DNA of 64,000 nt from an uncultured Cytophagales bacterium (lineage in GTDB: Bacteria; Bacteroidota; Bacteroidia; Cytophagales; Bernardetiaceae), in assembly GCA_964537755.1 (NCBI GenBank), contig CAZIAQ010000002.1, forward strand, positions 43,567 through 107,566. The letters are read 5' to 3'. The notes below the pieces were generated by a model, which was not told where the DNA came from, did no database searches, and was given only the letters and a program-made list of their open reading frames with translations. Position numbers and translations under genes: made by a program. Each line of letters opens with the position of its first letter. Within the stretch, counting starts at the first letter, position 1. Below, piece by piece: positions 1 through 64,000 of the stretch.

Positions 1-238
1 CCCCGTGTCCAATAAAGCAATCGGCACCAATCGTAACGAGTTCACAAACAAAGCTATGTGATTGGATTTTGGTACGCGCCCCAATGACAACACCTTTCTG
101 TATCTCCACAAAAGGGCCCACAAAACAGCCATCACCAATCGTACACTCGTAGAGATTAGCGGGCCGGACGACCTTCACGCCCTCCCCAAACTGCACCGCC
201 CGGATGGCGGCATCAAAATACTTCGGTTCAGGCATGAG
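1..238 (-). CDS. Hexapeptide-repeat sugar N-acetyltransferase (WbpD/PglD-like); N-terminal part, gene continues past window start
   Basis: Manual minus-strand translation from ATG at 238..236 gives MPEPKYFDAAIRAVQFGEGVKVVRPANLYECTIGDGCFVGPFVEIQKGVVIGARTKIQSHSFVCELVTIGADCFIGHG, an imperfect hexapeptide (left-handed beta-helix) pattern. Start overlaps the stop of the upstream dehydrogenase by 11 nt. Not in the supplied ORF track because it is truncated. Confidence 0.5.
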
Positions 239-1250
239 GCAGGGCGTTTTGTTGCATCGAGCGGTAAATCTTGTCGATGATCTCTACCGTTTTGAGCCCT
301 TCAAAGGCATTGGTCGAAATCATTTGTCCCTCGTTGAGGACAGCGACAACGTTTTGATACACCTCTCCGTGGTTGGACATCGACCCCTGATACTGGCCGT
401 AGTTGTTGGCCGTGTTGCCTTCGGGGAGGTTTTCAAACACAAAACCTTCGATGTTTTGGTACTCGAGTTCGTTGAGGTATTGCCCACCGATCTTGACCGT
501 ACCTTTTTCGCCGAAGATGGTCAGGGAGCCTTCCATGTTTTTGCCGTAGCTATTGACGGTGTAGTTGATCGTCCCGATGGCTCCGTTGTGGAACTCAACA
601 ATGACCACGCCCGTATCCTCAAACTCAATGATTCCCTGGTGGGCGTAGTTGTTTTTGAAGGCTTGTACGCGCTTGACATCCCCGATGATCCAATACAGCA
701 AATCGACAAAGTGGCTAAACTGGGTGTAGAGCGTACCGCCATCCAGGGCTTGCGTACCTTTCCAGGAGTCTTTGTAGTAGTCAAAGTTTCGGTTCCAGAA
801 GCAGCTCAACTGCACACTGAATATTTTGCCGAAGCGTCCGGCCTCAATGGCTTCCTTGACGGCAGCTACGGGCGGGTTGAATCGGTTTTGTTTGATGGCA
901 AAGAGGCGGCGGTTGGCGCGTTCGGCGGCTTTTATCATCTCGCCGCAGTCATAGACACTGATGGCCATGGGCTTTTCGCACAGGACGTGAAAGCCTGCGT
1001 TGAGGGCAGCGATGCTGTGTTGGGCGTGAAGTCCGTTGGGTGAACAAATCGAGACCACATCGACATCCGTACTTTGGAGCATCTCTTGATGATCGTAGAA
1101 GGCCGTTGCGCCATACGTTTCGGCTAGGGCATCGGCGCGTTCCTGGACAACATCACAGACGGCCACCAGTTTTCCGTATTTGTGGATGTGCTGGGCGTGC
1201 CGCTGGGCAATGCGACCGCAACCAATGAGGGCAAACGAGATGGTTTTCAT
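228..1250 (-). CDS. Gfo/Idh/MocA-family NAD(P)-dependent oxidoreductase (WbpB-like sugar-nucleotide dehydrogenase)
   Basis: 340-aa ORF. N-terminal Rossmann motif IGCGRIAQRH. Overall family resemblance. LPS-sugar context (acetyltransferase downstream, amidotransferase upstream). Confidence 0.75.
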   Translation of the reverse strand: MKTISFALIGCGRIAQRHAQHIHKYGKLVAVCDVVQERADALAETYGATAFYDHQEMLQSTDVDVVSICSPNGLHAQHSIAALNAGFHVLCEKPMAISVYDCGEMIKAAERANRRLFAIKQNRFNPPVAAVKEAIEAGRFGKIFSVQLSCFWNRNFDYYKDSWKGTQALDGGTLYTQFSHFVDLLYWIIGDVKRVQAFKNNYAHQGIIEFEDTGVVIVEFHNGAIGTINYTVNSYGKNMEGSLTIFGEKGTVKIGGQYLNELEYQNIEGFVFENLPEGNTANNYGQYQGSMSNHGEVYQNVVAVLNEGQMISTNAFEGLKTVEIIDKIYRSMQQNALPHA

Positions 1251-1286
1251 GGAGATTTAGAGAAATTAAGGTGATACATTGGGGCA

Positions 1287-2420
1287 TCATTTGGTGTACA
1301 GTCCGGCTTTGCGTAAGCGATTGACGATGTCCTTGATTTGCATGACACGGGTTTTGTTGTTGGGGTAGTCCATGTGATTTTTTGGGGGTTCATCCATGAT
1401 CTGGGCAAAGGCTTCGGGCGTAAGCCCAAACTTTTTTTGGACAAACTCCTTATCCGACTCCATCAGTTCGTTGTTGTAGTCGGGGTGTTCGAGCTTTTGG
1501 AGGGCCTCCTCTCGGCTGACTTGCCCCGATCGGATCAGATCGGAGAGATGCCCGATGCGCTTATCAATGTTGAACTTTTGGGGCAAGACATATCCTTGAT
1601 AAAAGCGGGTATAGACCGATTCGTAGTGCTTGCCGCCGTAGTCGATCCAACCCAGTTCATCCTGGATCAGTCGCTTGACTTCGTCCTTGTTGTAGTCGAT
1701 ATAATTGAGGATCGAAATGACACGAATGCGCTTGATGAACGTCCAATAAAAGAGGTCTAAGAAGGTGTAATGGGGATAGTCCTTGAGGGGGGTATTCTCA
1801 AACCGCTGATGCACCGAACGGATATACCGCCAATCTGAATGCCCATAAGCCCAATCTTCAACGGCCATAGATTCGGTGGCAAAGTTCATCCCGTTGATGA
1901 TATACCGGATGCCGTGCTTGTTGGCTTCCCTAAACAGCAAAGCGTTGATGGCATGATCGGTGGGTACTTCTCCGTCGGGGGTGGAGGACTTGAGAAAGCT
2001 CAACTGAAGGTGCTTAAACTCCTCCCAATCAATGACATGGGTGAGCAAGTCAATGCCCATCCGCTGGATGGTGCGTTCGATGTTACCCACGGCGAGTTCG
2101 GAGTTCCAGCCGTTATCGAAGTGGACAGCCAGGGGGTTAAGCCCGAGTTTTTTCTTCGTTAGGTAAGCGACATACGTGCTATCTACGCCACCACTAACGC
2201 CAATCAAACAGTCGTATCCTTCTTTGGTGCGGCTGCCCTTGATTTGCTTGACGATCTCCTGGAGTTTAGCCTCGGCTTCTTCACCCCGAAACACACGGGA
2301 TGCCAAAAGATTATCGTAGCGGTGGCAATGGTTACAAACGCCTTTTTCGTCAAAGACAATTTTGGGGTCTGTCGTATCCATGATACAGCGCGTGCAACGC
2401 TGGTAGGCTCTTTGGGTCAT
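1287..2420 (-). CDS. N-acetyl sugar amidotransferase (WbuX/PseA-like PP-loop enzyme)
   Basis: 377 aa. N-terminal CxxC...CxxC zinc-ribbon-like region (CTRC..CNHC). PP-loop SGGVDS motif. Typical of the LPS N-acetyl sugar amidotransferase family. Confidence 0.7.
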   Translation of the reverse strand: MTQRAYQRCTRCIMDTTDPKIVFDEKGVCNHCHRYDNLLASRVFRGEEAEAKLQEIVKQIKGSRTKEGYDCLIGVSGGVDSTYVAYLTKKKLGLNPLAVHFDNGWNSELAVGNIERTIQRMGIDLLTHVIDWEEFKHLQLSFLKSSTPDGEVPTDHAINALLFREANKHGIRYIINGMNFATESMAVEDWAYGHSDWRYIRSVHQRFENTPLKDYPHYTFLDLFYWTFIKRIRVISILNYIDYNKDEVKRLIQDELGWIDYGGKHYESVYTRFYQGYVLPQKFNIDKRIGHLSDLIRSGQVSREEALQKLEHPDYNNELMESDKEFVQKKFGLTPEAFAQIMDEPPKNHMDYPNNKTRVMQIKDIVNRLRKAGLYTK

Positions 2421-2459
2421 GCTTGATGCTGGGTATTGTACGGCAAAACTACAATTCTT

Positions 2460-3296
2460 TTATTCTTTTGCCTCCAAAAACGAATAAAGATCATCGAGTT
2501 TGGGCGAAAGGACAATTTCAGTACGGCGGTTGAGGGCGCGTCCCTGGGTATCTTTGTTATCTGCTATGGGAAAAAACTCCCCCCTTCCAGCGGGTAGGAG
2601 CCGCTCGGGGGCTACCTGGTAGCTCTCCGTGAGCAGGCGCACGATGGAGGTTGCCCGAACGACGCTCAGGTCCCAGTTGTCGGCAAAGCGTTTGGTACGA
2701 ATCGGGACGCTATCGGTGTGGCCTTCTACCATGATTTCGATCTCGGGGTTGCGGTTGAGTTCTTCGGCGAGTTTTTGGAGGGCTTCTTTGCCTTTTTTGT
2801 CCACCTCGGCACTCCCCGAAAGGAAAAGCAGCTTATCGGACATGGAGACATACACTTTTCCGTTCTTGATCTCTAAGGAGAGTTCGTCGTCGGCAAAGCC
2901 TTTGAGGACATTTTGGAGCTTGGAGAGGAGTTCCTGGGAGGCTTTGCGTTGGTTCTCAATGATGGTTTGGAGTTCTTGTAGGCGTGCTTCGCGCTCTTGC
3001 AGGAGCATATCTTTATCGTTGAGGGCGGCGGCTTTTTGGCGGAGCTGCTCCGAGAGTTGCTCACTCGTGAGGCTGCTTTGTTTTTGTAGGTCGGCGTATT
3101 GTTTTTGTAGGTTGCGCAACTGTGCCCCGATACGCGCCGTATCCTCTCGGAGCAGGACTACTTGTGCCTCACAGGCACGTAAATCTCGGGTAAGTTGGTT
3201 GCGCTGGGCGACCTCGGCTTCATATTTTTTTTTGCTCTTAATGACCACACAGCCCGAAAGCAAACCCATGACTACCACTGCCCATATCCATCTCAT
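2460..3296 (-). CDS. OmpA/MotB-domain lipoprotein with long coiled-coil region
   Basis: Signal peptide plus lipobox (LLSGC). Glutamine- and leucine-rich coiled coil. C-terminal OmpA-like motif (EGHTDS...NRRTEI). Confidence 0.7.
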   Translation of the reverse strand: MRWIWAVVVMGLLSGCVVIKSKKKYEAEVAQRNQLTRDLRACEAQVVLLREDTARIGAQLRNLQKQYADLQKQSSLTSEQLSEQLRQKAAALNDKDMLLQEREARLQELQTIIENQRKASQELLSKLQNVLKGFADDELSLEIKNGKVYVSMSDKLLFLSGSAEVDKKGKEALQKLAEELNRNPEIEIMVEGHTDSVPIRTKRFADNWDLSVVRATSIVRLLTESYQVAPERLLPAGRGEFFPIADNKDTQGRALNRRTEIVLSPKLDDLYSFLEAKE

Positions 3297-3391
3297 AAAA
3301 AAAACATTGATTGGTAATGCCGCTCAAAGATAGGCACAAATCCTGTTCTAGTCCGTATATTTGTTCGCAAAAGTTATCTTTTACATCCCCG

Positions 3392-4174
3392 ATGGATCAA
3401 GAACCGCTTAGTTATACCCCTCGTATCGAGTTAATTTCAGAACGATACAAAATTCCAGCCTTAGGTAAAACCCGACGTATCGCCGTGATCTTACCCCACG
3501 ACTACGACCACAACACCGACCGACGCTACCCCGTCTTGTACCTCCAGGACGGACAAAACCTCTACGAAGAAGATGCCCCCTATGGCACCTGGGGCGTGGA
3601 TAAACACCTCGAACGCCTCGGCAGAAGCCAAAAAGACGGGGTCATTGTTGTGGCCATCGACCACGCCGAAAGCCGACGCATCAACGAGTTTAACCCCTTC
3701 GATCACCCCAAGTTTGGACATGGAGAAGGGCGAAAGTATCTCCAGTTTATCCTCGACGAACTCAAACCCCACATCGACAAACGCTACCGTACCTTCCCCG
3801 ACCGACGCAGTACAGGCATGGGTGGCAGCTCAATGGGAGGATTGATTACCGCTTATGCGGCCCTGCATCTGCCCGATGTTTTTAGTAAGTTTATGATTTT
3901 TTCGCCCTCCCTCTGGATTTCGCACGAGATTTTTCAGCAAGCCCGCGATTTTATCCCCCAAGAACCCATGCGCATTTATCTCTACGGTGGAGGAGATGAG
4001 AGCCTGCGCCTGATCCCGAACATCGAACGCTTTGCCTTCTCGATCAAGCAACAGCTACCCGATGAATCTCTCCTGCGCGTCAAGATGTCCGTCAATTCGG
4101 AGGGCAAGCACCAGGAACACTACTGGGGACTGGAGTTTCCGCACGCCCTGACCTGGCTTTTCTTTAACGAATAA
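3392..4174 (+). CDS. Putative esterase (alpha/beta hydrolase, enterochelin-esterase-like family)
   Basis: GxSxG nucleophile elbow (GGSSMGG). Family-like RYPVLYLQDGQN motif. Start chosen at internal Met MDQEPL to avoid overlap with the divergent upstream gene. The ORF track starts at 3311. Confidence 0.6.
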   Translation: MDQEPLSYTPRIELISERYKIPALGKTRRIAVILPHDYDHNTDRRYPVLYLQDGQNLYEEDAPYGTWGVDKHLERLGRSQKDGVIVVAIDHAESRRINEFNPFDHPKFGHGEGRKYLQFILDELKPHIDKRYRTFPDRRSTGMGGSSMGGLITAYAALHLPDVFSKFMIFSPSLWISHEIFQQARDFIPQEPMRIYLYGGGDESLRLIPNIERFAFSIKQQLPDESLLRVKMSVNSEGKHQEHYWGLEFPHALTWLFFNE

Positions 4175-4179
4175 AACGC

Positions 4180-4219
4180 AAAAACCCTGGCAGTAGTCCG
4201 GATAAGAACTCTGCCAGGG
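4180..4219 (-). terminator. Rho-independent terminator for gltA (hairpin ccctggcag/ctgccaggg followed by T-run on minus strand)
   Basis: Perfect 9-bp inverted repeat at 4185-4193 and 4211-4219. AAAAA at 4180-4184 reads as U-run on the minus strand. Lies between convergent genes. Confidence 0.45.
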
Positions 4220-4248
4220 TGATAATTTAGCGCGTCTTCTCCTTATGC

Positions 4249-5541
4249 CTATCGCTGCTCAATAGGCGTATAGCTACGCAGCGTAGCTCCGGTGTAGATT
4301 TGTCGGGGTCGTCCGATGGGCTGCTTGCTTTCTTTCATTTCCTTCCATTGGGCGATCCAGCCGGGCATACGTCCGAGGGCAAACATGACCGTAAACATAT
4401 CGGTCGGGATGCCCAGGGCGCGGTAGATGATACCGGAATAAAAATCGACGTTGGGGTAGAGTTTGCGCTCAATGAAGTAGTCTTCGCTGAGAGCGGCTTG
4501 CTCTAGCTCGCGGGCAATATCGAGGAGTTGATCGCTTTTACCCATCTTATCCAGGACTTCGTCGCAGTACTTTTTGATGATATTGGCACGCGGGTCAAAG
4601 TTTTTATAGACGCGGTGTCCAAAGCCCATCAGGCGCACGTCCGAGTTTTTGTCTTTGGCTTTGTCAAGGAAGTTACGGACATTTCCGCCTTCGGCTTGGA
4701 TGCGCTCGAGCATGTTGAGGACTGCCTGGTTGGCACCTCCGTGTAGGGGACCACCCAAAGCACTGATGGCAGAGGCTACGCCAGAGTAGAGGTTAGCCAA
4801 AGCTGATCCAACGATACGAATCGTAGAGGTAGAGCAGTTTTGCTCATGGTCGGCGTGCAAGATGAGGAGCTTATCGAGGGCGGCGACCTGTACCGGATCT
4901 ACCTCGTACTCGTCGGTGGGCAAGCCAAACATCATTTTGAGGAAACGCGCCACGTAGTCCTTGCTGTTGTCGGGGTACATGTAGGGATGCCCCATTTCGT
5001 TTTTGTAGGCCCAGGCAGCAATCGTAGGTACTTTGGCCAGCAGACGGATGATCGTCAGTTCGACTTCTTCGGCCGGACGATAAGGGTCTAAGGAGTTGGG
5101 ATAAAAAGCCGTCAGGGCCGAAACCATCGTAGCCAGAATGCCCATCGGATGAGCCGCCGCAGGAAAAGCCTCGAATATCTTCCGCATATCCTCGTGGATG
5201 AGCGTGTGTTCGGTAACGGCGTTGTTGAAGTTGAGCAGTTCCGTCTCGGTGGGCAACTTACCGTAGATAAGCAAATAAGAGATCTCCAAAAAGTTGGATT
5301 TTTCGGTGAGTTCTTCAATCGAATATCCCCTGTAGTTGAGAATCCCTTTTTCGCCGTCCAGGAACGTGATCTCGCTGGTGGTAGCCCCTGTGTTTTTGTA
5401 GCCAGGATCGAGGGTAATCAGTCCGCTTTGATCGCGGAGTTTGCTAATATCAATGGCTTCTTCTTGCTCTGTGCCAACGACTACGGGTAGTTCATACGTT
5501 TTTCCTTTGTAGTGCAATTCGGCAGTCAATTGATCGGACAT
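4249..5541 (-). CDS. gltA: Citrate synthase
   Basis: 430 aa. Signature GFGHRVYKNFDPRA plus overall citrate synthase conservation. Confidence 0.9.
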   Translation of the reverse strand: MSDQLTAELHYKGKTYELPVVVGTEQEEAIDISKLRDQSGLITLDPGYKNTGATTSEITFLDGEKGILNYRGYSIEELTEKSNFLEISYLLIYGKLPTETELLNFNNAVTEHTLIHEDMRKIFEAFPAAAHPMGILATMVSALTAFYPNSLDPYRPAEEVELTIIRLLAKVPTIAAWAYKNEMGHPYMYPDNSKDYVARFLKMMFGLPTDEYEVDPVQVAALDKLLILHADHEQNCSTSTIRIVGSALANLYSGVASAISALGGPLHGGANQAVLNMLERIQAEGGNVRNFLDKAKDKNSDVRLMGFGHRVYKNFDPRANIIKKYCDEVLDKMGKSDQLLDIARELEQAALSEDYFIERKLYPNVDFYSGIIYRALGIPTDMFTVMFALGRMPGWIAQWKEMKESKQPIGRPRQIYTGATLRSYTPIEQR

Positions 5542-5674
5542 GGGTATAGGTGATTTAAGTTGCGTTAAAATAAAAAATGAGCCGTCTGAATGAACGTATA
5601 ACGGAAACGAAATTTACTATAAAAATCTGATTTTCCCCAATATTGTTAGACTTCTAGCGAAAATTTGCTAAGAA

Positions 5675-7162
5675 TTAAGTATCCGGAATGGCTCGCTTTT
5701 TCTCCCCTTGCCAAACCACCCCCACAAAAATCCCCAGAATACCCAAACGAAACACCTGATCTACCCAAAACTGTGCAAAGGCTACCCCAAAAGCCACCGC
5801 CGACAGCACCGCCGCCAGCCCCAAATAACCCATCACGGCCCCCACCGGATACGGAATCGGATAAAAACGCTGTCCCCATAGATAACACACCAAAGCCATC
5901 GTCAAATAACAAGCAAAGGTAGCAATGGCACTCCCCAGGTAGCCCAGGTGAGGAATCAGTAATACGTTGAGGAGCAGCGTAACGCCCATGCCTATCAAGC
6001 TAATCCAGGTACCGTAGTACGTCCGATCGGTTACCTTAAACCACACCGAGAGGTTGTAGTACATCCCCAAAAAAGTATTGGCAAACAACAAAAAAGGAAC
6101 CACCACCAAGCCCTGGGCATAAGCCGGCTGCCGCAAAAACACCACCTGCAAAAGCCTTAACTCCGCACTCACCAGCACGATCATGCCCGCACAGGCGATC
6201 ACGAAGTAGCGCATCAGCCGAGCAAAGGTCTGGGGAGAATCCCGCTCGGCCGCCTGCGCAAAAAAGAACGGCTCCGCCGCATACTTGAACGCCTGCACAG
6301 CCAGCGTAATAAAAATGGACAGCTTGTAACAACCCGAATACACCCCAACAGCATCCAGGGTACTCAAGCCGGCATAAAAGCCCTCCGGCAGCAGGTATTT
6401 GAGGAGGCTACGGTCGGCTACCTCGTTGATCGTATAGGCGATACCCGTGAAGATCAGCGGATAAGCGTAGCGCCACATCGGCGAAAACTTCGCCCAACTC
6501 CATCGCCAATAAAACCCCCGAAAGTGAGGCAACAGCCAGACCAGCAGCAGCCCATTGGCGATCAAGTTCGACAAAAAGACATACCCCAAGCCCAAGTCCG
6601 CCACATACAGGGGCGACAAAAAAGCCCAACGCTCGCTCGTGATCGCCTTCGGTAAGAGATACAAAAAACCGATGTTGAGCAAGACCGTCAGCAAGATTTG
6701 ACCCAGCTTCAAGAACGCGAAACGACGCGCCTTGCCCTCCAGGCGTAAACGCGCAAAGGGAAGCATGGCCAGGGTATCAAAAACCAAGATGCAGCCAAAC
6801 CAACGCACAAACATCCCCTTTTCCGGATAGCCCATCCAGGCAGAGATCCCGTCGGCGGCATACCATAAGATCACAAAAAATATCCCCGAACTGACGATGA
6901 GCCGCGTCAAGATCAGCGAAAACGTCTCCCGTAGGTCTTGCTTTTTGTGGGCCACAAACTGAAAAAAGGTCGTCTCCATGCCATAGACGAACAAAATCTG
7001 GAGCAGCGCCGCATGGGCATAAAAATCCGAGACGATACCGTAGGCTTCGGTCGAGAATACGCCCGTATGGAAAGGTACCAAAAGGTAATTGAGCAGCCGT
7101 CCCACGACACTGCTCAAGCCGTAATAGGCGGTTTGGGAGGCTAGTTTTTTGAGGAGGCTCAC
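5675..7162 (-). CDS. Polysaccharide biosynthesis protein / oligosaccharide flippase (Wzx/MOP family)
   Basis: 495 aa, about 14 predicted TM helices. N-terminus MSLLKKLASQTAYYGLSSVVGRLLNYLLVP is typical of the flippase family. Confidence 0.6.
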   Translation of the reverse strand: MSLLKKLASQTAYYGLSSVVGRLLNYLLVPFHTGVFSTEAYGIVSDFYAHAALLQILFVYGMETTFFQFVAHKKQDLRETFSLILTRLIVSSGIFFVILWYAADGISAWMGYPEKGMFVRWFGCILVFDTLAMLPFARLRLEGKARRFAFLKLGQILLTVLLNIGFLYLLPKAITSERWAFLSPLYVADLGLGYVFLSNLIANGLLLVWLLPHFRGFYWRWSWAKFSPMWRYAYPLIFTGIAYTINEVADRSLLKYLLPEGFYAGLSTLDAVGVYSGCYKLSIFITLAVQAFKYAAEPFFFAQAAERDSPQTFARLMRYFVIACAGMIVLVSAELRLLQVVFLRQPAYAQGLVVVPFLLFANTFLGMYYNLSVWFKVTDRTYYGTWISLIGMGVTLLLNVLLIPHLGYLGSAIATFACYLTMALVCYLWGQRFYPIPYPVGAVMGYLGLAAVLSAVAFGVAFAQFWVDQVFRLGILGIFVGVVWQGEKKRAIPDT

Positions 7163-7758
7163 GGCACCACCTGGGCAAAGACCTCTTGCAAAGACGCAAA
7201 CGAACTACGGAGCAGGTGTCGGGCTTCGGTATGGGTGGCCCAACGAAGTTCGGTGATGCCCTCATCGCCCTGGGGAGCCATCTGGCTATCGTCGAGGCAT
7301 TGCATCAAATACCAGGTCGTGGGTTTGAGCATCAGCTGCCCACCCGCCTGATAGATATGCCAGCTTTGGGTGAGCAGATGAACAATATGTGCGCGTACAC
7401 CGCACTCCTCCTGCACCTCTCGAAGGGCTGCCTCGGATTGGCTTTCGCCTGGGTCGATCTTGCCCTTGGGCAAGTCCCAATGCCCGTTGCGACGCATCAG
7501 CAAAAAGTGATCGTCTTTTTGGACAACCCCTCCCGCTGCCGGCACCTCCACAAAATGCGCCCGAAAGCCATCAAAGATCACTTGTGGGGTTGGATGCACA
7601 AAGACCACAGATTTGATCTCTTTCATGCCCCCCATACGGGTACGCTCGAAGGTATCCCATACGTCGGCTACGCGCTCAATCGCCTGTGTGAGCGTGCCTT
7701 TGGCTCGCCTGGGATAATCGAGAAACTCAAAAACGGTATCGTACAAGAAAATTTTCAT
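7159..7758 (-). CDS. NUDIX hydrolase
   Basis: Nudix box GKIDPGESQSEAALREVQEECGV. 4-nt overlap with the flippase gene. Confidence 0.75.
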   Translation of the reverse strand: MKIFLYDTVFEFLDYPRRAKGTLTQAIERVADVWDTFERTRMGGMKEIKSVVFVHPTPQVIFDGFRAHFVEVPAAGGVVQKDDHFLLMRRNGHWDLPKGKIDPGESQSEAALREVQEECGVRAHIVHLLTQSWHIYQAGGQLMLKPTTWYLMQCLDDSQMAPQGDEGITELRWATHTEARHLLRSSFASLQEVFAQVVP

Positions 7759-8732
7759 CAGTGGTCTCTTTGGGATAATTGGTGGAGTAAGTGGTGTAAG
7801 GCTTCCTTACGGGCTTTGGCTACGGGGATGCGATCCAGGATACCGAAGGCCTCGCGAAAGTAGCCCTGCATGGCCGCCGTGGCTTGCTCCCTAACCCCGA
7901 GGCGGTCGTAGATTTCCCGAACGGCTTGTATTTTTTGTGCCGGCGTGGGGTAGTCTGCCTGGAGGGCCGCCAGCGTGGGGGCATCGGCAAGGCTTTGGGC
8001 AGTCAGGCGAAGGTAAGTTTTTTTGTTTTCCAGAATATCTCCCCCCACTTGTTTGCCAAATTTTTGGGGATCGGCATAGACATCCAAGAGGTCATCCTGG
8101 ATCTGAAAACCAATACCGGCGGCCACGCCCAGGGCATCCAGTTGGTGGCAGGTATCGGTCTGGGCATCGGCCAGAATGCCGCCCAGGCGCAAGGCAAAGC
8201 CCAATAAGACAGCCGTTTTGAGGCGGATCATCTGGATATACTCATCCAGGCTTACCGCGTCGCGCTCCTCAAAGGACATATCGTATTGCTGCCCTTCACA
8301 GACCTCCGTAGCGCAGCGGTTGAAGCGCAGCAGCACCTCCCGCAGTTGGTGATCGGGGACATCCAGGAGGAGGTCATAGGCTTTGACGAGCATCACGTCG
8401 CCCGAGAGCAGGGCCGTGTTGGTGTCCCATTTTTCGTGGGCCGTGGGCTGTCCGCGCCGCAGGGGGGCTTTATCCATGATGTCGTCGTGGAGGAGCGTAA
8501 AGTTGTGGAAGACCTCCGTGGCTAGGGCAGGGCGCAGGATGGTTTGGGGGTCATCCTTAAAGAGTTGATAACTCATCAGGCAGAGCAGGGGGCGCATTCG
8601 CTTACCACCCAGGCGCAGGATGTAGTCGATGGGAGCGTAGAGGTCTTCGGGGGGCTTGGTGTAGGTGAGCGATGCTAAGGCTTGCTGAAGCAAATCGTGG
8701 GGCATGGGCGGGTAAGGTGAGGTGTTCAGCAA
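7758..8732 (-). CDS. Polyprenyl diphosphate synthase (trans-isoprenyl diphosphate synthase family)
   Basis: First aspartate-rich motif LLHDDIMD and second motif FQIQDDLLD. 324 aa. Confidence 0.8.
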   Translation of the reverse strand: MLNTSPYPPMPHDLLQQALASLTYTKPPEDLYAPIDYILRLGGKRMRPLLCLMSYQLFKDDPQTILRPALATEVFHNFTLLHDDIMDKAPLRRGQPTAHEKWDTNTALLSGDVMLVKAYDLLLDVPDHQLREVLLRFNRCATEVCEGQQYDMSFEERDAVSLDEYIQMIRLKTAVLLGFALRLGGILADAQTDTCHQLDALGVAAGIGFQIQDDLLDVYADPQKFGKQVGGDILENKKTYLRLTAQSLADAPTLAALQADYPTPAQKIQAVREIYDRLGVREQATAAMQGYFREAFGILDRIPVAKARKEALHHLLHQLSQRDH

Positions 8733-8771
8733 AATTTCAAAAAATAATCCGTTTCAGCAATTTTTGGATCG

Positions 8772-9626
8772 CTAATCCTGAAGCAGGTAGGGTATCTCGT
8801 TTTGTTGGACGTAGTACAGCACCAGTGCCACCGCTAGGGCAAAGAAAAACAAAGTTGAGAAAATCAGGATCATAAACAAAGCCTTCAAGCCCGCCCACAC
8901 ACGATAACGAGGAGCAAAAAACTGGATGTATGCCCAGATGCTGTGTCCCATGTAAAGCACAAAATAGACCTGCGAAACGAAGGTAAAATGAAGCCAGCCC
9001 AGCAACGCAAACGGTAGCAGTAGCACATAAAACCACAACGTATGACCAATCAGATAGCAGTTGAGGACAAAGTGCATGGCGTAGTTGTAAGCATGACGAT
9101 AAAAAAACAGCCGCGTAAAGACACTCAAAATGGGTATGGACAAGAGCATAATCAGCGAAAAATACTGATTAAAGGTCAAGGTGATGAGCTGGACGGCCAT
9201 CTCTCTAAACTTAGCAGATTCCAGGGCAAGCTGCTGCATTTTTTCTTTTTCTCTCCCCTGGGCTGCCTCCAGTTCCTTTTCGAACTCAACAGACACGGGG
9301 GATTGGGAAAAATCAAATATCTCATCGTAAGGGATAAAAAGATGAATAAAAGCCGCAATGGCACTCACGAGCAGCAAGTATTTGATCGGATTGAAATAGC
9401 GTTTGCGGTGGCCGGCGATATAGGCTCGGATGGCGTGTCCCGGGCGCAGGGTCAGTTGTAAGAAGGTATGCGGAATGCCCCGATCAAGGTTGATTAAGTG
9501 GGTGATCTCGTAGGCCAGATAGCGCATTCCGATAGGCTGCACACGGCGGCTTTGTCCGCACTGATGGCAGTAGCGGCCTGCCAGTGGCGTATCGCAGTTT
9601 AGGCAATGCGTAGGTGTATCCGGCAT
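8772..9626 (-). CDS. DUF3667-family membrane protein with N-terminal zinc ribbon
   Basis: N-terminus CLNCDTPLAGRYCHQCGQ followed by several TM helices. Confidence 0.5.
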   Translation of the reverse strand: MPDTPTHCLNCDTPLAGRYCHQCGQSRRVQPIGMRYLAYEITHLINLDRGIPHTFLQLTLRPGHAIRAYIAGHRKRYFNPIKYLLLVSAIAAFIHLFIPYDEIFDFSQSPVSVEFEKELEAAQGREKEKMQQLALESAKFREMAVQLITLTFNQYFSLIMLLSIPILSVFTRLFFYRHAYNYAMHFVLNCYLIGHTLWFYVLLLPFALLGWLHFTFVSQVYFVLYMGHSIWAYIQFFAPRYRVWAGLKALFMILIFSTLFFFALAVALVLYYVQQNEIPYLLQD

Positions 9627-9754
9627 GGGCGTTGCGTAGGGATGAAAACCAACAAAAGCCTAGCACTTTTCTTGCCAGCCCAAACAAAAGCCTTGCAACT
9701 TTACTTCTACCTTTCCGTAATACCCAAGTATTGTCTTGAACGAACGCAACACTT

Positions 9755-11881
9755 ATGCCGCTAAAAACGCTCAAATTTGGAATCATCGGACTGATTATCG
9801 TCCTTTTTAGTACACAAGCCGCCCACCTCAACACCAACGAACCAGAAGACCTCAAAAACAGCATTCTCTTTCGTTCCATTTATCAACTCGTTCAGGGTTA
9901 TCACTACGAGCCCAAAGCCATCGACGACGAGCTTTCGGCGGCCGCCTACCAAACCTACCTCAACAACCTGGACTACAACAAGCGGTTTTTCCTCCAATCC
10001 GACATCGCCGCGCTTTCCACGTACACGTACCTGATCGACGATCAGTTTGCCGAAGGCCGGGATGAGTTCTTGCAGCAATCGCTCCAACGCTTCCAGGCAA
10101 GCCTAACAGCCGTCGCCGAGCTTTCCGAAAAACTTCTCAACAAACCTTTCGATTTTGATAAAAAAGAGTTTTTCGCCTTCGATCCCGACCAACTCGACTA
10201 TCCCGCCAACGAAAAAGAACGCCAGGAACGCTGGCGCAAATACTTCAAATACCAAACCCTAACCCGCCTCTCGGCCAAACTCGACCGCCAGGAAGATGGC
10301 ACCGCCGACGACAAAAAATCATTCAAAGCCCTCGAAGCAGAAGCCCGACAAGAAGTCAAAAAATCCCACGAGGAGTTCTTGCAACGGATGCAAAAACTCA
10401 AAGAAACCGATTGGCTCTCCATGTACGTCAATGCCTTCACGACCCAGTACGACCCACACACCAACTACATGCCCCCGCGCACCAAAGAAAATTTTGACAT
10501 CGGTATGTCCGGACGCCTCGAAGGCATCGGAGCAACCCTCTACGAAAAAGAAGGCTACATCACCGTAGCCAGCATCGTGGCCGGCAGCCCTTGCTGGAAA
10601 CAAGGCGACCTTGAAGTAGGCGACCGCATCACGAAAGTAGCCCAGGGAGACGGCAAGCCTGTCAGCATCCTGGAGGCACGTGTCGATGATGCCGTCAAGC
10701 TCATCCGAGGCAAGAAAGGCACCGAAGTACGCCTGACCGTCTTGAAAGCCGACAACACCGAAAAAATCATCCCCATCATTCGTGATGTCGTTATCATTGA
10801 AGCTACCTATGCCAAATCCGCCCTGTTGGGCCCCCAAAAGAACATCGGCTACATCAAACTACCTAAGTTTTACGCAGACTTCACCCAAAGCGGCGGACGT
10901 AACTCCTCGAGCGATATGCGCCAGGAAACCGAAAAACTCAAAGCAGCCGGCATCGAAGGACTTATCATCGACTTACGCGACAACAGCGGCGGATCGCTCA
11001 ACGATGTAGTCGATATTGTGGGCTTGTACATCGACAAAGGGCCCGTCGTGCAGGTCAAATCAAGAAATGCACAGCCCGAAGCCGTCCACGACAAAACGTC
11101 AGGGGTCGTTTATGATGGCCCTCTCGTCGTGCTGGTCAATGCTTACAGTGCCTCGGCTTCGGAGATCCTGGCCGCTGCCCTCCAGGACTACGGCCGCGCC
11201 GTCATCGTCGGGACAGATTCGGCAACTTTTGGTAAAGGAACCGTACAACGTTTCTACGACTTAGATCAAATGGTGCATCCCAGCTACGATGCCGTCAAGC
11301 CTCTGGGTGCCGTCAAGATGACCTTCCAAAAGTTTTATCGCGTCAATGGCGGAACCACCCAACGCCAGGGCGTACAACCCGACATCGTCCTGCCCAATGC
11401 CCTCTCCCTGGTGCGCAGCAGCGAGCGCGACGAAGCCACAGCCCTAAGCTGGGACGAGATCAAGCCCGCCAAGTACACCCCCATTAAGCCTGCCCTGCCC
11501 ATCGCGCAACTGCGCAGGGAGAGCCTTAGCCGGCTAGCCCAGCAGCCCGAGATGGACAAAATCAAAGCCCACGCCCAGTGGCTCAAAACACGACGTGAGC
11601 AAACCCAATATGCCCTCCATCTCGACACCTACCAAGCAGAGAAAAAAGCCGCCGAGCAGACCTCCAAGACCTTTGCCGTCTTTGAGGAACCCATCCCAGA
11701 GATGCAAATTCATGCCCTCCCCGTCGATGCAAGCGATATGGCCACCGACTCCACCAAGAGCAGCCTCTGGGAGCAGTGGCAAAAGACCGTCGCCAAAGAT
11801 TTTTACTTGTACGAGACCACCCGCATCCTCTCCGACCTCCAGGCGCAAAGACCGTCCATCGTAGATCGAAAAAAACCTTAA
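9755..11881 (+). CDS. Carboxy-terminal processing protease (S41 family, tail-specific protease)
   Basis: Signal peptide. PDZ region. S41 catalytic region NSGGSLNDVV and SASASEILAAALQDYGRAVIVG. Confidence 0.8.
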   Translation: MPLKTLKFGIIGLIIVLFSTQAAHLNTNEPEDLKNSILFRSIYQLVQGYHYEPKAIDDELSAAAYQTYLNNLDYNKRFFLQSDIAALSTYTYLIDDQFAEGRDEFLQQSLQRFQASLTAVAELSEKLLNKPFDFDKKEFFAFDPDQLDYPANEKERQERWRKYFKYQTLTRLSAKLDRQEDGTADDKKSFKALEAEARQEVKKSHEEFLQRMQKLKETDWLSMYVNAFTTQYDPHTNYMPPRTKENFDIGMSGRLEGIGATLYEKEGYITVASIVAGSPCWKQGDLEVGDRITKVAQGDGKPVSILEARVDDAVKLIRGKKGTEVRLTVLKADNTEKIIPIIRDVVIIEATYAKSALLGPQKNIGYIKLPKFYADFTQSGGRNSSSDMRQETEKLKAAGIEGLIIDLRDNSGGSLNDVVDIVGLYIDKGPVVQVKSRNAQPEAVHDKTSGVVYDGPLVVLVNAYSASASEILAAALQDYGRAVIVGTDSATFGKGTVQRFYDLDQMVHPSYDAVKPLGAVKMTFQKFYRVNGGTTQRQGVQPDIVLPNALSLVRSSERDEATALSWDEIKPAKYTPIKPALPIAQLRRESLSRLAQQPEMDKIKAHAQWLKTRREQTQYALHLDTYQAEKKAAEQTSKTFAVFEEPIPEMQIHALPVDASDMATDSTKSSLWEQWQKTVAKDFYLYETTRILSDLQAQRPSIVDRKKP

Positions 11882-11925
11882 ACCAGTACCGACATTTTTC
11901 GGTAGATTTTTGCTAACTTTCCCGC

Positions 11926-14900
11926 ATGGGCGAATTAAGAAACGTGTTTATTTCTTACGGACGTCGGGAAAGCAAAGCCTTTGCCAAGCGGTTGTACGAG
12001 CGATTGTGTCCGGGAGGGTATCAGGTTTGGTTCGATCAAAATGACATTCCCTTAGCTGTTGATTTTCAGGATGAGATAGATCAAGGTATCGCTCAAGCCG
12101 ATAACTTCATCTATATCATCGCCCCGCATTCGGTCAATTCTCCCTACTGCGCCAAGGAGATAGAACTAGCCCTACGCCTCCAAAAGCGGATCATCCCGAT
12201 TTTGCACATCGAAGGTTTTGGACAGGAGGTCTGGCAGGAACGCTATCCCGAAGGCAGCCAAGACGACTGGATCGCCTTTCAGGCAACGGGACGGCATAGT
12301 AGCTTTCAGGAGATGCACCCCGAAATTGGCAAGCGCAACTGGGTCTATATGCGAGAGCAGTGCTTGCCCGGAACCGATACTTACCCGCCCATCGACGATT
12401 TCGATCAAGCCTTTGAGGGATTGGTAGCCGTCCTGGACAAACACAAAGACTACGTCCGGCAACATACCCAACTCTTGCAGCAGACCCTTGATTGGGAACG
12501 CCAACAAAAACAAAGTGCGCTCCTCCTGGTAGGGCAAGAACGCCAGGCGGCAGAAGCCTGGATCCTCCGCGACTTTAGCCCCGAGCAACCTCCTGTTTTG
12601 CCCACCGACCTGCACGCGCTCTACATCAGCGAAGCCCGAAAGAACGCCGAAAACCGAATGACCGATGTCTTCCTGACTTGCTCCATGGAAGACCGACGCA
12701 TCCGAGATCGACTCATCCTGGCCCTGGCCCGGCATTGCATCACCACCTGGACACCCGACCGAGACATCGCCCCAGGGCAAACGATGCAGGAAGCCATCCG
12801 AGAGGGCATCGAAAAGGCCGACAACCTCCTCTTTTTCATCGACCCCCACACCCTACAAAATCCCCAGTGCATCGACGAACTCAACTACGCCCGCAGCCTC
12901 AATAAGCGCATCATTCCCATCAAGATTGCCCAACCCAACCAGGAAATCCCCCAAAGCATCCGATACCTCAACTGCATCGACTTCACCGATAACACCGAAG
13001 AGATACACTTTGACGATGACTTCTACCAACTCCTCCAACAACTCCAACACGAGAAAAGCTACCACGAGCGACACAAAATGCTCCTCGTTCAGGCCATCAA
13101 ATGGCAAAACCAAAGCCAAAACCCCAGCATCCTCCTCCGAGGGCATAACCTCCAACGCGCCCAAGCCTGGCTCAAACTCGGCATCCAGCGCAAAACTTAC
13201 CCACCCAACCCACTCCACCAGCAGTTCATTGAGGAAAGTGCCGCCCAAACGGGCAACCTACAAAACATAGACATCTTCATTTCCTACTCCCGCACCGATA
13301 GCGACTTTGCCCGACAGCTCAACGAACGCCTACAAGCCAGCGGAAAAACCACCTGGTTCGATCAAGAAAACATCGAAGAGGGGGTAGCCGACTTCGGCCA
13401 AGAAATCCGAAAAGGTATTGAGCAGTCCGATAACTTCCTCTTTATCATCTCCCCAGATGCCATCGCCTCACCTTATTGCCAGGACGAAACCGAATACGCC
13501 CGCAGTCTCGGCAAACGCATCCTGACCATCCGTTGGCGGCCCCTACATGAGCAGCAACAACTCCCTCCCGCCCTGGCAACCATCCAATGGATCACGCTCC
13601 AGAATGGCTTCGATGCCATGTTCAATCTCCTGATCCGTGCCTTAGAAGTCGATCGTGCCTACGTCATGGCACACAACCGATGGCAGCGCAAAGCCCTCGA
13701 GTGGAGCGGAGGCAACATCACGCTCACCCCCGAGACACCCACCAACGACAGCCTACTCTTGCGCGGCGAAGAACTCAACAACGCCGAAGCCTGGCTCAAG
13801 GAAAGCACCCAAAAGCAGCCCCCCCCTACGACGCTCCAGCAGCAACTCATCCAGGAAAGCCTCCAGGAGAGCCAACGCGACCACAAACGGAGGCAACGCC
13901 TACTCGATCTTAGTATCTTTACCTTTGCTGTTATCATCGCGGGAGGTGTCCTGGCGGTTGTCCAATGGGTAACGGCACTACAAAGCGGCAGCCGGCTAGC
14001 AGCTTATGACCTGATATTCAAGGCAGAGACCATCCTATCCGATGATCCCGAACACGCCCTTCAGCTCGCCAAGACGGCTTATGAAGTCGAAGAAAAAAAA
14101 CATCCCCGCATCTTGAAAGCCTTTTTTGAGATGAGCCAGACGTACCTACAAATCACCCAGGAGGTCAATCAAACCCTGGTTAATCACTTGCCCCACCAGC
14201 ATCCCGTCCTCAACGTGTATCTCGATAACAGCTACGAGCAAAGCCGCTTGCTCACCCGAGATGCCAGCGGTGGTTTGCACCTCTGGAGCCACACCGGAAA
14301 CTATATCCGCACCCTTGTTACACCGCGTCCGCGTCCTTTTTTTAGCCTTGCTGGCAAGAGTACCATTGAGCAGCTTAACATCTTGTATAGCCACCACGTC
14401 AAGGGAGAAGTGCTAGCTGCCGTCTATGAAGACCAGTACGTAATCGCGTACCAGCCCGGCAAGCAACAAATTACCCTTTGGGATGGCAATGGATTACTGA
14501 TTTTTGAAAAGAAAGTAGCGCAAGGTGTCCTACGGGTCGGCTTTGCTTCATCCCTCGATCAAGAATTACAAGTTTTTTGGATAGTCTCCAATTCTCAAGA
14601 CCCCGATGCCGACACCCAAATCTTCTTCGCTGACCGCTCGGGGCAAGTGATCTATGAAGAAAAAGCCTATGAGTCCGTACAGACCGATACGCTCTTCTCA
14701 ACGGCTAGTTATGAACGCAACTCCACGGAAGGTTTGAAAGCCAGTTTTCGTGCCGATGGAAAAAGTATCGACTTGACTTACCCCTGGGAAGATAAAGAGG
14801 AAGTACCAGAAGAGCGGTTTGAGATGTTGGGGCTGCCCGATTTTTGGGGCAATCGTATGCTGCTCCTGGGGCAGGATGGTCTTTTGATCTGGACACCCTA

Positions 14901-16056
14901 CTATTACTTCGCCGATCGCCTAAAAGACATCGCGCCTTTGGATGCCTCCGAAAAAGTGGCTTATGATATTGCCAGCTTAGAGGAATCCTTTCAGGTACCA
15001 GCCGAAGCCGCGTATCAGTTGGCGAAATTGAGTTTGTTTTTGTTGTTTTTTTACTTGTCGGTCATTGCCCTGACGCTACTATACCGGTTGTTTTTGGGGC
15101 GTGAGTATTTGCGTATTGTCGTGTATGCGATCTCGGCTTTGGTGATTGTGGTGTGCTGGAGCCAGTTTTTGGTGTACCGAGACTTCTTTGCGTCTTTGCC
15201 CTTTGCCTACGGTTTATTTTTGTCGGGGGGGATGGGCTATTACTTGTATAGGTCTGCTGATATAGATGCGTTCAAGCGGCTTTTTGGCTGGATAGCGATG
15301 GTGATGCTGGTAGCGGTATCCCTGCTGGGGTTGTACTTTACCTATCCCGAATATAGCTCTCCCTCCGCCCAGACGGTACGTAGGCAGGTGCTTTCGTTGA
15401 TTCTTTTTTTGGGTTTGGCGAAGGTGAGTATTTTTGCGGTGGCATTTTATGGACTTCAACGATTTTACAACAAAAAATACAATCACCTAGCCGATTGGTG
15501 TACGAGCTGGCTGTTTGTGTTGAGTGTTTTTCTGACGGCGGCTTACTTTTATGGCCCAAGTAATGTCCAGGAAAAAGACACCATTCTGGCTGTTTTCTTC
15601 CTGGCCTGGATGCCGCTCTTGTACGTCTTTCGGCTCAATGCGCATCAGTTTGTGCTGGCTCGCCTGGATGGTCGCCGCTCGAGTCGTCGGCTGCTGCGGT
15701 TTTCTACCTGGGGTTTTGTGGGGGTGTTGGTGCTATTGACGGGTGGGTTATTTGTGGATGGGCTAGTTTTTCTTTCACTCTTTTGGTTTGGCTTGTATCT
15801 CTTGATCCTCTACGTGGCTAGTTTTGTGATCGCGATTGTCCAAAAAGACAGGTTTAGTTTGTGGGGCAATATTGGCTCCTCTATTGGCATCTTTGTCCTG
15901 GTTATGCTTTGGGGAACGGAGGCATTGGATCGAAACCAGTTAATTAGGGTGTTTCCGTGGTTGCTCTTGGGGGTGGCAGGGCTTGGTTTGGGTATTTGGC
16001 AGTACAACAAATATCGCCGCAACATCTTGGCCCAACGCGCTGTTGTGGAGGCATGA
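11926..16056 (+). CDS. Membrane protein with three tandem N-terminal TIR domains, a single TM anchor, a 340-aa middle domain and a C-terminal region of about 10 TM helices
   Basis: Three copies of the TIR hallmark: (V/I)F(I/L)SY.R.D...FA..L start, then YCAKEIEL / QCIDELNY / YCQDETEY. Each TIR is followed by an LLRG..L..A..WL helical module. TM segment LSIFTFAVIIAGGVLAVV, then a polytopic C-terminus. Confidence 0.8.
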   Translation: MGELRNVFISYGRRESKAFAKRLYERLCPGGYQVWFDQNDIPLAVDFQDEIDQGIAQADNFIYIIAPHSVNSPYCAKEIELALRLQKRIIPILHIEGFGQEVWQERYPEGSQDDWIAFQATGRHSSFQEMHPEIGKRNWVYMREQCLPGTDTYPPIDDFDQAFEGLVAVLDKHKDYVRQHTQLLQQTLDWERQQKQSALLLVGQERQAAEAWILRDFSPEQPPVLPTDLHALYISEARKNAENRMTDVFLTCSMEDRRIRDRLILALARHCITTWTPDRDIAPGQTMQEAIREGIEKADNLLFFIDPHTLQNPQCIDELNYARSLNKRIIPIKIAQPNQEIPQSIRYLNCIDFTDNTEEIHFDDDFYQLLQQLQHEKSYHERHKMLLVQAIKWQNQSQNPSILLRGHNLQRAQAWLKLGIQRKTYPPNPLHQQFIEESAAQTGNLQNIDIFISYSRTDSDFARQLNERLQASGKTTWFDQENIEEGVADFGQEIRKGIEQSDNFLFIISPDAIASPYCQDETEYARSLGKRILTIRWRPLHEQQQLPPALATIQWITLQNGFDAMFNLLIRALEVDRAYVMAHNRWQRKALEWSGGNITLTPETPTNDSLLLRGEELNNAEAWLKESTQKQPPPTTLQQQLIQESLQESQRDHKRRQRLLDLSIFTFAVIIAGGVLAVVQWVTALQSGSRLAAYDLIFKAETILSDDPEHALQLAKTAYEVEEKKHPRILKAFFEMSQTYLQITQEVNQTLVNHLPHQHPVLNVYLDNSYEQSRLLTRDASGGLHLWSHTGNYIRTLVTPRPRPFFSLAGKSTIEQLNILYSHHVKGEVLAAVYEDQYVIAYQPGKQQITLWDGNGLLIFEKKVAQGVLRVGFASSLDQELQVFWIVSNSQDPDADTQIFFADRSGQVIYEEKAYESVQTDTLFSTASYERNSTEGLKASFRADGKSIDLTYPWEDKEEVPEERFEMLGLPDFWGNRMLLLGQDGLLIWTPYYYFADRLKDIAPLDASEKVAYDIASLEESFQVPAEAAYQLAKLSLFLLFFYLSVIALTLLYRLFLGREYLRIVVYAISALVIVVCWSQFLVYRDFFASLPFAYGLFLSGGMGYYLYRSADIDAFKRLFGWIAMVMLVAVSLLGLYFTYPEYSSPSAQTVRRQVLSLILFLGLAKVSIFAVAFYGLQRFYNKKYNHLADWCTSWLFVLSVFLTAAYFYGPSNVQEKDTILAVFFLAWMPLLYVFRLNAHQFVLARLDGRRSSRRLLRFSTWGFVGVLVLLTGGLFVDGLVFLSLFWFGLYLLILYVASFVIAIVQKDRFSLWGNIGSSIGIFVLVMLWGTEALDRNQLIRVFPWLLLGVAGLGLGIWQYNKYRRNILAQRAVVEA

Positions 16057-17087
16057 TGCGTTATACGAACGAGTTTTTGGATACCCAACGCCAGGCAACC
16101 GACCCCCAGGCGGAGGCACTGGTACGCGCTGCTCTGGCACAAGACCCCAAGGGGTTTTGGCGGTTTCTCACGGATTGGGAAAGCGAAAGCATCCCGGAGG
16201 CTTTTACCGATCTGGTAACCGAACACTGCCCTGGTTATGCTGCCCCCCCTGCGGGGATGAGTGCGGAGGAGATCGCCCAAAGTGAGCTTTTTTTTGAGCA
16301 ATATTCGGAGGCGATTTTTTTGCTGCTCGGGGCATATTCCTTGCCTTACTGCTATGCCGCCGAAGCGGGTGTGCAGGTCTTGTACCAAACCCAACGCCTG
16401 AGCAAAGAACCCCTCAAACGCCTACAAGAGACTGGACTTTTTGTCTTCAATATCCTGGAAACCAATAGCTTATCCAACGGCAAAGCCTGGCTCTCCATCC
16501 TACGGGTGCGCCTCATGCACGCTGCCGTGCGCGTGAAGGTTTGGGAAAGCGGCCGCTGGGATACCGCCCGTTGGGGACAGCCCATCAACCAGGAAGACTT
16601 AGCCGGAACGCTCTTTGCCTTTTCGCTGATCGTAATTTTGGGGCTACGCAAGCTAGGCTACCGCATTTCAGCACAAGAGGCCATGGTGTATTTCAGGCGT
16701 TGGCACCTGATCGGAGAACGCCTCGGCGTAGCCCCCGAGATGCGCCCCGATGCACCTACGGCGGCCTTTGCCCTGGCCAAACGCATCGAAAAGCGCCACC
16801 TGCGTCCCTCACAGGCGGGCAAATCGCTCAACGATGCCCTGATTCACGAAACGGAGAAATCCACCGAGGGACAGCTCCCCCGAGGCTTTGTCCCGGCCCT
16901 GATGCGCTATCTACTCGGGCAGCCTATCGCCCGCTGCCTGGGCTTACCCGAAAGCGGTTGGGCTGACCCCCTGATCCAACTCAACCTACTGCGGCAGCGG
17001 CATTTGGTCTTGCCTACGCGCCCTACGCCTACGGAGGTGCATACCACCTACCGCGCCACCAAAGCACGGCTTTTGGCGATTGCTTAG
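16053..17087 (+). CDS. MpaB/DUF2236-family putative oxygenase
   Basis: ATGA overlap with the stop of the TIR gene. Start MMRYTNEF. RVRLMHAAVR motif typical of the DUF2236/MpaB/Lcp family. Confidence 0.5.
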   Translation: MMRYTNEFLDTQRQATDPQAEALVRAALAQDPKGFWRFLTDWESESIPEAFTDLVTEHCPGYAAPPAGMSAEEIAQSELFFEQYSEAIFLLLGAYSLPYCYAAEAGVQVLYQTQRLSKEPLKRLQETGLFVFNILETNSLSNGKAWLSILRVRLMHAAVRVKVWESGRWDTARWGQPINQEDLAGTLFAFSLIVILGLRKLGYRISAQEAMVYFRRWHLIGERLGVAPEMRPDAPTAAFALAKRIEKRHLRPSQAGKSLNDALIHETEKSTEGQLPRGFVPALMRYLLGQPIARCLGLPESGWADPLIQLNLLRQRHLVLPTRPTPTEVHTTYRATKARLLAIA

Positions 17088-17106
17088 CAGAATGCGATCT
17101 TTGCGT

Positions 17107-17421
17107 ATGTTTATCTTTGTCTATATCACCAACCCTTCGGAGGAAGTAGCCGAGCAGATCGCCCGTAGCCTCCTCCAACAACGCCTCATCGCTTGTGCCA
17201 ACCTCCTGCCCATCAAGAGCATGTACCACTGGGAGGGAAACATCGAAAATAGCCAGGAGGTCGTCCTGATCGCCAAGACTACCGAAGATCACTATCCGAG
17301 CATCTGCCGTTGGATAGCCGAACAGCATCCCTATCAAGTGCCTTGCGTGGCTCGCTTGCCCGTCGAACTCAACACACCCTTTGGACAATGGATACAAGCC
17401 CAGACCCACCAAACCACGTAG
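17107..17421 (+). CDS. cutA: Divalent-cation tolerance protein CutA
   Basis: About 104 aa, MFIFVYITNPSEEVAEQIARSLLQQRLIACANLLP. CutA1 family fold signature. Confidence 0.75.
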   Translation: MFIFVYITNPSEEVAEQIARSLLQQRLIACANLLPIKSMYHWEGNIENSQEVVLIAKTTEDHYPSICRWIAEQHPYQVPCVARLPVELNTPFGQWIQAQTHQTT

Positions 17422-18107
17422 CCTCCGGTGCGTTGTCTCCCCTGGAGGTCGCCTTATCGCACTTCCTGGAGGACTACCTGACGGATCATAAGCGGGAACT
17501 GTTTGCGGAGAAAATCGCCTGGCGAACCGGCTACGTGCGCGTCGTTTTGGAGGACTTGTACCACTCCCACAACGTAAGTGCCATCCTGCGCTCCTGCGAG
17601 TGCTTCGGGGTGCAGTACATCCACGCGCTCACCGACGGAGACCACAACGCCCAGCATTTTCATCCGAAGGTCATGCGCGGGGCTGCTAAGTGGCTCTCCG
17701 TTCAGACCCACACGAGCTACACCGACTGCCGCCAGGCATTGCGCCAGAGCGGCATCCGTACCGTGGCACTCTCGCCGCACGCCACCCAGACCCTGGATGC
17801 GATTGATCTTAGCCAGCCGGTAGCTCTCGTCTTTGGCCGCGAGTGGGAAGGGCTTTCCGATCACATCACCACCGACGAGACGGTTAAGATTCCGATGTAC
17901 GGCTTCACAGAAAGTTTTAATATCTCCGTTGCTGTGGCCCTATGCCTCCATGCCCTGGTGCCGCGCCTGCACCAACAGCCACCCCAGACATGGCAACTCT
18001 CCACGGACGAACAAGCACGGGTACACCTCCAATGGCTCCGCCAGGCGATTCAGCATAGCGGCCCGCTGGAGGCGCACTTTCGTAGCCGGTGGGCTATACG
18101 GTCATGA
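17388..18107 (+). CDS. SpoU/TrmH-family RNA 2'-O-methyltransferase
   Basis: SPOUT motifs (ALVFGREWEGLS, ESFNISVAVALCL). Start is approximate; it overlaps the cutA 3' end. Confidence 0.7.
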   Translation: MDTSPDPPNHVASGALSPLEVALSHFLEDYLTDHKRELFAEKIAWRTGYVRVVLEDLYHSHNVSAILRSCECFGVQYIHALTDGDHNAQHFHPKVMRGAAKWLSVQTHTSYTDCRQALRQSGIRTVALSPHATQTLDAIDLSQPVALVFGREWEGLSDHITTDETVKIPMYGFTESFNISVAVALCLHALVPRLHQQPPQTWQLSTDEQARVHLQWLRQAIQHSGPLEAHFRSRWAIRS

Positions 18108-18657
18108 TTTCTTTTTCTTTGGCCGCAAAAAGCTCGTCGATTTTTTTGGTGTAGTCGTTGGTCAGTTGTTGTACCTGCTCCTCGGCCCGCTTGATGGCAT
18201 CCTCGGCTACGCCGTCTTTTTGGAGGTCGCGGAGGCCTTCGTTGGCTTCTTTGCGGGCGTTTCGGACACCGATCTTGCCGTTTTCGGCTTCCTCGCGGGC
18301 TTTCTTGACAAACTCCCTGCGGCGTTCTTCGGAGAGTGGCGGGACACTAATCCGGATCACATTACCGTCGTTCTGGGGGTTGAAGCCCAGGTTGGCGTTC
18401 GTGATGGCTTTTTCGATCTCCGTGAGCATGGCTTTTTCCCAGGGCTTGACCATGAGCGTCCGGGCATCGGGTGTGGTGATGCCGGCGGTTTGTTGGAGGG
18501 GCGTAAAAGTACCGTAGTAGTTTACGCTGACGCTCTCGAGCATGATGGGGTTGGCTCGTCCGGCTCGGATTTTGGCAAAGACTTTTTGGGTGTACTCGAT
18601 GGCACTTTCCATGCCCTCTCGGGCGGCATCTAAGTAAATTTGGATGTCTTCTTCCAT
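18094..18657 (-). CDS. frr: Ribosome recycling factor
   Basis: 187 aa. Full-length RRF conservation. Convergent 14-nt overlap with trmH. Confidence 0.9.
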   Translation of the reverse strand: MEEDIQIYLDAAREGMESAIEYTQKVFAKIRAGRANPIMLESVSVNYYGTFTPLQQTAGITTPDARTLMVKPWEKAMLTEIEKAITNANLGFNPQNDGNVIRISVPPLSEERRREFVKKAREEAENGKIGVRNARKEANEGLRDLQKDGVAEDAIKRAEEQVQQLTNDYTKKIDELFAAKEKEIMTV

Positions 18658-18689
18658 GACTGCTTACACAAAGTTAGATGGAAACAAAA

Positions 18690-19757
18690 TCAAGCGTTTC
18701 TGCCGATGCAGTTGAGGTCTTCAAAGGCTTGCACAAGGCGTTGGCAGAAGGATTCCTCACCGAGGCGAAGCCACTTGCGGGGGTCGTAATACTTTTTGTT
18801 GGGTTTGTCCGCTCCCTCGGGATTACCGATCTGGCTTTGGAGATAGGGTGATTTTTCCTCCATGTAGGTACGGATGCCCTCGCAAAAGGCCCACTGCATG
18901 TCGGTATCAATGTTCATCTTGACGGCACCATAGGTGATCGCCTCGCGGATTTGGTCGGGTTCGGAACCAGAACCTCCATGAAAAACAAAGTTGATGGGGT
19001 TGGGGCCCGTACCAAACCGCTCCTGAACGTAATCCTGGGAGTTTTTAAGGATCACGGGTTCAAGCCTGACGTTGCCGGGCTTATAGACCCCGTGTACGTT
19101 GCCGAAGGCGGCCGCAATCATGAAGCGATCGCTCACCGTTTTGAGTTGCTCGTAGGCGAAGGCCACCTCTCCGGGCTGGGTGTAGAGCTTGGCACTATCA
19201 ATGCTGGTGTTATCTACGCCGTCCTCTTCGCCACCCGTTACGCCGAGTTCCATTTCGAGGGTGATCCCGATGGCATCCAGGCGTTTGAAGTATTCCACAC
19301 AGGTAGCGACGTTTTCGCCCAGGGGTTCCTCCGAGAGGTCAAGCATGTGTGAGCTATACAAGGGCCGGCCGTAAGCCTGGTAGTGTTTTTCCTGGGCCGC
19401 TATAAGTCCGTCGATCCAGGGAAGGAGATTGCGGGCGGCGTGATCGGTATGCAAGATCACGGAGACCCCGTACAGCTCCGCAAGCTGATGTACATGCTGG
19501 GCCCCCGAGATGGCACCGGCAATGGCTGCCTGCTCATTGAGGTTGCTTAGCCCTTTGCCCGCAAAAAAATGCGCTCCGCCATTAGAAAACTGAACAATGA
19601 CGGGAGAATTGACTTTGCGGGCCGTTTCTAGCACAGCATTGACCGAGTTGGTACCCACAACATTGACCGCCGGCAGGGCGTAGTCGTTGGCGTTGGCATC
19701 ATTCAACAAATCCGATACCTCCTGACCATAGAGGACTCCTGAACGAAATTTTCCCAT
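18690..19757 (-). CDS. fbaA: Fructose-bisphosphate aldolase, class II
   Basis: 355 aa. Class II aldolase motifs (HTDHAA, HGGSG). Confidence 0.9.
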   Translation of the reverse strand: MGKFRSGVLYGQEVSDLLNDANANDYALPAVNVVGTNSVNAVLETARKVNSPVIVQFSNGGAHFFAGKGLSNLNEQAAIAGAISGAQHVHQLAELYGVSVILHTDHAARNLLPWIDGLIAAQEKHYQAYGRPLYSSHMLDLSEEPLGENVATCVEYFKRLDAIGITLEMELGVTGGEEDGVDNTSIDSAKLYTQPGEVAFAYEQLKTVSDRFMIAAAFGNVHGVYKPGNVRLEPVILKNSQDYVQERFGTGPNPINFVFHGGSGSEPDQIREAITYGAVKMNIDTDMQWAFCEGIRTYMEEKSPYLQSQIGNPEGADKPNKKYYDPRKWLRLGEESFCQRLVQAFEDLNCIGRNA

Positions 19758-19835
19758 AAAAAAGCGATTAGATTGGATGGATACGCAAAATAACGGCTTT
19801 TTGGCACAAAATCATAAAAGTATCACAAAAGGGCT

Positions 19836-21806
19836 TCATTTGGCCGGCGGCTCTTCTTGCCCGTTTTTGTTGTTGCGCTTGGATTTGCGCCTTTCGGCGA
19901 TGCGCTTCAAGAGGCTAGCCGTGATATTGAGGTAGTTAGCTTCGGTGATTAGCCCGGCCAGCTCACCTTTCACGATCACGGGGACGCATCCGATCTGGTG
20001 GCTGCCCATGACCTCCATTAGCTCCGTGATGTTGGCTTCGGGCTTGGTCGTGATGGGGTCTTTAATCATCAGGTCTCGGACGGTGTGCTGCCCTGCCGCC
20101 ACTTGCCCCTGGTGTAGGCGGGTGTAGTGGCGGAGGAGTTTGCGGGAGGAGAGCAAACCAACAAACTTACCTTCGGCATTCTCGACGGGAAGATAGCGGA
20201 TGCGCTGCCAGTTCATGATGTCAGAGGCAAAATCGGGGGTATCGTCTTCATTGACCGTAATCAAGTCGGTGTCCATGAACTCCTCCACCATCAGGGAGGA
20301 GGGCTCCCACTCGGCGATGTCGGCCACGGAGGCTAGCTCCCAGGTATGGACGGGGAGGTTTTCGCGCTGGCGGTTCATGATGGATGCCGTCAGGGCAACG
20401 GTAACCTCCTCTCGGCTGTTGCTTTTGATGAGCTTGGAGTAGGAGGAGAGAATCCATCGGGAGCCGGTGCAGATGGTTTCGTTGCGGGCTTCGATGATGT
20501 CGATGTACTTGGTGATGTCCTCGGAGGCTACGCCGGCTTTTTGGAGTCCGTGCTTGGCCAGGGGGATGAGTTCTTTGGCAATCAGCTCGGTGTCTTTGAT
20601 GTTTTTTCCACCGATCCAGGTAAAGGACGCGCCGAGTCCGCTTCGGGCCGCCTGATGAAAGTTGGATTTGGCATCGTCGAAGTCCATGACTTTGGTGATG
20701 TCGGGGTATTGGTCTTCAAAGCCATTCATTAAGCCAATCCAGAGGGCGGCATTGGCGATCTCATCGACGACGGAGGGGCCGGCGGGCAAGATGCGGTTTT
20801 CGATGCGCAGGTGTGGTTTTTCGTCTTTACCCTGCCCATAGCAAGCTCTGTTCCAGCGATATACGGTGGAGTTATGGATATTGAGTGCCGAGAGCCGTGG
20901 GGTTTTGCCTTCGGCTAGGCAACGCAGGGCATCCTCGTCGTCGTCAGACATGAGCAGCACCCGAAAGCGCATGATGTCCTCGCGGTAGAGATCCAGGATG
21001 GAGTTGCGGAGCCAACCACTGCCAAAGGTTACGCGGGGGCTACGCTCGCGGATGTGTTCGGAGGCAACGCGGGTATCGACCGACTGCCGAAAGAGGGCAA
21101 TACGGGTTTCGCTCCAGAGCCGCTTCCCGAAGAGCATCGGCGAGTTGCTGCACAAAGCCATCACGGGGGCAGCGATGGCCTGGGCGACGTTGTATTTGGA
21201 CACAAACTCGGAGGGACGCACCTGCAAATGCACCTGAAAACTGGTATTGCAGGCCTCCAACAAAGCCGAATCATGGAGGACGTTTAGCTCATCGAGGCCT
21301 TCGATGCGCAGCTCGTGTTCTTTGCCGCGCAGTTTGCGCAGCGATTCAATCAGGGCGTGGTAGCGATCCAGGGGGGTGAGGTTTTCCTTGACCAGGTCAA
21401 ACTTTCGGATCGTGGGCAGGATGCCTGTCAGGAGGTACTCAATGCCGAGTTCTTGGGTTACGCGCTGGAGTTCGGCCAGCAGCCCGTGTAGGTTGCTTTC
21501 CATTTGGGAGAAGCAGTTTCCCGTAAAAGGCAGCGGGTTGAGGTTGGCCTCGATATTAAAACGGGCGATCTCCGTGGTGAAGTTGGGATGATCGAGTTTA
21601 TTTAAGACCTCCATAGCCATGGGGGCGGGCTTGCCGTGGTCATCTACGAGGCATATCTCCTGCTCGGCCCCGATTTTGATGTTGTCGTTCTCGAAGGCAT
21701 CGTTGTCGAGCATCTGTTCCAGTGCCTGGATGTCGCGGAGTAGTCGGCGGGTGTAGGCATTGAGTTCGTGGTTGTTGCGTGCCAGACGCACGTTGAGGCT
21801 TCCCAT
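19836..21806 (-). CDS. Glutamate-cysteine ligase family 2 (carboxylate-amine ligase) fused to C-terminal tandem CBS domains
   Basis: N-terminal GCS2-like region. C-terminal pair of CBS motifs (HQIGCVPVIVKGELAGLIT). Start chosen at MGSLNVRL. The ORF track extends to 21890. Confidence 0.6.
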   Translation of the reverse strand: MGSLNVRLARNNHELNAYTRRLLRDIQALEQMLDNDAFENDNIKIGAEQEICLVDDHGKPAPMAMEVLNKLDHPNFTTEIARFNIEANLNPLPFTGNCFSQMESNLHGLLAELQRVTQELGIEYLLTGILPTIRKFDLVKENLTPLDRYHALIESLRKLRGKEHELRIEGLDELNVLHDSALLEACNTSFQVHLQVRPSEFVSKYNVAQAIAAPVMALCSNSPMLFGKRLWSETRIALFRQSVDTRVASEHIRERSPRVTFGSGWLRNSILDLYREDIMRFRVLLMSDDDEDALRCLAEGKTPRLSALNIHNSTVYRWNRACYGQGKDEKPHLRIENRILPAGPSVVDEIANAALWIGLMNGFEDQYPDITKVMDFDDAKSNFHQAARSGLGASFTWIGGKNIKDTELIAKELIPLAKHGLQKAGVASEDITKYIDIIEARNETICTGSRWILSSYSKLIKSNSREEVTVALTASIMNRQRENLPVHTWELASVADIAEWEPSSLMVEEFMDTDLITVNEDDTPDFASDIMNWQRIRYLPVENAEGKFVGLLSSRKLLRHYTRLHQGQVAAGQHTVRDLMIKDPITTKPEANITELMEVMGSHQIGCVPVIVKGELAGLITEANYLNITASLLKRIAERRKSKRNNKNGQEEPPAK

Positions 21807-21910
21807 AACAAAAAGATGATTTGCGTTTTGATGGGAAAAGATAAGGATAGATTTCGTAACCCAAAACAAAAAGCGAATAAAAATAGGCAAAATGTACTAA
21901 ATGCCGTCTT

Positions 21911-22804
21911 TTATAGGAGGTCTGCCTTTTTTGTGGGCCTGGTTACGGCATATACACCCAGGAAAATCAGCGAAGCCGCCCCAATTTTAGACCAGGTCAG
22001 GGTATCTGTTCCGAGCCAGATGGCAATGAAAGTAGTCAAGATGGGCTGCAAATAGATATAAAAACCCACCACACTCGGATTGACGAGCCGCAAAGCCCAG
22101 GCATTGAGCAAGTACGCCAAAAACGTCGTCGCCACCACCACAAAAGCCGCGCCTTGCCAGGCATAAGCCGGCACCGCACTGATCTCTAGCCCCGCCAACG
22201 ACTGCCCGCCCACAGGCACCACGCCCACGATGCCCAACAAAAACACCCATCGGATCACGGTTAGGGCATGGTACTTGACCAGCAGTGGCTTGACCAGCAC
22301 CAGATACAAGCCATACGAAGCCGCATTGGTCAAAATCAACAGATCGCCCATAGCCGTCTCTCGCCCAAACGAAACCCCGCCGCCACCGATGATCCAGAAC
22401 ACCCCGGCTGCCCCCAGGGCGATACCTAGCAGCTTGAGGCGCGTGAGGGGTTCTTTTAGGAGCAATGCCGAAGCCAACAAGACCATCACCGGCGAAAGGA
22501 TCATAATCACGGAGGCGTTGATGGGTGTGGTCAGGGATACCCCTTTGATGAAGCACAACTGGTTCAGGATCACCCCAAAAAAGCTACATAGCCCCAGCCG
22601 CACAAAATCTTTGCGGTCTCGGATCGGTTCCCGAATAAACCAAGCGTGAAAAAGGCTAAACAACAACGCTGCTCCCACCACCCGCATCACCACTAAGGCA
22701 AACGGCCCGATGGGGTCGGGCGTAACAAACTTGACAATATTATAGGTGGCAGCATAAATGAGCGATACTGCCCCCAGGGCGGCATGGGTCAAGAAGTTTT
22801 TCAT
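21911..22804 (-). CDS. EamA/DMT-family transporter
   Basis: About 10 TM helices. Two EamA-like halves. Confidence 0.65.
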   Translation of the reverse strand: MKNFLTHAALGAVSLIYAATYNIVKFVTPDPIGPFALVVMRVVGAALLFSLFHAWFIREPIRDRKDFVRLGLCSFFGVILNQLCFIKGVSLTTPINASVIMILSPVMVLLASALLLKEPLTRLKLLGIALGAAGVFWIIGGGGVSFGRETAMGDLLILTNAASYGLYLVLVKPLLVKYHALTVIRWVFLLGIVGVVPVGGQSLAGLEISAVPAYAWQGAAFVVVATTFLAYLLNAWALRLVNPSVVGFYIYLQPILTTFIAIWLGTDTLTWSKIGAASLIFLGVYAVTRPTKKADLL

Positions 22805-22843
22805 GCCGCGAAGGTACAACGGAGGCAGGACAAAAGACGGCAG

Positions 22844-23668
22844 CTAGGAGGAGGAGGAGGGCATCAAGCGTTGATCGCTTTCTCGACCCTGGTTCGTAGC
22901 GGATCGGTAGAGTTCGGTGCGCTCGCTTGGGTCGCGGTGTGCCAGGTCAAGCATCCCGAAGCCCTGCTCGGCAAAATCGCCCAAGCCTGCCAAGAAGACA
23001 AACTCCTGTACCCGCGCATCGGCGTGTAAGACCAGCGGGAAGGTATAGCCCCGCACTTCGTAGGCTCGTCCGGCGGCATGAATGGCATAGAGGCGGGCAA
23101 ACTTTTTGTCTCGGCTCCGCATCTTATCGAGGTAGGATTTGTCGGGAACCACCTGAAAACGGTAATAACTCGCCAACTCTTCGGAGGAATACCTACCCGA
23201 TTGCTCCATTCGCAAGATCGTCGTCTCGTACAAGTAGTCCGAAAAAACATCCTGGTCTGGCTCCAAAAACGCCCGCAACATCCCCACCTCGTGATGACGA
23301 CGCACCGGAACCAGCGGCGCAATGCACACATAACGCATCTGCTCCTGGAAGCGCGGCAACTGCTCCCGCTCTGCCCGGACAGGCTCGAGTTCTAAGGCAC
23401 CGATCTTCCATCGGGGACGCGAAAAAATCACATCCAACAAACGATCTACCGCCGTTACGGAATTACAGGCAAAAACCAACGTAACATAACGGGAACAGTA
23501 GTGCAGCCCCTTACGACTGATACGGGTCTGCCCTTTCAATCCCGAAAAATGATAATCAAATTTTTTGTCTGAAAAAATATGCTCAATCACTTCGGCAAAC
23601 AAATGCTGATGAAAAAAAGGAAGGGCAGCCCCACGGTTCTTCAACGAAAAAATAATGCGCGTTCTCAC
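22844..23668 (-). CDS. Cas6-like endoribonuclease (solitary; no CRISPR array in window)
   Basis: About 274 aa. C-terminal glycine-rich loop GLGDFAEQGFG (GxGxxxxxGxG), the Cas6 hallmark, preceded by ferredoxin-like regions. Confidence 0.5.
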   Translation of the reverse strand: MRTRIIFSLKNRGAALPFFHQHLFAEVIEHIFSDKKFDYHFSGLKGQTRISRKGLHYCSRYVTLVFACNSVTAVDRLLDVIFSRPRWKIGALELEPVRAEREQLPRFQEQMRYVCIAPLVPVRRHHEVGMLRAFLEPDQDVFSDYLYETTILRMEQSGRYSSEELASYYRFQVVPDKSYLDKMRSRDKKFARLYAIHAAGRAYEVRGYTFPLVLHADARVQEFVFLAGLGDFAEQGFGMLDLAHRDPSERTELYRSATNQGRESDQRLMPSSSS

Positions 23669-23999
23669 AGTTTTTTTGCTCTCTTTACTTCTGAAAAAAC
23701 TTTGTATGTAAAGAGTGTTTGTTTTTTTGAGGTAATTTTTTTATCCGGTTTTTTGTGAGCGACCCACGGACTATATCCAAACAAGCGTTTGAAACTTTGC
23801 TGGTCGTTTTTTCGATTATGATAAGCAAAGGGGCGGATACGGAGGTATCCAAACGAAATTTGGTCTATGCCAATTTTTACGGGTTCAAACAAACGTTTTA
23901 TTCTGAATAAATTTGCTCACAAAAAATTTTGTTCCGTCCTTTGTCCTATCATTTGTTCAACGGAACATCTTTTCACTCACTCAAAAAGCAATAATTGTC

Positions 24000-24296
24000 A
24001 TGGAAGATTTAATCAAAAAATTCATTTACACCGGTGTTGGTTTGGTTTCGATGACCACCGACAAGTTTCGCCAAACCATCGACCAGTTGGTGAGCGACGA
24101 AAAACTCTCCCGCGAAGAGGGCAAGGAAATCGTCGATAAGTTTTTTCAGTCCACCGAAACGCGCAAAGAAGAGTTCGAGCAGCAACTCAACCAGGTCATT
24201 GAGCGCGTCATCGCCCAGTTTAACTTTGCTCCCCGCTCCGAAATCGAAAAACTCGAAGCCCGCATCAAAGAGTTGGAAGCCGAGCAAAGCAAATAA
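24000..24296 (+). CDS. Phasin-family protein (paralog 1 of 3)
   Basis: MEDLIKKFIYTGVGLVSMTTDKF...EEGKEIVD resembles the PHA-granule phasin (PhaF/PhaI-like) N-terminus. Start chosen at the internal Met. Confidence 0.45.
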   Translation: MEDLIKKFIYTGVGLVSMTTDKFRQTIDQLVSDEKLSREEGKEIVDKFFQSTETRKEEFEQQLNQVIERVIAQFNFAPRSEIEKLEARIKELEAEQSK

Positions 24297-24348
24297 AGGC
24301 AAAGGGCATTTTTTTATTTTTAACACAAACTTTTAACTGCTTGTACCT

Positions 24349-24720
24349 ATGGAAACGATCAAAAATTTAATCTACACTGGCGTTGGACTGGTCTCCCTGA
24401 CCAGCGATAAGTTTACCCAACTCGTCGATGAGCTGGTGGACGAGAAAAAACTCTCCGTCGAAGAGGGCCGCAAGATCATGGATGACTTCGTCAAGACCAC
24501 CGGCGACAAAAAAGAAGACTTCGAGTCGCAGTTGAGCGGATTGGTAGAAAAACTGATGAAATCCCTCAACTTTGCCACGACCTCCGACGTAAACACCCTG
24601 GCAGAGCGCATCAAAGCCCTCGAAACTGCCCAAGGAGAGACCCCCGCGCCCACCAAGACGAAGACCTCTACCCGACGCACCAAAAAAACCTCCGAGACCG
24701 AAACCTCCGAAGAAGCATGA
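24349..24720 (+). CDS. Phasin-family protein (paralog 2 of 3)
   Basis: METIKNLIYTGVGLVSLTSDKF...EEGRKIMD. The C-terminal PTKTKTSTRRTKKTSETETSEE tail is low-complexity. Confidence 0.45.
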   Translation: METIKNLIYTGVGLVSLTSDKFTQLVDELVDEKKLSVEEGRKIMDDFVKTTGDKKEDFESQLSGLVEKLMKSLNFATTSDVNTLAERIKALETAQGETPAPTKTKTSTRRTKKTSETETSEEA

Positions 24721-25010
24721 AAACCCTAGCCACCGAAATCCTCCACATTGGACTCGGGGCGGCCTCCCTGAACGCCGACCGTCTCCTCAAGTTCATCGAC
24801 CGCATGAACTATGACCTCAAAGTGGCCGAAGAAGAAGGCAAAAAAATCGTCAGCCAATGGGAAACACAAACCCAGGAACGAAAAGCCGCCTTTGAAGGAC
24901 AACTCGAAGAACTCAGCCAGAAGGTCAAGCAGTCTATCGGTACGTTTGATAACCAAAAAACCGAAGACCTGACCCAACAGCTCGAAACCCTGCAAGCCGC
25001 CGAGGCCTAA
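24717..25010 (+). CDS. Phasin-family protein (paralog 3 of 3)
   Basis: MKTLATEILHIGLGAASLNADRL...EEGKKIVS. 4-nt overlap with paralog 2. Confidence 0.4.
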   Translation: MKTLATEILHIGLGAASLNADRLLKFIDRMNYDLKVAEEEGKKIVSQWETQTQERKAAFEGQLEELSQKVKQSIGTFDNQKTEDLTQQLETLQAAEA

Positions 25011-25062
25011 GACCGTGTATATCCGTACCTGCGGGTGCGGATAGGTAGTGTGATGTGATGTG

Positions 25063-25099
25063 AAAAACCTTCATTTCCTTTGGGATGAAGGTTTTTTTA
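25063..25099 (+). terminator. Rho-independent terminator after phasin cluster
   Basis: Stem aaccttcat (25066-25074), loop, atgaaggtt (25085-25093), then TTTTTT. Confidence 0.5.
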
Positions 25100-25129
25100 G
25101 TACTTTTGGGGCTAAATTCTCTTTTACCC

Positions 25130-26011
25130 ATGGATCAAAGACCCCCCCGGCGCACACGACGCGACAGCAAAAAACGCCCCCCGCAGTATAACCTCGACAA
25201 ACTCAACACCCCGCCGGCACGCCGCCCAAGCCGACCCGTTACGTTCAGGAAACGCAAAGAAGAACCCGCCCCCCTTCCACCCAAAGATACCCGCCTCAAC
25301 CGTTTCATTGCCAATGCCGGCATCTGCTCAAGACGCGAAGCCGATACCCATATCACCGCCGGACACGTCCAGATCAATGGCGTAGTGGTTACCGAACTCG
25401 GGCGAAGGGTAAAGCCCGACGATCAGGTGCGCTACAAAGGCAGGATCATCTCGGCCGAACGACCCGTGTATATCCTGCTCAACAAGCCCAAAGATTTCAT
25501 CACGACCACCAAAGACCCCCAGGGCAGACCTACGGTCATGGATTTGGTCAAGGATGCCGCCCCCCAACGCCTCTATCCCGTCGGACGGCTCGACCGCCAA
25601 ACCACCGGACTGCTCCTCTTGACCAACGACGGCGACCTCTCCAAAAAGCTCACCCACCCCTCCTACCAAGTCCCGAAAGTTTATCGCATCGAACTCGATA
25701 AGCCCATCGAAGCCGATCACTTCGATCAGCTCTCTCAGGGCATTACGCTCGAAGATGGCTTCATCAAGCCCGACGACTTAGCCGTGGTCTCCCCAGACGG
25801 ACTGGTACTGGGCATCGAAATCCATAGCGGCAAAAACCGCATCGTCCGACGGATGTTTGAACACTTTGGTTATCAGATCGAAAAGCTTGATCGCACCATC
25901 TATGCCGGCCTAACCAAAGCCGGACTCGGCCGAGGCAAGTGGCGTTTTTTGAAGGAGCAAGAGGTCGTTCGGCTCAAGTTTTTTAAAGCCAGCCACCCAA
26001 AACAGCGGTAG
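25130..26011 (+). CDS. rRNA pseudouridine synthase (RluB/RsuA family) with S4 domain
   Basis: S4 motif LNRFIANAGICSRREAD. Catalytic motif YPVGRLDRQTTGLLLLTNDG. Start moved to MDQRPP because the terminator hairpin lies in the 5' part of the track ORF. Confidence 0.8.
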   Translation: MDQRPPRRTRRDSKKRPPQYNLDKLNTPPARRPSRPVTFRKRKEEPAPLPPKDTRLNRFIANAGICSRREADTHITAGHVQINGVVVTELGRRVKPDDQVRYKGRIISAERPVYILLNKPKDFITTTKDPQGRPTVMDLVKDAAPQRLYPVGRLDRQTTGLLLLTNDGDLSKKLTHPSYQVPKVYRIELDKPIEADHFDQLSQGITLEDGFIKPDDLAVVSPDGLVLGIEIHSGKNRIVRRMFEHFGYQIEKLDRTIYAGLTKAGLGRGKWRFLKEQEVVRLKFFKASHPKQR

Positions 26012-26134
26012 GTATTTGACCATTTCCAGAAAAACTTGTATTTTTGCTAGACCATTCATTGACCATAACCCCCCTCTTGTTTCCGCTGTATGCCGCATCT
26101 CTACTGATTTTTACCTTTCATTCATCATCGGGTT

Positions 26135-27328
26135 ATGTTAAAAAAACGCTTCTTTACGATGCTGGTCGTGGCTGCCGTACTGGCACTCCTCCAGCCTGCA
26201 CACGCACAAACCGCCCCTGGTCTTCTGGGACAGGACTCCACGCGCCGCGTCATCACGACGGCTGTTCAATTTTTGCTCATTTCGCCGGATGCCCGCAGCG
26301 CAGGCATGGGTGATGTCGGGGTAGCCATTGATGGGGATGCCAATGCCACGCACTGGAACCCCTCCAAGCTGGCCTTCGCCGAGGACGAATGGGGCGTAGC
26401 GGTCTCGTTTTCGCCCTGGCTCCGCAACCTGGTCAATGATATGTCGCTCTCCTATTTGAGTGCCTACAAACGCCTCGACAAACGCCGCACCCTGGCTGCC
26501 TCCATGCGCTACTTCGATATGGGATCCTTGCAGTTTACGGATGCCATAGGCAATCCAATTCAGGATTTTATCCCCCGTGAGTTTGCCATTGATGGCACGT
26601 ATGCCTTCCAGCTCTCCGAGAAGATGAGCATGGCCGGAACGGCGCGTTTTATTCATTCCAACCTTGCTGGCAGCATCTCCAATGGCACCGTACAAGGCGG
26701 CGGCACACGCCCAGGCAACACGGTAGCCGTCGATTTCTCGATGTTCTACAAAACGCCCCTGAGCCTCGGTAGCACGGATGCCGACATGGCTTTTGGGTTC
26801 AATATCTCTAATATCGGTGCTAAAATTTCATACAACAACCCCGAGCAGCGCGATTATCTCCCCGCCAACCTGCGCCTCGGTACGGCCTTCAATGCCCGCT
26901 TCAACCCCCGTAACCGATTAACACTTGCGCTAGATTTCAATAAGTTGCTTGTCCCTACGCCGCCCATCCTCAACGCCGATGGTACGCTCCGTGCGGGTAA
27001 GGAGTATGACCGATCGCTGCTCAACAGCGTCTTTGGTTCCTTCACCGATGCCCCTGATGGCTTAGGCGAAGAACTGCAAGAAGTGATCCTGTCCTTCGGG
27101 ACAGAGTATTGGTACAATGACATCTTTGCAATTCGGGCTGGCTACTACTACGAAAGCCCCAACAAGGGCGACCGCAACTACTTCTCCGTAGGCTTAGGGC
27201 TACGCTACCAGATGTTTGGCTTTGATTTCGCCTATCTGGTTCCCAACCAACAAAACCATCCCCTGGCAGATACGCTGCGCTTTACGCTCTTGCTCAAACT
27301 GGACAAATCGAACCCAGATGCAGAGTAG
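26135..27328 (+). CDS. porV: Type IX secretion system outer-membrane protein PorV (LptO) family
   Basis: Signal peptide. Conserved N-terminal block VITTAVQFLLISPDARSAGMGDVGVAIDGDANATHWNP typical of PorV/PorQ beta-barrels. Confidence 0.55.
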   Translation: MLKKRFFTMLVVAAVLALLQPAHAQTAPGLLGQDSTRRVITTAVQFLLISPDARSAGMGDVGVAIDGDANATHWNPSKLAFAEDEWGVAVSFSPWLRNLVNDMSLSYLSAYKRLDKRRTLAASMRYFDMGSLQFTDAIGNPIQDFIPREFAIDGTYAFQLSEKMSMAGTARFIHSNLAGSISNGTVQGGGTRPGNTVAVDFSMFYKTPLSLGSTDADMAFGFNISNIGAKISYNNPEQRDYLPANLRLGTAFNARFNPRNRLTLALDFNKLLVPTPPILNADGTLRAGKEYDRSLLNSVFGSFTDAPDGLGEELQEVILSFGTEYWYNDIFAIRAGYYYESPNKGDRNYFSVGLGLRYQMFGFDFAYLVPNQQNHPLADTLRFTLLLKLDKSNPDAE

Positions 27329-27343
27329 GCGTAAGTTATTGAT

Positions 27344-28726
27344 TTACTTGCCGATACAGAATTTCGAGAAGATAGACCCCAGCACTTCGTCATTGGTAAC
27401 CTGGCCCGTGATAACGCCGAGATGATAGAGGGCATCCCGCAGATCCAGGGCAAGGAAGTCGCTCGTATCTCCCCGATCTAGCCCACGATCAACGGCTTGC
27501 AGGGCCGCCAGAGCAGACTGCAAAGCCTCGTAGTGGCGGAGGTTCGTGATGGGTTCCTGGCTGCCAGCATCGCCCCTGGCTACCGTGCGCAGAAGAAGGG
27601 CTTGTAGCTCCTCCAAATGCCGACGCTGCAAAGCCGAAATCCCTATATCCACGAAGGCACGAAGGGCTTCGGGTACTTGATGGGCCGTGCGGTCGATCTG
27701 GTTGGCGATCATCAAAAAAGGAACATCCAGTGCCTGGAGTTCTTGAACGACCTGTTTGGCATCGATAGCAGTAAATGTTTGGGCATCAAAAAGATAGAGA
27801 ATAAGTGCGGCTTTCTTCATCTGGGCTTGAGTGCGAGCTACACCGATTTGTTCGATACGGTCTTTGGTCTCTCGGAGACCTGCCGTATCCATGAAGCGAA
27901 AACGGATACCCCCGATGGTGAGCTGGTCTTCGATGACATCGCGGGTGGTGCCGGGGATGTCGGAGACGATGGCTTTTTCTTCATTGAGCAGGGCATTGAG
28001 GAGGGTTGATTTTCCGGCGTTGGGCTTGCCCACGATCACGGTCGGGACACCTGTCTTGATGGCATTTCCCCAGGCGAAAGAATCCAGGAGCTTGGCCACA
28101 AACCGCTGGGCATCCCCGATACGTCGGCGTAGCTCATCGCGGTTAGCAAACTGCACATCCTCCTCTCCGAAGTCCAACTCGAGTTCGATCAGGGCGCAAA
28201 AGTCGAGCAAATCCTGCCGTAGGGTCTGGAGCTGCTCCGAGAAGCCGCCACGCATCTGACGGAGGGCGATGGCGTGTTCGGCCGCCGACTCGGAGGCAAT
28301 CAAATCAGCGACGGCTTCGGCTTGCGCTAAATCAAAGCGACCGTTCAGGAAGGCCCGCTGCGTGAACTCACCAGCTTTGGCATAAGTAATCCCCTGACGA
28401 ACAAGCAGTTGTATCGTTTCCTGGACAATATAAGGGGAGCCATGCGTCGAGACCTCAAGGCTGTCTTCTTTGGTGAACGAACGCGGGGCCCGAAAGACCG
28501 TTACCAGTACTTCATCAATGATCCGTTCTCCATCGTGAATCGTTCCCAGATGCGCCGTATGGCTGGGTACCTGGGTGAGGTCTTTGCCCCGAAAGACCTG
28601 GTTGAAGAGCGCGATACAATTTTTGCCGCTCAGGCGCAAAACCGCGATAGCCGATGTACCTGGAGGTGTTGCCAGGGCAACAATGGGATGTTCCACCTTG
28701 TTTTTGGGTCGATGCGTGATCTCCAA
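27344..28726 (-). CDS. mnmE: tRNA modification GTPase MnmE
   Basis: G domain GKPNAGKSTLLNAL. C-terminal CIGK motif. 460 aa. Confidence 0.9.
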   Translation of the reverse strand: MEITHRPKNKVEHPIVALATPPGTSAIAVLRLSGKNCIALFNQVFRGKDLTQVPSHTAHLGTIHDGERIIDEVLVTVFRAPRSFTKEDSLEVSTHGSPYIVQETIQLLVRQGITYAKAGEFTQRAFLNGRFDLAQAEAVADLIASESAAEHAIALRQMRGGFSEQLQTLRQDLLDFCALIELELDFGEEDVQFANRDELRRRIGDAQRFVAKLLDSFAWGNAIKTGVPTVIVGKPNAGKSTLLNALLNEEKAIVSDIPGTTRDVIEDQLTIGGIRFRFMDTAGLRETKDRIEQIGVARTQAQMKKAALILYLFDAQTFTAIDAKQVVQELQALDVPFLMIANQIDRTAHQVPEALRAFVDIGISALQRRHLEELQALLLRTVARGDAGSQEPITNLRHYEALQSALAALQAVDRGLDRGDTSDFLALDLRDALYHLGVITGQVTNDEVLGSIFSKFCIGK

Positions 28727-28826
28727 AACAACTCCAGGGAGGGATGGTTCGTTTGGATGATTTATTTTTTATCCTTGCCCTGCTGCTGTATCTTTGGTTT
28801 TCTTTCGATCAAAAAAAGTAAAAACG

Positions 28827-30368
28827 ATGCCGATACCACTTTTGCGAACCCTATCTGCGTGCTTGATTTGGCTGGGGATGAGCAGCTGGGGTTATGCCCA
28901 ATCTCAGGGAGAGCAACTGCCATTCAAAGACCTGCGGGTGCGTTTGTCTTACGAACAGATGCCACTCCGCGACTTTGCGGATATGGGCTTAGTCGGTATT
29001 GGCGTGGATGCCTTTGGGCTGGTGCCGGCCCTGCCGCGTTTGTACCTCGGGCTGGGGTCTTACTCGGCGACGGTAGGGCAGTTTGGTGGGTTGTTTACTT
29101 TTGGGGGGCAGGTGGGCTACGCGCCGTTTTTGCATCCGAAGTGGCTGCTGGATGTCGGCTTTTTTTTGGGGGGTGGCGGTGGCGCGGCTGCCCCTGATGG
29201 CGACGGCATCGCGGTACGCCCCCATGTAGCCCTCGAGTATCGGGTGGGACAGGCTGGCATACGCGGCGAAATTGTTCATCACAACTTCCTGACAGGCAGT
29301 CTTTCGGGGACATACGCTGCCCTCGGGCTTAGCCTCAATACCCGATTTTTGTATGCTCCTACCAAATCGACGACCTGGCACACCCCAGCACCAGCTCAAC
29401 ACCGCCTAGCGGTGAGCTTCCTCAACTACCACCTGCGGGAGGGATCCGTCGTTCGCCCCGACTACGACTACGATCAGCTCGTGGGGCTGCTCGGGATTCA
29501 GTATGATTATTTTTTGGCCAAGCACCTCTACGCTACCCTTGAGCTATACGGTGCCGGCCTCGGCGGCATCGACGGCTACATGAGCTATCTCCTGGGAGCC
29601 GGACTGACAACCAACAGCCAAAACCGGCTTTCGGCCGAGCTGCGCGGGCTGGCCGGCAACAGCGGCGGCGGGGCCGTCCTGACAGGCGGCGGACTAACCC
29701 TACAAGCCGAGTTAGCCCTCAACTTAAACCTCTGGCAGGGCTACTTTTTGAGAGCCTCAGCCGGAGAAACATTTGCCCCTGACGGAAAACTCTCGGCCAG
29801 GCACTTTGAAGTAGGCTTCGGGATGCGCTCCTTCAACTACCTAGCCGTAAAGGCAAAACCTACCTTACTTATCCCTTCGGATAGCCTCAAAAGCGGACAA
29901 ACCGAAATCTACTTTGGGCATCAGCAGTACCTGGCCCCGCAGGGCATCACCGACAAAAACCAACTCCCCTACCGCGACATGGGGCTACTCGTCATGGGCG
30001 CACGTCGCTACCTTCGCTCCTGGTTGAGCCTGGCAGGACAGACCCGCTGGGCTTACCTCGGCGGCGACTACGGTGCTTATGCCGAAGGGCTACTCGGGCT
30101 GGGGCTACACAAACAGGTATTGCGCCAGCGCACCCTCGAAATCTCCCTCCCGCTCTACCTCGGGGCCGGCGGCGGTGGGGGTATTGATCGCGGATCGGGC
30201 ATACACCTCGAGTACGGACTGAGCCTGGCCTACGCCTACAACGACTGGAAACTGATCGGCGGTCTCTCCCAGATTAGCTCCCCCAACGGCAACTACCAAC
30301 CCTTGACCTGGCAGGTCGGATGCGCCTACTTGATGCCGACCCTGACCCGCATTTCTCAAAAACGCTAG
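28827..30368 (+). CDS. Glycine-rich outer-membrane beta-barrel protein, function unknown
   Basis: Signal peptide (MPIPLLRTLSACLIWLGMSSWGYAQ). Alternating-hydrophobic beta-strand character. C-terminal aromatic. Confidence 0.4.
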   Translation: MPIPLLRTLSACLIWLGMSSWGYAQSQGEQLPFKDLRVRLSYEQMPLRDFADMGLVGIGVDAFGLVPALPRLYLGLGSYSATVGQFGGLFTFGGQVGYAPFLHPKWLLDVGFFLGGGGGAAAPDGDGIAVRPHVALEYRVGQAGIRGEIVHHNFLTGSLSGTYAALGLSLNTRFLYAPTKSTTWHTPAPAQHRLAVSFLNYHLREGSVVRPDYDYDQLVGLLGIQYDYFLAKHLYATLELYGAGLGGIDGYMSYLLGAGLTTNSQNRLSAELRGLAGNSGGGAVLTGGGLTLQAELALNLNLWQGYFLRASAGETFAPDGKLSARHFEVGFGMRSFNYLAVKAKPTLLIPSDSLKSGQTEIYFGHQQYLAPQGITDKNQLPYRDMGLLVMGARRYLRSWLSLAGQTRWAYLGGDYGAYAEGLLGLGLHKQVLRQRTLEISLPLYLGAGGGGGIDRGSGIHLEYGLSLAYAYNDWKLIGGLSQISSPNGNYQPLTWQVGCAYLMPTLTRISQKR

Positions 30369-30479
30369 ATTTTCTGACATTCAAGCGGATGGTTTCATTA
30401 TTTTCCTTAACTTTCTTGCATAAAATTTGGTCAAATTATTGATTACCTACTCCTTTTAGGATATGACCACCCAAGCTCC

Positions 30480-32672
30480 ATGCAATTACCCGATGAGCCG
30501 ATAGACGACTTGCGCCTATACAAGAAAGCCTTTTTGGAGAAGCAAGCCATTGACGCTGCCATCACACAACTCCAGTCTGCCCTCCATTGGAAGGAAACCG
30601 ATACCACGGAGGGCTGGGGAGCGGGTGTTTTGGCGGTGGTCGCCGAACTGATGGACTTTGCCCAGGGGGTCATCTACGGCTACCACGCCGAACACAGTTC
30701 GTTTGAACCCTTTGCCTATCACACCGAAGCCGTGGAGGAGTGGATGCCCTATCGCAGCTACCGCAATCGGGCCGTGATGCGCTACCAAAAGGAACACCTC
30801 CTGCCTTTTCACACCAACGATGCCGCAGTTATTATTGGGTCTTTCCCGGGCTACACCCCACCCGAAGACCCCACGCAGCAACTTTCTTTGGTCAGTACTC
30901 CCCTGACCTACAACGGACAAATCCACGGCATCCTAGAAATCCTCTGCTCGAGGGAGATTGCCAAACGCGATCTCGAGTTGCTTGGGCGCATGGGACGTGC
31001 CATTGGGTCGCACCTGTACGGGTTGCTCAAAGAGCGACAGTCGCAGTTGGATGTACAACTCATCAACGAGAGCCGCCAAGACCTGGTGCATATCATCGAA
31101 AGCTCGCCTAGTGGGATGATTATTTTTTGGGAAGAAAACGGACGCATTGAGCGGGTCAATAGTGCCATCACCCAGATTTTGGGCTACGCAAAGGTAGAGT
31201 TGCGCTACAACCAATTTGAGCAGTTGGTTTTTCCCGAAGACTACCCCACAAGCGGCGGGCTACCCACCCATCCCGTTGAGTGGCGACTGCTGCACAAATC
31301 GGGGGAGGTCTGCTGGTGCCAAGTGAACTTCTCGAGGGTGCTACAACGCTCCCAACCCATGGTCATTGTGCAGGTACAAGACATCACCGAACGCAAAAAA
31401 GCCGAAGCCGAACTCGAAGCCAGCCGACAAAAGCTAGCCGAAGCCCAACGCCTGGCCCGTATGGGCAGTTGGGAGTGGGATATGGTCAATAACACCGTTA
31501 CCTGGTCGGATGAACTCTACCGCCTCTATGGCTACGACCCCAAAGAGTACCTCCCCGCCTACCACAACTCCTTCAAGCGGGTGCATCCCGAAGACCGCGA
31601 CCGCGTTAGGAGCACCATCCGGCAGGCAATCGAGAAAGGCGATGCCTTTGACTTCTTTCAGCGCATCGTACGGCAAGACGGACAAATACGCATCCTCCAC
31701 TCACGCGGAACCGTCTTGAAGGACAAGGGAGGAAAGCCCATCAAGATTTTTGGGACGGGACAAGACGTAACCGAAACCAAGGCCATGGAGCGCAAACTAC
31801 TCGAACAAGAACGCGCCCTCCAACAAAAACTCGAACGCCAGGTGCAAGAACGCACCCGAGAGCTGCAAGCCGAAAAAGAAAAACTCCAGCAGACCAACAA
31901 CGAAATCCTATCCAGCATGACCTATGCCCGAAGGATTCAGTTGGCGCTACTGCCCCAAAAGAAACAGATCAAAAAGCATCTCTCCGAATTTTTTATTTAC
32001 TACGTCCCCAAAGACATCGTCTCGGGTGATTTTTATTGGTTTGGTGTACAAAACAACCGACAAATTCTGGCCGTCGTCGATTGCACCGGACACGGCATCC
32101 CGGGCGCACTGATGAGCATGATCGGCAATGATCTCCTGAACGAAATCGTCTATCGCCGCGACATCACCGAACCCCAACAAATCCTCGAAGAACTCAACCA
32201 GGGCATCCGGCGCGCCCTACGCCAGTCCACGACCCGCAACCGCGACGGCATGGATGTCGCCCTCTGTACCATCGACTACGCGCAGCAACAGCTCTGTTTT
32301 GCCGGCGCACACAACCCACTGGTCTATGTGCAGGGAGGTGAACTCTTCTATATCAAGGGAGAACGCCGAGCCATCGGGGGTGTACAAAGCGACCAAAGCC
32401 CACCGTTTCGGCAGCACTGTATCTCCATTCGGGAAGAGACGATGTTTTATCTCTTTTCGGATGGCTACCAGGATCAGTTTGGTGGCCCTAAGGGCGCAAA
32501 ATTTATGAGCCGACGCTTTAGGCAACTGCTCCTAGAAATCGCAGCGCGCGATATGGATAATCAGGAGCTAGCCCTGGATCAGCGCATTGGCGAGTGGATG
32601 GGCAATAGCCACAAACAAATCGACGATATTTTGGTGATCGGTGTACGGATAAGCCCTGAAAACAAAGAATAA
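30480..32672 (+). CDS. GAF-PAS-PAS-PP2C (SpoIIE-type) serine/threonine phosphatase
   Basis: N-terminal GAF-like region. Two PAS/PAC blocks (WEWDMVNNTVTWSDELYRLYGY). Coiled coil. C-terminal PP2C block ARRIQLALLP...GDFYWF...DCTGHGIPGALMSMIGN. Confidence 0.7.
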   Translation: MQLPDEPIDDLRLYKKAFLEKQAIDAAITQLQSALHWKETDTTEGWGAGVLAVVAELMDFAQGVIYGYHAEHSSFEPFAYHTEAVEEWMPYRSYRNRAVMRYQKEHLLPFHTNDAAVIIGSFPGYTPPEDPTQQLSLVSTPLTYNGQIHGILEILCSREIAKRDLELLGRMGRAIGSHLYGLLKERQSQLDVQLINESRQDLVHIIESSPSGMIIFWEENGRIERVNSAITQILGYAKVELRYNQFEQLVFPEDYPTSGGLPTHPVEWRLLHKSGEVCWCQVNFSRVLQRSQPMVIVQVQDITERKKAEAELEASRQKLAEAQRLARMGSWEWDMVNNTVTWSDELYRLYGYDPKEYLPAYHNSFKRVHPEDRDRVRSTIRQAIEKGDAFDFFQRIVRQDGQIRILHSRGTVLKDKGGKPIKIFGTGQDVTETKAMERKLLEQERALQQKLERQVQERTRELQAEKEKLQQTNNEILSSMTYARRIQLALLPQKKQIKKHLSEFFIYYVPKDIVSGDFYWFGVQNNRQILAVVDCTGHGIPGALMSMIGNDLLNEIVYRRDITEPQQILEELNQGIRRALRQSTTRNRDGMDVALCTIDYAQQQLCFAGAHNPLVYVQGGELFYIKGERRAIGGVQSDQSPPFRQHCISIREETMFYLFSDGYQDQFGGPKGAKFMSRRFRQLLLEIAARDMDNQELALDQRIGEWMGNSHKQIDDILVIGVRISPENKE

Positions 32673-32755
32673 ACAAAAAAAAATTACGTAAGCCTTCTAT
32701 GATGACCAATCATTCATACTTTTTTCCTAATTTACAAGCAAATTTTATTTAACTA

Positions 32756-33514
32756 TTGGCTCCTATCACTATTGCCATCGTAAACCAAAAAGGCGGCACC
32801 GGCAAAACAACCACAGCCGTAAACCTGGGCAGTGCCTTAGCACAGATGGGGAAGCGCGTCTTGCTCATCGACCTGGACACCCAGGGAAGCCTGACCTATT
32901 ACCTTGGACTGACCAACTACCCGCATACGCTTTCGGAGGTGCTCAAAGGAGAACGTTCTCTATCTAACGTGATCTTACGCCAGGAAAACATGGACATCGC
33001 CCCCACCGGCGTAGAACTAGCCGACACCGAACTCACCCTGACCGGAAACGCCCGCAGGGAGTACATCTTAAAGGAAATCATCGCCGAGCAAGCCTCGGAC
33101 TACGATTTTGTGCTGATTGATAGCTCCCCGGCCTTGTCCGTCCTGACGGTCAATGCCCTGGTAGCGGCTCAATACACCTTGATCCCGATGCTCCTCGAGG
33201 TTTTGAGTGTCCAGGGCCTAGGCCTGGTGATCCGAACGATGGATCGCGTGCGGGGTAGCCTTAATCCTACCTTAAAAACAATCGGGGTCTTGCCCGTCAT
33301 GGTACGCCCCGAGAAGCAAGTGAGCCATGAAGTGTATGCCTACCTACAACAGCATTTGGGCATCCGCTTGCTCAAAACCTACATCCCCGATGATGCTTGC
33401 GCCATCGAGGCTCCTTCTTTCGGGAAAAGTATCCTGGCATACAGCCCCGAAAGCCCAAGCGCGAAGGCGTATCACGTCCTGGCAATGGAGGTGATGACTT
33501 TAACCATCTTTTGA
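32756..33514 (+). CDS. ParA/MinD-family ATPase
   Basis: Deviant Walker A KGGTGKTT. 252 aa. Immediately upstream of the chemoreceptor gene. Confidence 0.75.
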   Translation: MAPITIAIVNQKGGTGKTTTAVNLGSALAQMGKRVLLIDLDTQGSLTYYLGLTNYPHTLSEVLKGERSLSNVILRQENMDIAPTGVELADTELTLTGNARREYILKEIIAEQASDYDFVLIDSSPALSVLTVNALVAAQYTLIPMLLEVLSVQGLGLVIRTMDRVRGSLNPTLKTIGVLPVMVRPEKQVSHEVYAYLQQHLGIRLLKTYIPDDACAIEAPSFGKSILAYSPESPSAKAYHVLAMEVMTLTIF

Positions 33515-33576
33515 TGGAACGGCAAAGAAATTGCAGACCTAAACAAAAACAATAAAAGAAATAACCCACAAGCACT

Positions 33577-36500
33577 ATGGCACTTGGAGACAACCTCAAC
33601 AAAGATAGTCTGATCCCGCAGGAGAGCCACGCCACCGGCAACGAATGCCAGCAGCTCAAAGCCGCCTTGCACGCCCTTGTGCCTAGCCTCGAGCTAGATA
33701 TGCAAGGACAAATCCTGACCGCCAACGCCCCTTTTGTCCGTTGGCTGGGATTTACCGCCGACGAACTCAAAGGCAAGTCCGAACGCGCCCTACACACCGA
33801 AGCCTTCCGCCAAAACGGACGACACGCCAACGTGTGGGAATCGCTCCGAGGCGGAAAACCCTTTTCGGGAAACTTTGAGTTGATCGACAAAGAAGGACGC
33901 ACCATCACGGCCCAGATCGCCTATACCCCTCTGCTGGATGCCTCGGATCGCCCCTACAAAATCCTCCAACTGATCCAGCCCCTCCAAGACCAGCCCAGCA
34001 TCTCGTCGGACAGCCAGGAAGAGATCGAAAACCAAAAGACCCTCATCCATACCGTGCCAGGGGTCTTGTATCGCTTCGTGGCCCGGCACACGAGCGAGTA
34101 TCTCTTTCGCTACCTTAGCCCGCAGATGGCAGATATTTACGGCGTTCCAGCCGAGGAAGCCCTACAGGATTTCTCCAAAGTGCTGGCGGTGATTCATCCC
34201 GACGACCTACCCGGCGTACAGGCAGCTATCACAGAGGCCGTAGCCAAGCAAGGCTTCTTCGATTATGAGTACCGCATCTTTGTCAAAGACAAAATTCGTT
34301 GGATACGCGCCCAATCACGGGTCGAATACGTAAACGCCGATGAGGTAGAGTTTGTCGGAATTTTTAGGGACGTAACGATCCGCAAAACCGCCCAACTCAA
34401 AGCCGAAACCAACGAGGCAGCCTTCCAGCGCGTCCTGGATACCGTCCCGGGGGTGATCTACCGAGCCAAGCTCAACGCCCAAGGGCTGCCCTATTTCACC
34501 TATCTAAGCCCCTATGCTGAGCAGGTGTTTGGCTATACACCCGCAGAGGTGATGACCAACCCCGAGATGTACTGGAGCTTGATTTATCAGGATGACAAAT
34601 CTGATTTTGAAGCCAAAATGCGCCAATCCATCGCCCAACGAAGTGGCGTAGCGATGGAGTTTCGGATCACGAAGAAAAACGGCGATGTGATCTGGGTCAA
34701 GCTAGACTCCAGCGTCGATCAGGCATCGGAGGAGTACGAGTCTTACGGTATCATCCGAGATGTTACGCCGCGCATCCAAGCCCAGCAGGCGCTCAAAGCC
34801 CAGCAGCAAGATAGCCAGGAGTTGATCGCTACCGTTCCCGGGATCATCTATCGCTTTGAAGTATCCGACGAAGGAACTTCACGGATTACGTTCATCAGCG
34901 AGCAGGTACGGGAGGTCTATGAAGTCGAACCCGAAGCCGCCCTCCAAGATGCCAACACCATGTTTGGCTTGGTTTATCCCGAAGACCTACCCTTGATCCA
35001 GGAGCGGATCACACATTCGATCCAAACCAAGGCACTTTACGACGTAGAGTTCAGGATAAAGACCGCCCAAACACAAACCGAAAAATGGATTCGGGTACAA
35101 TCCAGGGTTGTGCGTCAGCAGGATGGCATCACGGAGTTTGTGGGCTTCCTGCGGGATGTGAGTACACGCCGCCGGATCCAGAACCGCGTAGCAGAAAGCG
35201 AAGAACGCTTCAACCTAGCCTTGCAGGGCAGCAACGACGGCGTATGGGATTGGAACATGCGCACGAACGATATTTTCTTCTCCGATCGCTGGAAAGCCAT
35301 GTTGGGCTATGCCCCGCAAGATATTGCAGATAACTTCGCGCAGTTTCAGGCTTTGGTGCATCCAGAGGACTTCCCCCAGGTAGAAAACGCCCTCAATGGC
35401 TACCTTGCCGGACAGTTGCCCGAGTACGATGTCTCGTTCAGGATGCAACACCAGGACGGCAGCTACCGCTGGATTCGGGCGCGTGGCAAAGCCCTATTCG
35501 ATCCGACGGGCAAGCCCTACCGCATGGCTGGTTCTCACTCCGACATCACCGACATCCGCAACAAACAAATCGCCCTTGAGGAGGCAACGGCTTACCAACG
35601 CGCCGTCCTTGAAAGCGCGGGCTTTGCCGTCGTCTCTACCGATGCCGATGGGGTCATTAACATTTTCAATGAAGCCGCCGAGCGCGACCTGGGCTATACC
35701 GCCGAGGAGATGATCGGTAAGCAAACGCCTGCCTTGATCCATGACCCCGAGGAGGTCGTTGCCCGTACCCACGAACTCAACCAGGAGATGGGACTTGATC
35801 TAAGCCCTGGATTCGAGACCTTTGTTTATCGCACCCGCACGACGGGAAAACCAGACATCCGCGAGTGGCATTACGTCCGCAAAGACGGCAGCAAATACCC
35901 CATCGTGCTTTCGGTAACCGCCGTCCGCAATGCCGCTGGAGAAGTTCTGGGCTACCTCGATATCAGCGAAGACATCAGCGAGCGCAAAGCCAAAGAAAAT
36001 GCCCTCCGCGAAAGCGAGCAACGCTTCAACACCTTCTTTGACCAGTCGATTGACTTGCTCTGTATTGCTGGCTTCGATGGCTACTTCAAGTTCTTGAACC
36101 AAAACTGGATGAACCTCCTGGGCTACACCAAGGACGAACTCAAAGCCCAGCCCTTCATTGAATTTGTTCACCCAGACGACGTAGCCGCTACCCTCCAGGA
36201 GGCCGGCAAACTCGCCGATGGGGCGACGGTTATCTCCTTCGAGAACCGCTACCGCAAAAAAGACGGTAGTTATGTGTGGCTCCAATGGAACTCGGCTCCC
36301 GTCTATGAAAAAGAACTCATCTACGCCAACGTCCGCGACATCACGGAAGAAAAAGCCCGCGAAATCCGCTTCAATCGGCAGAATGACATCCTAAACCGTC
36401 TGCCCATCAATAAAGATGTTCAAGCAGGTAACCGAGACGAAGCCATTCGGGTAATCCTGAGGTCGGTTGCCGAAGGGGTACATGTCGAACGGGCAAGTTT

Positions 36501-39500
36501 TTGGCACTACAACGCCGATCAAAGTTTCATTACGTGTCAGCAACTCTACCAACGCAGCCAACAGCAGTTCTCCAACGACCCTTTGGTGCTGCATCAAAAA
36601 GATTTCCCGTCTTATTTTGCAGCCTTGAAGCGGGGTACGCTTATCGTAGCATCAGAGGCACAAACAGACCCCGACACGCGGGAGTTCACCGAAGGCTACT
36701 TTAAGCCGAATCAAATACAATCTTTGCTCGATGTGCCGGTGCGCTTCAAAGGGGAGATCATGGGTGTTTTGTGCATCGAACACGTAGGATCAACAGCCTA
36801 TCACTGGACAAGCGATGACCAAAAGTTTCTTCGTGCCATACCGGAGATCATCACCTCCGTCATGGAAGCCGAAGAACGCCAACGTCTCGAAGCCGAAATT
36901 CGAGCCAATGCTGCCTTCAACCGCAAACTCTTTGAGGTCTCCAACTACGGGCTGCTCGTCCTTGAAGGGGGGAGTTTTACCAGTGCCAATGCCGCTGCCA
37001 TCGCACTCTTTGGCGGAGAAAAGGCCACAGAGCAAGACATCATCGGCAAAACACCCATCGACTTCTCCCCGACTACCCAACCCGACGGCAGCGACAGTGA
37101 AGCCACCCCCCTGAGGCACATCCAACGCGCCATCGACGAAGGCAGTACACTCTTTGAGTGGCAGCACCTACGAACGGACGGCACGCTATGGGATGCCGAG
37201 ATCAGCCTTATCAGTTTTGACCTGAACGAACGCACCCTGATTCGGGTCTCGATGCGCGATATTACCGAAGAAAAAGCCGCCCGAGAGAAGATCAAAGCCC
37301 AGCAAAAAGAACTCGATGATTACGTCTCGGCCATCAATACCTCCACGATACGTATTGACTTCGATGCCCAACGCCGCGTCATCACGATCAATGACAACTT
37401 TGCCGAGCTGTTTGGCTACACCGAAACCGAAGTTCTGGGCAAAACCCATGACTTCTATGTGGCTAAGGATCAAATCCGAGAGGGTAAATACGATCAGTTA
37501 TGGGACGAGATTGGCAGAGGTGTTTCTTTTGTTCGAGATGCCAAGCGGCTCTCCAAAGCAGGAAAAGAAGTTTGGCTACGGGCTAGTTATATCCCGATAC
37601 TCAATCAGCAGGGGCATCTCGAGCGCGTTACCTGTCTCTGCAACGACATCACCGAACAAAAACAATTTGAACTCGAAGCCAGCCGCCTCCAAGGCGAACT
37701 CGAAGCCCGAATGAAGATCATCGACAAGGTGGCTCTGGTTACTGAAACGGACATCTACGGAACGATCACTTTTGCCAACGAAAAGTTTACGGAGGTCTCC
37801 GGCTACACCAACACCGAAGCCGTAGGCAAACCCCATAACATTGTCCGCCATCCCGATAACCCCAAAGGCATCTACAAGGAGATGTGGGATACGATCAAGG
37901 CCGGTAAGCTCTTCCAAAAGACCATCAGAAACCGCCGCAAAGACGGTACAGATTACTGGGTCGATGCCTCCATTGCCCCCATCCTGAACGAAAAAGGTGA
38001 GATTGTCAAGTATCTGGGCTTCCGTATCGACATCACCGCACAAAAACAACGAGAACTGGAGCTACAACGCCTCCAAAACGAACTCGAGGTACGTCTGAAG
38101 GTCATCAGCAAGGTGGCTCTTCTGAGTGAATCCGACTTGCAAGGGCGCATCACGTATGCCAACGATAAGTTTTGTGAAGTCGCCCAATACACCGAAGCCG
38201 AACTCATCGGTAAGCCGCATAGCATCATCCGCCATCCCGAGACACCCAAAACCATCTTCAAAGAGATGTGGGAAACCATCCAGGCAGGAAACATCTTCCA
38301 GGGAACCTACCGCAACCGCGCCAAAGATGGACGCACCTATTGGGTCGATGCTACGATTGCCCCCGTCCGAGACGAAAACGGCGACATCTACAAGTATCTC
38401 GGCTTCCGCATCGACATCACGGATCGCATCGAACAAACCGCCCGCATAGAAGCCCAAAACTTTGCCATCGGCAAATCCAACGGTACAATCGAACTCTCAC
38501 CCGAAGGGCAAATCCTGGACGCAAACAAAACCTACCTTGACTTTGTGGGCTACACCCGAGATGAACTGATCGGCAAGCACCATAGCTTCCTTTGCAAGCC
38601 CGAGGAGGTCGCCTCACCGAGCTACAAAGAAATGTGGCAAACCCTTCGAGAGGGAAAGACCCTCTTTGGCGACTACCGAAGGATCACGAAGGATAAGCGA
38701 GAGGTTTTCATCCAGGAATCGTTTAGCCCGATCTATGACCAAAGCGGCAACCTGTCCAGCATCCTGACCCTTGCCGTCGATGTAACCCAGCGCAAGCGAC
38801 GCAACGCCGAAAACCGAGGCAAACTTGAGGGGATCAATAGCACCAACATCGTCATAGAGTACGACTTTGAAGGCCGGCTCCTGACCGCCAACGAAAACTT
38901 CCTCCAAACCAGCGGCTATACCCTCGAAGAGGTCATCGGCAAGCCTCACAGTTTCTTCTGCGATCAAAACCACATCAACAGCAGCACCTACCAAGACCTC
39001 TGGAAAAAACTCCGACAAGGAGAAGCCGTTTTTGATACCTACCCCCGTATCGGCAAGGCCGGACAACGCATCTGGCTCGAGGGTAGCTACACCCCCATCA
39101 CGGATGACGACGGACGACTGCTCAAGATCGTCAAGTTTGCTCAGGATGCCACCGAACGCCGCACCCGTAACGCCGAAAACCGAGGCAAGCTCCAGGGCAT
39201 CAACCGGACTAACCTCGTCGTGGAGTTTGATCGAGAGGGGGTTGTCATCTCGGCCAATAACCGATTCCTGGAAGCGATGGGGTACCAGCGTGAGGAATTC
39301 ATCGGGAAGGCACATGCCATGTTCTGTGATGAAGTCTATCGCAACAGCCGCGAGTACCGCGAGTTCTGGGATGACCTCCGCAGTGGTAAGGCACTCTTTG
39401 GGACATACCCGCGCCTAAACAAAGCAGGCAAGCGCATCTGGCTCGAAGGCAACTACACCCCGATCACGGACGGTGAAGGCAACTTCTTGAAAGTTGTCAA

Positions 39501-40881
39501 GTACGCCCGAAACGTAACCGACCTTCGGCAGTCTTCCATGGCTTTGAGCAACTTCGTAGATGCCCTCTCCCAGGGTAACTTCGATGCCGAAATCCAACTC
39601 GAAGGCGTAAGCATTGAAGGAGACATCGGGAAGATGATCGGCAACGCCATCAACCTCCGCGATAACCTCCGAAGCATTATCACCGAAATCAAGCGCGTCG
39701 TGGAGGCTGCTGGTAAGGAGGGTAAGCTCGACGAACGCCTCAACATCGAAGGCGCAAGGGGTTCCTGGAAACTCTTAGCTGACTCGGTAAACGAACTGCT
39801 CCGCTCCATCTCCGAACCCATCCTGGACATCAAGCGGGTCATCCAGTCGCTCTCCGAAGGAGACCTAACGACCTCCTTCAACTACGCCGCCACCGGGCAG
39901 CTTCAAGCCATGGGACAGGCGATGAACAACGCCATCCAGAGCCTGAACGTGATCCTGAAAGACCTCGAAAGCAGTGCCGTTACGTTAGGGCAATCCTCTC
40001 ACCTACTCGAGCAGCGATTTGAGGGCATGGAAAAAGATGCCCAAAGCGTCGTCAAGACCATCGTCAATATCAACGACGGGATGCACCAGCAGGTACAACA
40101 AACCGATCAGGCAACCCAACTCGTCGAGAAGGTCATCAAGAGTGCCGACGAAACAGGACAGCAGGCGGGTATCATCCGAGGAGCCGCCGAAAAAGGGATG
40201 CAGCGTTGCGACGACGGGATGAAAATCATCCGACAACTGGTACAAGAGATGAGCCAGATCGACCTGACCGCCAACCGCACCAGCTCTTCCATCAGCACGC
40301 TCTCCGATCGCTCCGATGAAATCTCCCGTGCCTTGAGTGTCATCACCGACATTGCTGCCCAAACCAACCTCCTGGCCCTCAATGCTGCCATCGAAGCAGC
40401 CCGAGCCGGAGATGCCGGACGTGGCTTTGCCGTCGTTGCCGAAGAGATACGAAAGCTAGCCGAGGATTCCCGACGATCCGCTACGGACATCGAGCGGGTC
40501 ATCAAGGATGTATCCAAAGACATCAACACCGCCGCCGATTCTATCAATCGGATGAAAAACAGCGTAGAAAACGGCAACCGAGCCACCAAAGAAGCCCGAG
40601 AGGTCTTTGAGAACATCTCCGATTCTAGCCGCGAAACCCTGGATTTGTCCCGCAGTGTCTCCGAAGCCACCAGCGGTCAAAAGGAGATCATCACGCAGGT
40701 AGCCAGCAACATCCAACGCATCGTGCAGGTCTCTCACCAGACTGCCAAAGGAACAGAGGATGCCACCAAGTCATCCGAAACGCTTCAAAGTTCGGTCGAT
40801 GAGGTTGCCACTGTCAGTAAGGAACTCGCCAAGCTCTCCGGTACGCTCAAAACAGGGGTTAGCCGCTTCAAACTTGTCTAA
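33577..40881 (+). CDS. Giant soluble methyl-accepting chemotaxis protein with about 14 PAS/PAC domains, a GAF domain, HAMP and MCP signalling domain
   Basis: 2434 aa. Many repeats of the PAS/PAC pattern (W..D..R..A..). C-terminal MCP signalling core [34 protein letters not shown]. No obvious N-terminal TM helices. Confidence 0.85.
37669..38410 (+). repeat. Tandem duplicated PAS module pair inside the MCP gene (two units of about 370 nt)
   Basis: Protein blocks [40 protein letters not shown]... and [39 protein letters not shown]... are co-linear and roughly 60-65% identical. Confidence 0.6.
38790..39520 (+). repeat. Second tandem duplicated PAS module pair inside the MCP gene
   Basis: [43 protein letters not shown]... 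versus [43 protein letters not shown]..., co-linear through ...[14 protein letters not shown] / [14 protein letters not shown]. Confidence 0.6.
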
Positions 40882-40893
40882 TCCCCTCACCTG

Positions 40894-41376
40894 ATGCAAG
40901 AGCAACTACAGACAGCCACACTCCTCAACGATACACGGGGGAGCAAAGAGATCGCCCAAATCATCGTCTTTCGGCTTGGGCAGGAGGAGTATGGCTTGTC
41001 CATCGAACAGATCAAGGAAGTCGTGGCTACGCCAAAGGTCGCCGCCGTCCCGATGTCCCCCGATTACATCGCCGGTATCGCCAATGTACGGGGCAACATC
41101 CTGGCTATCGTCGATTTAGAAAAAAAGTTTGACTTGCCCCACCCAGGCAGCGATGCCCTACCCCCTTACACACTCGTTGTGGAGAGCTGGGAACACAACA
41201 TGGGGCTGCTTGTTCGGCAGGTACCCAATACGCTAAGTATCCCCGAGGCTGACATCGACCGCTCCCCGCAAGTGATCGCGGAGCGCAACTACGTGGAGGG
41301 GATTGCCCGAGTGGGCGAAGATCGACTCATCATTTTGATTGATATTTTTAAGGTAATCTCAAAACAAGAACTATGA
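40894..41376 (+). CDS. cheW: Chemotaxis coupling protein CheW
   Basis: 160 aa CheW-like domain. ATGA overlap with the next gene. Confidence 0.8.
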   Translation: MQEQLQTATLLNDTRGSKEIAQIIVFRLGQEEYGLSIEQIKEVVATPKVAAVPMSPDYIAGIANVRGNILAIVDLEKKFDLPHPGSDALPPYTLVVESWEHNMGLLVRQVPNTLSIPEADIDRSPQVIAERNYVEGIARVGEDRLIILIDIFKVISKQEL

Positions 41377-41744
41377 CAACACGTGTCTTGATCGTGGACG
41401 ACTCGCTCTATATGCGAACCGTCATTAAGGAAGCCCTCGAGGAGAACAACTACCAGATCGTTGGGCAGGCCGCCGACGGTGAGAGTGCCATCGACTTGGC
41501 CCTGGAGCTACAGCCTGACCTCATCACGCTGGATAATATCTTGCCCGATATGCTGGGGCTGGACATCATCCGCACCCTCAAGGAGGAGAGCGTCAATGCC
41601 AGGATCATCATGATTAGTGCCGTTGGGCAGCAGTCGGTTATCAATGCCGGTATGGGCCTCGGAGCGGATCATTACATCGTCAAGCCTTTCTCCTCCGAGC
41701 AGCTCCTGGATGCCATTCAAGAGGTGATGACCAAAAACAAATAA
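41373..41744 (+). CDS. CheY-like single-domain response regulator
   Basis: Receiver domain. DD pair (LIVDDS), phospho-acceptor in LITLDN, conserved K in IVKPF. Confidence 0.75.
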   Translation: MTTRVLIVDDSLYMRTVIKEALEENNYQIVGQAADGESAIDLALELQPDLITLDNILPDMLGLDIIRTLKEESVNARIIMISAVGQQSVINAGMGLGADHYIVKPFSSEQLLDAIQEVMTKNK

Positions 41745-41750
41745 ACACCC

Positions 41751-42110
41751 ATGAGCCGTAACAGCGTCCTGATCGTCGAAGATTCTAAGTACATGCAAGA
41801 GGTGATCCGCAATGCCCTGGCAGGAAAATATACCGTCGTTGGCGTTACGGACAAAGCCGAGGAGGCCCTTACCCTTGCCCAAAGCCTACAGCCCGCTATC
41901 ATCACCCTCGATAACATCCTACCCGATGGCTTTGGAGGTGATGTCGTACAAGAACTCCGCGCCCGTGGATACAAAGGCAAGATACTCATGGTCAGTTCGT
42001 TGGCAAACCAAGCCATGATCCAACAAGAACTCCAACAGGGGGCTAACGGCTATCTGGCCAAGCCTTTCACCGAAGACGAACTCCTCAAAGCACTCCAAAA
42101 AATCCAGTAG
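41751..42110 (+). CDS. CheY-like single-domain response regulator (second copy)
   Basis: Receiver domain (LIVEDS, IITLDN, LAKPF). Confidence 0.7.
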   Translation: MSRNSVLIVEDSKYMQEVIRNALAGKYTVVGVTDKAEEALTLAQSLQPAIITLDNILPDGFGGDVVQELRARGYKGKILMVSSLANQAMIQQELQQGANGYLAKPFTEDELLKALQKIQ

Positions 42111-42112
42111 CC

Positions 42113-43894
42113 ATGAAAACCGAAGAACTCAAGGAACTTTTCATGGGCGAAGCCCTCAACCATCACGAAGAACTCAACCGGCTCTTCACCGAACTGGAGC
42201 AGGACTTGAGCAACTCAGGGCTGATCGACCACATCTTCCGACGGCTGCACACCCTCAAAGGCGATGCCGCTGGTATGGGGTTTCAGGACATCGCCGAGAT
42301 GGCCCACACAATGGAAGACCTCTTCGGGGAAATGAAAAAGCACGGCTGGATCATGGAAAAAGAGGACTTCAACCACCTCTTCCGCGCCCTCGATAAGCTC
42401 GGCGAACTCCTGGATGCCCTCAAAACCGGGCAAAAAGTATCCTACAAAGGGCTACGCGCCAAACTCAAGCTGCTCCTCGATAACGCCCAAGCCTCGCGTC
42501 AGGATGCCCCCCTAGCCCAACCTGAACGCCCACCCGCCCCACCGGCGCCACAAGCGGATACGCCCCTACCTACACCTACACCTACACCCGCCGCGACAAG
42601 CAACGAAGACGAAGCGGACGACTCAACCAAAAAAGCCTCCAAGATCACCTTTGCCGAAGCCATCCAGGTACCGGTCAAGAAACTCGACGACCTAATGAAA
42701 CTCGTCGGTGAACTGGCCATCGAAAAAGACCGCATCGCCAACGACCGCAGCCAGGGGCAATCGCGCCTCAACACCTTTGATCGCCTCAACCGGATTACTT
42801 CCGATTTGCAGTACTCCGTCATGGGAGCGCGTCTGGTGCGGGTAGAACTCTTGTTTCAGAAGTTTCACCGCATTGTCCGAGATGTAGCCCACACCGAAGG
42901 CAAAGAAGTCGAACTGATCCTGAAAGGAACAGACATCGAAATTGATCGAAACGTACTCCAGACGATCTCCGACTCGATGATACATCTGGTCAGAAATGCC
43001 GTCAGTCATGGCTTAGAAGAACCCCACGAACGCCAGCGCGTAGGCAAGCCCACCAAAGGCACTATTCGACTGGAAGCCAATAACTTAAAAGACAGTGTCG
43101 TCATTCAGGTAGCTGATGACGGACGTGGCATAGACCCCGAGCGCGTGCGCCAAAAGGCCATCGAACGCGGGTTGTTTAGCGAAAGCATGGCCCAAAAACT
43201 AACCGAAAAAGAAGTCATCGACCTGATCTTTGAACCCAACTTTTCGCTCAAAGAAAAGGTAACGGCTGTTTCGGGGCGCGGCGTGGGCATGGATGTTGTC
43301 CGTAATGCCATTGACCAGATCGGTGGGAGCATCCAGATCCGTACCGCCCTGGGTGTCGGGACAAGTTTTGCCTTGCGCTTGCCCGCTTCGATGGCGGTCA
43401 AGAACGCCCTGCTTTTTGTTCTCAATGAAGCCGAGTTTGCCATTCCGCTTGCCTTCACCGAAGCCGTCATTGCCGTTCCCAAATCGCGGATTCATCGTGT
43501 GGGGCAAGGCTTGATGACGACACATCAGGAAAAGACCATTTCGGTTATTTTTCTTAGAGATGTCTTTGCTGTTCAGCGTTTGGAGGACCTCTACCAGGCG
43601 CGTCGCTTGCAGCAGAGCTTTTCCGAACACGCCGAGGACGACCTGCTGAACATGATTATTGTTCAGGCAGATAACCGCTCGGTAGGACTGGTCGTTGATC
43701 GCTTGCTCCAACAAAAAGAGATCATCGAAAAACCCCTCGTAAAGCCTCTGGAAAGCATCTATTTTTTTAGTGGCGCCACCATTTTGGGCAACGGCAACGT
43801 ATGCCTCATCTTGGATATTCCCAATCTCATCAAGATTTTGTTCAGAACCTCTGGCTTGCTCACCCACCAGGAAACCCTAGCATCAAGCCACTAA
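42113..43894 (+). CDS. cheA: Chemotaxis histidine kinase CheA
   Basis: Hpt motif HTLKGDAAGMGF. Pro/Thr/Ala-rich linker. HATPase_c G-boxes (DDGRGID, GRGVGMDVV). C-terminal CheW-like domain. Confidence 0.85.
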   Translation: MKTEELKELFMGEALNHHEELNRLFTELEQDLSNSGLIDHIFRRLHTLKGDAAGMGFQDIAEMAHTMEDLFGEMKKHGWIMEKEDFNHLFRALDKLGELLDALKTGQKVSYKGLRAKLKLLLDNAQASRQDAPLAQPERPPAPPAPQADTPLPTPTPTPAATSNEDEADDSTKKASKITFAEAIQVPVKKLDDLMKLVGELAIEKDRIANDRSQGQSRLNTFDRLNRITSDLQYSVMGARLVRVELLFQKFHRIVRDVAHTEGKEVELILKGTDIEIDRNVLQTISDSMIHLVRNAVSHGLEEPHERQRVGKPTKGTIRLEANNLKDSVVIQVADDGRGIDPERVRQKAIERGLFSESMAQKLTEKEVIDLIFEPNFSLKEKVTAVSGRGVGMDVVRNAIDQIGGSIQIRTALGVGTSFALRLPASMAVKNALLFVLNEAEFAIPLAFTEAVIAVPKSRIHRVGQGLMTTHQEKTISVIFLRDVFAVQRLEDLYQARRLQQSFSEHAEDDLLNMIIVQADNRSVGLVVDRLLQQKEIIEKPLVKPLESIYFFSGATILGNGNVCLILDIPNLIKILFRTSGLLTHQETLASSH

Positions 43895-43910
43895 ACTTAC
43901 CCAGCCGGAA

Positions 43911-44549
43911 ATGAGCGATCACACCCTACTTGCAACGAGTATTACCCAGATGGCACTAGCACACGCGGCCAGTGCGTTCGGCAAAATGATTAAAGAAGAG
44001 GTCATTGTGCATCACTTTACGGTACAGCCCAAGACCTGGCCCGCTGTGGACGGTGAGTTTTTTGTCTTGCGTACCGACATCAAGGGCGACTTTGCGGGCG
44101 AGGTCTATTTGGTCGTCAGCCCGACGGACGAACCCCGTATCTCCGAGCTGCTCTTGCCTGGAAGCCTGGTAGGCCAACCCGAAATGCGAGAAGCCATCCT
44201 GCTCGAGGTCGATAACATCCTGACGGCGGCCATGGTAACGAAATACTCCGAAATCCTGCAAAAACAGATCATCGGTGATGTCCCCGAAGCCCAAACCTAT
44301 CAGCCCGAACGCCTGGTGGCTTACTTTGATGCCCAGCACCAACAGCCGAACTACGTGTTTACCTTTGCTGCCGAGCTAATTACGCTCCAAAGCCAGCTCA
44401 AGTTGTACATCGTCGGTTTTTTTGATGAGCGGTTTGTGCAGGATGTCCAGGAAGCGATCACCCATCCTCCACGCAAAAAAAATGAAGCCGCAGAGACCTA
44501 TATCTCCAAGACCACTAAGGGGCTTTTCCGTAAAATTTTGCCCTGGTAA
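43911..44549 (+). CDS. Putative CheC/CheX-like CheY-P phosphatase
   Basis: Contains E-x2-N-x22-P (LEVDN...22 residues...P), which is the CheC/CheX/FliY active-site consensus. Follows cheA directly. Confidence 0.4.
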   Translation: MSDHTLLATSITQMALAHAASAFGKMIKEEVIVHHFTVQPKTWPAVDGEFFVLRTDIKGDFAGEVYLVVSPTDEPRISELLLPGSLVGQPEMREAILLEVDNILTAAMVTKYSEILQKQIIGDVPEAQTYQPERLVAYFDAQHQQPNYVFTFAAELITLQSQLKLYIVGFFDERFVQDVQEAITHPPRKKNEAAETYISKTTKGLFRKILPW

Positions 44550-44569
44550 GTAAGCGGGATTGATTATCT

Positions 44570-45404
44570 TTGTTCTTGATGACCATTAAGACCGATATAT
44601 TTTTGGGCGATTGCCGAGAGATACTACAACAGTTACCCGACCAAAGCGTAGATCTCATCTTTACATCGCCTCCTTATGCCGACCAAAGAAAAAATAGCTA
44701 TGGTGGCATTCATCCCGATCAATACGTGGACTGGTTTCTGCCTATTGGGGGGGAGTTGCACCGTATCCTCAAGCCTACAGGTACGTTTGTCCTGAATATC
44801 AAGGAGAAAGTAGTCAATGGTGAACGCAGTACCTATGTACTAGAGTTGATCCTATCCTTGCGCCAGCAGGGCTGGCTTTGGACGGAGGAGTTTGTGTGGC
44901 ACAAAAAAAATTCTTATCCAGGCAAGTGGTCGAACCGCTTCAGAGATAGCTGGGAGCGTTTGCTCCAGTTCAACAAAGAGAAAAAATTCAACATGTACCA
45001 GGATGCCGTCAAAGTACCGATTGGAGACTGGGCAAAGGGGCGTTTGAAAAATCTAAGCCAGACGGATAAAGTACGCGATACAGCCAAAAATGGCAGTGGT
45101 TTTGGAAAGAAGATCGCCAACTGGGTAGGAAAAGACACCGTTTATCCCAATAACGTGATCCACCTGGCCACAGAATGCCAAAACAAAAACCATCCAGCCG
45201 CCTTCCCAGAAGCACTCCCTCCCTGAGTGGTTCATCAAACTGTTCACACAAGCAGGCGATACCGTACTTGATCCCTTTGCCGGATCAGGAACAACCCTTC
45301 GGGTTGCGCAAAAGATGGGGCGGCACAGCATCGGCATCGAAATCACGGAGGACTACCATCAGATGATGGTCAAGGAAATTGAACCACAGATGCAGCTATT
45401 CTGA
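44570..45404 (+). pseudogene. Beta-class DNA methyltransferase (N4-C/N6-A type) interrupted by a +1 frameshift near 45221-45226
   Basis: Motif IV FTSPPY near the N-terminus. After the in-frame TGA at 45224-45226 the +1 frame continues EWFIKLFTQAGDTVLDPFAGSGTTLRVAQKMGRHSIGIE (motif I FxGxG). Junction ...AFPEALPP*/EWF at ccctccctgag is consistent with a 1-nt insertion. Confidence 0.6.
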
Positions 45405-45467
45405 CAGCTATCCAATAAGTAAAATCCTAAAAAGCGAACAAACACCTCCCCCCAAAAAATCCACACT

Positions 45468-46976
45468 TTATCGCTGCCTTGCTTTTTTCTCAAAAAAGAC
45501 ATAGCCACCTCGGGTGTAGAGATAACGGATGCGCTCATCTTGCGGCGGTCTGCGGTTTAGGCGAGCGATCAGATACACGTCCGGAGGACCTTCGGGAGAG
45601 AGCAGCCAATCTTGTCGGGATTTTTTGTCCGTGCCTACATAAGCAGGCAAAGCAGGCATCTGTCCATAAAAAAAATGCGTGTAGGTCTTGAAGCCAACGG
45701 GGATGAAATACGCTCCCGAGTGCTGCTCACAAAAAGCCACTGCCGGCCCCTGCGTGTAAGCCAATATGCGCGGCATAAACACAGCCAAAGTTACTTGAAA
45801 CCAGCACAAAAAACCCACACTTGCCACCACCAACGACCGTCCACGGCCTAGCCAAACCAGCAAGAGTGCCAAGCCCACACCCAACCCCAGCCCTTGCCAC
45901 GGCAACCAAACAATACCCTGACCAGGCAAGGCCAACAAAAACGCATCCTTGACCTCCAACCAAGCCAACAACGGCCCCAGATACAGCCCTGCCCACGGCA
46001 CCACCACCACCACCACAACCATCGCCCCACCCAGCAACCCAAACAATACGCGCCGAGCAAGCGGCAAAACCGGTTCTTTATCCCAAGCCTGGGCAGCCCA
46101 GTAGGTGAGCGGAAAATAACACAAGGACGAGTAGTGAATGATCTTCGTTTGTACCAAAGAAAACACCACAAAGACCACCCAAAAAAGCCCCCACCAATAT
46201 CCCGAACGCCGCCACAAGTAAGGCCAGGCCCATACCACCGCCGGAAAAACGCCCACCCCCAACACCACCGCATGATACCCCAAAAAACCCCTATGCCCAG
46301 CCACAGGACGGCTCAACAACTCCCACTGGTACACCAAAAAAGCCCATCCAAAAGCCCGATCCGTTTGCCAAAAATACACCGCCGCTACGCCTGCACTGAG
46401 CAGTAGCGCGTAAGCCGCCCAGCGGGTATCGCCCCGACGATAACAAAACCCGACTACGCCCACAAAAACCACCCAAGCCGCAAAACCTTTCGTCAGGACA
46501 GCCAACCCGAGGCATCCCCCCACGGCATACCAGCGTCGCGGGTGGGTTTGCATCGTGTACAAAGCCCCAACGATGAACAGATTAAACACCGGATCAATCA
46601 ATCCCACCCGAAAGTAAAATTGCGGCAGCCAAGAAGCCGCATAAAAGCAAGCCCAGTAAGTCCCGATACGCGGGCCGCCCCAACGGTAAAGCAACCAAAG
46701 CGTCAGCAACCCACAAAGGGCATTGGGTAGCCGAGCAGCAGCGGCATGGGTGTCCCAGAGGTACATGACCAGGGCCTGGCACCAAAAAAACAAGGGCGGT
46801 TTTTCGTAGAAAGGCAGGAAGCCAATCGTTACCTGGCCAAAGTCTCGGCGCAGGAGCATCTCGCGGGCCGCCGCCGCAAAGTTGATCTCGTCCCAATCCA
46901 GGAGGGCAAAGTCCAGGGGATAACACCAACAGACCGCCGCCACCGCCCAAAGCCACCAAAAAGGCTTGACTTTCAT
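45468..46976 (-). CDS. GT39/GT83-family (ArnT/PMT-like) membrane glycosyltransferase
   Basis: N-terminal pattern DE(I)NF..AAREM.......GFLPFYEKPPLFFW, characteristic of ArnT-like lipid/protein glycosyltransferases. About 12 TM helices. Confidence 0.6.
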   Translation of the reverse strand: MKVKPFWWLWAVAAVCWCYPLDFALLDWDEINFAAAAREMLLRRDFGQVTIGFLPFYEKPPLFFWCQALVMYLWDTHAAAARLPNALCGLLTLWLLYRWGGPRIGTYWACFYAASWLPQFYFRVGLIDPVFNLFIVGALYTMQTHPRRWYAVGGCLGLAVLTKGFAAWVVFVGVVGFCYRRGDTRWAAYALLLSAGVAAVYFWQTDRAFGWAFLVYQWELLSRPVAGHRGFLGYHAVVLGVGVFPAVVWAWPYLWRRSGYWWGLFWVVFVVFSLVQTKIIHYSSLCYFPLTYWAAQAWDKEPVLPLARRVLFGLLGGAMVVVVVVVPWAGLYLGPLLAWLEVKDAFLLALPGQGIVWLPWQGLGLGVGLALLLVWLGRGRSLVVASVGFLCWFQVTLAVFMPRILAYTQGPAVAFCEQHSGAYFIPVGFKTYTHFFYGQMPALPAYVGTDKKSRQDWLLSPEGPPDVYLIARLNRRPPQDERIRYLYTRGGYVFFEKKARQR

Positions 46977-47947
46977 AGCTTCAAGAGCCGCACCATCAAG
47001 AGGAGATCAATCAGAATCAAGCCCAGGGCAAGGTAGAGGAGGTAGTAGTATTTGTTGGCCGAGGCATCGAGTTGGCGCACGTCGCGGGTCTGTCCTTCGA
47101 TCTGGGCAATGGTCTGGATCAGACGGGAGATGTCGTTTCGGGTATCGCTGACTTCAAAATACTTGCCGTCGGTGATGCGGGAGAGTTCTTGCAGGTCGTC
47201 CGAGTTGAGGCGGGTGATGACTTCATTGCCCTGGGCATCGCGCTTGAAGCCGTTGTTGGCGGGAATTTTTCCGCCCGTCGCTGTCCCGATCCCGAGAGTA
47301 AAGAGCCTGATACCGGCTTGCTTGATTTCCTGGGCCACCTCTTGGGCTTCCTTACCGAAGTCCTCCCCATCACTGATGAGTAAGATGATCTTGGCACTGG
47401 GTCGGCCGCCGCTGTTTTGGTCTTCGGTGTGCTTCTCCAGGGCCATGCGTAAGGGCGGGCCGAAGTCGGTGCCACTTTTGGGGACGAGGTTGGTATTGAG
47501 GGTCTCGAGGAAGAGCGAAAAGGCCCGTTGGTCGTAGGTGAGCGGGCATTGTACGAAGGCTTCGGAGGAAAAAATAATCAAGCCTAAGCGATCCGAAGCA
47601 AAGGCATCGGATAGCTTTTTGAGTTCAAACTTGACCCGATCCAGCCGCGAGGGGGCGATGTCCTGGGCATTCATGGAGCCAGAGAGATCAAGAGCAATAT
47701 AAATATCCTTGCCTACGGCAGCAATCTCTCGTTTGATTTTTCCGAAGGAAGGCCCCAAAAAGGCCAACAAAAGCAGCAAAAAATAACTTAGCCGCAGGGC
47801 AGCCTTGATCCAGACGCGGTAGGGCTTGACCCCCAAAACCCGCGCCGAGCGATCCAGGCGCAAGACAAACAGGAGATACAACACACCAAAAACTACCATC
47901 AGGAGCGTCTCTTGCCCGCCCCAGCTACGATACCATGTCCATTCCAT
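46973..47947 (-). CDS. vWA-domain membrane protein (BatA-like)
   Basis: N-terminal TM helices. vWA MIDAS motif DLSGSM. 4-nt overlap with the downstream glycosyltransferase. Confidence 0.6.
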   Translation of the reverse strand: MEWTWYRSWGGQETLLMVVFGVLYLLFVLRLDRSARVLGVKPYRVWIKAALRLSYFLLLLLAFLGPSFGKIKREIAAVGKDIYIALDLSGSMNAQDIAPSRLDRVKFELKKLSDAFASDRLGLIIFSSEAFVQCPLTYDQRAFSLFLETLNTNLVPKSGTDFGPPLRMALEKHTEDQNSGGRPSAKIILLISDGEDFGKEAQEVAQEIKQAGIRLFTLGIGTATGGKIPANNGFKRDAQGNEVITRLNSDDLQELSRITDGKYFEVSDTRNDISRLIQTIAQIEGQTRDVRQLDASANKYYYLLYLALGLILIDLLLMVRLLKL

Positions 47948-47968
47948 CTCACAAAGTTACAAAAACGG

Positions 47969-48880
47969 TCAGTCCTGCCCCTGTACAAGCCGCACAAAAA
48001 TCTCATGGATACGGGGCATCTGTTCCTGAAAGGCCCAGACGGTAGTTTGGGCGATGCTGGCCGCGATCAAATCCTGTCCCGTATGTTGGGCATCCTGGAT
48101 GCGCACCTGGGTACGGTAGCGGCCATCTTCGGGCTGGATACCCAGAATATCAAAGGCTGGCGTTTGATCGAAAACAAGCGGGGCATCGGTGAGCAACTCG
48201 TAAATGAAGGGGCGGTAGCGGGCCTTGATCTCGGCTTTGGTACCCTCCAGGATCAGTTCGCCTTGATGGATCAGTACCAGGGCCTGGCAGAGTTCTTCGA
48301 CGGATTCCATCCGGTGGGTAGAAAACAAGATGGTATGTCCGCGATCCCGAAACTCTAAGATGACCTCCTGAATCAAGTCTGCATTGACCGGGTCGAAGCC
48401 CGAAAAAGGCTCGTCGAGGATAATCAACTCGGGTTCGTGGAGTACCGTACTGATAAACTGAACTTTTTGTTGCATCCCCTTCGAGAGGTCGCTCACACTT
48501 TTTTTCCACCACCCGTGCATCGCAAAGCGATCGTTCCAGTAGCGGAGCTTGTCCTTGACGGCGGCCGCCGAAAGTCCTTTGAGCTGCCCCAGGTACATGA
48601 GCTGCTCCCCGACTTTCATTTTTTTGTAGAGTCCCCGCTCTTCGGGCAGATAGCCAATACGGGCGATGTGCTTAGGAGCAAGTGGCTGGTTATCAAAGAG
48701 TATTGTTCCGCTATCGGCTTGTATGATCTGATTGATGATCCGCAAAAGCGTCGTTTTGCCGGCACCATTGGGGCCCAACAGACCAAAGATCGTACCGCGA
48801 GGGATAGCAAAGGTGATGCCTTTGAGTGCCTGATGACTGTGATAGGCTTTGGTCAGTTGCTGAATTTCTAAGATGCTCAA
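47969..48880 (-). CDS. ABC transporter ATP-binding protein
   Basis: Walker A GPNGAGKTT, ABC signature, Walker B ILDEP. Probable TTG start giving MSILEIQQLTKAY. The ORF track extends further upstream without a Met. Confidence 0.75.
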   Translation of the reverse strand: MSILEIQQLTKAYHSHQALKGITFAIPRGTIFGLLGPNGAGKTTLLRIINQIIQADSGTILFDNQPLAPKHIARIGYLPEERGLYKKMKVGEQLMYLGQLKGLSAAAVKDKLRYWNDRFAMHGWWKKSVSDLSKGMQQKVQFISTVLHEPELIILDEPFSGFDPVNADLIQEVILEFRDRGHTILFSTHRMESVEELCQALVLIHQGELILEGTKAEIKARYRPFIYELLTDAPLVFDQTPAFDILGIQPEDGRYRTQVRIQDAQHTGQDLIAASIAQTTVWAFQEQMPRIHEIFVRLVQGQD

Positions 48881-49008
48881 AATTTGGTATTTTTGTGGAT
48901 GACGGGCTTTGTCAAAGGCTGGGGTACAAGGCCGGGCTATTTTTTCGTTGGAAAAATAGCAAAAAAGTGCCAAACAGGCTATTTTTACTCGGTACAAAAC
49001 GCAAAAAT

Positions 49009-50199
49009 ATGAATTTCCTATCTTTCTTACTGGTGGTAACGTTGTCTTTGTTCTCGTTTTCTGGGGGGCATCCACCGGAGGAGCGGGTCGAAAAATCAGC
49101 TGATGGGCGCTTTACGATTGGTTATCAAGACCATCCACTGCTGTTTGGTTATCCGCATCGGTATTCGAGTTCACATTTTATCCTGCAAGCAGGGGCGCGG
49201 CTGGCCTCCAACTCACCGGATTTTTACCAGACACAACACCTGCTGGGCGAGCGCATCACACGGGCTAAGATCGTCGGGCTAGAAACAGAGGTAGGATCGC
49301 GATACATCGAAACGCACTTTTCTTTTGCCCAACTCTCCATCAAACAAAAACTTATCCCCGTAGATGCCCAGCTACAGCCCGTTCCGCTCGGCAAAGACGG
49401 CACGTACTACCGCATCGAGTACGAAATCACCAACAACGCCGACCGTCGCATACCCGTTGGGCTAAGCCTGATGCTCGATGCCAAAATCGAAGACAAAGAC
49501 AACTGCGTAGCCACCGGCGACGGGCAGTTGGTGATGCTCGACGAAGTATTTGCTTATCCGGCCATCCCCCGAAAAGTCGTCTTTCATCACGACCACACCA
49601 ACCCCACAGCAGCGCAGGCCATCGTCCTTACCCAGGAAACCGAAGATAGCCACCCCATGGATGCCCTCTGTGTGGGGCAGTGGGCCTACCTAAGCAACAT
49701 CTTTAGGCTCGATACCAGCGAAGGGGTCATGCAATACACCGACGATAGTGCTGTCTTGATGGAATGGAAACCCTCCGACCTCCCCCCCAAACAAACCCGT
49801 CGCTACGTCGTGCATCTGGGCGGCCCCAGCGGTAAAGCCCTCAATGCACAGGCGCATACCCCCAAGAAAACACAAAGCCTCGAGGTTTTCTTTGAGGTCA
49901 ATAGTGCCAATGTCAGCGAAGAAAGCAAAAAAGAAATCGAAAACTTCATTAAAGCCAACCATTATGCCGGACTTTCTGCGTTCTTAGAGGGCTACGCCGA
50001 TGCGACGGGCGATGTACAACAAAATCTACATCTAGCCGCTGATCGTATTGATGCCGTTTCTTTTGTCTTGCAGATGCTCGGACTGAAATACGATCATATC
50101 CTGACCAAAGCCCACGGAGAGTTTTTTGCCAATGAAGCAGATACCCGGCCCAGCACCACCACCAAAGATCGGAAAGTACGCATCACAATATGGCGTTAA
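49009..50199 (+). CDS. Secreted protein with C-terminal OmpA-like domain
   Basis: Signal peptide MNFLSFLLVVTLSLFSFS. C-terminal LEGYADATGD...ADRIDAV OmpA_C-like block. Confidence 0.55.
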   Translation: MNFLSFLLVVTLSLFSFSGGHPPEERVEKSADGRFTIGYQDHPLLFGYPHRYSSSHFILQAGARLASNSPDFYQTQHLLGERITRAKIVGLETEVGSRYIETHFSFAQLSIKQKLIPVDAQLQPVPLGKDGTYYRIEYEITNNADRRIPVGLSLMLDAKIEDKDNCVATGDGQLVMLDEVFAYPAIPRKVVFHHDHTNPTAAQAIVLTQETEDSHPMDALCVGQWAYLSNIFRLDTSEGVMQYTDDSAVLMEWKPSDLPPKQTRRYVVHLGGPSGKALNAQAHTPKKTQSLEVFFEVNSANVSEESKKEIENFIKANHYAGLSAFLEGYADATGDVQQNLHLAADRIDAVSFVLQMLGLKYDHILTKAHGEFFANEADTRPSTTTKDRKVRITIWR

Positions 50200-50233
50200 T
50201 TTTGATGCTAGTTTTATCAAACATCCATGACCT

Positions 50234-50902
50234 ATGAAATATCACCTGTACACTTTTCTCCTCCTGATCGCTTGTCTTGCTTTACCTTGCCTGAACGCCT
50301 ACGCCCAAGATGACGAACCCGATGGATGGGCAAACGATCCCCTAAAAAAACCCAAAATCTGGCAGACCCTCAAAGAAGATCCCACCGATGCCGCCGCCTG
50401 GGAAGCCTACATGGGATCTCCCGTGAGCAAACTCTCCGACAAAGACCTCGGACGCTATGCCAGTTGGAAACAACAACTGATGCTCCAACGCCTCACCGAA
50501 AACGAAGCCATCGTAGGACTGGTGATCTCCGATCAGATGATGGATGACTTTTTTATTGACGAACAGGCCTTTACCGAGTTTGATCGCCTCATCAAAGAGA
50601 CCCTAGCCTCATCCGAACCAGGTATCACCCGAGCCGACCTGGCAGGTGTAGAAGCCATCATCATGACCGAACGCGAAGACCTTTCCTATCTCAAGCGAAA
50701 CATCAAACAAAACTTTGCCATCATCGAAGATGTCTATCAGGAAATATTTGCCGAATACAAAGTAGAATATGAGTTTTATCAAGACAAATATCCCGACGGC
50801 AGCTATAGCCAAACCAAATGGATCGAAGACCATGAAATCAAACTCAAGCAACTTCGTGATGACCAAATCAAAAAGTTGCAGAGCCGATACAAAGTAGATT
50901 AG
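50234..50902 (+). CDS. Hypothetical secreted protein
   Basis: Signal peptide with AYAQ cleavage region. Acidic helical protein. No recognised motif. Confidence 0.35.
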   Translation: MKYHLYTFLLLIACLALPCLNAYAQDDEPDGWANDPLKKPKIWQTLKEDPTDAAAWEAYMGSPVSKLSDKDLGRYASWKQQLMLQRLTENEAIVGLVISDQMMDDFFIDEQAFTEFDRLIKETLASSEPGITRADLAGVEAIIMTEREDLSYLKRNIKQNFAIIEDVYQEIFAEYKVEYEFYQDKYPDGSYSQTKWIEDHEIKLKQLRDDQIKKLQSRYKVD

Positions 50903-51759
50903 ATAATCATCTTCCCGATCGGGACAACCAGGATGCCCTCGGCACCGGCCGTGCGAAGAGCGGCTATTTTTTCCCAAAAAACATCCTCCTCAATCACCGA
51001 GTGCACCGAATACCAGCCTTTGGTTGCCAGGGGCATCACCGTGGGGCTTTTGAGACCCGGCAAAATGGACAAAATCGTATCCAGTTGATCCTCCGGAGCA
51101 TTGAGTAAGATGTACTTCCGCCCCTCCGCCCGACGAACCGACTGAATCCTAAACCGAAGCTGATCCAAGATCGCCTGACGCTCGGCACTCAAGCCGTTTC
51201 CGGCAATCAAGACAGCCTCGGACTTAAAGATGGTCTGTACTTCTTTGAGTCCGTTGCTCAACAGGGTGCTACCCGAACTCACGATGTCGCACACAGCATC
51301 TGCCAGCCCAATGCTCGGCGCAATTTCTACCGATCCGTTGATAAAGTGCAGCTTAGCCGTAATGCCCTGCGCCTCGAGGTAGCTCCCCAGCAGATGCGGG
51401 TAGGAGGTAGCGATCTTTTTGCCGGATAGGTCTGCGATGCCGTGGTAGGTCGCCCCGCGTGGAACGGCGATGGAGAGCCGGCACTTCGAGAAGCCCAGGC
51501 GTTCGAGTATCTGTACGGACTGTTGTTTTTCTACGACGACGTTTTCGCCCAGGATACCCACATCGGCTACGCCGTCCTGGACGTAGGCAGGGATGTCGTC
51601 GTCCCGCAAAAACAAAATCTCAATCGGAAAATTATGCGCCACTGCCTTGAGTTTTCCTTTTCCTTGCTGAAACTGAATGCCGCATTCGCGTAGGAGTGCA
51701 TCTGATCCTTCACTCAGCCGCCCGGACTTCTGGACGGCTATCCGTAGTTTGTCGGACAT
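50899..51759 (-). CDS. hisG: ATP phosphoribosyltransferase (long form)
   Basis: 286 aa. HisG conservation including the C-terminal regulatory domain. Confidence 0.85.
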   Translation of the reverse strand: MSDKLRIAVQKSGRLSEGSDALLRECGIQFQQGKGKLKAVAHNFPIEILFLRDDDIPAYVQDGVADVGILGENVVVEKQQSVQILERLGFSKCRLSIAVPRGATYHGIADLSGKKIATSYPHLLGSYLEAQGITAKLHFINGSVEIAPSIGLADAVCDIVSSGSTLLSNGLKEVQTIFKSEAVLIAGNGLSAERQAILDQLRFRIQSVRRAEGRKYILLNAPEDQLDTILSILPGLKSPTVMPLATKGWYSVHSVIEEDVFWEKIAALRTAGAEGILVVPIGKMII

Positions 51760-51807
51760 ATCGCTTTGTTGATTTGTTGGTTTGATGACCGGTGAAGGCG
51801 CAAAGAT

Positions 51808-51845
51808 AAAAAAAAGAAACGCTCCCCCGGGCAGAGAAGCGTTCG
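51808..51845 (-). terminator. Possible rho-independent terminator downstream of folP
   Basis: Hairpin aacgct(51818-51823)...agcgtt(51838-51843) with an A-run at 51809-51815 (a U-run on the minus strand). Confidence 0.35.
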
Positions 51846-51949
51846 TTAAGCGGTAGTAAGTTGTAACCTTAGTTATCAGAATTTCGACAAAGATACTTGA
51901 CTTTTCGAGAGCAAAACATCAATCTTTCTGATGGTCAGATAACTAAAAT

Positions 51950-52798
51950 CTATGCCTTTCCCCGAAAGGCAACCCAAAGTTGGACAGCCTCCCGAGCCGC
52001 TTTTACGTCATGGACACGCAAGATATGCGCCCCTTGCTCCAACGCAAGCGTATGCAGGACTGTGCTGCCGTTGAGGGCCTGCTCGGCCGTGATATGGAGC
52101 ATCTTGTAAATCATCGACTTGCGAGAAAGCCCCACCAAAAGAGGACAGCCCAGCAGGTGCAGCTCGGGGAGTTGGCGCAGGAGTTGGAAGTTTTGGGGGA
52201 TATTTTTGGCGAAGCCAAAGCCCGGATCCAGGATCACGTCGGATACGCCCAGGCGACGAAGTTGTACCAGACGAGCCTGTAACTCCTCGATGATGTCCAG
52301 GAGCAAATCCTCGTACTGGTTGAGGGTCATCATCGTTTGGGGTGTCCCACGTAGGTGCATCAGCACATAAGGGACGCGCAGACGGGCTACGGTCTGGAAC
52401 ATCTGCGGGTCTAGGCTACCCCCCGATACGTCGTTTATCAGCACGGCTCCTTCCCCGACGGCTACCTCGGCCACCGAAGCCCGAAAGGTATCCACGGAGA
52501 TATGCGCCTCCGGAAAGGCTTGTACCAATGCCTGTATCGCCTCGCGCACCCGCCGCTGCTCCTCCGCTACGGGTACGGGGCTAGCCCCTGGGCGGGTGGA
52601 GTAGCCTCCTACGTCCAGGAAGTCGGCACCTTCGTTGAGCATCTGCTCGGCACGCCGTAGAAGTGCCTCGGTTTGGGACACTCGGCTGCCAGCAAAAAAA
52701 GAATCGGGGGTAAGGTTGAGAATACCCATCACCTTGGGCCTATCCAGAGACATCAGGGAGCCGCCCAGGCGCAGGCTAAAGGCAGACGGGCTGGTCAT
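51950..52798 (-). CDS. folP: Dihydropteroate synthase
   Basis: Pterin-binding motifs MGILNLTPDSFF and DFLDVGGYSTRPGA. Start overlaps the upstream stop as TGATG. Confidence 0.85.
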   Translation of the reverse strand: MTSPSAFSLRLGGSLMSLDRPKVMGILNLTPDSFFAGSRVSQTEALLRRAEQMLNEGADFLDVGGYSTRPGASPVPVAEEQRRVREAIQALVQAFPEAHISVDTFRASVAEVAVGEGAVLINDVSGGSLDPQMFQTVARLRVPYVLMHLRGTPQTMMTLNQYEDLLLDIIEELQARLVQLRRLGVSDVILDPGFGFAKNIPQNFQLLRQLPELHLLGCPLLVGLSRKSMIYKMLHITAEQALNGSTVLHTLALEQGAHILRVHDVKAAREAVQLWVAFRGKA

Positions 52799-53235
52799 CA
52801 GAAGGGCAGGTCATCCGCGCTGGTGGGCGGGGGCGGAGGCGGGGGCGGGGGTGCGCTGCTTGTTGTTGCGGGCGCGAACGCAGGGCTACTGCTCTCTCCG
52901 GCCGCTGCTTGCAGCGCAAAGACTTTAAGGGAGTTAAACCAACGCATGGGTTCTGACGGCGAGCGTTGCCAACTGCGCCCTTCGATGGCTACGCGGGCCA
53001 GCACCTGGTCGCCTTCCTTGTAGCTATCCAGGAGATCGCATTTGTCCTGGACGAGCTGTAGCAGGATTTCTTGGGGATAACGATCCTCCTCCACGTGCAA
53101 GACAAACTCCCGTTTTTGGAAGCGTTCGGAGACTACCTGCGTATCAAATTTCTTGATGATTTTTCCGGTAATATCAATGGTAGGCATACAGAGAGAATGT
53201 TTTTTTTGAACAAAGGTACAATTTTTTGTGGGCAT
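52798..53235 (-). CDS. DUF3127-family protein with C-terminal polyproline tail
   Basis: Core MPTIDITGKIIKKFDTQVVSERFQKREFVLH resembles DUF3127. Tail APPPPPPPPPTSADDLPF. ATG overlaps the stop of the upstream TIR gene (TGATG). Confidence 0.5.
   Translation of the reverse strand: MPTKNCTFVQKKHSLCMPTIDITGKIIKKFDTQVVSERFQKREFVLHVEEDRYPQEILLQLVQDKCDLLDSYKEGDQVLARVAIEGRSWQRSPSEPMRWFNSLKVFALQAAAGESSSPAFAPATTSSAPPPPPPPPPTSADDLPF
52822..52853. repeat. Imperfect G5C-type hexanucleotide simple repeat encoding the polyproline tract
   Basis: ggtgggcgggggcggaggcgggggcgggggtg; encodes PPPPPPPPP on the minus strand. Confidence 0.6.
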
Positions 53236-55709
53236 CACTCCACGGTAGCTTCCTTAAACTCCTTTTCGATCAACTCGCGCAGGCGTTGCTTGACTGCCGG
53301 ACGAATGACCCCAATGGCAGCCATATCATCGACCGCCCGCTGGAGGTCTTTTTGGGCTTGCTCGAGTTTCTTTCGGAGTTCCTGGAACTTTTCGATCTCG
53401 CGTTGCTCCTGGGCCGAGAGCCTGCTTTTGGCCTGCCGTTCTACCTGTACGCGCTCCCTGACCGCCTGCTGGCGTTGGGAGATGGCGATGCCTGCTTTTT
53501 GGAGGGCGGCTTCGGCATTGGCTCGGGCCGTTTCTACTTCGATTAGGGCATTTTGGAGGCTGATTTCGGCTTCGAGAGATTTCTGGAGGGCGCGTTCGGT
53601 CTCTTCGGTTTTGAGGCGGGCTAGCTTTTCGGCTTCTTCGGCTATGGCTAGGGCGGCACTGGCCTCCGTGGTACGCTTGTAGGCAATGCTGCCAAAGACA
53701 ATGGCCACCAAAAGGGCTACACTGATGATAACCAGGGAGATGTTCTGCCGTCGGACGCGCTTCTGGGCCTCCCGTACACGGGCGCGTTCGAGGTCGAGGA
53801 GGCGACGCTCCTGGGCTTCCTCCTGCTGGCGCGTCCATTCGATGACCTCTTCGCTTTTGGCAATGAAGGATTCCTGGAGGGGGGTGGGGGCGGGTTTTTT
53901 GTTGCGGCGTTTGGCATCTTCGAGCCACTCCTTGGCAATCGTGAACTCACTGCCGCGCAAGAGAAAGTCTTCATTTTGTCCGTTTTGGCTCCACTGGCGG
54001 GCCTCCTGCTCCCATCGGGTGTGGCTACGGACATGATCGCTGTCGGCATCGAGTTGGCGGATGAGCTGACTGAAAGCGTCGTGGAAGTCCATCTTGTCGC
54101 GCTCAAAATCAATTTGCGTGGTTTGGCGCAGGCGGTCAGGCATCTGCCAGGGTGGTACTTCGTCGTAAATCAGGGTGATGATGCGCTTGCCCAGGGTTTG
54201 GGCGTGGGCGAGTTCGGCTTGGGTGTCGGTGTTTTCGACGGATTTTTTGGAGAGGATAAAAACGACGTTATCGGATTCGAGGATAGCCTGCTCTACCTCC
54301 TGACGGAAGCCCTCGGAGGAGTTGGTGTTGATGGTTTCTTGATCGAACCAGGTGTTTTTGCCGTGGATTTGTAGTTCTTCGTTGAGCCGTCGGACAAAAT
54401 CGCCTTCGTTGGAGGCATAGCAAAGAAAAACATCGGTGCGGATTTGTCCTGTCTTGAGGAGGCTTTCCTGGATGAAATCTCGGTGGAGTTGGGTGGGCTT
54501 ATGGTCGGCTCTGCGTTCGCCGATGTCGAGCCAGGCTTGGGCTTCTTGGAGGGATTGCCCCTGGAGCAAGATGCTATCGTTGCGGTTTTGTTGTTCCCAC
54601 TTGAGGGCGCGGGCTAGGAGTATTTTGTGTTGGTGGTAGTAGGTTTGGTCTTTTCTGATTTCCTGGATCAGGTCTCGGATGTCGATCTGGAAATGCTCTT
54701 CGTTTTCGTTGTCCGTGAAATCGACGCGCTTGAGGGAGCGCACCGAGCGGGGGATTTGGTAATCGTCCACAAACTCCACGAGCAGGGGGATGATACGCTT
54801 TTGGTTCTTGATCGCTGTTTTGAGTTCTTTGAGGCACTCGACAGAAACGACGGACTCGGTGGAAAGAAAAAAGATGAAGTTATCCGAATGCAGGATACCC
54901 GTCTTGGCGGCATCGCGGGCGCGTTGTCCGGTTTTGATGTCGGCTTCTGTCCAGGTCGTGATGCTTTTGCGGTGCAGGGCGGCCGTGATCTGCTCCCGTA
55001 GCCGGCGGTCGGCGGGCGGGGAGGAGATAAAGACATCGGCCATGAGGTTTTCGGCGTTCTTTCGGGATTCGCAGATGTACTCGCATTGTAGGTCGGTGGG
55101 TAGGCAGGGGGTTTGCTCTTTGCGAAAATCCGTCAGGAGCCATTTGAGGGCTTGTTCACGGTCGTCTCCGGCAAGTAAAAACTGGGGGCGACGTTGGTTT
55201 TGGTTCCAGCGGATGGCTTCATTGAGGATATAGGTATGCCAGGCGACGTACTCCTGGTTGCTCTGGAGAACAGCTTTGAGTGCATCAAATGCTCTGGCAA
55301 AGTCGTCGATGTCCTCCCACTGTTCAAGGGGAAGATTGGGATCATACTGCTGCCTAAAGTACAGCCAGTTGAGCTTCGAGATCGTGGGGTGCATCTGATC
55401 CCAGTCTTCTTTTTGCTGGGGTTCGATGTGCAAAATCGGGATGATGCGCTTACCCAGCCGGATGGCTTGCAGAATTTCTTTGAGGCAATAAACAGAGCGT
55501 AGGGCGTGCGGGGCGATGATAAAGATGAAGTTGTGGGCCTCCTGAATGCCCTGGTCGATTTGGGTCTGGAAATCTACCGCCAGCGGGATGTCATTCTGAT
55601 CGAACCACACGGCATAATCCTCTGCCCTTAGCCAGTCGTGGATTTTGGTAGCGAAGGCTTTGCTTTCCGCGCGACCATAGGAGATAAAAACATCTTTGAA
55701 ATCCGACAT
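53235..55709 (-). CDS. Membrane-anchored protein with three tandem TIR domains and a C-terminal coiled coil (paralog of 11926-16056)
   Basis: N-terminus VFISYGRAESKAFATKI...VWFDQNDIPLAVDFQ...YCLKEILQ is nearly co-linear with the other TIR gene. Second and third TIRs follow (ECLKELKT, TQAELAHA). Then a TM segment ISLVIISVALLVAIVFG and an Ala/Glu/Gln-rich coiled coil. Confidence 0.8.
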   Translation of the reverse strand: MSDFKDVFISYGRAESKAFATKIHDWLRAEDYAVWFDQNDIPLAVDFQTQIDQGIQEAHNFIFIIAPHALRSVYCLKEILQAIRLGKRIIPILHIEPQQKEDWDQMHPTISKLNWLYFRQQYDPNLPLEQWEDIDDFARAFDALKAVLQSNQEYVAWHTYILNEAIRWNQNQRRPQFLLAGDDREQALKWLLTDFRKEQTPCLPTDLQCEYICESRKNAENLMADVFISSPPADRRLREQITAALHRKSITTWTEADIKTGQRARDAAKTGILHSDNFIFFLSTESVVSVECLKELKTAIKNQKRIIPLLVEFVDDYQIPRSVRSLKRVDFTDNENEEHFQIDIRDLIQEIRKDQTYYHQHKILLARALKWEQQNRNDSILLQGQSLQEAQAWLDIGERRADHKPTQLHRDFIQESLLKTGQIRTDVFLCYASNEGDFVRRLNEELQIHGKNTWFDQETINTNSSEGFRQEVEQAILESDNVVFILSKKSVENTDTQAELAHAQTLGKRIITLIYDEVPPWQMPDRLRQTTQIDFERDKMDFHDAFSQLIRQLDADSDHVRSHTRWEQEARQWSQNGQNEDFLLRGSEFTIAKEWLEDAKRRNKKPAPTPLQESFIAKSEEVIEWTRQQEEAQERRLLDLERARVREAQKRVRRQNISLVIISVALLVAIVFGSIAYKRTTEASAALAIAEEAEKLARLKTEETERALQKSLEAEISLQNALIEVETARANAEAALQKAGIAISQRQQAVRERVQVERQAKSRLSAQEQREIEKFQELRKKLEQAQKDLQRAVDDMAAIGVIRPAVKQRLRELIEKEFKEATVE

Positions 55710-55816
55710 AAAGCCTTACTTTTGTCTGAAGATCAAAATTATTAAATTTTTTTGAATTTACGCCACGATCATTTTTCTTTGTCTGCTTCAACAAAAAAAT
55801 AGAGACGGCCCACTTT

Positions 55817-57337
55817 TTGTTTTTTACATTCGTTATGTTACCATCCGCACATCCGATGCACCCCCTGCTGCTGCGCTTCCGTGAGCCTGATACGGAGGAG
55901 CAGTACGCTTGGTTTGCACTGCCCTCCGACCTACGGATGCTCCGCACGGCGGCACTTTTGGGGGCGATCATTTACGGGTCTTTTGCCGGGCTAGATTTTT
56001 TTCTGCACGCCAACGACTTTGCTGCCCTGGCATGGGTGCGCCTGGCTGTCGTTGCACCGTTTTTGTTGGGCGTTTGGGCCTGGACTTACCTCCAAAAGAA
56101 CGCGACACCGAAGGTCTTGCAGTGGGTAGCTTTTTCGAGCCTGTTGGTAGCGGCGGCGGGCAACTTCATCTTAGCCAATATTGCCGAGTTGGCGCATTTT
56201 TATTTGGTCAGCATCACGACCATCGTGTTGTTTTTGGGCTATACCATTACGGGCATCCGCTTTGAGCGGCTGCTTTGGTTTGGCGTGGGGATTCTGGCGG
56301 CTTTTCAGTTTTATGGCTTGCAGGTGATGCACGTGGATTTGCTTGAGCTGGGCTACGAAGACATTATCTTGTTTTGTGTCAATGCCGTAGGTGTGCTGGC
56401 CAGCTATGTCATTGAGCGCAGCCGGCGCTTTCAGTTCCTGGGGCAACTGCTCGTAGAAGAACAAAAAAACGAAATCGAACAACAAAACGAGGAAATCCGC
56501 CAACAAAACGAAGAAATCAACACCCAAAAAGAAGACCTCGAAGAGAAGCATCACCTCCTCGATCAGCGCAACCGACAGGTCATGTCCAGCATCACTTACG
56601 CCAAGCGCATCCAACGCGCCCTCTTGCCCGAACATGCCCGCATAGGAGAACATTTCCCAATGTTTTTTGCTTTTTTTAGACCTAAGGATGTCGTATCGGG
56701 TGATTTTTATTGGTTTGCTGTTCAGAAAAACTACCAATTCCTCGTCCTGGCCGACTGTACCGGGCATGGCGTTCCGGGCGGCTTCATGACCATGATCGGT
56801 AACATGCTCCTCCAACAGATCATCGCCGACAACCACTGCTGGGAAACCGATCAAATCCTACACCAACTCGACCAACGCCTAGCCCAGACACTCCACCGCA
56901 AATCCGTTGATAACAAAAAGGTATCCGATGGGATGGATATGGCCATCTGTCGCGTCGATCAAAGCCAGAGCCGCCTGCAGTTTGCCGGAGCCAGACAGCC
57001 CTTATGGCGCGTGCGCCAAGGGCAAATCGACACCTACAAGGGCGACCGTGTGCCTATCGGGAGCTGGGGCGATAAAGCCAAGCATTTCACGGCACAAGAG
57101 ATTGACATACAGCCCGGGGACACCTTCTACATGACCTCCGACGGTATGCCCGATCAGTTTGGCGGCGGAGCCATTCCCACCAAATACACCGCCAAACGCC
57201 TGCGCCAACTCGTTACAAAAATTGCGGATCAGGAAGCTGCCACTCAGGAAACCATCTTATCCGAGACCTTCGACGACTGGCGCGGCAAAGAAAAGCAACT
57301 CGACGACGTACTCATCCTTGGGTTTAGACCCAGGTAA
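55817..57337 (+). CDS. 7TM-receptor domain fused to PP2C (SpoIIE-type) phosphatase
   Basis: Seven N-terminal TM helices. Coiled coil (QQNEEIRQQNEEI). C-terminal PP2C block AKRIQRALLP...GDFYWF...DCTGHGVPGGFMTMIGN...DGMPDQFGG. Confidence 0.65.
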   Translation: MFFTFVMLPSAHPMHPLLLRFREPDTEEQYAWFALPSDLRMLRTAALLGAIIYGSFAGLDFFLHANDFAALAWVRLAVVAPFLLGVWAWTYLQKNATPKVLQWVAFSSLLVAAAGNFILANIAELAHFYLVSITTIVLFLGYTITGIRFERLLWFGVGILAAFQFYGLQVMHVDLLELGYEDIILFCVNAVGVLASYVIERSRRFQFLGQLLVEEQKNEIEQQNEEIRQQNEEINTQKEDLEEKHHLLDQRNRQVMSSITYAKRIQRALLPEHARIGEHFPMFFAFFRPKDVVSGDFYWFAVQKNYQFLVLADCTGHGVPGGFMTMIGNMLLQQIIADNHCWETDQILHQLDQRLAQTLHRKSVDNKKVSDGMDMAICRVDQSQSRLQFAGARQPLWRVRQGQIDTYKGDRVPIGSWGDKAKHFTAQEIDIQPGDTFYMTSDGMPDQFGGGAIPTKYTAKRLRQLVTKIADQEAATQETILSETFDDWRGKEKQLDDVLILGFRPR

Positions 57338-57905
57338 CCTTCTCCGAAATCGGGCTGCGCGGGCTGGCTTCGGGTAGGCTCGCCGGATAACCCAAATAGA
57401 AAAAGCCCAGCAGGCGGTCTTTTTCGCCTAAACCAAAATATTCTTTGGCGGCTGCATAATACGTAATCCCACCACTCCCCCAGTATCCACCTAAGCCATA
57501 AGCTGTTGCACTCAAATAGATATTTTGCACGGCACAAGCGACGGCTTCGATCTCTTCGATCTCGGGGACGCGCTCACGGGGGTCGCGCTGCATCGCGATA
57601 GCGATGATATGGGAGGCTTTGAGGGGTTTTTGGAGGAGCTTTTGGTAGGTCTTTTCGCTAAATTTTTCTGCCGGCGTGTGGGTTTTGTAAATCTCCGCCT
57701 GGGCTTGGGCGAGTTGCTCCCGTGCAGTTCCCGCAAAGACAAAGAAACGCCAGGGTTCGGTTTTTTTGTGGGTAGGCGCACGATGGGCGTTCTCCAAAAT
57801 CTGTTCAACGATAGCATCGGGGATCACCTGATCCGTGAACTGGTCAGGAAATACCGAACGTCGGCTATGAATCAAGTCGTTAATGAGGGCGGGATCAAAA
57901 GTCAT
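57324..57905 (-). CDS. Nitroreductase-family protein
   Basis: N-terminus MTFDPALINDLIHSRRSVFP (RRS motif) and C-terminal flavin-binding region typical of the NADH/FMN nitroreductase fold. Confidence 0.6.
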   Translation of the reverse strand: MTFDPALINDLIHSRRSVFPDQFTDQVIPDAIVEQILENAHRAPTHKKTEPWRFFVFAGTAREQLAQAQAEIYKTHTPAEKFSEKTYQKLLQKPLKASHIIAIAMQRDPRERVPEIEEIEAVACAVQNIYLSATAYGLGGYWGSGGITYYAAAKEYFGLGEKDRLLGFFYLGYPASLPEASPRSPISEKVTWV

Positions 57906-58046
57906 ATGCGGTTTTTGAATGTAAAGATACGCCAAAAAGATTTTATTTTTGTGGATTATCATCCGCCAAAAGTCTGGTGTTTGCTTAGCGGCTGAATACT
58001 TAAAAAAATTTATTACCTTGTCGGCCCAAAAAAATAATTTTTTTGT

Positions 58047-60266
58047 ATGCCACGTTCGCTTTCTGCTCGTCTGGCCGCCTGGCTGATGCTCTTGCTTGTC
58101 GGGGCTGCTTTTTTTGGCTTGACCCAAAAGCTGCCCCGTCAGTCGGTGGGTTATCCCCTCCAAAAAGACCGCCTGGAGATGCACTTTCAGCGGCTTGCTT
58201 CTTCGACACCGGCACACCTGACCCGATGGCTCGATAGCCTCGGGCTAGACTTTCAGGACACGCTCTACCAGCAGGTGCAGCAAGAGGAGAAGCAAGGCTA
58301 TCTTTCCCTCGAGGCGAGCCATCAGGTGTGGCTCCGTATGCCGGGGCAGGACAGCAGCCGGACGCTACTCGTGGTAGCTCCTCTGCGGCAACCCTTACCG
58401 GCTTCAGAGGCTTTGCAGGCCGCCGCGATGCTCGAAGCGGTATCCGTGCTGGCGGGTTCATCCGAATATCGCCCGCCTGTGGATGTCGTCTTTTTTTGGG
58501 GAAATAAACCCGAACTAGCCGTAGATCAAGGGCTTGACCTGACCCATCAACTTTCAATGCCCGGGCGCGGGACACGCGGAAAACCCGTGTTGTTGAGTAA
58601 GTCGGTACTGCCTCACGGTATGGCCGTTGCGGATGCCGTCCTGGCTACGGGGCTGCCTTTGCGCAAAAGCTGGCTGCTGGCCCTGGAGGGCGATCTGGCG
58701 CAAGGGACGGCCATGGATGTCCCCGAGAACGTCTCGCTACCGCTGCTGGAAGCCCAAACCCAGACCCTGCTAGATGTGGTCTTAAACTTTCGAGAGCAAG
58801 CGAAGGCTTCGGAAGATGCCGTAGCGGGCTACTTTGTCGTGCCGCTGATCGGGCAGGTAGCCTATACGCACCTCGAGGCTCGGATCGTCTTCTTGACCCT
58901 GGCTGGTGTGTGGGTTTGCCTGTTGCTGTTGGGCTTATGGCGCGGGGCGATCTCTTTGGGTTCGTACCTCTGGAGTGTGTGCGTGATTCCGGTCTTGATC
59001 GGGACGGCGGCGACGGGTACGTTTTTGCTTTGGCAGATGACCCTGGCCTGGCACCCGGCTTTTGTTTGGTGGGGGGAGTCGCTGCGGGGTATCCCGATGC
59101 AGTCGGTATTTTTGTTGAGCCTTACGCTGCTCATGCTAGGTGGGTTTTGGCTTATGTACGGTTTTTTTGCGGGCTTCTTGCGGGCCATTGACCTGGGGGC
59201 TGCCGCCCTGACCTGGGCGATATTGGGCTGCGGTCTGGTTGTTTTTGGTGTTCCTTTTGGATCGGCCTTGCCAGCGGCGATGGACTTATCGGGCTTTGCT
59301 TTGTTCGATACAGCGGCTCTGCACTTCTGGTTGATTCCGATGTTCTGGGGCTTGTTGAGTTGGGTATATGTGCTGCTGCGCGGTCGCCAAACCTCGGACT
59401 ACAACCCCGCCGATACCCTCATCCTGACCTTGTTCTTTTTGCCTGCCGGCTGGTATTTGGGCGAACTTTGGCTGCCCCTGGCCACCATCGAAGGCTTGCT
59501 TTTTGCTGACAAAACCCTCCTCTGGTGCAGTGCCTTAGGCTTGTGGCTGGCTTTGTTTTTGCCACAGTGGCGCGTCCTGGCTGGTGGTTTGCGCTGGACA
59601 ATGCCCCTGCTCGTGCTTGTTACGGGACTAGGGCTGTTGCTCTACGGACACATCGGAAGTGCGTTCAGCAAACACCACAAACGTCCCAACAGTGCCTTTT
59701 TTGCGATCAACCTAAGCAGCGACCAGGCCTTCTGGGGCAGCACCGACCCCAGCACGGATACCTATACGCGGCAGTTCTTCGGCAATGCCCCCGACATCAG
59801 CCCGATGCCCGACATCTTCCCCTGGGCAAACCAACGCTTCCTCACTGCCCGCGACAGTATGCGCTACCTGCCCGCACCCCAGATCGACCTCCTAACCGAC
59901 ACCCTGGGCCAGACCGACTCCCTGCGCTACCTCACCCTGCGTTATACGCCCTCCCAACGCCAGCCCGACGAACTCCGCCTTTACATTCGGGGTGGCCAAA
60001 GGCTCAACTTTGGAGCGGCCGCCCTCCAGACCGACTCGCTTTACGTCCGTTATCGCCCCGCTGATACGCTCCTCTGGCAGGTCATTGCCTTGCCCCAGGA
60101 TACGGTACACCTTACCGCCCTCGAAATCAAGTCCGGACTAGAAGAAGTCTGGAACTATACCCGTATGCCGCGTCGCCTACATACGATGCCTCGCCCAGGT
60201 ATCCTGGGAGATGCCGTCCTTGTCCGAAAAGATTTTATCCTTGCGCCCAAACCCCCAAGACGATGA
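58047..60266 (+). CDS. Large polytopic membrane protein, function unknown
   Basis: N-terminal TM. Extracytoplasmic about 250-aa domain. Then about 10 TM helices and a C-terminal soluble domain. No motif recognised. Confidence 0.4.
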   Translation: MPRSLSARLAAWLMLLLVGAAFFGLTQKLPRQSVGYPLQKDRLEMHFQRLASSTPAHLTRWLDSLGLDFQDTLYQQVQQEEKQGYLSLEASHQVWLRMPGQDSSRTLLVVAPLRQPLPASEALQAAAMLEAVSVLAGSSEYRPPVDVVFFWGNKPELAVDQGLDLTHQLSMPGRGTRGKPVLLSKSVLPHGMAVADAVLATGLPLRKSWLLALEGDLAQGTAMDVPENVSLPLLEAQTQTLLDVVLNFREQAKASEDAVAGYFVVPLIGQVAYTHLEARIVFLTLAGVWVCLLLLGLWRGAISLGSYLWSVCVIPVLIGTAATGTFLLWQMTLAWHPAFVWWGESLRGIPMQSVFLLSLTLLMLGGFWLMYGFFAGFLRAIDLGAAALTWAILGCGLVVFGVPFGSALPAAMDLSGFALFDTAALHFWLIPMFWGLLSWVYVLLRGRQTSDYNPADTLILTLFFLPAGWYLGELWLPLATIEGLLFADKTLLWCSALGLWLALFLPQWRVLAGGLRWTMPLLVLVTGLGLLLYGHIGSAFSKHHKRPNSAFFAINLSSDQAFWGSTDPSTDTYTRQFFGNAPDISPMPDIFPWANQRFLTARDSMRYLPAPQIDLLTDTLGQTDSLRYLTLRYTPSQRQPDELRLYIRGGQRLNFGAAALQTDSLYVRYRPADTLLWQVIALPQDTVHLTALEIKSGLEEVWNYTRMPRRLHTMPRPGILGDAVLVRKDFILAPKPPRR

Positions 60267-60781
60267 ACACCACCTTGATTTTGCTCTCCCTGCTAGAGTT
60301 GGGGATTGCCTTGCTGCTCTCTGTTTTTGTGTTGTACCTCACCTTTTTGGTGATGCAACGCCTCATCGTGCGCCGCTATGACATCGAAAAAGACAACATC
60401 GCTTTTGCGGTGTTGGGGGCGGCAATGCTTTTTTCGGTCGGTAATATTTTGGAGGGGATTGTGGCACCGGTAAGCAGCACCATCCGGCAGCTACGCGATG
60501 TCCACGATCACGTGGCTACTATCGCCGGACAGGCATTTTTGTATATCTTGCTCTTCTTTGTCATCAGTTTTTTTATTGCCCTACTGATTAACTGGCTATC
60601 CATCCAGCTCTATATCAGCCTGACGCACTTTGACGAGTTTGAGGAGATTAGACAAAACAACATCGCCATCGGCATCCTGACGGGGGTCATCATGATCGTC
60701 ATCTCCATGTTCGTTAAGGAGGCCATCATCCAGGTCATGGAATCGCTGGTACCTTACCCCAGGCTACCAAACATCCGCTAA
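60263..60781 (+). CDS. Small membrane protein (DUF350-like)
   Basis: Four hydrophobic helices. ATGA overlap with the upstream gene. Confidence 0.35.
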   Translation: MNTTLILLSLLELGIALLLSVFVLYLTFLVMQRLIVRRYDIEKDNIAFAVLGAAMLFSVGNILEGIVAPVSSTIRQLRDVHDHVATIAGQAFLYILLFFVISFFIALLINWLSIQLYISLTHFDEFEEIRQNNIAIGILTGVIMIVISMFVKEAIIQVMESLVPYPRLPNIR

Positions 60782-60861
60782 TCTCCATTCACTACACACA
60801 CACACCACTTTGACTTACGCGCTACGCGCTTACCTCCTTTTGCTTTGATATTTTTTGCCCT

Positions 60862-61530
60862 ATGCAGAAATCTGATTTTCGGATTGTGCAGGCCAATGCC
60901 AATCACGTGCATTATGCCGAGTTGATTTGTGAAGAGATGGCCGAATCGGCCAAGATGCGCGGTACGGGTATTGCCCGTCGCCGGCCCGAGTACATCGCCG
61001 AGAAGATCACCGAAGGCAAGGCCGTCATTGCCCTGCACCACGACGGCACATGGGCCGGCTTCTGTTACATCGAGACATGGAGCCACGGACGCTATGTCGC
61101 CAACTCGGGCTTGATCGTCAATCCACAGTTCAGGAACTGCGGACTAGCCAAAGCCATCAAAAAAGCCATCTTTGATCTCTCCCGAAAGCTCTATCCCGAT
61201 GCCAAAATCTTCGGACTCACGACCGGCTTTGCCGTCATGAAGATCAACTCCGAGCTGGGTTACGAACCCGCTCCCTACTCCGAACTCACCCAAGATGATA
61301 ACTTTTGGAAAGGTTGTAGCAGTTGTATCAATTATGAAATCTTGCAAAGCAAAGAACGCAAGAACTGCCTCTGTACCGCCATGATCTGGGATCCCGAAGC
61401 CAAAGCCAAAGAGCAAAAACTCAAAATCGAACAAAAACAACTCGCCAAAGAACGCCTCAAGCGCATGAAAAAAAAGCGTAGCCTTCTGGGGCGTTTGTCC
61501 AAGATCTTTACCAAAAAAAGCAAAGCATGA
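60862..61530 (+). CDS. GNAT-family N-acetyltransferase heading the arginine biosynthesis cluster
   Basis: GNAT core (RNCGLAKAIKKAI). Position immediately before argG-argC-argD, as in Bacteroidota arg operons. Confidence 0.6.
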   Translation: MQKSDFRIVQANANHVHYAELICEEMAESAKMRGTGIARRRPEYIAEKITEGKAVIALHHDGTWAGFCYIETWSHGRYVANSGLIVNPQFRNCGLAKAIKKAIFDLSRKLYPDAKIFGLTTGFAVMKINSELGYEPAPYSELTQDDNFWKGCSSCINYEILQSKERKNCLCTAMIWDPEAKAKEQKLKIEQKQLAKERLKRMKKKRSLLGRLSKIFTKKSKA

Positions 61531-62726
61531 CCCAAGCAACCAACAACAAAGTCGTCCTGGCTTTTAGTGGTGGGCTGGATACCACCTTTTGTGCCATCTA
61601 CTTAGCCCGAGACCGCGGGCTGGAAGTCCATACCCTGACCGTCAATACGGGTGGCTTCTCCGATGCCGAATGCCAGCAGATCGCCCAAAAAGCCCAAGCC
61701 CTCGGCGTAGCCCAGCACACGACCATCGATGCAACACAGACCTACTACCAGGAGCAGTTGCGCTATCTGCTCTTTGGCAATGTCCTCAAAAACAGCACAT
61801 ATCCACTCTCGGTAAGTGCCGAGCGTATCTGCCAGGCCACCGCAGTAGCCCAGCACACACGCGCCCTGGGAGCGGCTTATATCGCTCATGGCAGCACGGG
61901 GGCAGGCAACGATCAGGTGCGCTTCGATATGATTTTTCATGTCCTGATCCCGCAGGTATCCATCCTCACCCCCATCCGCGACCTCCAACTAAGCCGCCAA
62001 GCCGAAATCGACTACCTCCAGCAGCACGGCATCTCCTACAATGCCCAAAAGGCCCGCTACTCCATCAATCAGGGTCTCTGGGGAACCTCCGTAGGTGGTG
62101 CCGAAACGCTCACCTCACACCTGCCCCTACCCGAGGAAGCCTGGCCTACGCCCATCACCAAAACCGACCCCGAAACAATCTCCTTAGAGTTTTTGAAAGG
62201 AGAACCCATCGCCCTCAACGGACAAACATGGTCGCCCGTAGCACTCATCCAAGAACTGCAAGCCATAGCACAGCCCTTCGGGATTGGACGAGACATCCAC
62301 GTAGGCGATACGATCATTGGCATCAAAGGGCGGGTAGGCTTTGAGGCCGCCGCCCCCATCTTGCTCATCAAGGCGCATCACGCCCTCGAAAAACACACAC
62401 TCACCAAGTGGCAACTCCAATGGAAAGACCAACTGGGCGCATTCTACGGCAACTTTCTCCACGAAGGGCTGTACCACGATCCCGTGATGCGCGACTTAGA
62501 GGCTTTTCTCGACAGCAGCCAAGCCCGTGTGAGCGGAACGGTTCATTTGCGGCTATACCCACATCGTTTTGAGGTTTTGGGCATCGAAAGTCCCTTTGAT
62601 TTGATGTCGGATCGCTTCGGGAGCTACGGCGAAATGAACAAGAGCTGGACGGGGGAGGATGTCAAAGGATTTTCTAAAATTTTTGGTAACCAAATCGCGA
62701 TATGGCAACAAATTCATCAGGCATGA
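61527..62726 (+). CDS. argG: Argininosuccinate synthase
   Basis: PP-loop AFSGGLDTT. Full-length ArgG conservation. Confidence 0.9.
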   Translation: MTQATNNKVVLAFSGGLDTTFCAIYLARDRGLEVHTLTVNTGGFSDAECQQIAQKAQALGVAQHTTIDATQTYYQEQLRYLLFGNVLKNSTYPLSVSAERICQATAVAQHTRALGAAYIAHGSTGAGNDQVRFDMIFHVLIPQVSILTPIRDLQLSRQAEIDYLQQHGISYNAQKARYSINQGLWGTSVGGAETLTSHLPLPEEAWPTPITKTDPETISLEFLKGEPIALNGQTWSPVALIQELQAIAQPFGIGRDIHVGDTIIGIKGRVGFEAAAPILLIKAHHALEKHTLTKWQLQWKDQLGAFYGNFLHEGLYHDPVMRDLEAFLDSSQARVSGTVHLRLYPHRFEVLGIESPFDLMSDRFGSYGEMNKSWTGEDVKGFSKIFGNQIAIWQQIHQA

Positions 62727-63685
62727 CTCGGGTAGGCATTGCAGGTGGGGCCGGCTATACGGGCGGCGAGCTACTCCGTTTGTTGGTCTGGCATCCGGGG
62801 GTGGAGATCGTTTTTGTGCATAGCAAAAGCCAGGCTGGGCGGCCCGTCGCGGCGGTGCATCAAGACCTCTTCGGCGATTGTACGCTCGAGTTCACCGATA
62901 CGCTGTCGGCGCAAATCGACGTACTTTTTTTGTGCCTCGGGCATGGCGACTCCAAAGACTTCCTGGAGCAGCATCCACAGCCCGATCAGGTCAAGATCAT
63001 CGACCTTAGCCAGGATTTTCGCCTCGAGCGAGACACACATTCGTTTGTCTATGGCTTGCCCGAGCTCAACTTAACTGCCTTGCGTGAGGCCCAAAAGATC
63101 GCTAACCCGGGCTGCTTTGCTACCGCCATACAGCTAGCACTCCTACCCCTTGCCCAGGCGCAAAGGCTCGAGGGCGACATACACATACAAGCCACCACAG
63201 GCTCGACGGGAGCCGGACAAAGCCCTTCCCCAACGACGCATTTCAGTTGGCGAAGCAACAACCTATCCGTCTATAAAGCCTTCACCCATCAGCATCTCCA
63301 CGAGATCGAGGAGTCTCTCGGAGGGCTACAAGCCGAGCTACCACCGCTGCACTTTATCCCGCAGCGCGGCAACTTCAGCCGTGGGATTCTGGCGACGGTT
63401 TCCCTGCGTAGCACCCATTCGCTTTCCCAAAACCAGCAACTGTACCGCGATTATTACGCCGAGCATCCCTTCACCTGGCTTGTCCCCCACGAACTTGCCC
63501 TCAAACAAGTCGTTAATACCAACAAATGCTTTATTCAGTTGATTCAATCGGGGGAGCAACTACTCATCGTCTCGGCGCTTGATAACCTCATCAAGGGTGC
63601 CAGCGGACAGGCGGTTCAAAACATGAACCTTGCCTGTGGCTACGATCAGACGCTAGGGCTGCACCTCAAACCCATCGGCTTATGA
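62723..63685 (+). CDS. argC: N-acetyl-gamma-glutamyl-phosphate reductase
   Basis: RVGIAGGAGYTGGELLRLL NAD-binding N-terminus. Catalytic Cys in GCFATAIQLAL. ATGA overlap with argG. Confidence 0.85.
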   Translation: MTRVGIAGGAGYTGGELLRLLVWHPGVEIVFVHSKSQAGRPVAAVHQDLFGDCTLEFTDTLSAQIDVLFLCLGHGDSKDFLEQHPQPDQVKIIDLSQDFRLERDTHSFVYGLPELNLTALREAQKIANPGCFATAIQLALLPLAQAQRLEGDIHIQATTGSTGAGQSPSPTTHFSWRSNNLSVYKAFTHQHLHEIEESLGGLQAELPPLHFIPQRGNFSRGILATVSLRSTHSLSQNQQLYRDYYAEHPFTWLVPHELALKQVVNTNKCFIQLIQSGEQLLIVSALDNLIKGASGQAVQNMNLACGYDQTLGLHLKPIGL

Positions 63686-64000
63686 AAACCTATAACGTCT
63701 ATCCCGTCTATCCCATCGAAGTCGTCTCCGGCAAGGGTGCTTACGTCTATGACAACCACGGCACAGAGTACCTGGATTTTTATGGCGGTCATGCCGTCAT
63801 TTCGATTGGGCATGGACATCCACGCTACGTCCAAGCCATCTGCGAACAGGTGGCCCGGCTCGGGTTTTACTCCAACGCCGTGGAGCTACCCCTCCAGCGG
63901 CAGCTAGCCCAACGCCTGGGGGAGGTCTCCCACAAAAACGACTACCAACTGTTTTTGTGTAGTTCGGGGGCCGAAGCCAACGAAAATGCCCTCAAGCTGG
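63682..64000 (+). CDS. argD: Acetylornithine/succinylornithine aminotransferase (class III PLP), 5' part; continues beyond window
   Basis: N-terminal YPIEVVSGKGAYVYDNHGTEYLDFYGGHAVISIGHGHP motif of class-III aminotransferases. ATGA overlap with argC. Confidence 0.8.
   Translation, partial: MKTYNVYPVYPIEVVSGKGAYVYDNHGTEYLDFYGGHAVISIGHGHPRYVQAICEQVARLGFYSNAVELPLQRQLAQRLGEVSHKNDYQLFLCSSGAEANENALKL

What the first reader, a model, noticed from the sequence alone, without database searches (positions are those of the whole stretch)
11926..17087. Membrane protein with three tandem TIR domains, translationally coupled to an MpaB/DUF2236 oxygenase-like gene
A 1376-aa protein has three consecutive TIR domains at its N-terminus, then a TM anchor, a 340-aa non-cytoplasmic domain and a bundle of about 10 TM helices. 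Its stop codon overlaps (ATGA) the start of a gene whose product carries the RVRLMHAAVR motif of the MpaB/latex-clearing-protein oxygenase family. Bacterial TIR domains are NAD+-cleaving enzymes that generate signalling nucleotides in defence systems such as Thoeris and CBASS. I do not know of a triple-TIR polytopic membrane protein coupled to a putative oxygenase as a described system architecture. The pair could be a signal-producing and signal-modifying module, or a membrane-delivered NADase effector with a partner enzyme. The S41 protease gene ends only 44 nt upstream, so a processing relationship is conceivable.
Basis: partly seen in the sequence, partly recalled or inferred. Interest (0 to 1): 0.8.

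Follow-up and report, generated by a model that had tools for sequence, protein, structure and literature searches.

The report
Stand-alone triple-TIR membrane receptor protein
The gene encodes a real membrane protein with three cytoplasmic TIR (NAD-cleaving type) domains and an outward-facing propeller domain, but the neighbouring oxygenase and protease genes are chance neighbours; it belongs to a large, apparently undescribed class of receptor-like multi-TIR proteins of filamentous bacteria.

Summary
ORF 11926-16056 encodes 1376 aa with three Pfam TIR_2 domains. These are followed by one TM helix, a 352-aa outside domain and 11 more TM helices. Its stop overlaps (ATGA) the start of an MpaB/Lcp-family gene, and an S41 Tsp gene ends 44 nt upstream.

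The proposed TIR-MpaB (or S41) system is not supported. None of 7 orthologues or 5 other multi-TIR relatives whose neighbourhoods I read or searched has an MpaB or S41 neighbour. None of 59 MpaB-homologue loci holds a TIR gene.

What is there is a single-gene, receptor-like protein:
- The cytoplasmic array is built of three "TIR + about 70-aa helical tail" units in the order canonical, divergent, canonical. The catalytic-type Glu is kept in all three.
- The outside domain folds as a beta-propeller.
- The top 120 homologues come from cyanobacteria, Beggiatoa relatives and Bernardetiaceae. They have 3, 5 or 7 such alternating units, then a TM helix, then WD40, CHASE2, dCache or FGE-sulfatase domains.
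- A second triple-TIR paralogue lies in the same window (53235-55709, minus strand).

The most likely mechanism is an outside or membrane cue that activates NAD+ cleavage. This is inferred, not shown.

The parts
11926..16056 (+). Gene for the 1376-aa triple-TIR membrane protein (NCBI MGF1532240.1, 'TIR domain-containing protein', MAG Bernardetiaceae bacterium)
   Evidence: ORF; Pfam; identical database protein P0001 and near-identical named cluster member
11926..12657 (+). Unit 1 (aa 1-244): canonical TIR (FISYGR, WFDQNDI, SPYCAKEIE with E78) with a 24-aa insert, followed by a helical tail (LLLVGQERQAAEAWIL)
   Evidence: E78 is invariant in 14 orthologues and at least 90% conserved in 35 three-unit proteins
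12658..13260 (+). Unit 2 (aa 245-445): diverged TIR (FLTCSM, WTPDRDI, NPQCIDEL with E318) plus helical tail. Its best PDB sequence matches are MyD88 TIR
   Evidence: E318 is invariant in the orthologues
13261..13905 (+). Unit 3 (aa 446-660): canonical TIR (FISYSR, WFDQENI, SPYCQDETE with E521) plus helical tail that runs into the TM helix
   Evidence: E521 sits in the same alignment column as the Glu of AbTIR 'NYELDG' and Cat1 'CWDELE'; I take these to be their catalytic residues from memory. E521 is invariant in 35 sequences
13915..13971 (+). TM helix 1 (aa 664-682), N-in/C-out
   Evidence: Hydropathy; long helix in both AF2 models
13972..15027 (+). Extracytoplasmic domain (aa 683-1034): short helical part followed by a degenerate beta-propeller. 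This is the fastest-evolving part of the protein
15028..16053 (+). C-terminal bundle of 11 TM helices (aa 1035-1376) with an invariant QKD motif (aa 1306-1308) predicted at the cytoplasmic end of the tenth helix of the bundle. The bundle is specific to this family
   Evidence: Only 3 clusters among 1.84 billion representatives match, all from the same family. No Pfam hit
16053..17087 (+). Adjacent MpaB/Lcp-family (PF09995) haem-oxygenase-like gene with a 4-nt ATGA overlap. It is a neighbour here but not a conserved partner
   Evidence: (LcpK30 5o1l/5o1m, E about 7e-14)
9755..11881 (+). Upstream Tsp/Prc-type S41 tail-specific protease gene. Not a conserved partner
11887..11904 (+). 6-bp hairpin (TACCGA-CATTTT-TCGGTA) followed by GATTTTTG in the 44-nt gap between the protease and TIR genes. 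It looks like a terminator but the evidence is weak
   Evidence: The number of such sites in the region is not above the shuffled expectation
53235..55709 (-). Paralogue of 824 aa: the same three TIR+tail units, one TM helix (about aa 668-690) and a roughly 135-aa tail rich in charged residues and alanine, coiled-coil-like by eye (NCBI MGF1533767.1)

Best explanation
The 1376-aa protein is a self-contained, receptor-like membrane TIR protein. It is not half of a two-gene system.

Shown:
- The N-terminal 660 residues are cytoplasmic. They form an array of three 'TIR + helical tail' units in the order A (canonical), B (diverged), A (canonical).
- One TM helix leads to an outward-facing degenerate beta-propeller. 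The propeller is re-anchored by a family-specific bundle of 11 TM helices.
- The same alternating array, with 3, 5 or 7 units always ending in a TM helix, is fused in other bacteria to extracytoplasmic WD40 propellers and to CHASE2, dCache or FGE-sulfatase domains.
- No partner gene is conserved.

Inferred:
- The outside domain and/or the TM bundle senses an envelope or extracellular cue, such as phage contact, a predator or competitor, a kin signal or membrane damage.
- The signal passes through TM1 and the conserved cytoplasmic face of the bundle to the helical tails. This re-packs or oligomerises the A and B TIRs so that composite active sites form.
- The canonical TIRs then cleave NAD+. 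The result is growth arrest or altruistic death, or an ADPR-derived signal, in a filamentous bacterium.
- The MpaB and Tsp genes are incidental neighbours in this lineage.
For: TIR identity:
- Pfam TIR_2 matches three stretches.
- The AF2 model of aa 1-700 has pLDDT 87.9 and pTM 0.76.
- Foldseek gives TM-scores of 0.7-0.85 to MyD88, TRR-2, SARM1 and SPARTA TIR domains.
- E521 aligns with the Glu of the AbTIR 'NYELDG' and Cat1 'CWDELE' motifs; that these are the catalytic residues is from memory. E78, E318 and E521 are invariant in the orthologues.

Topology and outside domain:
- Hydropathy follows the positive-inside rule.
- BLAST gives weak similarity to the WD40 repeats of relative P0095.

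Class:
- Relatives include TIRx3-TM-13 WD40, TIRx5-TM-CHASE2, TIRx5-TM-FGE-sulfatase and TIRx7-TM-dCache.
- Among the top 120 homologues the unit counts are 3 (35), 5 (69) and 7 (10). The unit order alternates in almost all (U1-U2-U3 in 35, U1-U2-U1-U2-U3 in 65). 107 of 120 have a TM helix within about 20 aa of the last unit.
- A paralogue in the same window keeps the array and the TM helix but swaps the outside part.

Sensor-like evolution: the array is 48-68% identical among orthologues. The outside domain is 18-38% identical and the TM bundle 20-49%.

No partner: orthologues and relatives have unrelated neighbours. tblastn finds no MpaB or Tsp in the 14 TIR loci held at that point, and no TIR in 59 MpaB loci.
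Against: - No enzymatic or phenotypic data exist. NADase activity, the nature of the cue and the outcome are all inferred.
- The gene sits among housekeeping genes: Tsp, CutA, a SpoU-family methylase, a class II fructose-bisphosphate aldolase-like ORF (by eye, not scanned), and citrate synthase. In Bernardetia it keeps the same flanks (ABC ATPase upstream, Fer4 protein downstream) across species. That is unlike typical mobile defence islands and would fit a physiological role.
- PADLOC and NCBIfam match only at TIR-domain level and below the family cut-offs.
- TIR2 resembles scaffold TIRs such as MyD88.
- The ATGA overlap means the MpaB gene is probably co-transcribed here, so a lineage-specific functional link cannot be strictly excluded.
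- The function of the 11-TM bundle is unknown. It has no Pfam or PDB match.
Confidence: 0.5

Rival explanations
1. One reading: the TIR membrane protein and the MpaB-like oxygenase form a two-gene module. The TIR makes a nucleotide signal that the oxygenase modifies, or the oxygenase is a partner or effector. The S41 protease may process the TIR protein.
For: The genes are on the same strand with an ATGA start/stop overlap. The protease gene is 44 nt upstream. A near-identical second MAG encodes both proteins, but that is essentially the same species.
Against: - 0 of 7 orthologue neighbourhoods has MpaB or S41. Nor do the 2 metagenome loci, the 3 cyanobacterial members or the in-window paralogue.
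- 0 of 59 MpaB-homologue loci has a TIR gene. These loci come from Cytophagales, Archangium, Leptospira, Acidobacteria and others.
- MpaB/Lcp enzymes act on isoprenoid C=C bonds, not nucleotides (established knowledge of LcpK30 and MpaB').
- A hairpin plus T-run follows the protease gene.
- 4-nt overlaps also join other gene pairs in this window.
Confidence: 0.06
2. The TIR array is a non-enzymatic scaffold, as in TLR/MyD88 signalling. The membrane sensor uses the pre-formed A-B-A TIR platform to recruit or release another protein, and NAD+ is not cleaved.
For: - TIR2's best sequence and structure matches are MyD88 and the Hydra Toll-related receptor TRR-2.
- The array is predicted as one confidently packed body (pTM 0.76).
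- The gene has a stable, housekeeping-like genomic context.
Against: - The Glu at the catalytic position is invariant or nearly so in all three TIRs across 35 three-unit proteins from different phyla.
- Units 1 and 3 keep the FISY-x-R and WFDQ motifs of NADase-type TIRs (the role of these motifs is from my own knowledge of SARM1 and AbTir).
- No conserved candidate partner gene is found.
Confidence: 0.17
3. The protein has a physiological, non-immune role. It acts as a regulated NAD+/nucleotide-signalling or envelope-linked device used in filament development, gliding or cell-cell communication. The 11-TM bundle would be a transporter or enzyme, not a sensor.
For: - Synteny is vertical-looking in Bernardetia and the neighbours here are housekeeping genes.
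- In the top-120 list the class is named only from filamentous or multicellular-type taxa: Coleofasciculus, Leptolyngbya-like cyanobacteria, Beggiatoa/Thioploca relatives and Bernardetiaceae.
- The conserved polar motifs of the bundle lie on its predicted cytoplasmic face.
Against: - The bundle matches no transporter or enzyme family in Pfam or in the PDB. The single NCBIfam hit, to the TM region of EPS sugar transferases, has E=0.0047 and scores far below the cut-off.
- The outside domain diverges fast while the TIR array is conserved. That pattern is more typical of a sensor under diversifying pressure.
Confidence: 0.2

Closest known systems
Bacterial TIR-domain NADase effectors fused to or paired with sensors (Thoeris ThsB, TIR-STING and TIR-SAVED of CBASS, SPARTA TIR-APAZ, AbTir, CRISPR-associated Cat1)
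   Same: TIR_2-type fold. The catalytic-position Glu aligns with the AbTIR and Cat1 Glu residues. Activation in these systems depends on TIR-TIR assembly (the mechanism is from published structures).
   Different: There is no ThsA, cyclase, Argonaute or CRISPR partner. Three covalently linked TIRs of two alternating types replace a single TIR that oligomerises. The array is tethered to the membrane and linked to an outside domain. PADLOC and NCBIfam hits are at domain level only (Thoeris ThcB4 100.8 bits against a cut-off of 220).
Cyanobacterial and Beggiatoaceae 'TIR domain-containing / WD40 repeat' proteins, e.g. Coleofasciculus chthonoplastes P0104 and [Leptolyngbya] sp. PCC 7376 P0025
   Same: The TIR+tail array is homologous (about 50% identity over aa 1-660). 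It has the same A-B-A order, a TM helix directly after the last unit and a propeller outside.
   Different: Those proteins carry canonical WD40 repeats (13 matched stretches in P0104) and end outside the cell. The window protein has a degenerate propeller without a Pfam WD40 signal, plus an added 11-TM bundle that is found only in Bernardetiaceae-type genomes.
Animal Toll-like receptors, including mollusc Tolls with tandem TIRs (PMC4929906)
   Same: Same logic: an extracellular repeat-domain sensor, a TM helix and cytoplasmic TIR domains.
   Different: The orientation is inverted, with the TIRs at the N-terminus. The sensor is a propeller rather than LRRs. The TIRs are of the NADase type and are separated by helical tails. 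Homology is at TIR-domain level only.
CHASE2-type membrane sensors (an extracytoplasmic domain held between an N-terminal TM helix and C-terminal TM helices)
   Same: The outside domain is anchored on both sides. Sister proteins in this class literally carry CHASE2 in that position (P0047).
   Different: The output domain (the TIR array) lies N-terminal to the first TM helix rather than after the last one. The window protein has no CHASE2 domain.
MpaB/Lcp haem oxygenases (PF09995; LcpK30 rubber oxygenase, PDB 5o1l/5o1m). Applies to the neighbouring gene only
   Same: 77 bits against a cut-off of 23. The match aligns over about 190 residues, including the xRxxHAAVR stretch.
   Different: Identity is low, the substrate is unknown, and there is no conserved link to TIR genes.

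Membership tests
TIR domain superfamily, NADase-type (Pfam PF13676 TIR_2) | Sequence match above the curated cut-off | tested here: met
   242 bits against a cut-off of 28, in three separate stretches
TIR domain superfamily, NADase-type (Pfam PF13676 TIR_2) | Flavodoxin-like TIR fold | tested here: met
   AF2 pLDDT 87.9. Foldseek TM-scores 0.7-0.85 to MyD88, TRR-2, SARM1 and SPARTA TIRs
TIR domain superfamily, NADase-type (Pfam PF13676 TIR_2) | Catalytic Glu at the conserved position | tested here: met
   E521 aligns with the Glu of the AbTIR and Cat1 motifs (their catalytic role is from memory). E78, E318 and E521 occupy the same column in the three units and are invariant in the orthologues
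TIR domain superfamily, NADase-type (Pfam PF13676 TIR_2) | NAD+ hydrolase or cyclase activity | not testable with these tools
   Needs a biochemical assay
Thoeris (ThsA + ThsB) | ThsB-family protein above the family cut-off | tested here: not met
   NCBIfam ThcB4 100.8 bits against a cut-off of 220. The PADLOC ThsB hits cover the TIR domain only
Thoeris (ThsA + ThsB) | Adjacent ThsA-type effector (SIR2, or TM/Macro with SLOG) | tested here: not met
   The neighbours are Tsp, MpaB, CutA and a SpoU methylase. No such gene lies next to the orthologues
CBASS / Pycsar TIR effectors | Adjacent nucleotide cyclase, and a SAVED, STING or cNMP-binding domain on the effector | tested here: not met
   No such domains in the protein or its neighbours. 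The CAP12-PCTIR_TIR hit scores 16.9 bits, below its cut-off of 24.7
Proposed two-gene TIR-MpaB (plus S41) system | Conserved adjacency of the two (or three) genes in other genomes | tested here: not met
   None of the TIR-array neighbourhoods read or searched holds MpaB or S41, and 0 of 59 MpaB loci holds a TIR gene
Multi-TIR transmembrane receptor class (defined in this report) | N-terminal array of an odd number of 'TIR + helical tail' units with alternating types (U1-U2-...-U3) | tested here: met
   U1-U2-U3 in the window protein. The same grammar is seen in the top 120 homologues (35 with 3 units, 69 with 5, 10 with 7)
Multi-TIR transmembrane receptor class (defined in this report) | TM helix directly after the last unit, followed by an extracytoplasmic domain | tested here: met
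   TM helix at aa 664-682, 13 aa after the end of the array. 107 of 120 homologues show the same
WD40 / beta-propeller (outside domain) | Pfam WD40 repeat signature | tested here: not met
   No Pfam hit even at E up to 10
WD40 / beta-propeller (outside domain) | Propeller fold | tested here: met
MpaB/Lcp oxygenase family PF09995 (neighbouring gene) | Sequence match above the cut-off, including the His-containing xRxxHAAVR motif | tested here: met
   77.1 bits against a cut-off of 23. LRVRLMHAAVR aligns with LcpK30 KTRMVHAAVR. That this His is the haem ligand is from my own knowledge
MpaB/Lcp oxygenase family PF09995 (neighbouring gene) | Haem binding and oxygenase activity | not testable with these tools
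   Needs biochemistry

The most novel reading that the evidence does not exclude
The window protein and its many relatives form an undescribed class of single-chain 'inverted Toll-like receptors' of filamentous bacteria. An extracellular or periplasmic propeller, CHASE2, Cache or FGE-type sensor detects an external threat or kin cue. It then switches on a covalently pre-assembled, alternating A-B-A(-B-A...) cytoplasmic TIR array. Diverged B-type TIRs would act as built-in activators of the catalytic A-type TIRs. The result would be outside-in NAD+-based immunity or programmed cell death without any partner gene.
Probability: 0.3. Interest if true: 0.8.

Novelty: new variant of a known kind. 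Interest (0 to 1): 0.55.

Why it matters
All well-studied bacterial TIR systems sense events inside the cell and use single TIR domains that must oligomerise. A large family in which odd-numbered, alternating TIR arrays are hard-wired to extracytoplasmic sensor domains would be different in two ways. It would be a bacterial counterpart of transmembrane TIR receptors. It would also give a natural 'pre-assembled' TIR oligomer for studying how composite active sites are switched on.

For annotation, the result warns that a 4-nt gene overlap does not define a system. The MpaB and S41 genes should not be carried along as 'defence-associated'.

Tried and rejected
1. The search for homologous proteins with the C-terminal 737 aa returned nothing, not even the identical protein. 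I treat this as a tool or composition-filter failure. The exhaustive representative search replaced it.
2. The afdb50 fold library was unavailable. Only the PDB was searched, so the 11-TM bundle remains without a structural relative.
3. The metagenome scan with the full protein gave only 2 loci, both matching the TIR array only.
4. Pfam at E up to 10 on the TM bundle and the outside domain gave nothing usable.
5. I considered that the helical tail might be Aravind's EACC1 domain. EACC1 is described as a TM-helix-centred domain of caspase systems (PMC7159879), so I rejected this.
6. I considered a defence-island context. The only defence-like gene nearby is a Cas6_C-like ORF about 6.8 kb downstream of the TIR gene, with no CRISPR array next to it.
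7. I considered Thoeris, CBASS, Pycsar and retron-TIR membership. All hits are at TIR-domain level only.
8. Five literature searches for bacterial tandem-TIR membrane proteins found no description. Absence from this library does not prove absence from the literature.
Full report
**Observation**

ORF 11926..16056 (+) encodes 1376 aa.
- Pfam TIR_2 matches three separate stretches (E=1.6e-72), and PF01582 TIR also matches three.
- The stop codon TGA at 16054-16056 overlaps the ATG at 16053-16055 of the next ORF.
- That ORF's 344-aa product matches PF09995 MPAB_Lcp_cat (E=2.8e-21) and contains LRVRLMHAAVR.
- It aligns with the rubber oxygenase LcpK30 (5o1l/5o1m, E about 7e-14) across the His-containing motif.
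- The upstream gene 9755..11881 is a complete Tsp/Prc S41 protease and ends 44 nt before the TIR gene.
- Hydropathy gives one TM helix at aa 664-682, a 352-aa hydrophilic stretch, and a hydrophobic C-terminus whose loops follow the positive-inside rule.

The source is a Bernardetiaceae MAG. NCBI names the proteins 'TIR domain-containing protein' and 'oxygenase MpaB family protein'.

**Anatomy of the protein**

The three TIRs are not bare domains. Each is followed by a helical tail of about 70 aa ending in a conserved LLLRGxEL..AEAWL-type motif, so the repeat unit is about 200-245 aa.
- Units 1 and 3 are canonical (FISYxR, WFDQxxI, SPYCxxE).
- Unit 2 is diverged (FLTCSM, WTPDRDI).
- All three keep a Glu in the same column. 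E521 aligns with the Glu of the AbTIR 'NYELDG' and Cat1 'CWDELE' motifs; that these are the catalytic residues is from my own knowledge.
- E78, E318 and E521 are invariant in 14 orthologues and at least 90% conserved in 35 three-unit proteins from several phyla.
- AlphaFold2 models aa 1-700 with pLDDT 87.9 and pTM 0.76. Foldseek matches the TIRs to MyD88, TRR-2, SARM1 and SPARTA TIR structures with TM-scores of 0.7-0.85.

A second model covers aa 640-1376 (pLDDT 73).
- It shows a long TM helix, a short helical segment, an all-beta domain and 11 further TM helices.
- Pfam sees no WD40 signature there. BLAST finds weak similarity to the WD40 repeats of a relative.
- The 11-TM bundle has no Pfam match and no match in the top PDB lists.
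- An exhaustive HMMER search of 1.84 billion representatives finds only three clusters, all from this same family.

**Are MpaB and S41 partners?**

I looked at the neighbourhoods of seven full-length orthologues.
- P0002, P0003 and P0004 are 46-55% identical to the window protein. P0086, P0089, P0093 and P0107 are Bernardetia-type, at about 34%.
- None has an MpaB-like or S41 gene nearby.
- The three closest orthologues each sit in a different housekeeping context.
- The Bernardetia group shares an ABC ATPase upstream and a Fer4 protein downstream.

The reverse test gave the same answer.
- A scan of one genome per species found 59 loci encoding MpaB homologues. The best was 39% identical, and the hosts included Cytophagales, Archangium, Leptospira and Acidobacteria.
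- tblastn finds no TIR, Tsp or CutA in any of them, and 42 have at least 4.2 kb of upstream sequence.
- Two metagenome loci, three cyanobacterial members and the paralogue in this window also lack both genes.

Two further points weaken the local argument. Four-base overlaps also join other gene pairs in this window, such as VWA with PMT_2 and an uncharacterised ORF with argG. A small hairpin plus T-run follows the protease gene, although such sites are not enriched over shuffles.

**What it belongs to**

The full-length search returned 1648 significant hits among the scored candidates. The best 120 all cover the whole TIR array at 35-52% identity. They differ in what follows the array:
- 13 WD40 repeats (P0104, Coleofasciculus)
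- CHASE2 (P0047, Leptothoe)
- FGE-sulfatase (P0067)
- dCache (P0005)
- almost nothing (proteins of about 800 aa)

The array of the window protein is as similar to cyanobacterial TIR-WD40 proteins (about 50%) as to the Bernardetia orthologues (about 49%).

I built an HMM of the unit and counted units in the 120 proteins. The counts are 3 (35 proteins), 5 (69) and 7 (10), with only six proteins at 4 or 6. In 107 of 120 a TM helix starts 7-19 aa after the last unit.

I then classified each unit by its best match to window units 1, 2 and 3. This gives a strict grammar: U1-U2-U3 (35 proteins), U1-U2-U1-U2-U3 (65), and alternating 7-unit versions. Arrays therefore grow by two-unit (canonical + diverged) blocks, start with U1, and end with U3 at the membrane.

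The window itself holds a second member, ORF 53235..55709 (-), 824 aa. It has the same three units (TIR1 is 67% identical), one TM helix and a roughly 135-aa tail rich in charged residues and alanine, which looks coiled-coil-like by eye. It lies beside folP, hisG and a PP2C phosphatase gene.

**Mechanism (inference)**

The N-terminus has no signal peptide and TIRs use NAD+, so the array should be cytoplasmic. The domain after the TM helix should then lie outside. CHASE2 and dCache, which are bona fide extracytoplasmic sensors, occupy that position in sister proteins.

Among orthologues the array is 48-68% identical, whereas the outside domain is 18-38% and the bundle 20-49% identical. This is the pattern of a conserved output joined to a rapidly changing input.

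The invariant polar residues of the bundle are QKD 1306-1308, R1236 and D1190. QKD 1306-1308 and R1236 fall on the predicted cytoplasmic side; D1190 sits at the cytoplasmic entry of its helix.

I therefore propose three steps:
1. The propeller and/or bundle senses an external or envelope cue.
2. The signal is transmitted through TM1 and the cytoplasmic face of the bundle to the helical tails.
3. The A and B TIRs rearrange or oligomerise to form active sites that cleave NAD+.

That TIR NADases need such asymmetric TIR-TIR contacts is established for SARM1, AbTir, SPARTA and TIR-STING (own knowledge and PDB entries). That the diverged B unit plays the activator role is my speculation.

No partner gene is conserved, so the protein would be sensor and effector in one.

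**Caveats and rivals**

- The genomic context is housekeeping and, within Bernardetia, syntenic. This is atypical of defence islands and leaves room for a physiological role in filamentous life or for a scaffold function.
- TIR2's nearest structures are the MyD88 and TRR-2 TIRs.
- The ATGA overlap probably does mean co-transcription with MpaB in this lineage, so a local functional recruitment cannot be excluded. It is not a property of the family.

**Known or new?**

- TIR-WD40 fusions in cyanobacteria have been noted since early comparative-genomic work on bacterial apoptosis-like proteins (own knowledge).
- TIR effectors in conflict systems of multicellular bacteria are reviewed in PMC7159879 and PMC8195603.
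- I found no paper describing transmembrane, tandem, alternating TIR arrays in bacteria. Tandem-TIR Tolls are described only in molluscs (PMC4929906).
- PADLOC and NCBIfam recognise only the TIR domains.

**Verdict**

I rate it a new variant of a known kind: the TIR effector fused to a sensor is known, while the array grammar, the membrane topology and the 11-TM bundle are new. The two-gene 'system' that motivated the finding is not real. The protein and its class are moderately interesting in their own right.

Noticed in passing
window 53235-55709 (-): A second triple-TIR membrane protein of 824 aa. It has the same TIR+tail units (TIR1 is 67% identical to TIR1 of the 1376-aa protein), one TM helix and a short tail rich in charged residues and alanine. 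It is flanked by folP, hisG and a divergently transcribed SpoIIE/PP2C phosphatase gene.
   Followed up: partly
top 120 homologues of the 1376-aa protein (P0001-P0120): The TIR+tail units occur almost only in odd numbers (3, 5, 7). Their order alternates strictly between canonical and diverged types, which implies growth by two-unit blocks. A TM helix follows 7-19 aa after the last unit in 107 of 120.
   Followed up: partly
L004, L005, L007, L072 (Bernardetia-type loci): The orthologue is always flanked by a 235-aa ABC-type ATPase gene upstream and a 300-390-aa Fer4 (4Fe-4S) protein gene downstream. This could be genus-level synteny or a functional link. Neither gene is near the window copy.
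   Followed up: no
L075 1369-4123 (Leptothoe kymatousa): About 1.9 kb upstream of a TIRx5-CHASE2 gene, on the opposite strand and separated from it by a Peptidase_M15 gene, lie an LSDAT_prok (SLOG-type) gene and a DUF4231/SLATT_3 + Glyco_hydro_19 gene. These families are predicted to respond to nucleotide signals. This is a single case and may be coincidence.
   Followed up: no
window 22844-23668 (-) and 23669-25084: An ORF with a Cas6 C-terminal domain (E=9.6e-12) has no CRISPR array beside it. The adjacent 1.4-kb gap contains two copies of a 145-nt direct repeat (24012 and 24358, 72% identical).
   Followed up: partly
window 33577-40881 (+), 42113-43894 (+), 30480-32672 (+): A giant 2434-aa chemoreceptor with at least 12 PAS domains plus GAF, HAMP and MCP-signal domains. 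A CheA-CheW fusion follows it and a PAS-PP2C phosphatase precedes it. This is an unusually large chemosensory module for a Bacteroidota genome.
   Followed up: no
window 11887-11904 (+): A perfect 6-bp hairpin followed by GATTTTTG sits in the 44-nt gap between the protease and TIR genes. TAGATTTT, which resembles a Bacteroidota -7 box (TAnnTTTG), overlaps the hairpin's 3' arm and the T-run. The TIR gene may therefore have its own transcription start.
   Followed up: no
window 45468-46976/46973-47947 (-) and 60862-61530/61527-62726 (+): Other same-strand gene pairs with 4-nt start/stop overlaps (PMT_2 glycosyltransferase with a VWA protein; an uncharacterised ORF with argininosuccinate synthase). 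Such overlaps are common here and are not evidence of a shared function.
   Followed up: partly

Follow-up and report, generated by a model that had tools for sequence, protein, structure and literature searches.

The 64,000-nucleotide stretch of DNA analysed here (the window) encodes two proteins, A and B, in which each of three TIR domains is followed by a further conserved segment, which we call the module. The initial annotation had given positions 11926-13900 for the six copies of this repeat. This span does hold the copies of protein A, whereas those of protein B lie ∼40 kb away on the opposite strand. The features, with the amino acid (aa) ranges of each protein, are as follows.

11926..16056, forward strand: protein A, 1376 aa; three TIR-module units, a transmembrane helix and 686 C-terminal aa without Pfam match (ORF, Pfam)
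11938..12438, forward strand: A TIR 1, type 1 (aa 5-171); AlphaFold2 (AF2) secondary structure from E5-10 to H159-171, our own TIR HMM 1.4e-47
12445..12648, forward strand: A module 1 (aa 174-241); M1 174-192, M2 203-213, M3 228-241 (AF2); module HMM 78 bits
12661..13047, forward strand: A TIR 2, type 2 (aa 246-374) (Pfam, AF2, own TIR HMM)
13054..13248, forward strand: A module 2 (aa 377-441); M1 377-395, M2 406-420, M3 429-441 (AF2); module HMM 83 bits
13267..13647, forward strand: A TIR 3, type 3 (aa 448-574) (Pfam, AF2, HMM); alignable to the AbTir, SARM1 and Cat1 TIR domains
13654..13866, forward strand: A module 3 core (aa 577-647); M1 577-593, M2 614-629, M3 from aa 636 (AF2); module HMM 60 bits
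13867..13983, forward strand: continuation of A helix M3, KRRQR-rich, into the transmembrane helix (aa ∼661-686); a single helix over aa 636-686 (AF2)
12520-12567, 13129-13182 and 13753-13806, forward strand: motifs LLLVG, ILLRG and LLLRG, respectively, of A
53235..55709, reverse strand: protein B, 824 aa; three TIR-module units, then a putatively helical spacer, a transmembrane helix and a charged, repetitive C-terminal stretch
55263..55697, reverse strand: B TIR 1 (aa 5-149) (pairwise alignment to A, own TIR HMM)
55053..55256, reverse strand: B module 1 (aa 152-219); module HMM 80 bits
54654..55040, reverse strand: B TIR 2 (aa 224-352) (own TIR HMM)
54453..54647, reverse strand: B module 2 (aa 355-419); module HMM 88 bits
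54048..54434, reverse strand: B TIR 3 (aa 426-554) (own TIR HMM)
53847..54041, reverse strand: B module 3 core (aa 557-621); module HMM 77 bits
53682..53846, reverse strand: B charged spacer (aa 622-656) and transmembrane segment ISLVIISVALLVAIVFGSIAY (aa 657-676) (sequence)
55128-55181, 54519-54572 and 53913-53966, reverse strand: motifs FLLAG, ILLQG and FLLRG, respectively, of B

Each protein contains three Pfam TIR_2 (PF13676) stretches (E 1.6e-72 for A and 1.2e-63 for B), with scores of 242 and 213 bits against a curated cut-off of 28. The two are collinear and share 42% identity over their first ∼660 residues, and a six-frame scan of the window found six TIR domains, six modules and nothing further above noise. 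The six motifs quoted in the initial annotation were all found letter for letter, three in A and three in B. A is identical to NCBI protein P0156 and B to P0256, a 'TIR domain-containing protein [Bernardetiaceae bacterium]'. The hydrophobic stretch of A, LSIFTFAVIIAGGVLAVVQWV, has KRRQR on its N-terminal side. By analogy with A, the spacer of B at aa 622-656 is probably helical. No domain was recognisable by Pfam in the C-terminal part of either protein; the charged, repetitive stretch that ends B looks like a coiled coil.

The TIR units of A and B have the flavodoxin-like alpha/beta fold with five strands, running from betaA-alphaA to betaE-alphaE, and TIR 1 of A carries an insertion specific to type 1 in the betaD/alphaE interval. 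Alignment-based AlphaFold2 modelling of A 1-700, along the lines proposed in the initial annotation, gave a compact and confident model (pLDDT 93.7, pTM 0.85) that superseded a single-sequence model of unit A3 (pLDDT 50.6). Every unit consists of a complete TIR fold, closed by alphaE, and three extra helices, M1-M3, that form a module separate from the canonical fold. Since the LLRG motif is the turn that precedes M2, after alphaE, it is not part of the TIR fold; the longer pattern LLRG..L..A..W corresponds to this turn together with helix M2. In the last unit of A, the model shows M3 and the membrane helix as a single unbroken helix. Superposition of solved TIR structures on the model was limited to 113-131 residues, and in this comparison no solved chain spanned a TIR domain plus module; the top structural matches include the Hydra TRR-2 and MyD88 TIR domains. 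The pTM of 0.85 is indirect evidence for a fixed arrangement of the units. Mean-field covariation analysis of 1152 units yielded no module-TIR contacts, its top pairs being artefacts of gaps and unit type.

The module comprises ∼65 residues. A stretch of about 60-80 residues ending in the motif had been described; the stretch is indeed conserved, but the motif marks the turn between M1 and M2 rather than the end, and ∼40 conserved residues follow it. Conserved blocks shared by the six units are F..L..L (in alphaE), Y...H..L...A..W, LL.G..L..A..W and P..L...FI..S, a similarity confirmed to be far beyond chance. A profile built from the six modules, as had been suggested, was run exhaustively against 1.84 billion sequences and identified 6355 cluster representatives at E<=1e-3, of which 3088 passed E<=1e-10; a word-indexed profile search with the same modules returned five fragments only. 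The best-scoring matches contain 3-7 module copies. On the wider alignment (1164 units from 334 proteins) the motif held up as part of a conserved block, with the two Trp retained in 99-100% of units, the His in 98-99% and the LL pair in 94-100%, and the conserved module was found in Cyanobacteria, Bacteroidota, Gammaproteobacteria and Gemmatimonadota. The family thus delimited has thousands of members, among cyanobacteria, relatives of Beggiatoa and Thioploca, and gliding Bacteroidota. Searches of the module alone against Pfam and PADLOC, and of the module profile against PDB sequences, gave nothing significant, and an NCBIfam scan of whole A and B revealed no family covering the module region, with the sole exception of a weak anti-sigma match (E 0.014, A aa 616-692). 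The small domain delimited here is thus missed by the Pfam, NCBIfam and PADLOC libraries, and our literature search found no account of it or of the tandem-TIR family. Identity with EACC1 (Kaur et al. 2020) was ruled out because EACC1 is a transmembrane-helix domain, whereas the module is a soluble three-helix repeat that follows TIR and has no caspase neighbour.

The supposition that a single fixed unit is iterated three times did not hold. The three units are non-equivalent paralogues, types 1, 2 and 3, in a conserved order: 219 of the 334 proteins have the order 123 and 55 have 12123, and seven-unit forms also occur. The type 3 unit always adjoins the membrane helix. A catalytic-type Glu (the E78 column) is invariant in the six TIR domains of the window and is kept in 98, 91 and 90% of type 1, 2 and 3 units, respectively. 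It lies in alphaC and, in alignment, corresponds to E208 of AbTir, the Glu in the 'WTNYE' motif. Since this residue is retained in each TIR domain of A and B, each is presumably an NAD+-cleaving enzyme; across the family, its conservation suggests an enzymatic rather than a scaffolding TIR.

Nearly all of the top 150 profile matches share with A and B a (TIR-module)n array that leads into a hydrophobic helix. In the family plan a variable outer domain comes next. In 303 of 325 proteins the hydrophobic helix lies no more than 120 aa from the last module (median distance 11 aa). The downstream domains include WD40, CHASE2, FGE-sulfatase, dCache and WG repeats, or give no Pfam match; a single-unit protein of Agrobacterium has the order TIR-module-TM-WD40-Peptidase_M23. 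CHASE2, dCache, SBP_bac_3 and M23 are extracytoplasmic domains, and in relatives they lie C-terminal to the membrane helix. The KRRQR cluster is on the N-terminal side of the A membrane helix, consistent with the positive-inside rule. These features suggest that A and B may be single-pass proteins with the N-terminus inside and the C-terminus outside.

The evidence points to a role for the module as rigid connector or in juxtamembrane coupling, rather than in ligand binding, and the module probably joins the TIR array to a membrane-spanning sensor part. We consider the chances somewhat better than even that each of A and B is a stand-alone membrane receptor encoded by a single gene, with the TIR triad as output and with the module connecting the TIR domains and coupling them to the outer part. 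The cytoplasmic N-terminal part would then be a hard-wired array of TIR types 1, 2 and 3, with the internal modules acting as rigid connectors that set the relative placement of adjacent TIR domains. Since M3 of the last unit runs into the transmembrane helix, the last module would couple the periplasmic part mechanically to the triad, such that a change outside would pass through M3 and the membrane helix, shift the TIR domains and trigger the cleavage of NAD+. The covalent triad would take the place of the NTPase- or ligand-driven TIR clustering of other systems.

We also considered that modules of different chains might pair, in the manner of a coiled coil or HAMP domain, and so cluster the receptors and their TIR arrays. 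The usual position of the module, beside a membrane helix, is a frequent site of dimerising elements in bacterial receptors; TIR enzymes generally require assembly, and in STAND proteins the region that follows the NTPase is involved in it. However, the monomer is already compact and confidently modelled, and the next TIR domain starts only 2-6 residues after each internal module, a spacing that fits a connector within the chain, and we judge inter-chain pairing to be distinctly improbable as the role of the module.

The module had been viewed as an accessory of TIR, a view that did not survive the wider comparison. P0034 contains module copies with no TIR domain, and the module consensus matches, along the full module length, NTPases of the nSTAND1 clade (PF20703; named by Kaur, Iyer, Burroughs & Aravind, eLife 2021, PMC8195603). 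Mapping with Pfam placed these matches at and just beyond the end of PF20703. Since the PF20703 model stops inside M1, Pfam does not define the module as a domain of its own. Comparison of the module with the nSTAND1 C-terminal tail by hhalign gave a probability of 98.2% (E 3.7e-14, 66 aligned columns) for an nSTAND1 set that had first been picked via the module consensus and so carries a selection bias. Among 11 nSTAND1-like proteins chosen by their NTPase domain alone, 10 had the module just downstream, with HMM scores of 5.5-33 bits, several of them weak; the eleventh gave no HMM match, but visual inspection revealed residues resembling the module where the retrieved DNA ends. Because the HMM scores are modest (5-33 bits), this sample removes the selection bias only in part. 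By these sequence comparisons the module is a homologue of the nSTAND1 C-terminal tail and is not specific to TIR, and it is best explained as an independent, mobile domain.

In the nSTAND1 proteins the module occupies the same place, usually before a membrane helix that is followed by a WD40, PD40 or SBP domain. Some copies, as in a Microchaete caspase protein and an ATP-binding (nSTAND1) protein of S. clavuligerus, have no membrane helix nearby, so the juxtamembrane site is frequent but not obligatory. Like the family of A and B, the nSTAND1 proteins occur in filamentous cyanobacteria, and they are found in actinomycetes too. Their N-terminal effector may itself be a TIR domain, as in a Caballeronia protein with the order TIR-NTPase-module-TM-WD40. 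A and B differ in that they lack a P-loop NTPase, with no match to PF20703 at E<=0.1, and in that the module directly follows each TIR domain and is iterated with it. No solved structure of an nSTAND1 protein was found by sequence.

This distribution bears on two further explanations. The M1 His, near-invariant in TIR-linked copies (98-99%), varies among H, E, Q and W in the four nSTAND1 copies compared, which hints at a TIR-specific contact such as might be made by an autoinhibitory cap. Here, in line with the gating suggested in the initial annotation, the module would cover the BB-loop/active-site face of a TIR domain, either its own or the following one, until an outside signal freed the NADase. 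A chain with three TIR domains all competent for catalysis would require a safety catch, and the compact model (pTM 0.85) is compatible with a module packed on TIR. Nevertheless, the nSTAND1 copies of the module sit behind an NTPase and those of P0034 are linked to no enzyme, so TIR capping cannot be its general role, and our reading of the conservation patterns places the conserved positions on single helix faces, as in the core of a bundle. We therefore regard a cap as unlikely. Helix-face periodicity of mainly hydrophobic conserved residues would also suit a passive spacer, duplicated along with TIR and conserved for folding only, and we saw nothing indicative of a catalytic or binding site. 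If the module were no more than a spacer, its length and sequence should have drifted; Trp, His and LL, however, are kept at 94-100% in three paralogous types across the four groups named above (Cyanobacteria to Gemmatimonadota), the module is held at the same position in nSTAND1, another protein class, and TIR-less copies persist (P0034). A passive spacer thus appears to be a very remote prospect.

Returning to the receptor reading, in which the module connects and couples, we tentatively extend it, as a possibility about which we are more doubtful than confident, to a large, hitherto unstudied class of surface receptors that would combine an extracytoplasmic sensor (WD40 propeller, CHASE2, FGE-sulfatase or other), a membrane helix, a dedicated three-helix transducer and a covalently pre-assembled TIR hetero-trimer activated within the molecule, its fixed 1-2-3 triad making unnecessary the clustering by NTPase or ligand on which all characterised TIR systems depend, and the transducer being shared with STAND receptors as an outside-in cassette of filamentous, multicellular-type bacteria. 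The module ties TIR arrays and nSTAND1 NTPases, two large predicted classes of conflict or signalling proteins, to membrane-spanning sensors, and its definition should improve the annotation of thousands of proteins labelled only as 'TIR domain-containing' or 'WD40 repeat' protein.

TIR enzymes of bacteria, plants and animals are understood to be activated by bringing many single-TIR chains together. The characterised proteins that we compared, namely AbTir, the SARM1 TIR, ThsB, TIR-SAVED, TIR-STING, Cat1 and the SPARTA TIR-APAZ, have one TIR per chain and become active through assembly of many chains on a ligand, filament or sensor domain. In contrast, A and B place three different TIR domains in one chain with folded connectors and a membrane anchor, and none of the characterised TIR proteins found here shares the TIR-module layout, in agreement with the initial annotation. 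With 3-7 different TIR domains in one membrane-anchored chain, the family offers a compact system for studying TIR-TIR geometry in relation to activity.

A single chain in which one membrane helix separates an outer repeat-rich or ligand-binding domain from a cytoplasmic TIR recalls the Toll-like and interleukin-1 receptors of animals. In the family of A and B, however, the order is reversed, with TIR N-terminal and the sensor C-terminal, and there are 3-7 TIR domains combined with WD40, CHASE2, FGE-sulfatase or other domains, rather than one TIR combined with LRR or Ig. We found no evidence for common descent of the two architectures.

The Thoeris ThsB/ThcB4 scores were 100.8 and 50.9 bits against an NCBIfam equivalog cut-off of 220, and the NCBIfam models for Thoeris ThcB4 and retron-TIR scored far under their cut-offs. 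No ThsA, CD-NTase or Argonaute partner gene lies near A or B. The PADLOC profile PDC-S66, for which a literature search found no experimental information, aligned to B aa 334-500, that is, module 2 and TIR 3 (E 6.7e-20), and the bSEFIR profile gave a weak match to B aa 424-797, reaching from TIR 3 into the C-terminal stretch (E 2e-6). In both cases the TIR part accounts for the match; the modules alone match neither profile.

A and B are best explained as stand-alone genes. A tail-specific protease gene lies 45 bp upstream of A, but a functional link was rejected because homologues in Bernardetia and on a related metagenome contig have other neighbours. A phage origin was likewise rejected, as a phage collection contained no match. 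The genes seem to be inherited vertically and stably in a housekeeping setting, which is unusual for an anti-phage system; the proteins may thus have a biological role other than defence. The neighbours are housekeeping genes that are not conserved among the homologues, and they encode, besides the tail-specific protease, an MpaB-like oxygenase, CutA, a FolP-type protein, HisG, SpoIIE and a nitroreductase.

The six motif strings that the initial annotation quoted were all found exactly, within two proteins of the window that each carry three Pfam TIR_2 domains.

11926-16056, + strand: protein A, 1376 aa, ORF with three Pfam TIR_2 domains
12520, 13129 and 13753, + strand: motifs of protein A, exact string matches
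53235-55709, - strand: protein B, 824 aa, ORF with three Pfam TIR_2 domains
55128-55181, 54519-54572 and 53913-53966, - strand: motifs of protein B, exact string matches

The interval originally given for both proteins (11926-13900) covers protein A but leaves out protein B. A six-frame scan of the window returned exactly six TIR domains and six copies of the element following them, here called the module. The first ∼660 residues of A and B are collinear with 42% identity, whereas the units inside one protein have diverged beyond detection by BLASTP, and the triplication is therefore old, older than the split between A and B. When the six units were aligned, conservation reached well past the motif first noticed, in the block order F..L..L, Y...H..L...A..W, LL.G..L..A..W and P..L...FI..S.

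The expectation that the module would be a conserved block among homologs was borne out by an exhaustive search of 1.84 billion cluster representatives with a profile of the six modules, which identified 6355 proteins at E≤1e-3 (3088 at E≤1e-10), the top scorers having 3-7 module copies each. From 334 fetched proteins, annotated with our own TIR and module HMMs, we took 1164 units, in which the Trp ending the first module helix (M1) is conserved in 100%, the Trp of the second (M2) in 99-100%, the M1 His in 98-99% and the LL pair in 94-100%. The module alone matched no model in Pfam or PADLOC, its profile matched no PDB chain, and NCBIfam searches with whole A and B left the module region empty except for a weak anti-sigma match (E 0.014) at A aa 616-692. 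Family proteins are named in their source databases just “TIR domain-containing protein” or “WD40 repeat protein”. The module is a small domain without delimitation in Pfam, NCBIfam or PADLOC. We noted that the PADLOC candidate profile PDC-S66 aligned to protein B aa 334-500, that is module 2 and TIR 3, and that the bSEFIR profile aligned weakly to B aa 424-797, from TIR 3 through the module and membrane helix into the C-terminal stretch; a module related to this one may be present in these defence candidates.

Single-sequence structure prediction was uninformative. A model of A residues 1-700 built from an alignment of 123 three-unit homologs was very confident (mean pLDDT 93.7, pTM 0.85), and in it every unit shows the full succession of TIR strands and helices, ending with αE, followed by three extra helices.

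Helices of the protein A model (aa)
Unit 1: αE (TIR end) 159-171; M1 174-192; M2 203-213; M3 228-241
Unit 2: αE (TIR end) 359-374; M1 377-395; M2 406-420; M3 429-441
Unit 3: αE (TIR end) 562-574; M1 577-593; M2 614-629; M3 from 636

Since the three helices come after the terminal αE, the module is not part of the TIR fold; the original observation was correct, and its structural interpretation held up for the most part. In unit 3 a single unbroken helix spans aa 636-686, so that M3 passes without a break into a hydrophobic membrane segment at ∼aa 661-686.

The initial annotation described one fixed unit iterated three times. A TIR plus a module does recur each time, but the units are of three non-equivalent types, each with its own consensus in both TIR and module. 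Assigning every unit to its best match among the six window units, we found the order 1-2-3 in 219 of the 334 proteins and 1-2-1-2-3 in 55, while seven-unit proteins showed 1212123 and 1232123. The membrane-adjacent unit is always type 3, and the single unit of an Agrobacterium plasmid protein is also nearest to this type. Nearly all copy numbers are odd (3, 5 or 7) and even ones are rare, which together with these orders suggests that expansion proceeds by adding pairs of units, type 3 staying beside the membrane. A catalytic-type Glu in αC is invariant in the six window TIR domains and kept in 98% of type 1, 91% of type 2 and 90% of type 3 units; it aligns with the Glu of the AbTir WTNYE motif (E208). 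From this conservation and alignment, all three TIR domains look catalytically competent. Type-1 TIR domains also have, family-wide, an insertion of ∼40-65 residues between βD and αE that is absent from types 2 and 3 (A aa 94-158; window 12205-12399, + strand), with short helices of its own and a conserved HSSF..MHPEIGK.NWVY signature.

Among the 150 best representatives, nearly all consist of (TIR-module)n and then a hydrophobic helix. Such a helix lies within 120 residues of the last module in 303 of the 325 proteins having enough sequence beyond it (median distance 11). The part beyond this helix is variable: WD40 propellers are commonest, CHASE2 typifies cyanobacterial proteins with five units, FGE-sulfatase, dCache and WG repeats are found as well, and the Agrobacterium protein reads TIR-module-TM-WD40-Peptidase_M23. 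The A and B types have no recognisable domain there. CHASE2, dCache, solute-binding and M23 domains work outside the cytoplasm. Because relatives carry such domains and a KRRQR cluster precedes the membrane helix of A, the TIR array is probably cytoplasmic and the C-terminal part periplasmic. Protein A aa 691-1376 (window 13996-16056, + strand) has no Pfam match and comprises a ∼350-residue soluble-looking stretch and then many hydrophobic segments, apparently a polytopic membrane region; this half is kept in the 1390-1420-aa A-type orthologs of Bernardetia and related Bacteroidota. In protein B, aa 677-824 (window 53235-53681, - strand) form ∼150 charged, Ala/Glu/Gln/Arg-rich, coiled-coil-looking residues past the membrane helix, without a globular sensor domain, in contrast to relatives with WD40 or CHASE2. 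B-type orthologs (823-837 aa) are conserved throughout Bernardetia.

Two lines of evidence argue against the module being an accessory of TIR. One three-unit protein (P0034) has two additional TIR-less modules between membrane helices of its C-terminal part (aa 746-801 and 871-937), and the module is therefore able to stand alone. In addition, a TBLASTN search of plasmids with the consensus of the type-3 module gave full-length matches to Streptomyces and cyanobacterial proteins variously annotated as helix-turn-helix, WD40, caspase, CHAT or substrate-binding, which Pfam identifies as nSTAND1 (PF20703) STAND NTPases, a name from Kaur et al. 2021 (PMC8195603). In these, M1 falls within the last ∼28 positions of PF20703 and M2 and M3 in the ∼40 residues past its end; the proteins continue with a hydrophobic helix, after which comes WD40 or SBP_bac_3. 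The relationship was supported when profiles of 48 diverse TIR-linked and four nSTAND1-linked modules were compared (probability 98.2%, E 3.7e-14, 66 columns). Since these four had originally been found with the module itself, a second sample was drawn with the NTPase domain as the sole query, and in 10 of its 11 proteins the module HMM matched just downstream of the NTPase with modest scores (5.5-33 bits) and the pattern W...LYRG..L..A...L...E..FL..S, a hydrophobic segment following most matches. The eleventh gave no HMM match, although inspection by eye showed module-like sequence just before the fetched DNA ends. The module is a mobile domain, probably with a connector or coupling role, and this wider distribution alters its meaning. 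In the searchable literature we found neither the nSTAND1 tail described as a separate domain nor any account of the multi-TIR family.

A protein on plasmid pNK84 of Caballeronia sp. NK8 (fetched locus L009, 2399-6742) combines a TIR, a P-loop nSTAND1-like NTPase, the module, a TM helix and a long WD40 array, and is a possible intermediate between nSTAND1 receptors and NTPase-less TIR arrays; its gene adjoins a ParDE toxin-antitoxin pair. Plausibly, an effector-NTPase-module-TM-sensor protein lost its NTPase to give the TIR-module-TM-sensor form still seen in Agrobacterium, and the TIR-module unit later expanded, giving forms with three, five and seven copies.

The module is thus a folded three-helix domain after every TIR, common to nSTAND1 proteins and usually abutting a membrane helix, and the whole three-unit region was modelled as a single confident body. 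Most likely, modules would act as rigid connectors that hold the three TIR domains in a set geometry relative to one another, and the last one would link the array mechanically to the parts in and beyond the membrane, so that an outside event would shift the arrangement of the triad and thereby activate NAD+ cleavage. Being covalent, the triad would then substitute for the clustering that single-TIR systems obtain from filaments or NTPase oligomerisation. Rival possibilities are an autoinhibitory cap or an inter-chain oligomerisation element; a passive spacer is unlikely because the module is conserved and re-used in another protein class. We regard the family as bacterial TIR effector proteins with a new architecture, rather than as a system of a new kind.

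The family occurs in filamentous cyanobacteria, Beggiatoa/Thioploca relatives, Bernardetia, Flexithrix, other Bacteroidota and Gemmatimonadota, with A-type and B-type orthologs both present in Bernardetia genomes. Protein B is identical to the database protein P0256, which places the window in a Bernardetiaceae MAG. Its genes stand alone amid housekeeping genes, with neighbours varying among homologs; few plasmid copies were found, and a phage collection gave no matches. This stable chromosomal context is atypical for mobile defence islands, and defence, programmed cell death in filaments and envelope signalling are all candidate roles. The gene of protein A is preceded, 45 bp upstream, by the end of a tail-specific (S41, Prc-type) protease gene of the same strand (window 9755-11881, + strand), an adjacency that is probably coincidental since the pairing is absent from two homologous loci (L001 and L002). 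Elsewhere in the window, a 2434-residue methyl-accepting chemotaxis-type protein with ∼12 PAS domains, GAF and HAMP (33577-40881, + strand) lies slightly upstream of a CheA-like kinase (Hpt, H-kinase_dim, HATPase_c, CheW; 42113-43894, + strand). There are also two SpoIIE-type (PP2C) phosphatase genes (55817-57337 and 30480-32672, both + strand), one divergent from the protein B gene and the other with PAS domains.

Follow-up and report, generated by a model that had tools for sequence, protein, structure and literature searches.

Two membrane-anchored proteins of a Bernardetiaceae bacterium carry arrays of three TIR domains, some of which look like complete NADases and others like pseudo-enzymes

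TIR NADases are typically recognised by a conserved catalytic Glu residue, and the motif in which it sits is itself ordinary. Which of the domains that carry it are likely to be enzymes – and what else about them should be consulted before deciding – is the question raised by two genes in the 64,000-nucleotide stretch of DNA analysed here (the window), whose products, proteins A and B, contain three TIR domains each (A1 to A3 and B1 to B3; Table 1). The best explanation, to which we give a probability of roughly 0.55, is that A and B are receptor-like arrays in which A1, A3 and B1 are probably NADases and A2, B2 and B3 pseudo-enzymes. What the analysis shows is the domain content, the positional equivalence of the residues, their conservation and its pattern across the family, and the membrane architecture; catalysis, product, trigger and biological role are inferred.

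Table 1. Proteins A and B and their parts, in window coordinates
Feature	Position	Strand	Residues	Remarks
Protein A	11926..16056	+	1376 aa	Open reading frame; three Pfam TIR_2 matches; identical to NCBI MGF1532240.1 (MAG, Bernardetiaceae bacterium)
TIR A1	11926..12438	+	1-171	Complete signature: S10, Y11, R13, D37, F47, S72, Y74, C75, E78, W139
A1 motif YCAKEIEL	12145-12168	+	Glu E78	Glu codon 12157-12159
Linker 1 of A	12439..12651	+	172-242	Three helices; motif W..LL.G..L..A..W..P..L..FI.ES
TIR A2	12652..13047	+	243-374	Degenerate: T, C, M, P, M, N, Q at pocket columns, C for trans aromatic; C315 and E318 kept
A2 motif QCIDELNY	12865-12888	+	Glu E318	Glu codon 12877-12879
Linker 2 of A	13048..13260	+	375-445	
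TIR A3	13261..13647	+	446-574	Complete signature; C518, E521
A3 motif YCQDETEY	13474-13497	+	Glu E521	Glu codon 13486-13488
Linker 3 of A	13648..13875	+	575-650	
First TM helix of A	13915..13971	+	664-682	From hydropathy; long helix 636-669 in model
Predicted extracytoplasmic region of A	13972..15027	+	683-1034	Three helices and β-propeller
C-terminal polytopic membrane domain of A	15028..16053	+	1035-1376	Nine hydrophobic segments, about 11 long helices
Protein B	53235..55709	-	824 aa	Identical to NCBI MGF1533767.1
TIR B1	55263..55709	-	1-149	Complete signature; C75, E78
B1 motif YCLKEILQ	55467-55490	-	Glu E78	Glu codon 55476-55478
Linker 1 of B	55050..55262	-	150-220	
TIR B2	54657..55049	-	221-351	Degenerate: S, P, gap, A, E at SARM1 Y568, R570, D594, F603, W638 columns, R for trans aromatic; C292 and E295 kept
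B2 motif ECLKELKT	54816-54839	-	Glu E295	Glu codon 54825-54827
Linker 2 of B	54444..54656	-	352-422	
TIR B3	54054..54443	-	423-552	Partly degenerate: Y, D, F and E499 kept; C, N, D, T496, Q at Cat1 S7, Cat1 S68, AbTir W204, Cys, Cat1 Y122 columns
B3 motif TQAELAHA	54201-54224	-	Glu E499	Glu codon 54213-54215; Thr496 replaces Cys
Linker 3 of B	53814..54053	-	553-632	
TM helix of B	53685..53741	-	657-675	From hydropathy
Tail of B	53238..53684	-	676-824	Charged, Ala/Glu/Gln/Arg-rich

Proteins A and B, from a filamentous member of the Bacteroidota, are collinear paralogues (40% identity over about 710 residues) that are conserved together in Bernardetiaceae. In a Pfam search both match TIR families only – no NB-ARC and no LRR – and TIR_2 (PF13676) scores 242 bits in A and 213 bits in B against a cut-off of 28, with three stretches per protein. 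Each begins with three units, consisting of a TIR domain and a linker, and continues with a TM helix, which leads to a β-propeller and a polytopic TM bundle in A and to a putative coiled-coil tail in B (it looks like a coiled coil when its sequence is judged by eye). No signal peptide is present in the N-terminal 650 residues, which are taken to be cytoplasmic. For the C-terminal membrane domain of A, searches of Pfam and the PDB gave no match. An AlphaFold2 model of residues 1-670 of A, the protein whose fold was examined, has a pLDDT of 88.4 and displays the alternating β/α, flavodoxin-like TIR fold, superposable on solved TIRs: in Foldseek it reaches target-normalised TM-scores of 0.7-0.85 to MyD88, TRR-2, SARM1, MAL, AbTir and SPARTA TIRs, the top matches being MyD88 filaments and the Hydra Toll-related receptor (TRR-2).

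Both proteins fall into a large family, represented by thousands of proteins, in which three to seven TIRs share one membrane-anchored chain with a linker of its own. We count as members proteins in which a TIR and a W..LL.G..L..A..W linker recur at least three times ahead of a TM helix; A and B qualify with three units each. Together with 217 sequences from databases, A and B make up 219 such proteins with three to seven units, and a profile of the linker finds 6095 representative proteins. The repeats of TIR and three-helix linker are succeeded by a membrane helix – at most 41 residues from the last unit in 106 of 122 family members – and by an extracytoplasmic domain with a sensor-type fold, such as a WD40/β-propeller (a propeller in the case of A), CHASE2, FGE-sulfatase or Cache domain. 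The family is found mostly in filamentous bacteria. We did not find it described in the literature on tandem or multiple bacterial TIR arrays, on TIR with CHASE2 or on TIR with WD40 in cyanobacteria, where a description may still exist. In all solved or known TIR NADases, to our knowledge, the active site is built from two TIRs; because TIR enzymes need two TIRs per site, a covalent TIR array offers a natural system for questions of TIR–TIR geometry and of pseudo-enzymes. The link to outside-facing sensor domains would, moreover, give bacteria a transmembrane route to TIR activation, of which we know so far mainly from animals.

The preliminary description of this DNA had listed six motif peptides, with Glu in all six TIRs and the Cys at position -3 absent only from B3, and all of them are indeed present. 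(Those of protein B, encoded on the reverse strand, lie outside the coordinate range 12100-13500 under which they had been reported.) Its placement of the six Glu residues at the catalytic column is equally sound, as all of them align with SARM1 E642, AbTir E208 and Cat1 E74. In phmmer alignments, YCAKEI of A1 is set against WVHKEI of SARM1 and WTEYEL of BtTir (7uxr), DTQAEL of B3 against WTNYEL of AbTir, and QCIDEL of A2 against ECDFQT of MyD88; when MAFFT aligns the six units to SARM1 and BtTir (7uxr), all six Glu residues fall into one column, and the equivalence to Cat1 E74 comes via the family profile. In the model of A, the three Glu residues lie in helices 73-84, 313-324 and 516-527 – that is, in αC of each TIR. 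Across the family, Glu occupies this column in 1092 of 1204 homologous units, and the -3 position holds Cys in about 92%. The Glu/Cys match is thus far beyond chance, and Glu in six of six TIRs is the expected state within the family and nothing unusual.

The motif gives no support for the name plant-TIR-like. A1 and B1 read S-x-Y-C-x-x-E-[IL], and A3 the same with Thr in the last place; S-x-W-C-x-x-E-L also occurs in Cat1 (SDWCWDEL) and in human TLR6 (SEWCHYEL), and S-x-[WY]-C-x-x-E-[LIV] is, to judge from these sequences, a general TIR motif and not specific to plants, so that it does not tell plant TIRs from others. Plant TIRs (RUN1, RPP1, ROQ1, L6/L7) do resemble A and B in the spacing S-x-[WY]-C-x-x-E-[LI], and in them the Glu is catalytic and the Cys adjoins it in the pocket. 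However, the profile alignment with plant TIRs reaches only αC, and A and B have neither NB-ARC nor LRR and come from a bacterial host. A plant-specific affinity was rejected by the profile search of the PDB, in which plant AtTIR, ROQ1, RUN1, RPV1 and RPP1 gave the weakest solved matches (E 1.7e-6 to 1.7e-4, compared with 1e-14 to 1e-10 for Cat1, SPARTA, SARM1, TLRs and MyD88) and so represent the most distant solved relatives.

Nor do the two motif residues say by themselves what a TIR can do. The Cys, as part of the C-x-x-E motif, had been taken as a sign of enzymatic competence, but the L7 mutant C132A retains NADase activity and AbTir, with Thr at this position, is an active NADase; on the same grounds we rejected the idea that the loss of the Cys in B3 amounts to a loss of NADase activity. 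As for the Glu, AbTir E208A is inactive (an aromatic residue at W204 of the same protein accompanies cyclic products); TLR2, IL-1R9 and IL-1R10 keep it although no activity has been detected in them (2026 preprint), and the same holds for Dictyostelium TirB and TirD. Because inactive TIRs also retain the Glu, this residue alone fails to separate enzyme from scaffold, and the earlier argument from its retention to enzymes rather than scaffolds is not supported.

A sharper distinction comes from the rest of the NAD+ pocket. In Cat1, cryo-EM and mutagenesis have defined a pocket of S7, H8, N9, N10, D33, S68 and E74, completed by K121 and Y122 of the stacked TIR. At the columns of S7, H8, D33, S68, E74 and the trans Y122, the six TIRs fall apart: A1, A3 and B1 have S, Y, D, S, E and W, whereas A2 has T, C, P, N, E and C, B2 has S, S, a gap, S, E and R, and B3 has C, Y, D, N, E and Q. 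The SARM1-equivalent columns divide them likewise, reading YRDFYCE in A1, A3 and B1, CMPMQCE in A2, SP-AECE in B2 and YSDFDTE in B3. A1, A3 and B1 therefore match SARM1 Y568, D594, F603, W638 and E642, AbTir W204 and E208 and the Cat1 Y122-type trans aromatic; judged by these pocket residues, they are complete TIRs of the NADase type. A2 and B2 are without equivalents of SARM1 Y568, D594, F603 and W638 and of Cat1 H8, D33 and Y122, and in B3 the pocket beyond the Glu is preserved in part. Unit 1 reads YRDFYCE in all the orthologues examined, whether A-type or B-type, and B3 is the fastest-evolving unit of B, its TIR core being 64-67% identical to those of close orthologues as against 80-90% for B1 and B2. 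The figure for B2 (80-83%) reflects a strong conservation that fits a structural role without proving one. The preliminary description had singled out one diverged, possibly regulatory TIR; B3 is truly diverged, but A2 and B2 must be counted with it, and three TIRs look non-catalytic rather than one, as A2 and B2 have lost nearly all other pocket residues and B3 four of them in addition to the Cys.

The same division runs through the family. The full Cat1/SARM1/AbTir pocket set is kept jointly in 70% of the 1204 units. The Glu is retained in 99% of the units in which the four other signature residues are complete (n=845) and in 44-48% of those with none or one (n=130); the pocket thus evolves as one unit, as an active site would, and a Glu in a unit without the pocket carries little weight, since about half of such units still have it. 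Complete (C) and degenerate (d) TIRs return at set positions along the chain and tend to alternate, as CdC, CdCdC or CdCdCdC. Strict odd/even alternation was rejected: residue by residue the pattern is not all-or-none, but a trend in a distinct subtype of unit that stems mainly from the D594-equivalent (D/N to H) and W638-equivalent positions. Another idea, that the degenerate middle TIR donates the trans aromatic (equivalent to Cat1 Y122) to its neighbours, is unsupported in this clade, where A2, B2 and B3 lack the aromatic as well; in family members with three or five units, 77-83% of unit-2 TIRs keep it.

Against this background, it seems quite improbable that all six TIRs – or five, with B3 as a regulator – are competent NADases by virtue of their C-x-x-E, as had been proposed. 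The Glu stands at the catalytic column in six of six, the Cys in five of six, and B2 is under clear purifying selection; but only A1, A3 and B1 keep the rest of the pocket, the Glu persists in about half of the family's pocket-less units, the Cys is dispensable for NADase activity, a close orthologue of B (P0127) already has Gln at the Glu site of unit 2, and the best solved match of A2 is the scaffold TIR of MyD88. The opposite proposal is that none of the six is an enzyme and that the arrays are assembly scaffolds recruiting other proteins in the manner of MyD88/MAL filaments. The top Foldseek matches, the TLR-like receptor layout and the Glu of TLR TIRs without detected activity would all suit it, but the pocket set, joint in most of the family's units and invariant in unit 1 of the orthologues checked, is hard to explain without substrate binding, and no TIR-containing partner or adaptor gene lies nearby; we consider it unlikely.

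The Cys might instead point to a second, plant-like activity of the nuclease/2',3'-cNMP type. Its conservation equals or exceeds that of the Glu (514 versus 500 of 556 units), it outlasts the Glu in degenerate units (61-74% versus 44-48%), and L7 C132 and RBA1 C83 are required for the synthetase but not for the NADase activity. Yet the same Cys is found in MyD88, TLR6, Hydra TRR-2 and Cat1, which makes a structural role in αC packing the simpler reading, and no nucleic-acid-binding feature was found; a second activity of this kind strikes us as very improbable.

Returning to NADases interspersed with pseudo-enzymes, A and B would be single-gene, receptor-like membrane proteins whose cytoplasmic part is predicted, with high overall confidence of the model, to form an array of three TIR and three-helix linker units. 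One TM helix would connect it to the outside part – the propeller, with the polytopic membrane domain, in A and the apparent coiled coil in B. A1, A3 and B1 would act as NAD+ glycohydrolases, probably able to make cyclic ADPR products, as the AbTir W204 position is aromatic (Tyr) in them. A2, B2 and B3, which keep the fold and the Glu but have most of the pocket gone, would be non-catalytic pseudo-enzyme TIRs that space out the array, offer surfaces for its assembly or regulate it, although they might bind NAD+ differently or have some other activity. Because solved TIR NADases use two TIRs per active site, activation most likely requires arrays to be brought together, through contacts inside a chain or with another chain, once the outside domain has sensed something; B, having only one complete TIR, could act only across chains. 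The arrays would then deplete NAD+ or produce a signal derived from it, perhaps in defence or cell suicide of a filamentous bacterium. More speculatively, and only as a tentative suggestion, these proteins could be bacterial counterparts of TLRs in their logic: a sensor would act through the TM helix on a predicted rigid TIR chain, complete and pseudo-enzyme TIRs would pair in cis, and clustering would set off NAD+ cleavage or a signal of the cADPR type, with A and B perhaps co-assembling and B (one complete TIR) modulating A (two).

A defence role is not supported by gene context. In the window, A and B have an S41 peptidase, an MpaB-like protein, CutA, FolP, HisG and a SpoIIE phosphatase as neighbours, and in Bernardetia sp. 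OM2101 the neighbours are again housekeeping genes, but different ones; neither a defence island nor a conserved partner gene was seen beside A or B in either genome region, and a defence-island or operon context was rejected for this reason. Similarity to Thoeris is limited in the same way: the ThsB_TIR Pfam model and the PADLOC ThsB models match the TIRs of A and B, but no ThsA-type effector gene or TIR-containing partner occurs near them in the window or in Bernardetia sp. OM2101. The Thoeris and retron-TIR models of NCBIfam fall well short of their cut-offs (ThcB4 100.8 versus 220). The PADLOC model PDC-S66, itself only a candidate, has a match that spans linker and TIR (E 1e-27 for A and 7e-20 for B).

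Among solved proteins, the best match to the family profile is the CARF-TIR NADase Cat1 (9mud, 9mue, 9muo; E 1.1e-14), which shares the S-x-W/Y-C-x-x-E-L motif of αC and whose active-site residues, including the trans Tyr, have equivalents in A1, A3 and B1. It differs in being soluble, in joining just one TIR to a CARF sensor, and in being activated by cA4 and encoded in a type III CRISPR locus, whereas A and B have three TIRs per chain, helical linkers, a membrane anchor and an outside domain, with no CRISPR or cyclic-nucleotide context. The SARM1 TIR is the best single-sequence match of A1 (E 9e-6), and A1, A3 and B1 have counterparts of its Y568, R570, D594, F603 and E642 and of the aromatic at W638. 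The similarity is nevertheless limited to the TIR: A and B lack ARM and SAM domains and thus the SAM-ring octamer, Tyr and Cys stand in place of W638 and V639, and the eight-residue insert that precedes αC in SARM1 is missing. B3 is matched best by AbTir/BtTir, makers of cADPR isomers, and shares with AbTir the Thr at the Cys site; but the Trp that determines cyclisation is Asp in B3, and AbTir, which is soluble, combines a coiled coil with just one TIR. TLRs and MyD88 offer a parallel in overall logic – an outside domain, one TM helix and a cytoplasmic TIR – although we see no evidence for common descent of the whole architecture with TLRs. In A and B the order is reversed, with N-terminal TIRs and a C-terminal outside domain, and the family has three to seven TIRs, a linker module of its own and, where TLRs have LRRs, ectodomains of the propeller, CHASE2 or FGE kind; tandem TIRs do exist in mollusc Tolls.

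The six peptides on which the preliminary description relied are all present in the window, letter for letter, and belong to two paralogous membrane proteins, A and B, each built of three TIR + linker units (the TIRs are called A1–A3 and B1–B3 here). The two proteins are collinear, with 40% identity across their first ~710 residues, and each contains three TIR_2 domains scoring far over the Pfam threshold; both have identical database entries, named 'TIR domain-containing protein', from a Bernardetiaceae MAG (Bacteroidota, Cytophagales).

Coordinates of the TIR array proteins, their linkers and other genes in the window
Feature	Position	Strand	Remarks
Protein A ORF	11926-16056	+	1376 aa; encloses 12100-13500, the interval of the preliminary description
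Linkers of protein A (~70 aa)	12439-12651, 13048-13260, 13648-13875	+	after each TIR
A2	12652-13047		second TIR of protein A
MpaB/rubber-oxygenase-like gene (longest ORF)	15957-17087	+	downstream of A; GTG start 100 nt inside A
Second SpoIIE/PP2C-type phosphatase	30480-32672	+	with PAS domains
PAS/MCP protein	33577-40881	+	2434 aa; at least 12 PAS domains, GAF, HAMP, MCP signalling domain
CheA-type kinase	42113-43894	+	Hpt, H-kinase_dim, HATPase_c, CheW
Protein B ORF	53235-55709	-	824 aa; opposite strand from protein A
Linkers of protein B (~70 aa)	55050-55262, 54444-54656, 53814-54053	-	after each TIR
SpoIIE/PP2C-type phosphatase	55817-57337	+	divergent neighbour of protein B

The glutamates previously assigned to the catalytic position do occupy it in all six TIRs, as judged by sequence equivalence, with several lines of comparison in agreement. 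YCAKEI of A1 pairs with WVHKEI of SARM1 and WTEYEL of BtTir (7uxr) in a phmmer search against PDB sequences; DTQAEL of B3 aligns with WTNYEL of AbTir, and QCIDEL of A2 with ECDFQT of MyD88. All six Glu residues share the SARM1 E642 column of a joint MAFFT alignment, and in a 40-sequence family profile the motif lines up with SDWCWDEL of Cat1 – a CRISPR-associated CARF-TIR NADase – and SEWCHYEL of TLR6. In an AlphaFold2 model of protein A (residues 1–670, 36-sequence alignment, pLDDT 88.4, pTM 0.81), E78, E318 and E521 lie in αC, the helix after the third strand of each TIR, and Foldseek matches the model TIRs to those of MyD88, Hydra TRR-2, SARM1, MAL, AbTir and SPARTA with target TM-scores of 0.7–0.85. 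The nearest solved relatives are SARM1 for A1, AbTir for B3 and human MyD88 (E 2e-6) for A2, whose similarity to MyD88 takes in KR[IL]IPIK and F/Y-T motifs beyond αC.

Such a Glu does not by itself imply an enzyme: it is present in TLR2, IL-1R9 and IL-1R10, for which no activity was detected (TLR4 is reported active), and is kept in Dictyostelium TirB and TirD, which do not cleave NAD+. Because Glu-bearing TIRs without activity exist, the rest of the pocket was checked for retention at a set of columns that includes SARM1 Y568, R570, D594, F603, W638 and E642 (numbered from the A1–SARM1 phmmer alignment). The W638 column also holds W204 of AbTir, the residue governing cyclisation in that protein, in which E208 is essential.

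Residues at the pocket columns and the trans-aromatic column (Cat1 Y122)
TIR	Pocket columns	Trans-aromatic column
A1, A3, B1 (all kept)	S, Y, R, D, F, S, Y, C, E	W
A2	T, C, M, P, M, N, Q, C, E	C
B2	S, S, P, gap, A, S, E, C, E	R
B3	C, Y, S, D, F, N, D, T, E	Q

By these columns, the pocket appears complete in A1, A3 and B1, essentially reduced to Cys and Glu in A2 and B2, and intermediate in B3. The competence earlier read from C-x-x-E would thus stand for the first three domains but not for the others, and where a single diverged TIR had been proposed, three (A2, B2 and B3) are likely non-catalytic. That B3 is diverged is borne out by its 64–67% identity to close orthologues, compared with 80–90% for B1 and B2; A2, at 56–59%, likewise falls below A1 and A3 (76–87%), and these lower identities show that both domains evolve faster. 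B2, although degenerate, is constrained, the combination to be expected in a pseudo-enzyme with a structural or regulatory role.

The αC motif itself, S-x-[WY]-C-x-x-E-[LIV], had been called plant-like, but it belongs to TIRs at large: it is found in bacterial Cat1 and human TLR6, its Cys also in MyD88 and Hydra TRR-2, and, of the solved relatives, plant TIRs match the family profile least well, with E-values of 1e-6 to 1e-4, while Cat1, SPARTA, TLRs, SARM1 and MyD88 reach 1e-14 to 1e-10. Nor is the Cys a determinant of NADase activity, since plant L7 and RBA1 keep this activity without it – requiring it only for their reported 2',3'-cNMP synthetase activity – and AbTir, with Thr in its place as in B3, is yet an active NADase.

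Sequence searches returned thousands of relatives of A and B, with 3–7 tandem units per protein as counted by an HMM built from the six window units. Across 1204 pooled units, 91% keep Glu, ~92% Cys and 91% the Ser at −6; 85% have an aromatic in the column of Y122, a residue that in Cat1 comes from the neighbouring TIR. Glu retention tracks the four other signature residues, being 99% with all four (n = 845), 91% with three and only 44–48% with one or none; the pocket residues thus evolve together, as those of a selected active site would. A2 and B2 fall in the 'none' class, and because Glu persists in 44–48% of units with one or no signature residues, theirs is only a weak argument for catalysis.

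In a set of 227 three-unit proteins, 94% of first, 42% of second and 85% of third units carry the full signature, the commonest patterns (C, complete; d, degenerate) being CdC (97 proteins), to which protein A belongs, CCC (83) and Cdd (23), the class of protein B. Unit 1 reads YRDFYCE in all 31 A- and B-type proteins compared (the two window proteins and 29 orthologues), as does unit 3 of all A-types examined and of nearly all more distant B-types (in P0132, Phe replaces the Tyr of the W638 column); for the B clade of the window, the unit-3 reading is Y-x-D-F-D-[T/A/C]-E. Both paralogues have a degenerate unit 2 in the window's clade, with Glu replaced by Gln in one orthologue. Along seven-unit proteins, the full signature occurs in 80, 10, 90, 10, 100, 30 and 70% of successive units – 70–100% in odd and 10–30% in even ones – an alternation that comes mostly from the D594 and W638 equivalents. 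Two unit subtypes likewise alternate in arrays of 5–7 units (homologues P0005–P0014 and others), and this odd/even alternation suggests a two-unit period.

Three helices come after every TIR (residues 174–192, 203–213 and 228–241 in unit 1 of the protein A model), with the linker motif W..LL.G..L..A..W..P..L..FI.ES, whose two Trp residues are invariant in a 44-sequence alignment. No Pfam family was found for this linker; a linker-only profile of 65 positions matched 6095 representative proteins among 1.84 billion (2556 at E ≤ 1e-10), and the best 150 of these 6095 are all multi-copy TIR arrays, with 3–7 copies. A transmembrane helix follows the last linker (A 664–682, B 657–675, likewise in 106 of 122 relatives). 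The N terminus has no signal peptide, which puts the TIRs in the cytoplasm and the C-terminal portions outside or within the membrane. No prior description of a tandem TIR–linker membrane family was found in the literature searched, and this family – membrane-receptor arrays with position-specific pseudo-TIRs – is a more interesting result than the motif.

Most likely, A1, A3 and B1 would be NAD+-cleaving TIRs, possibly giving cyclic products, as suggested by the Tyr that they have where AbTir has W204; A2, B2 and B3 would be non-catalytic and serve to shape the array or to regulate it. As each active site of the solved TIR NADases is made from two TIRs, activity should depend on array packing, within or between chains, which the outside domain presumably controls; candidate outputs are NAD+ depletion or a signal, and a candidate role is defence.

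The genes around A and B are housekeeping genes, in a neighbourhood not conserved between genomes; PADLOC and NCBIfam gave only TIR-level or sub-threshold matches for the two proteins, and their genomic context lends no support to a defence island. A-type and B-type proteins are found together in Bernardetia genomes. In Bernardetia sp. OM2101 (CP170094.1; L001, L002), the two genes lie ~186 kb apart, in neighbourhoods that bear no relation to the window's, and the B-type gene adjoins an integrase, a VapE-like primase and a Toprim gene, surroundings that may be a mobile element. In the window, the MpaB-like gene probably starts later than its GTG, as its Pfam domain begins well past the stop codon of A. 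Two SpoIIE/PP2C-type phosphatases are encoded, and the PAS/MCP protein, an unusually large chemoreceptor, is followed by the CheA-type kinase.
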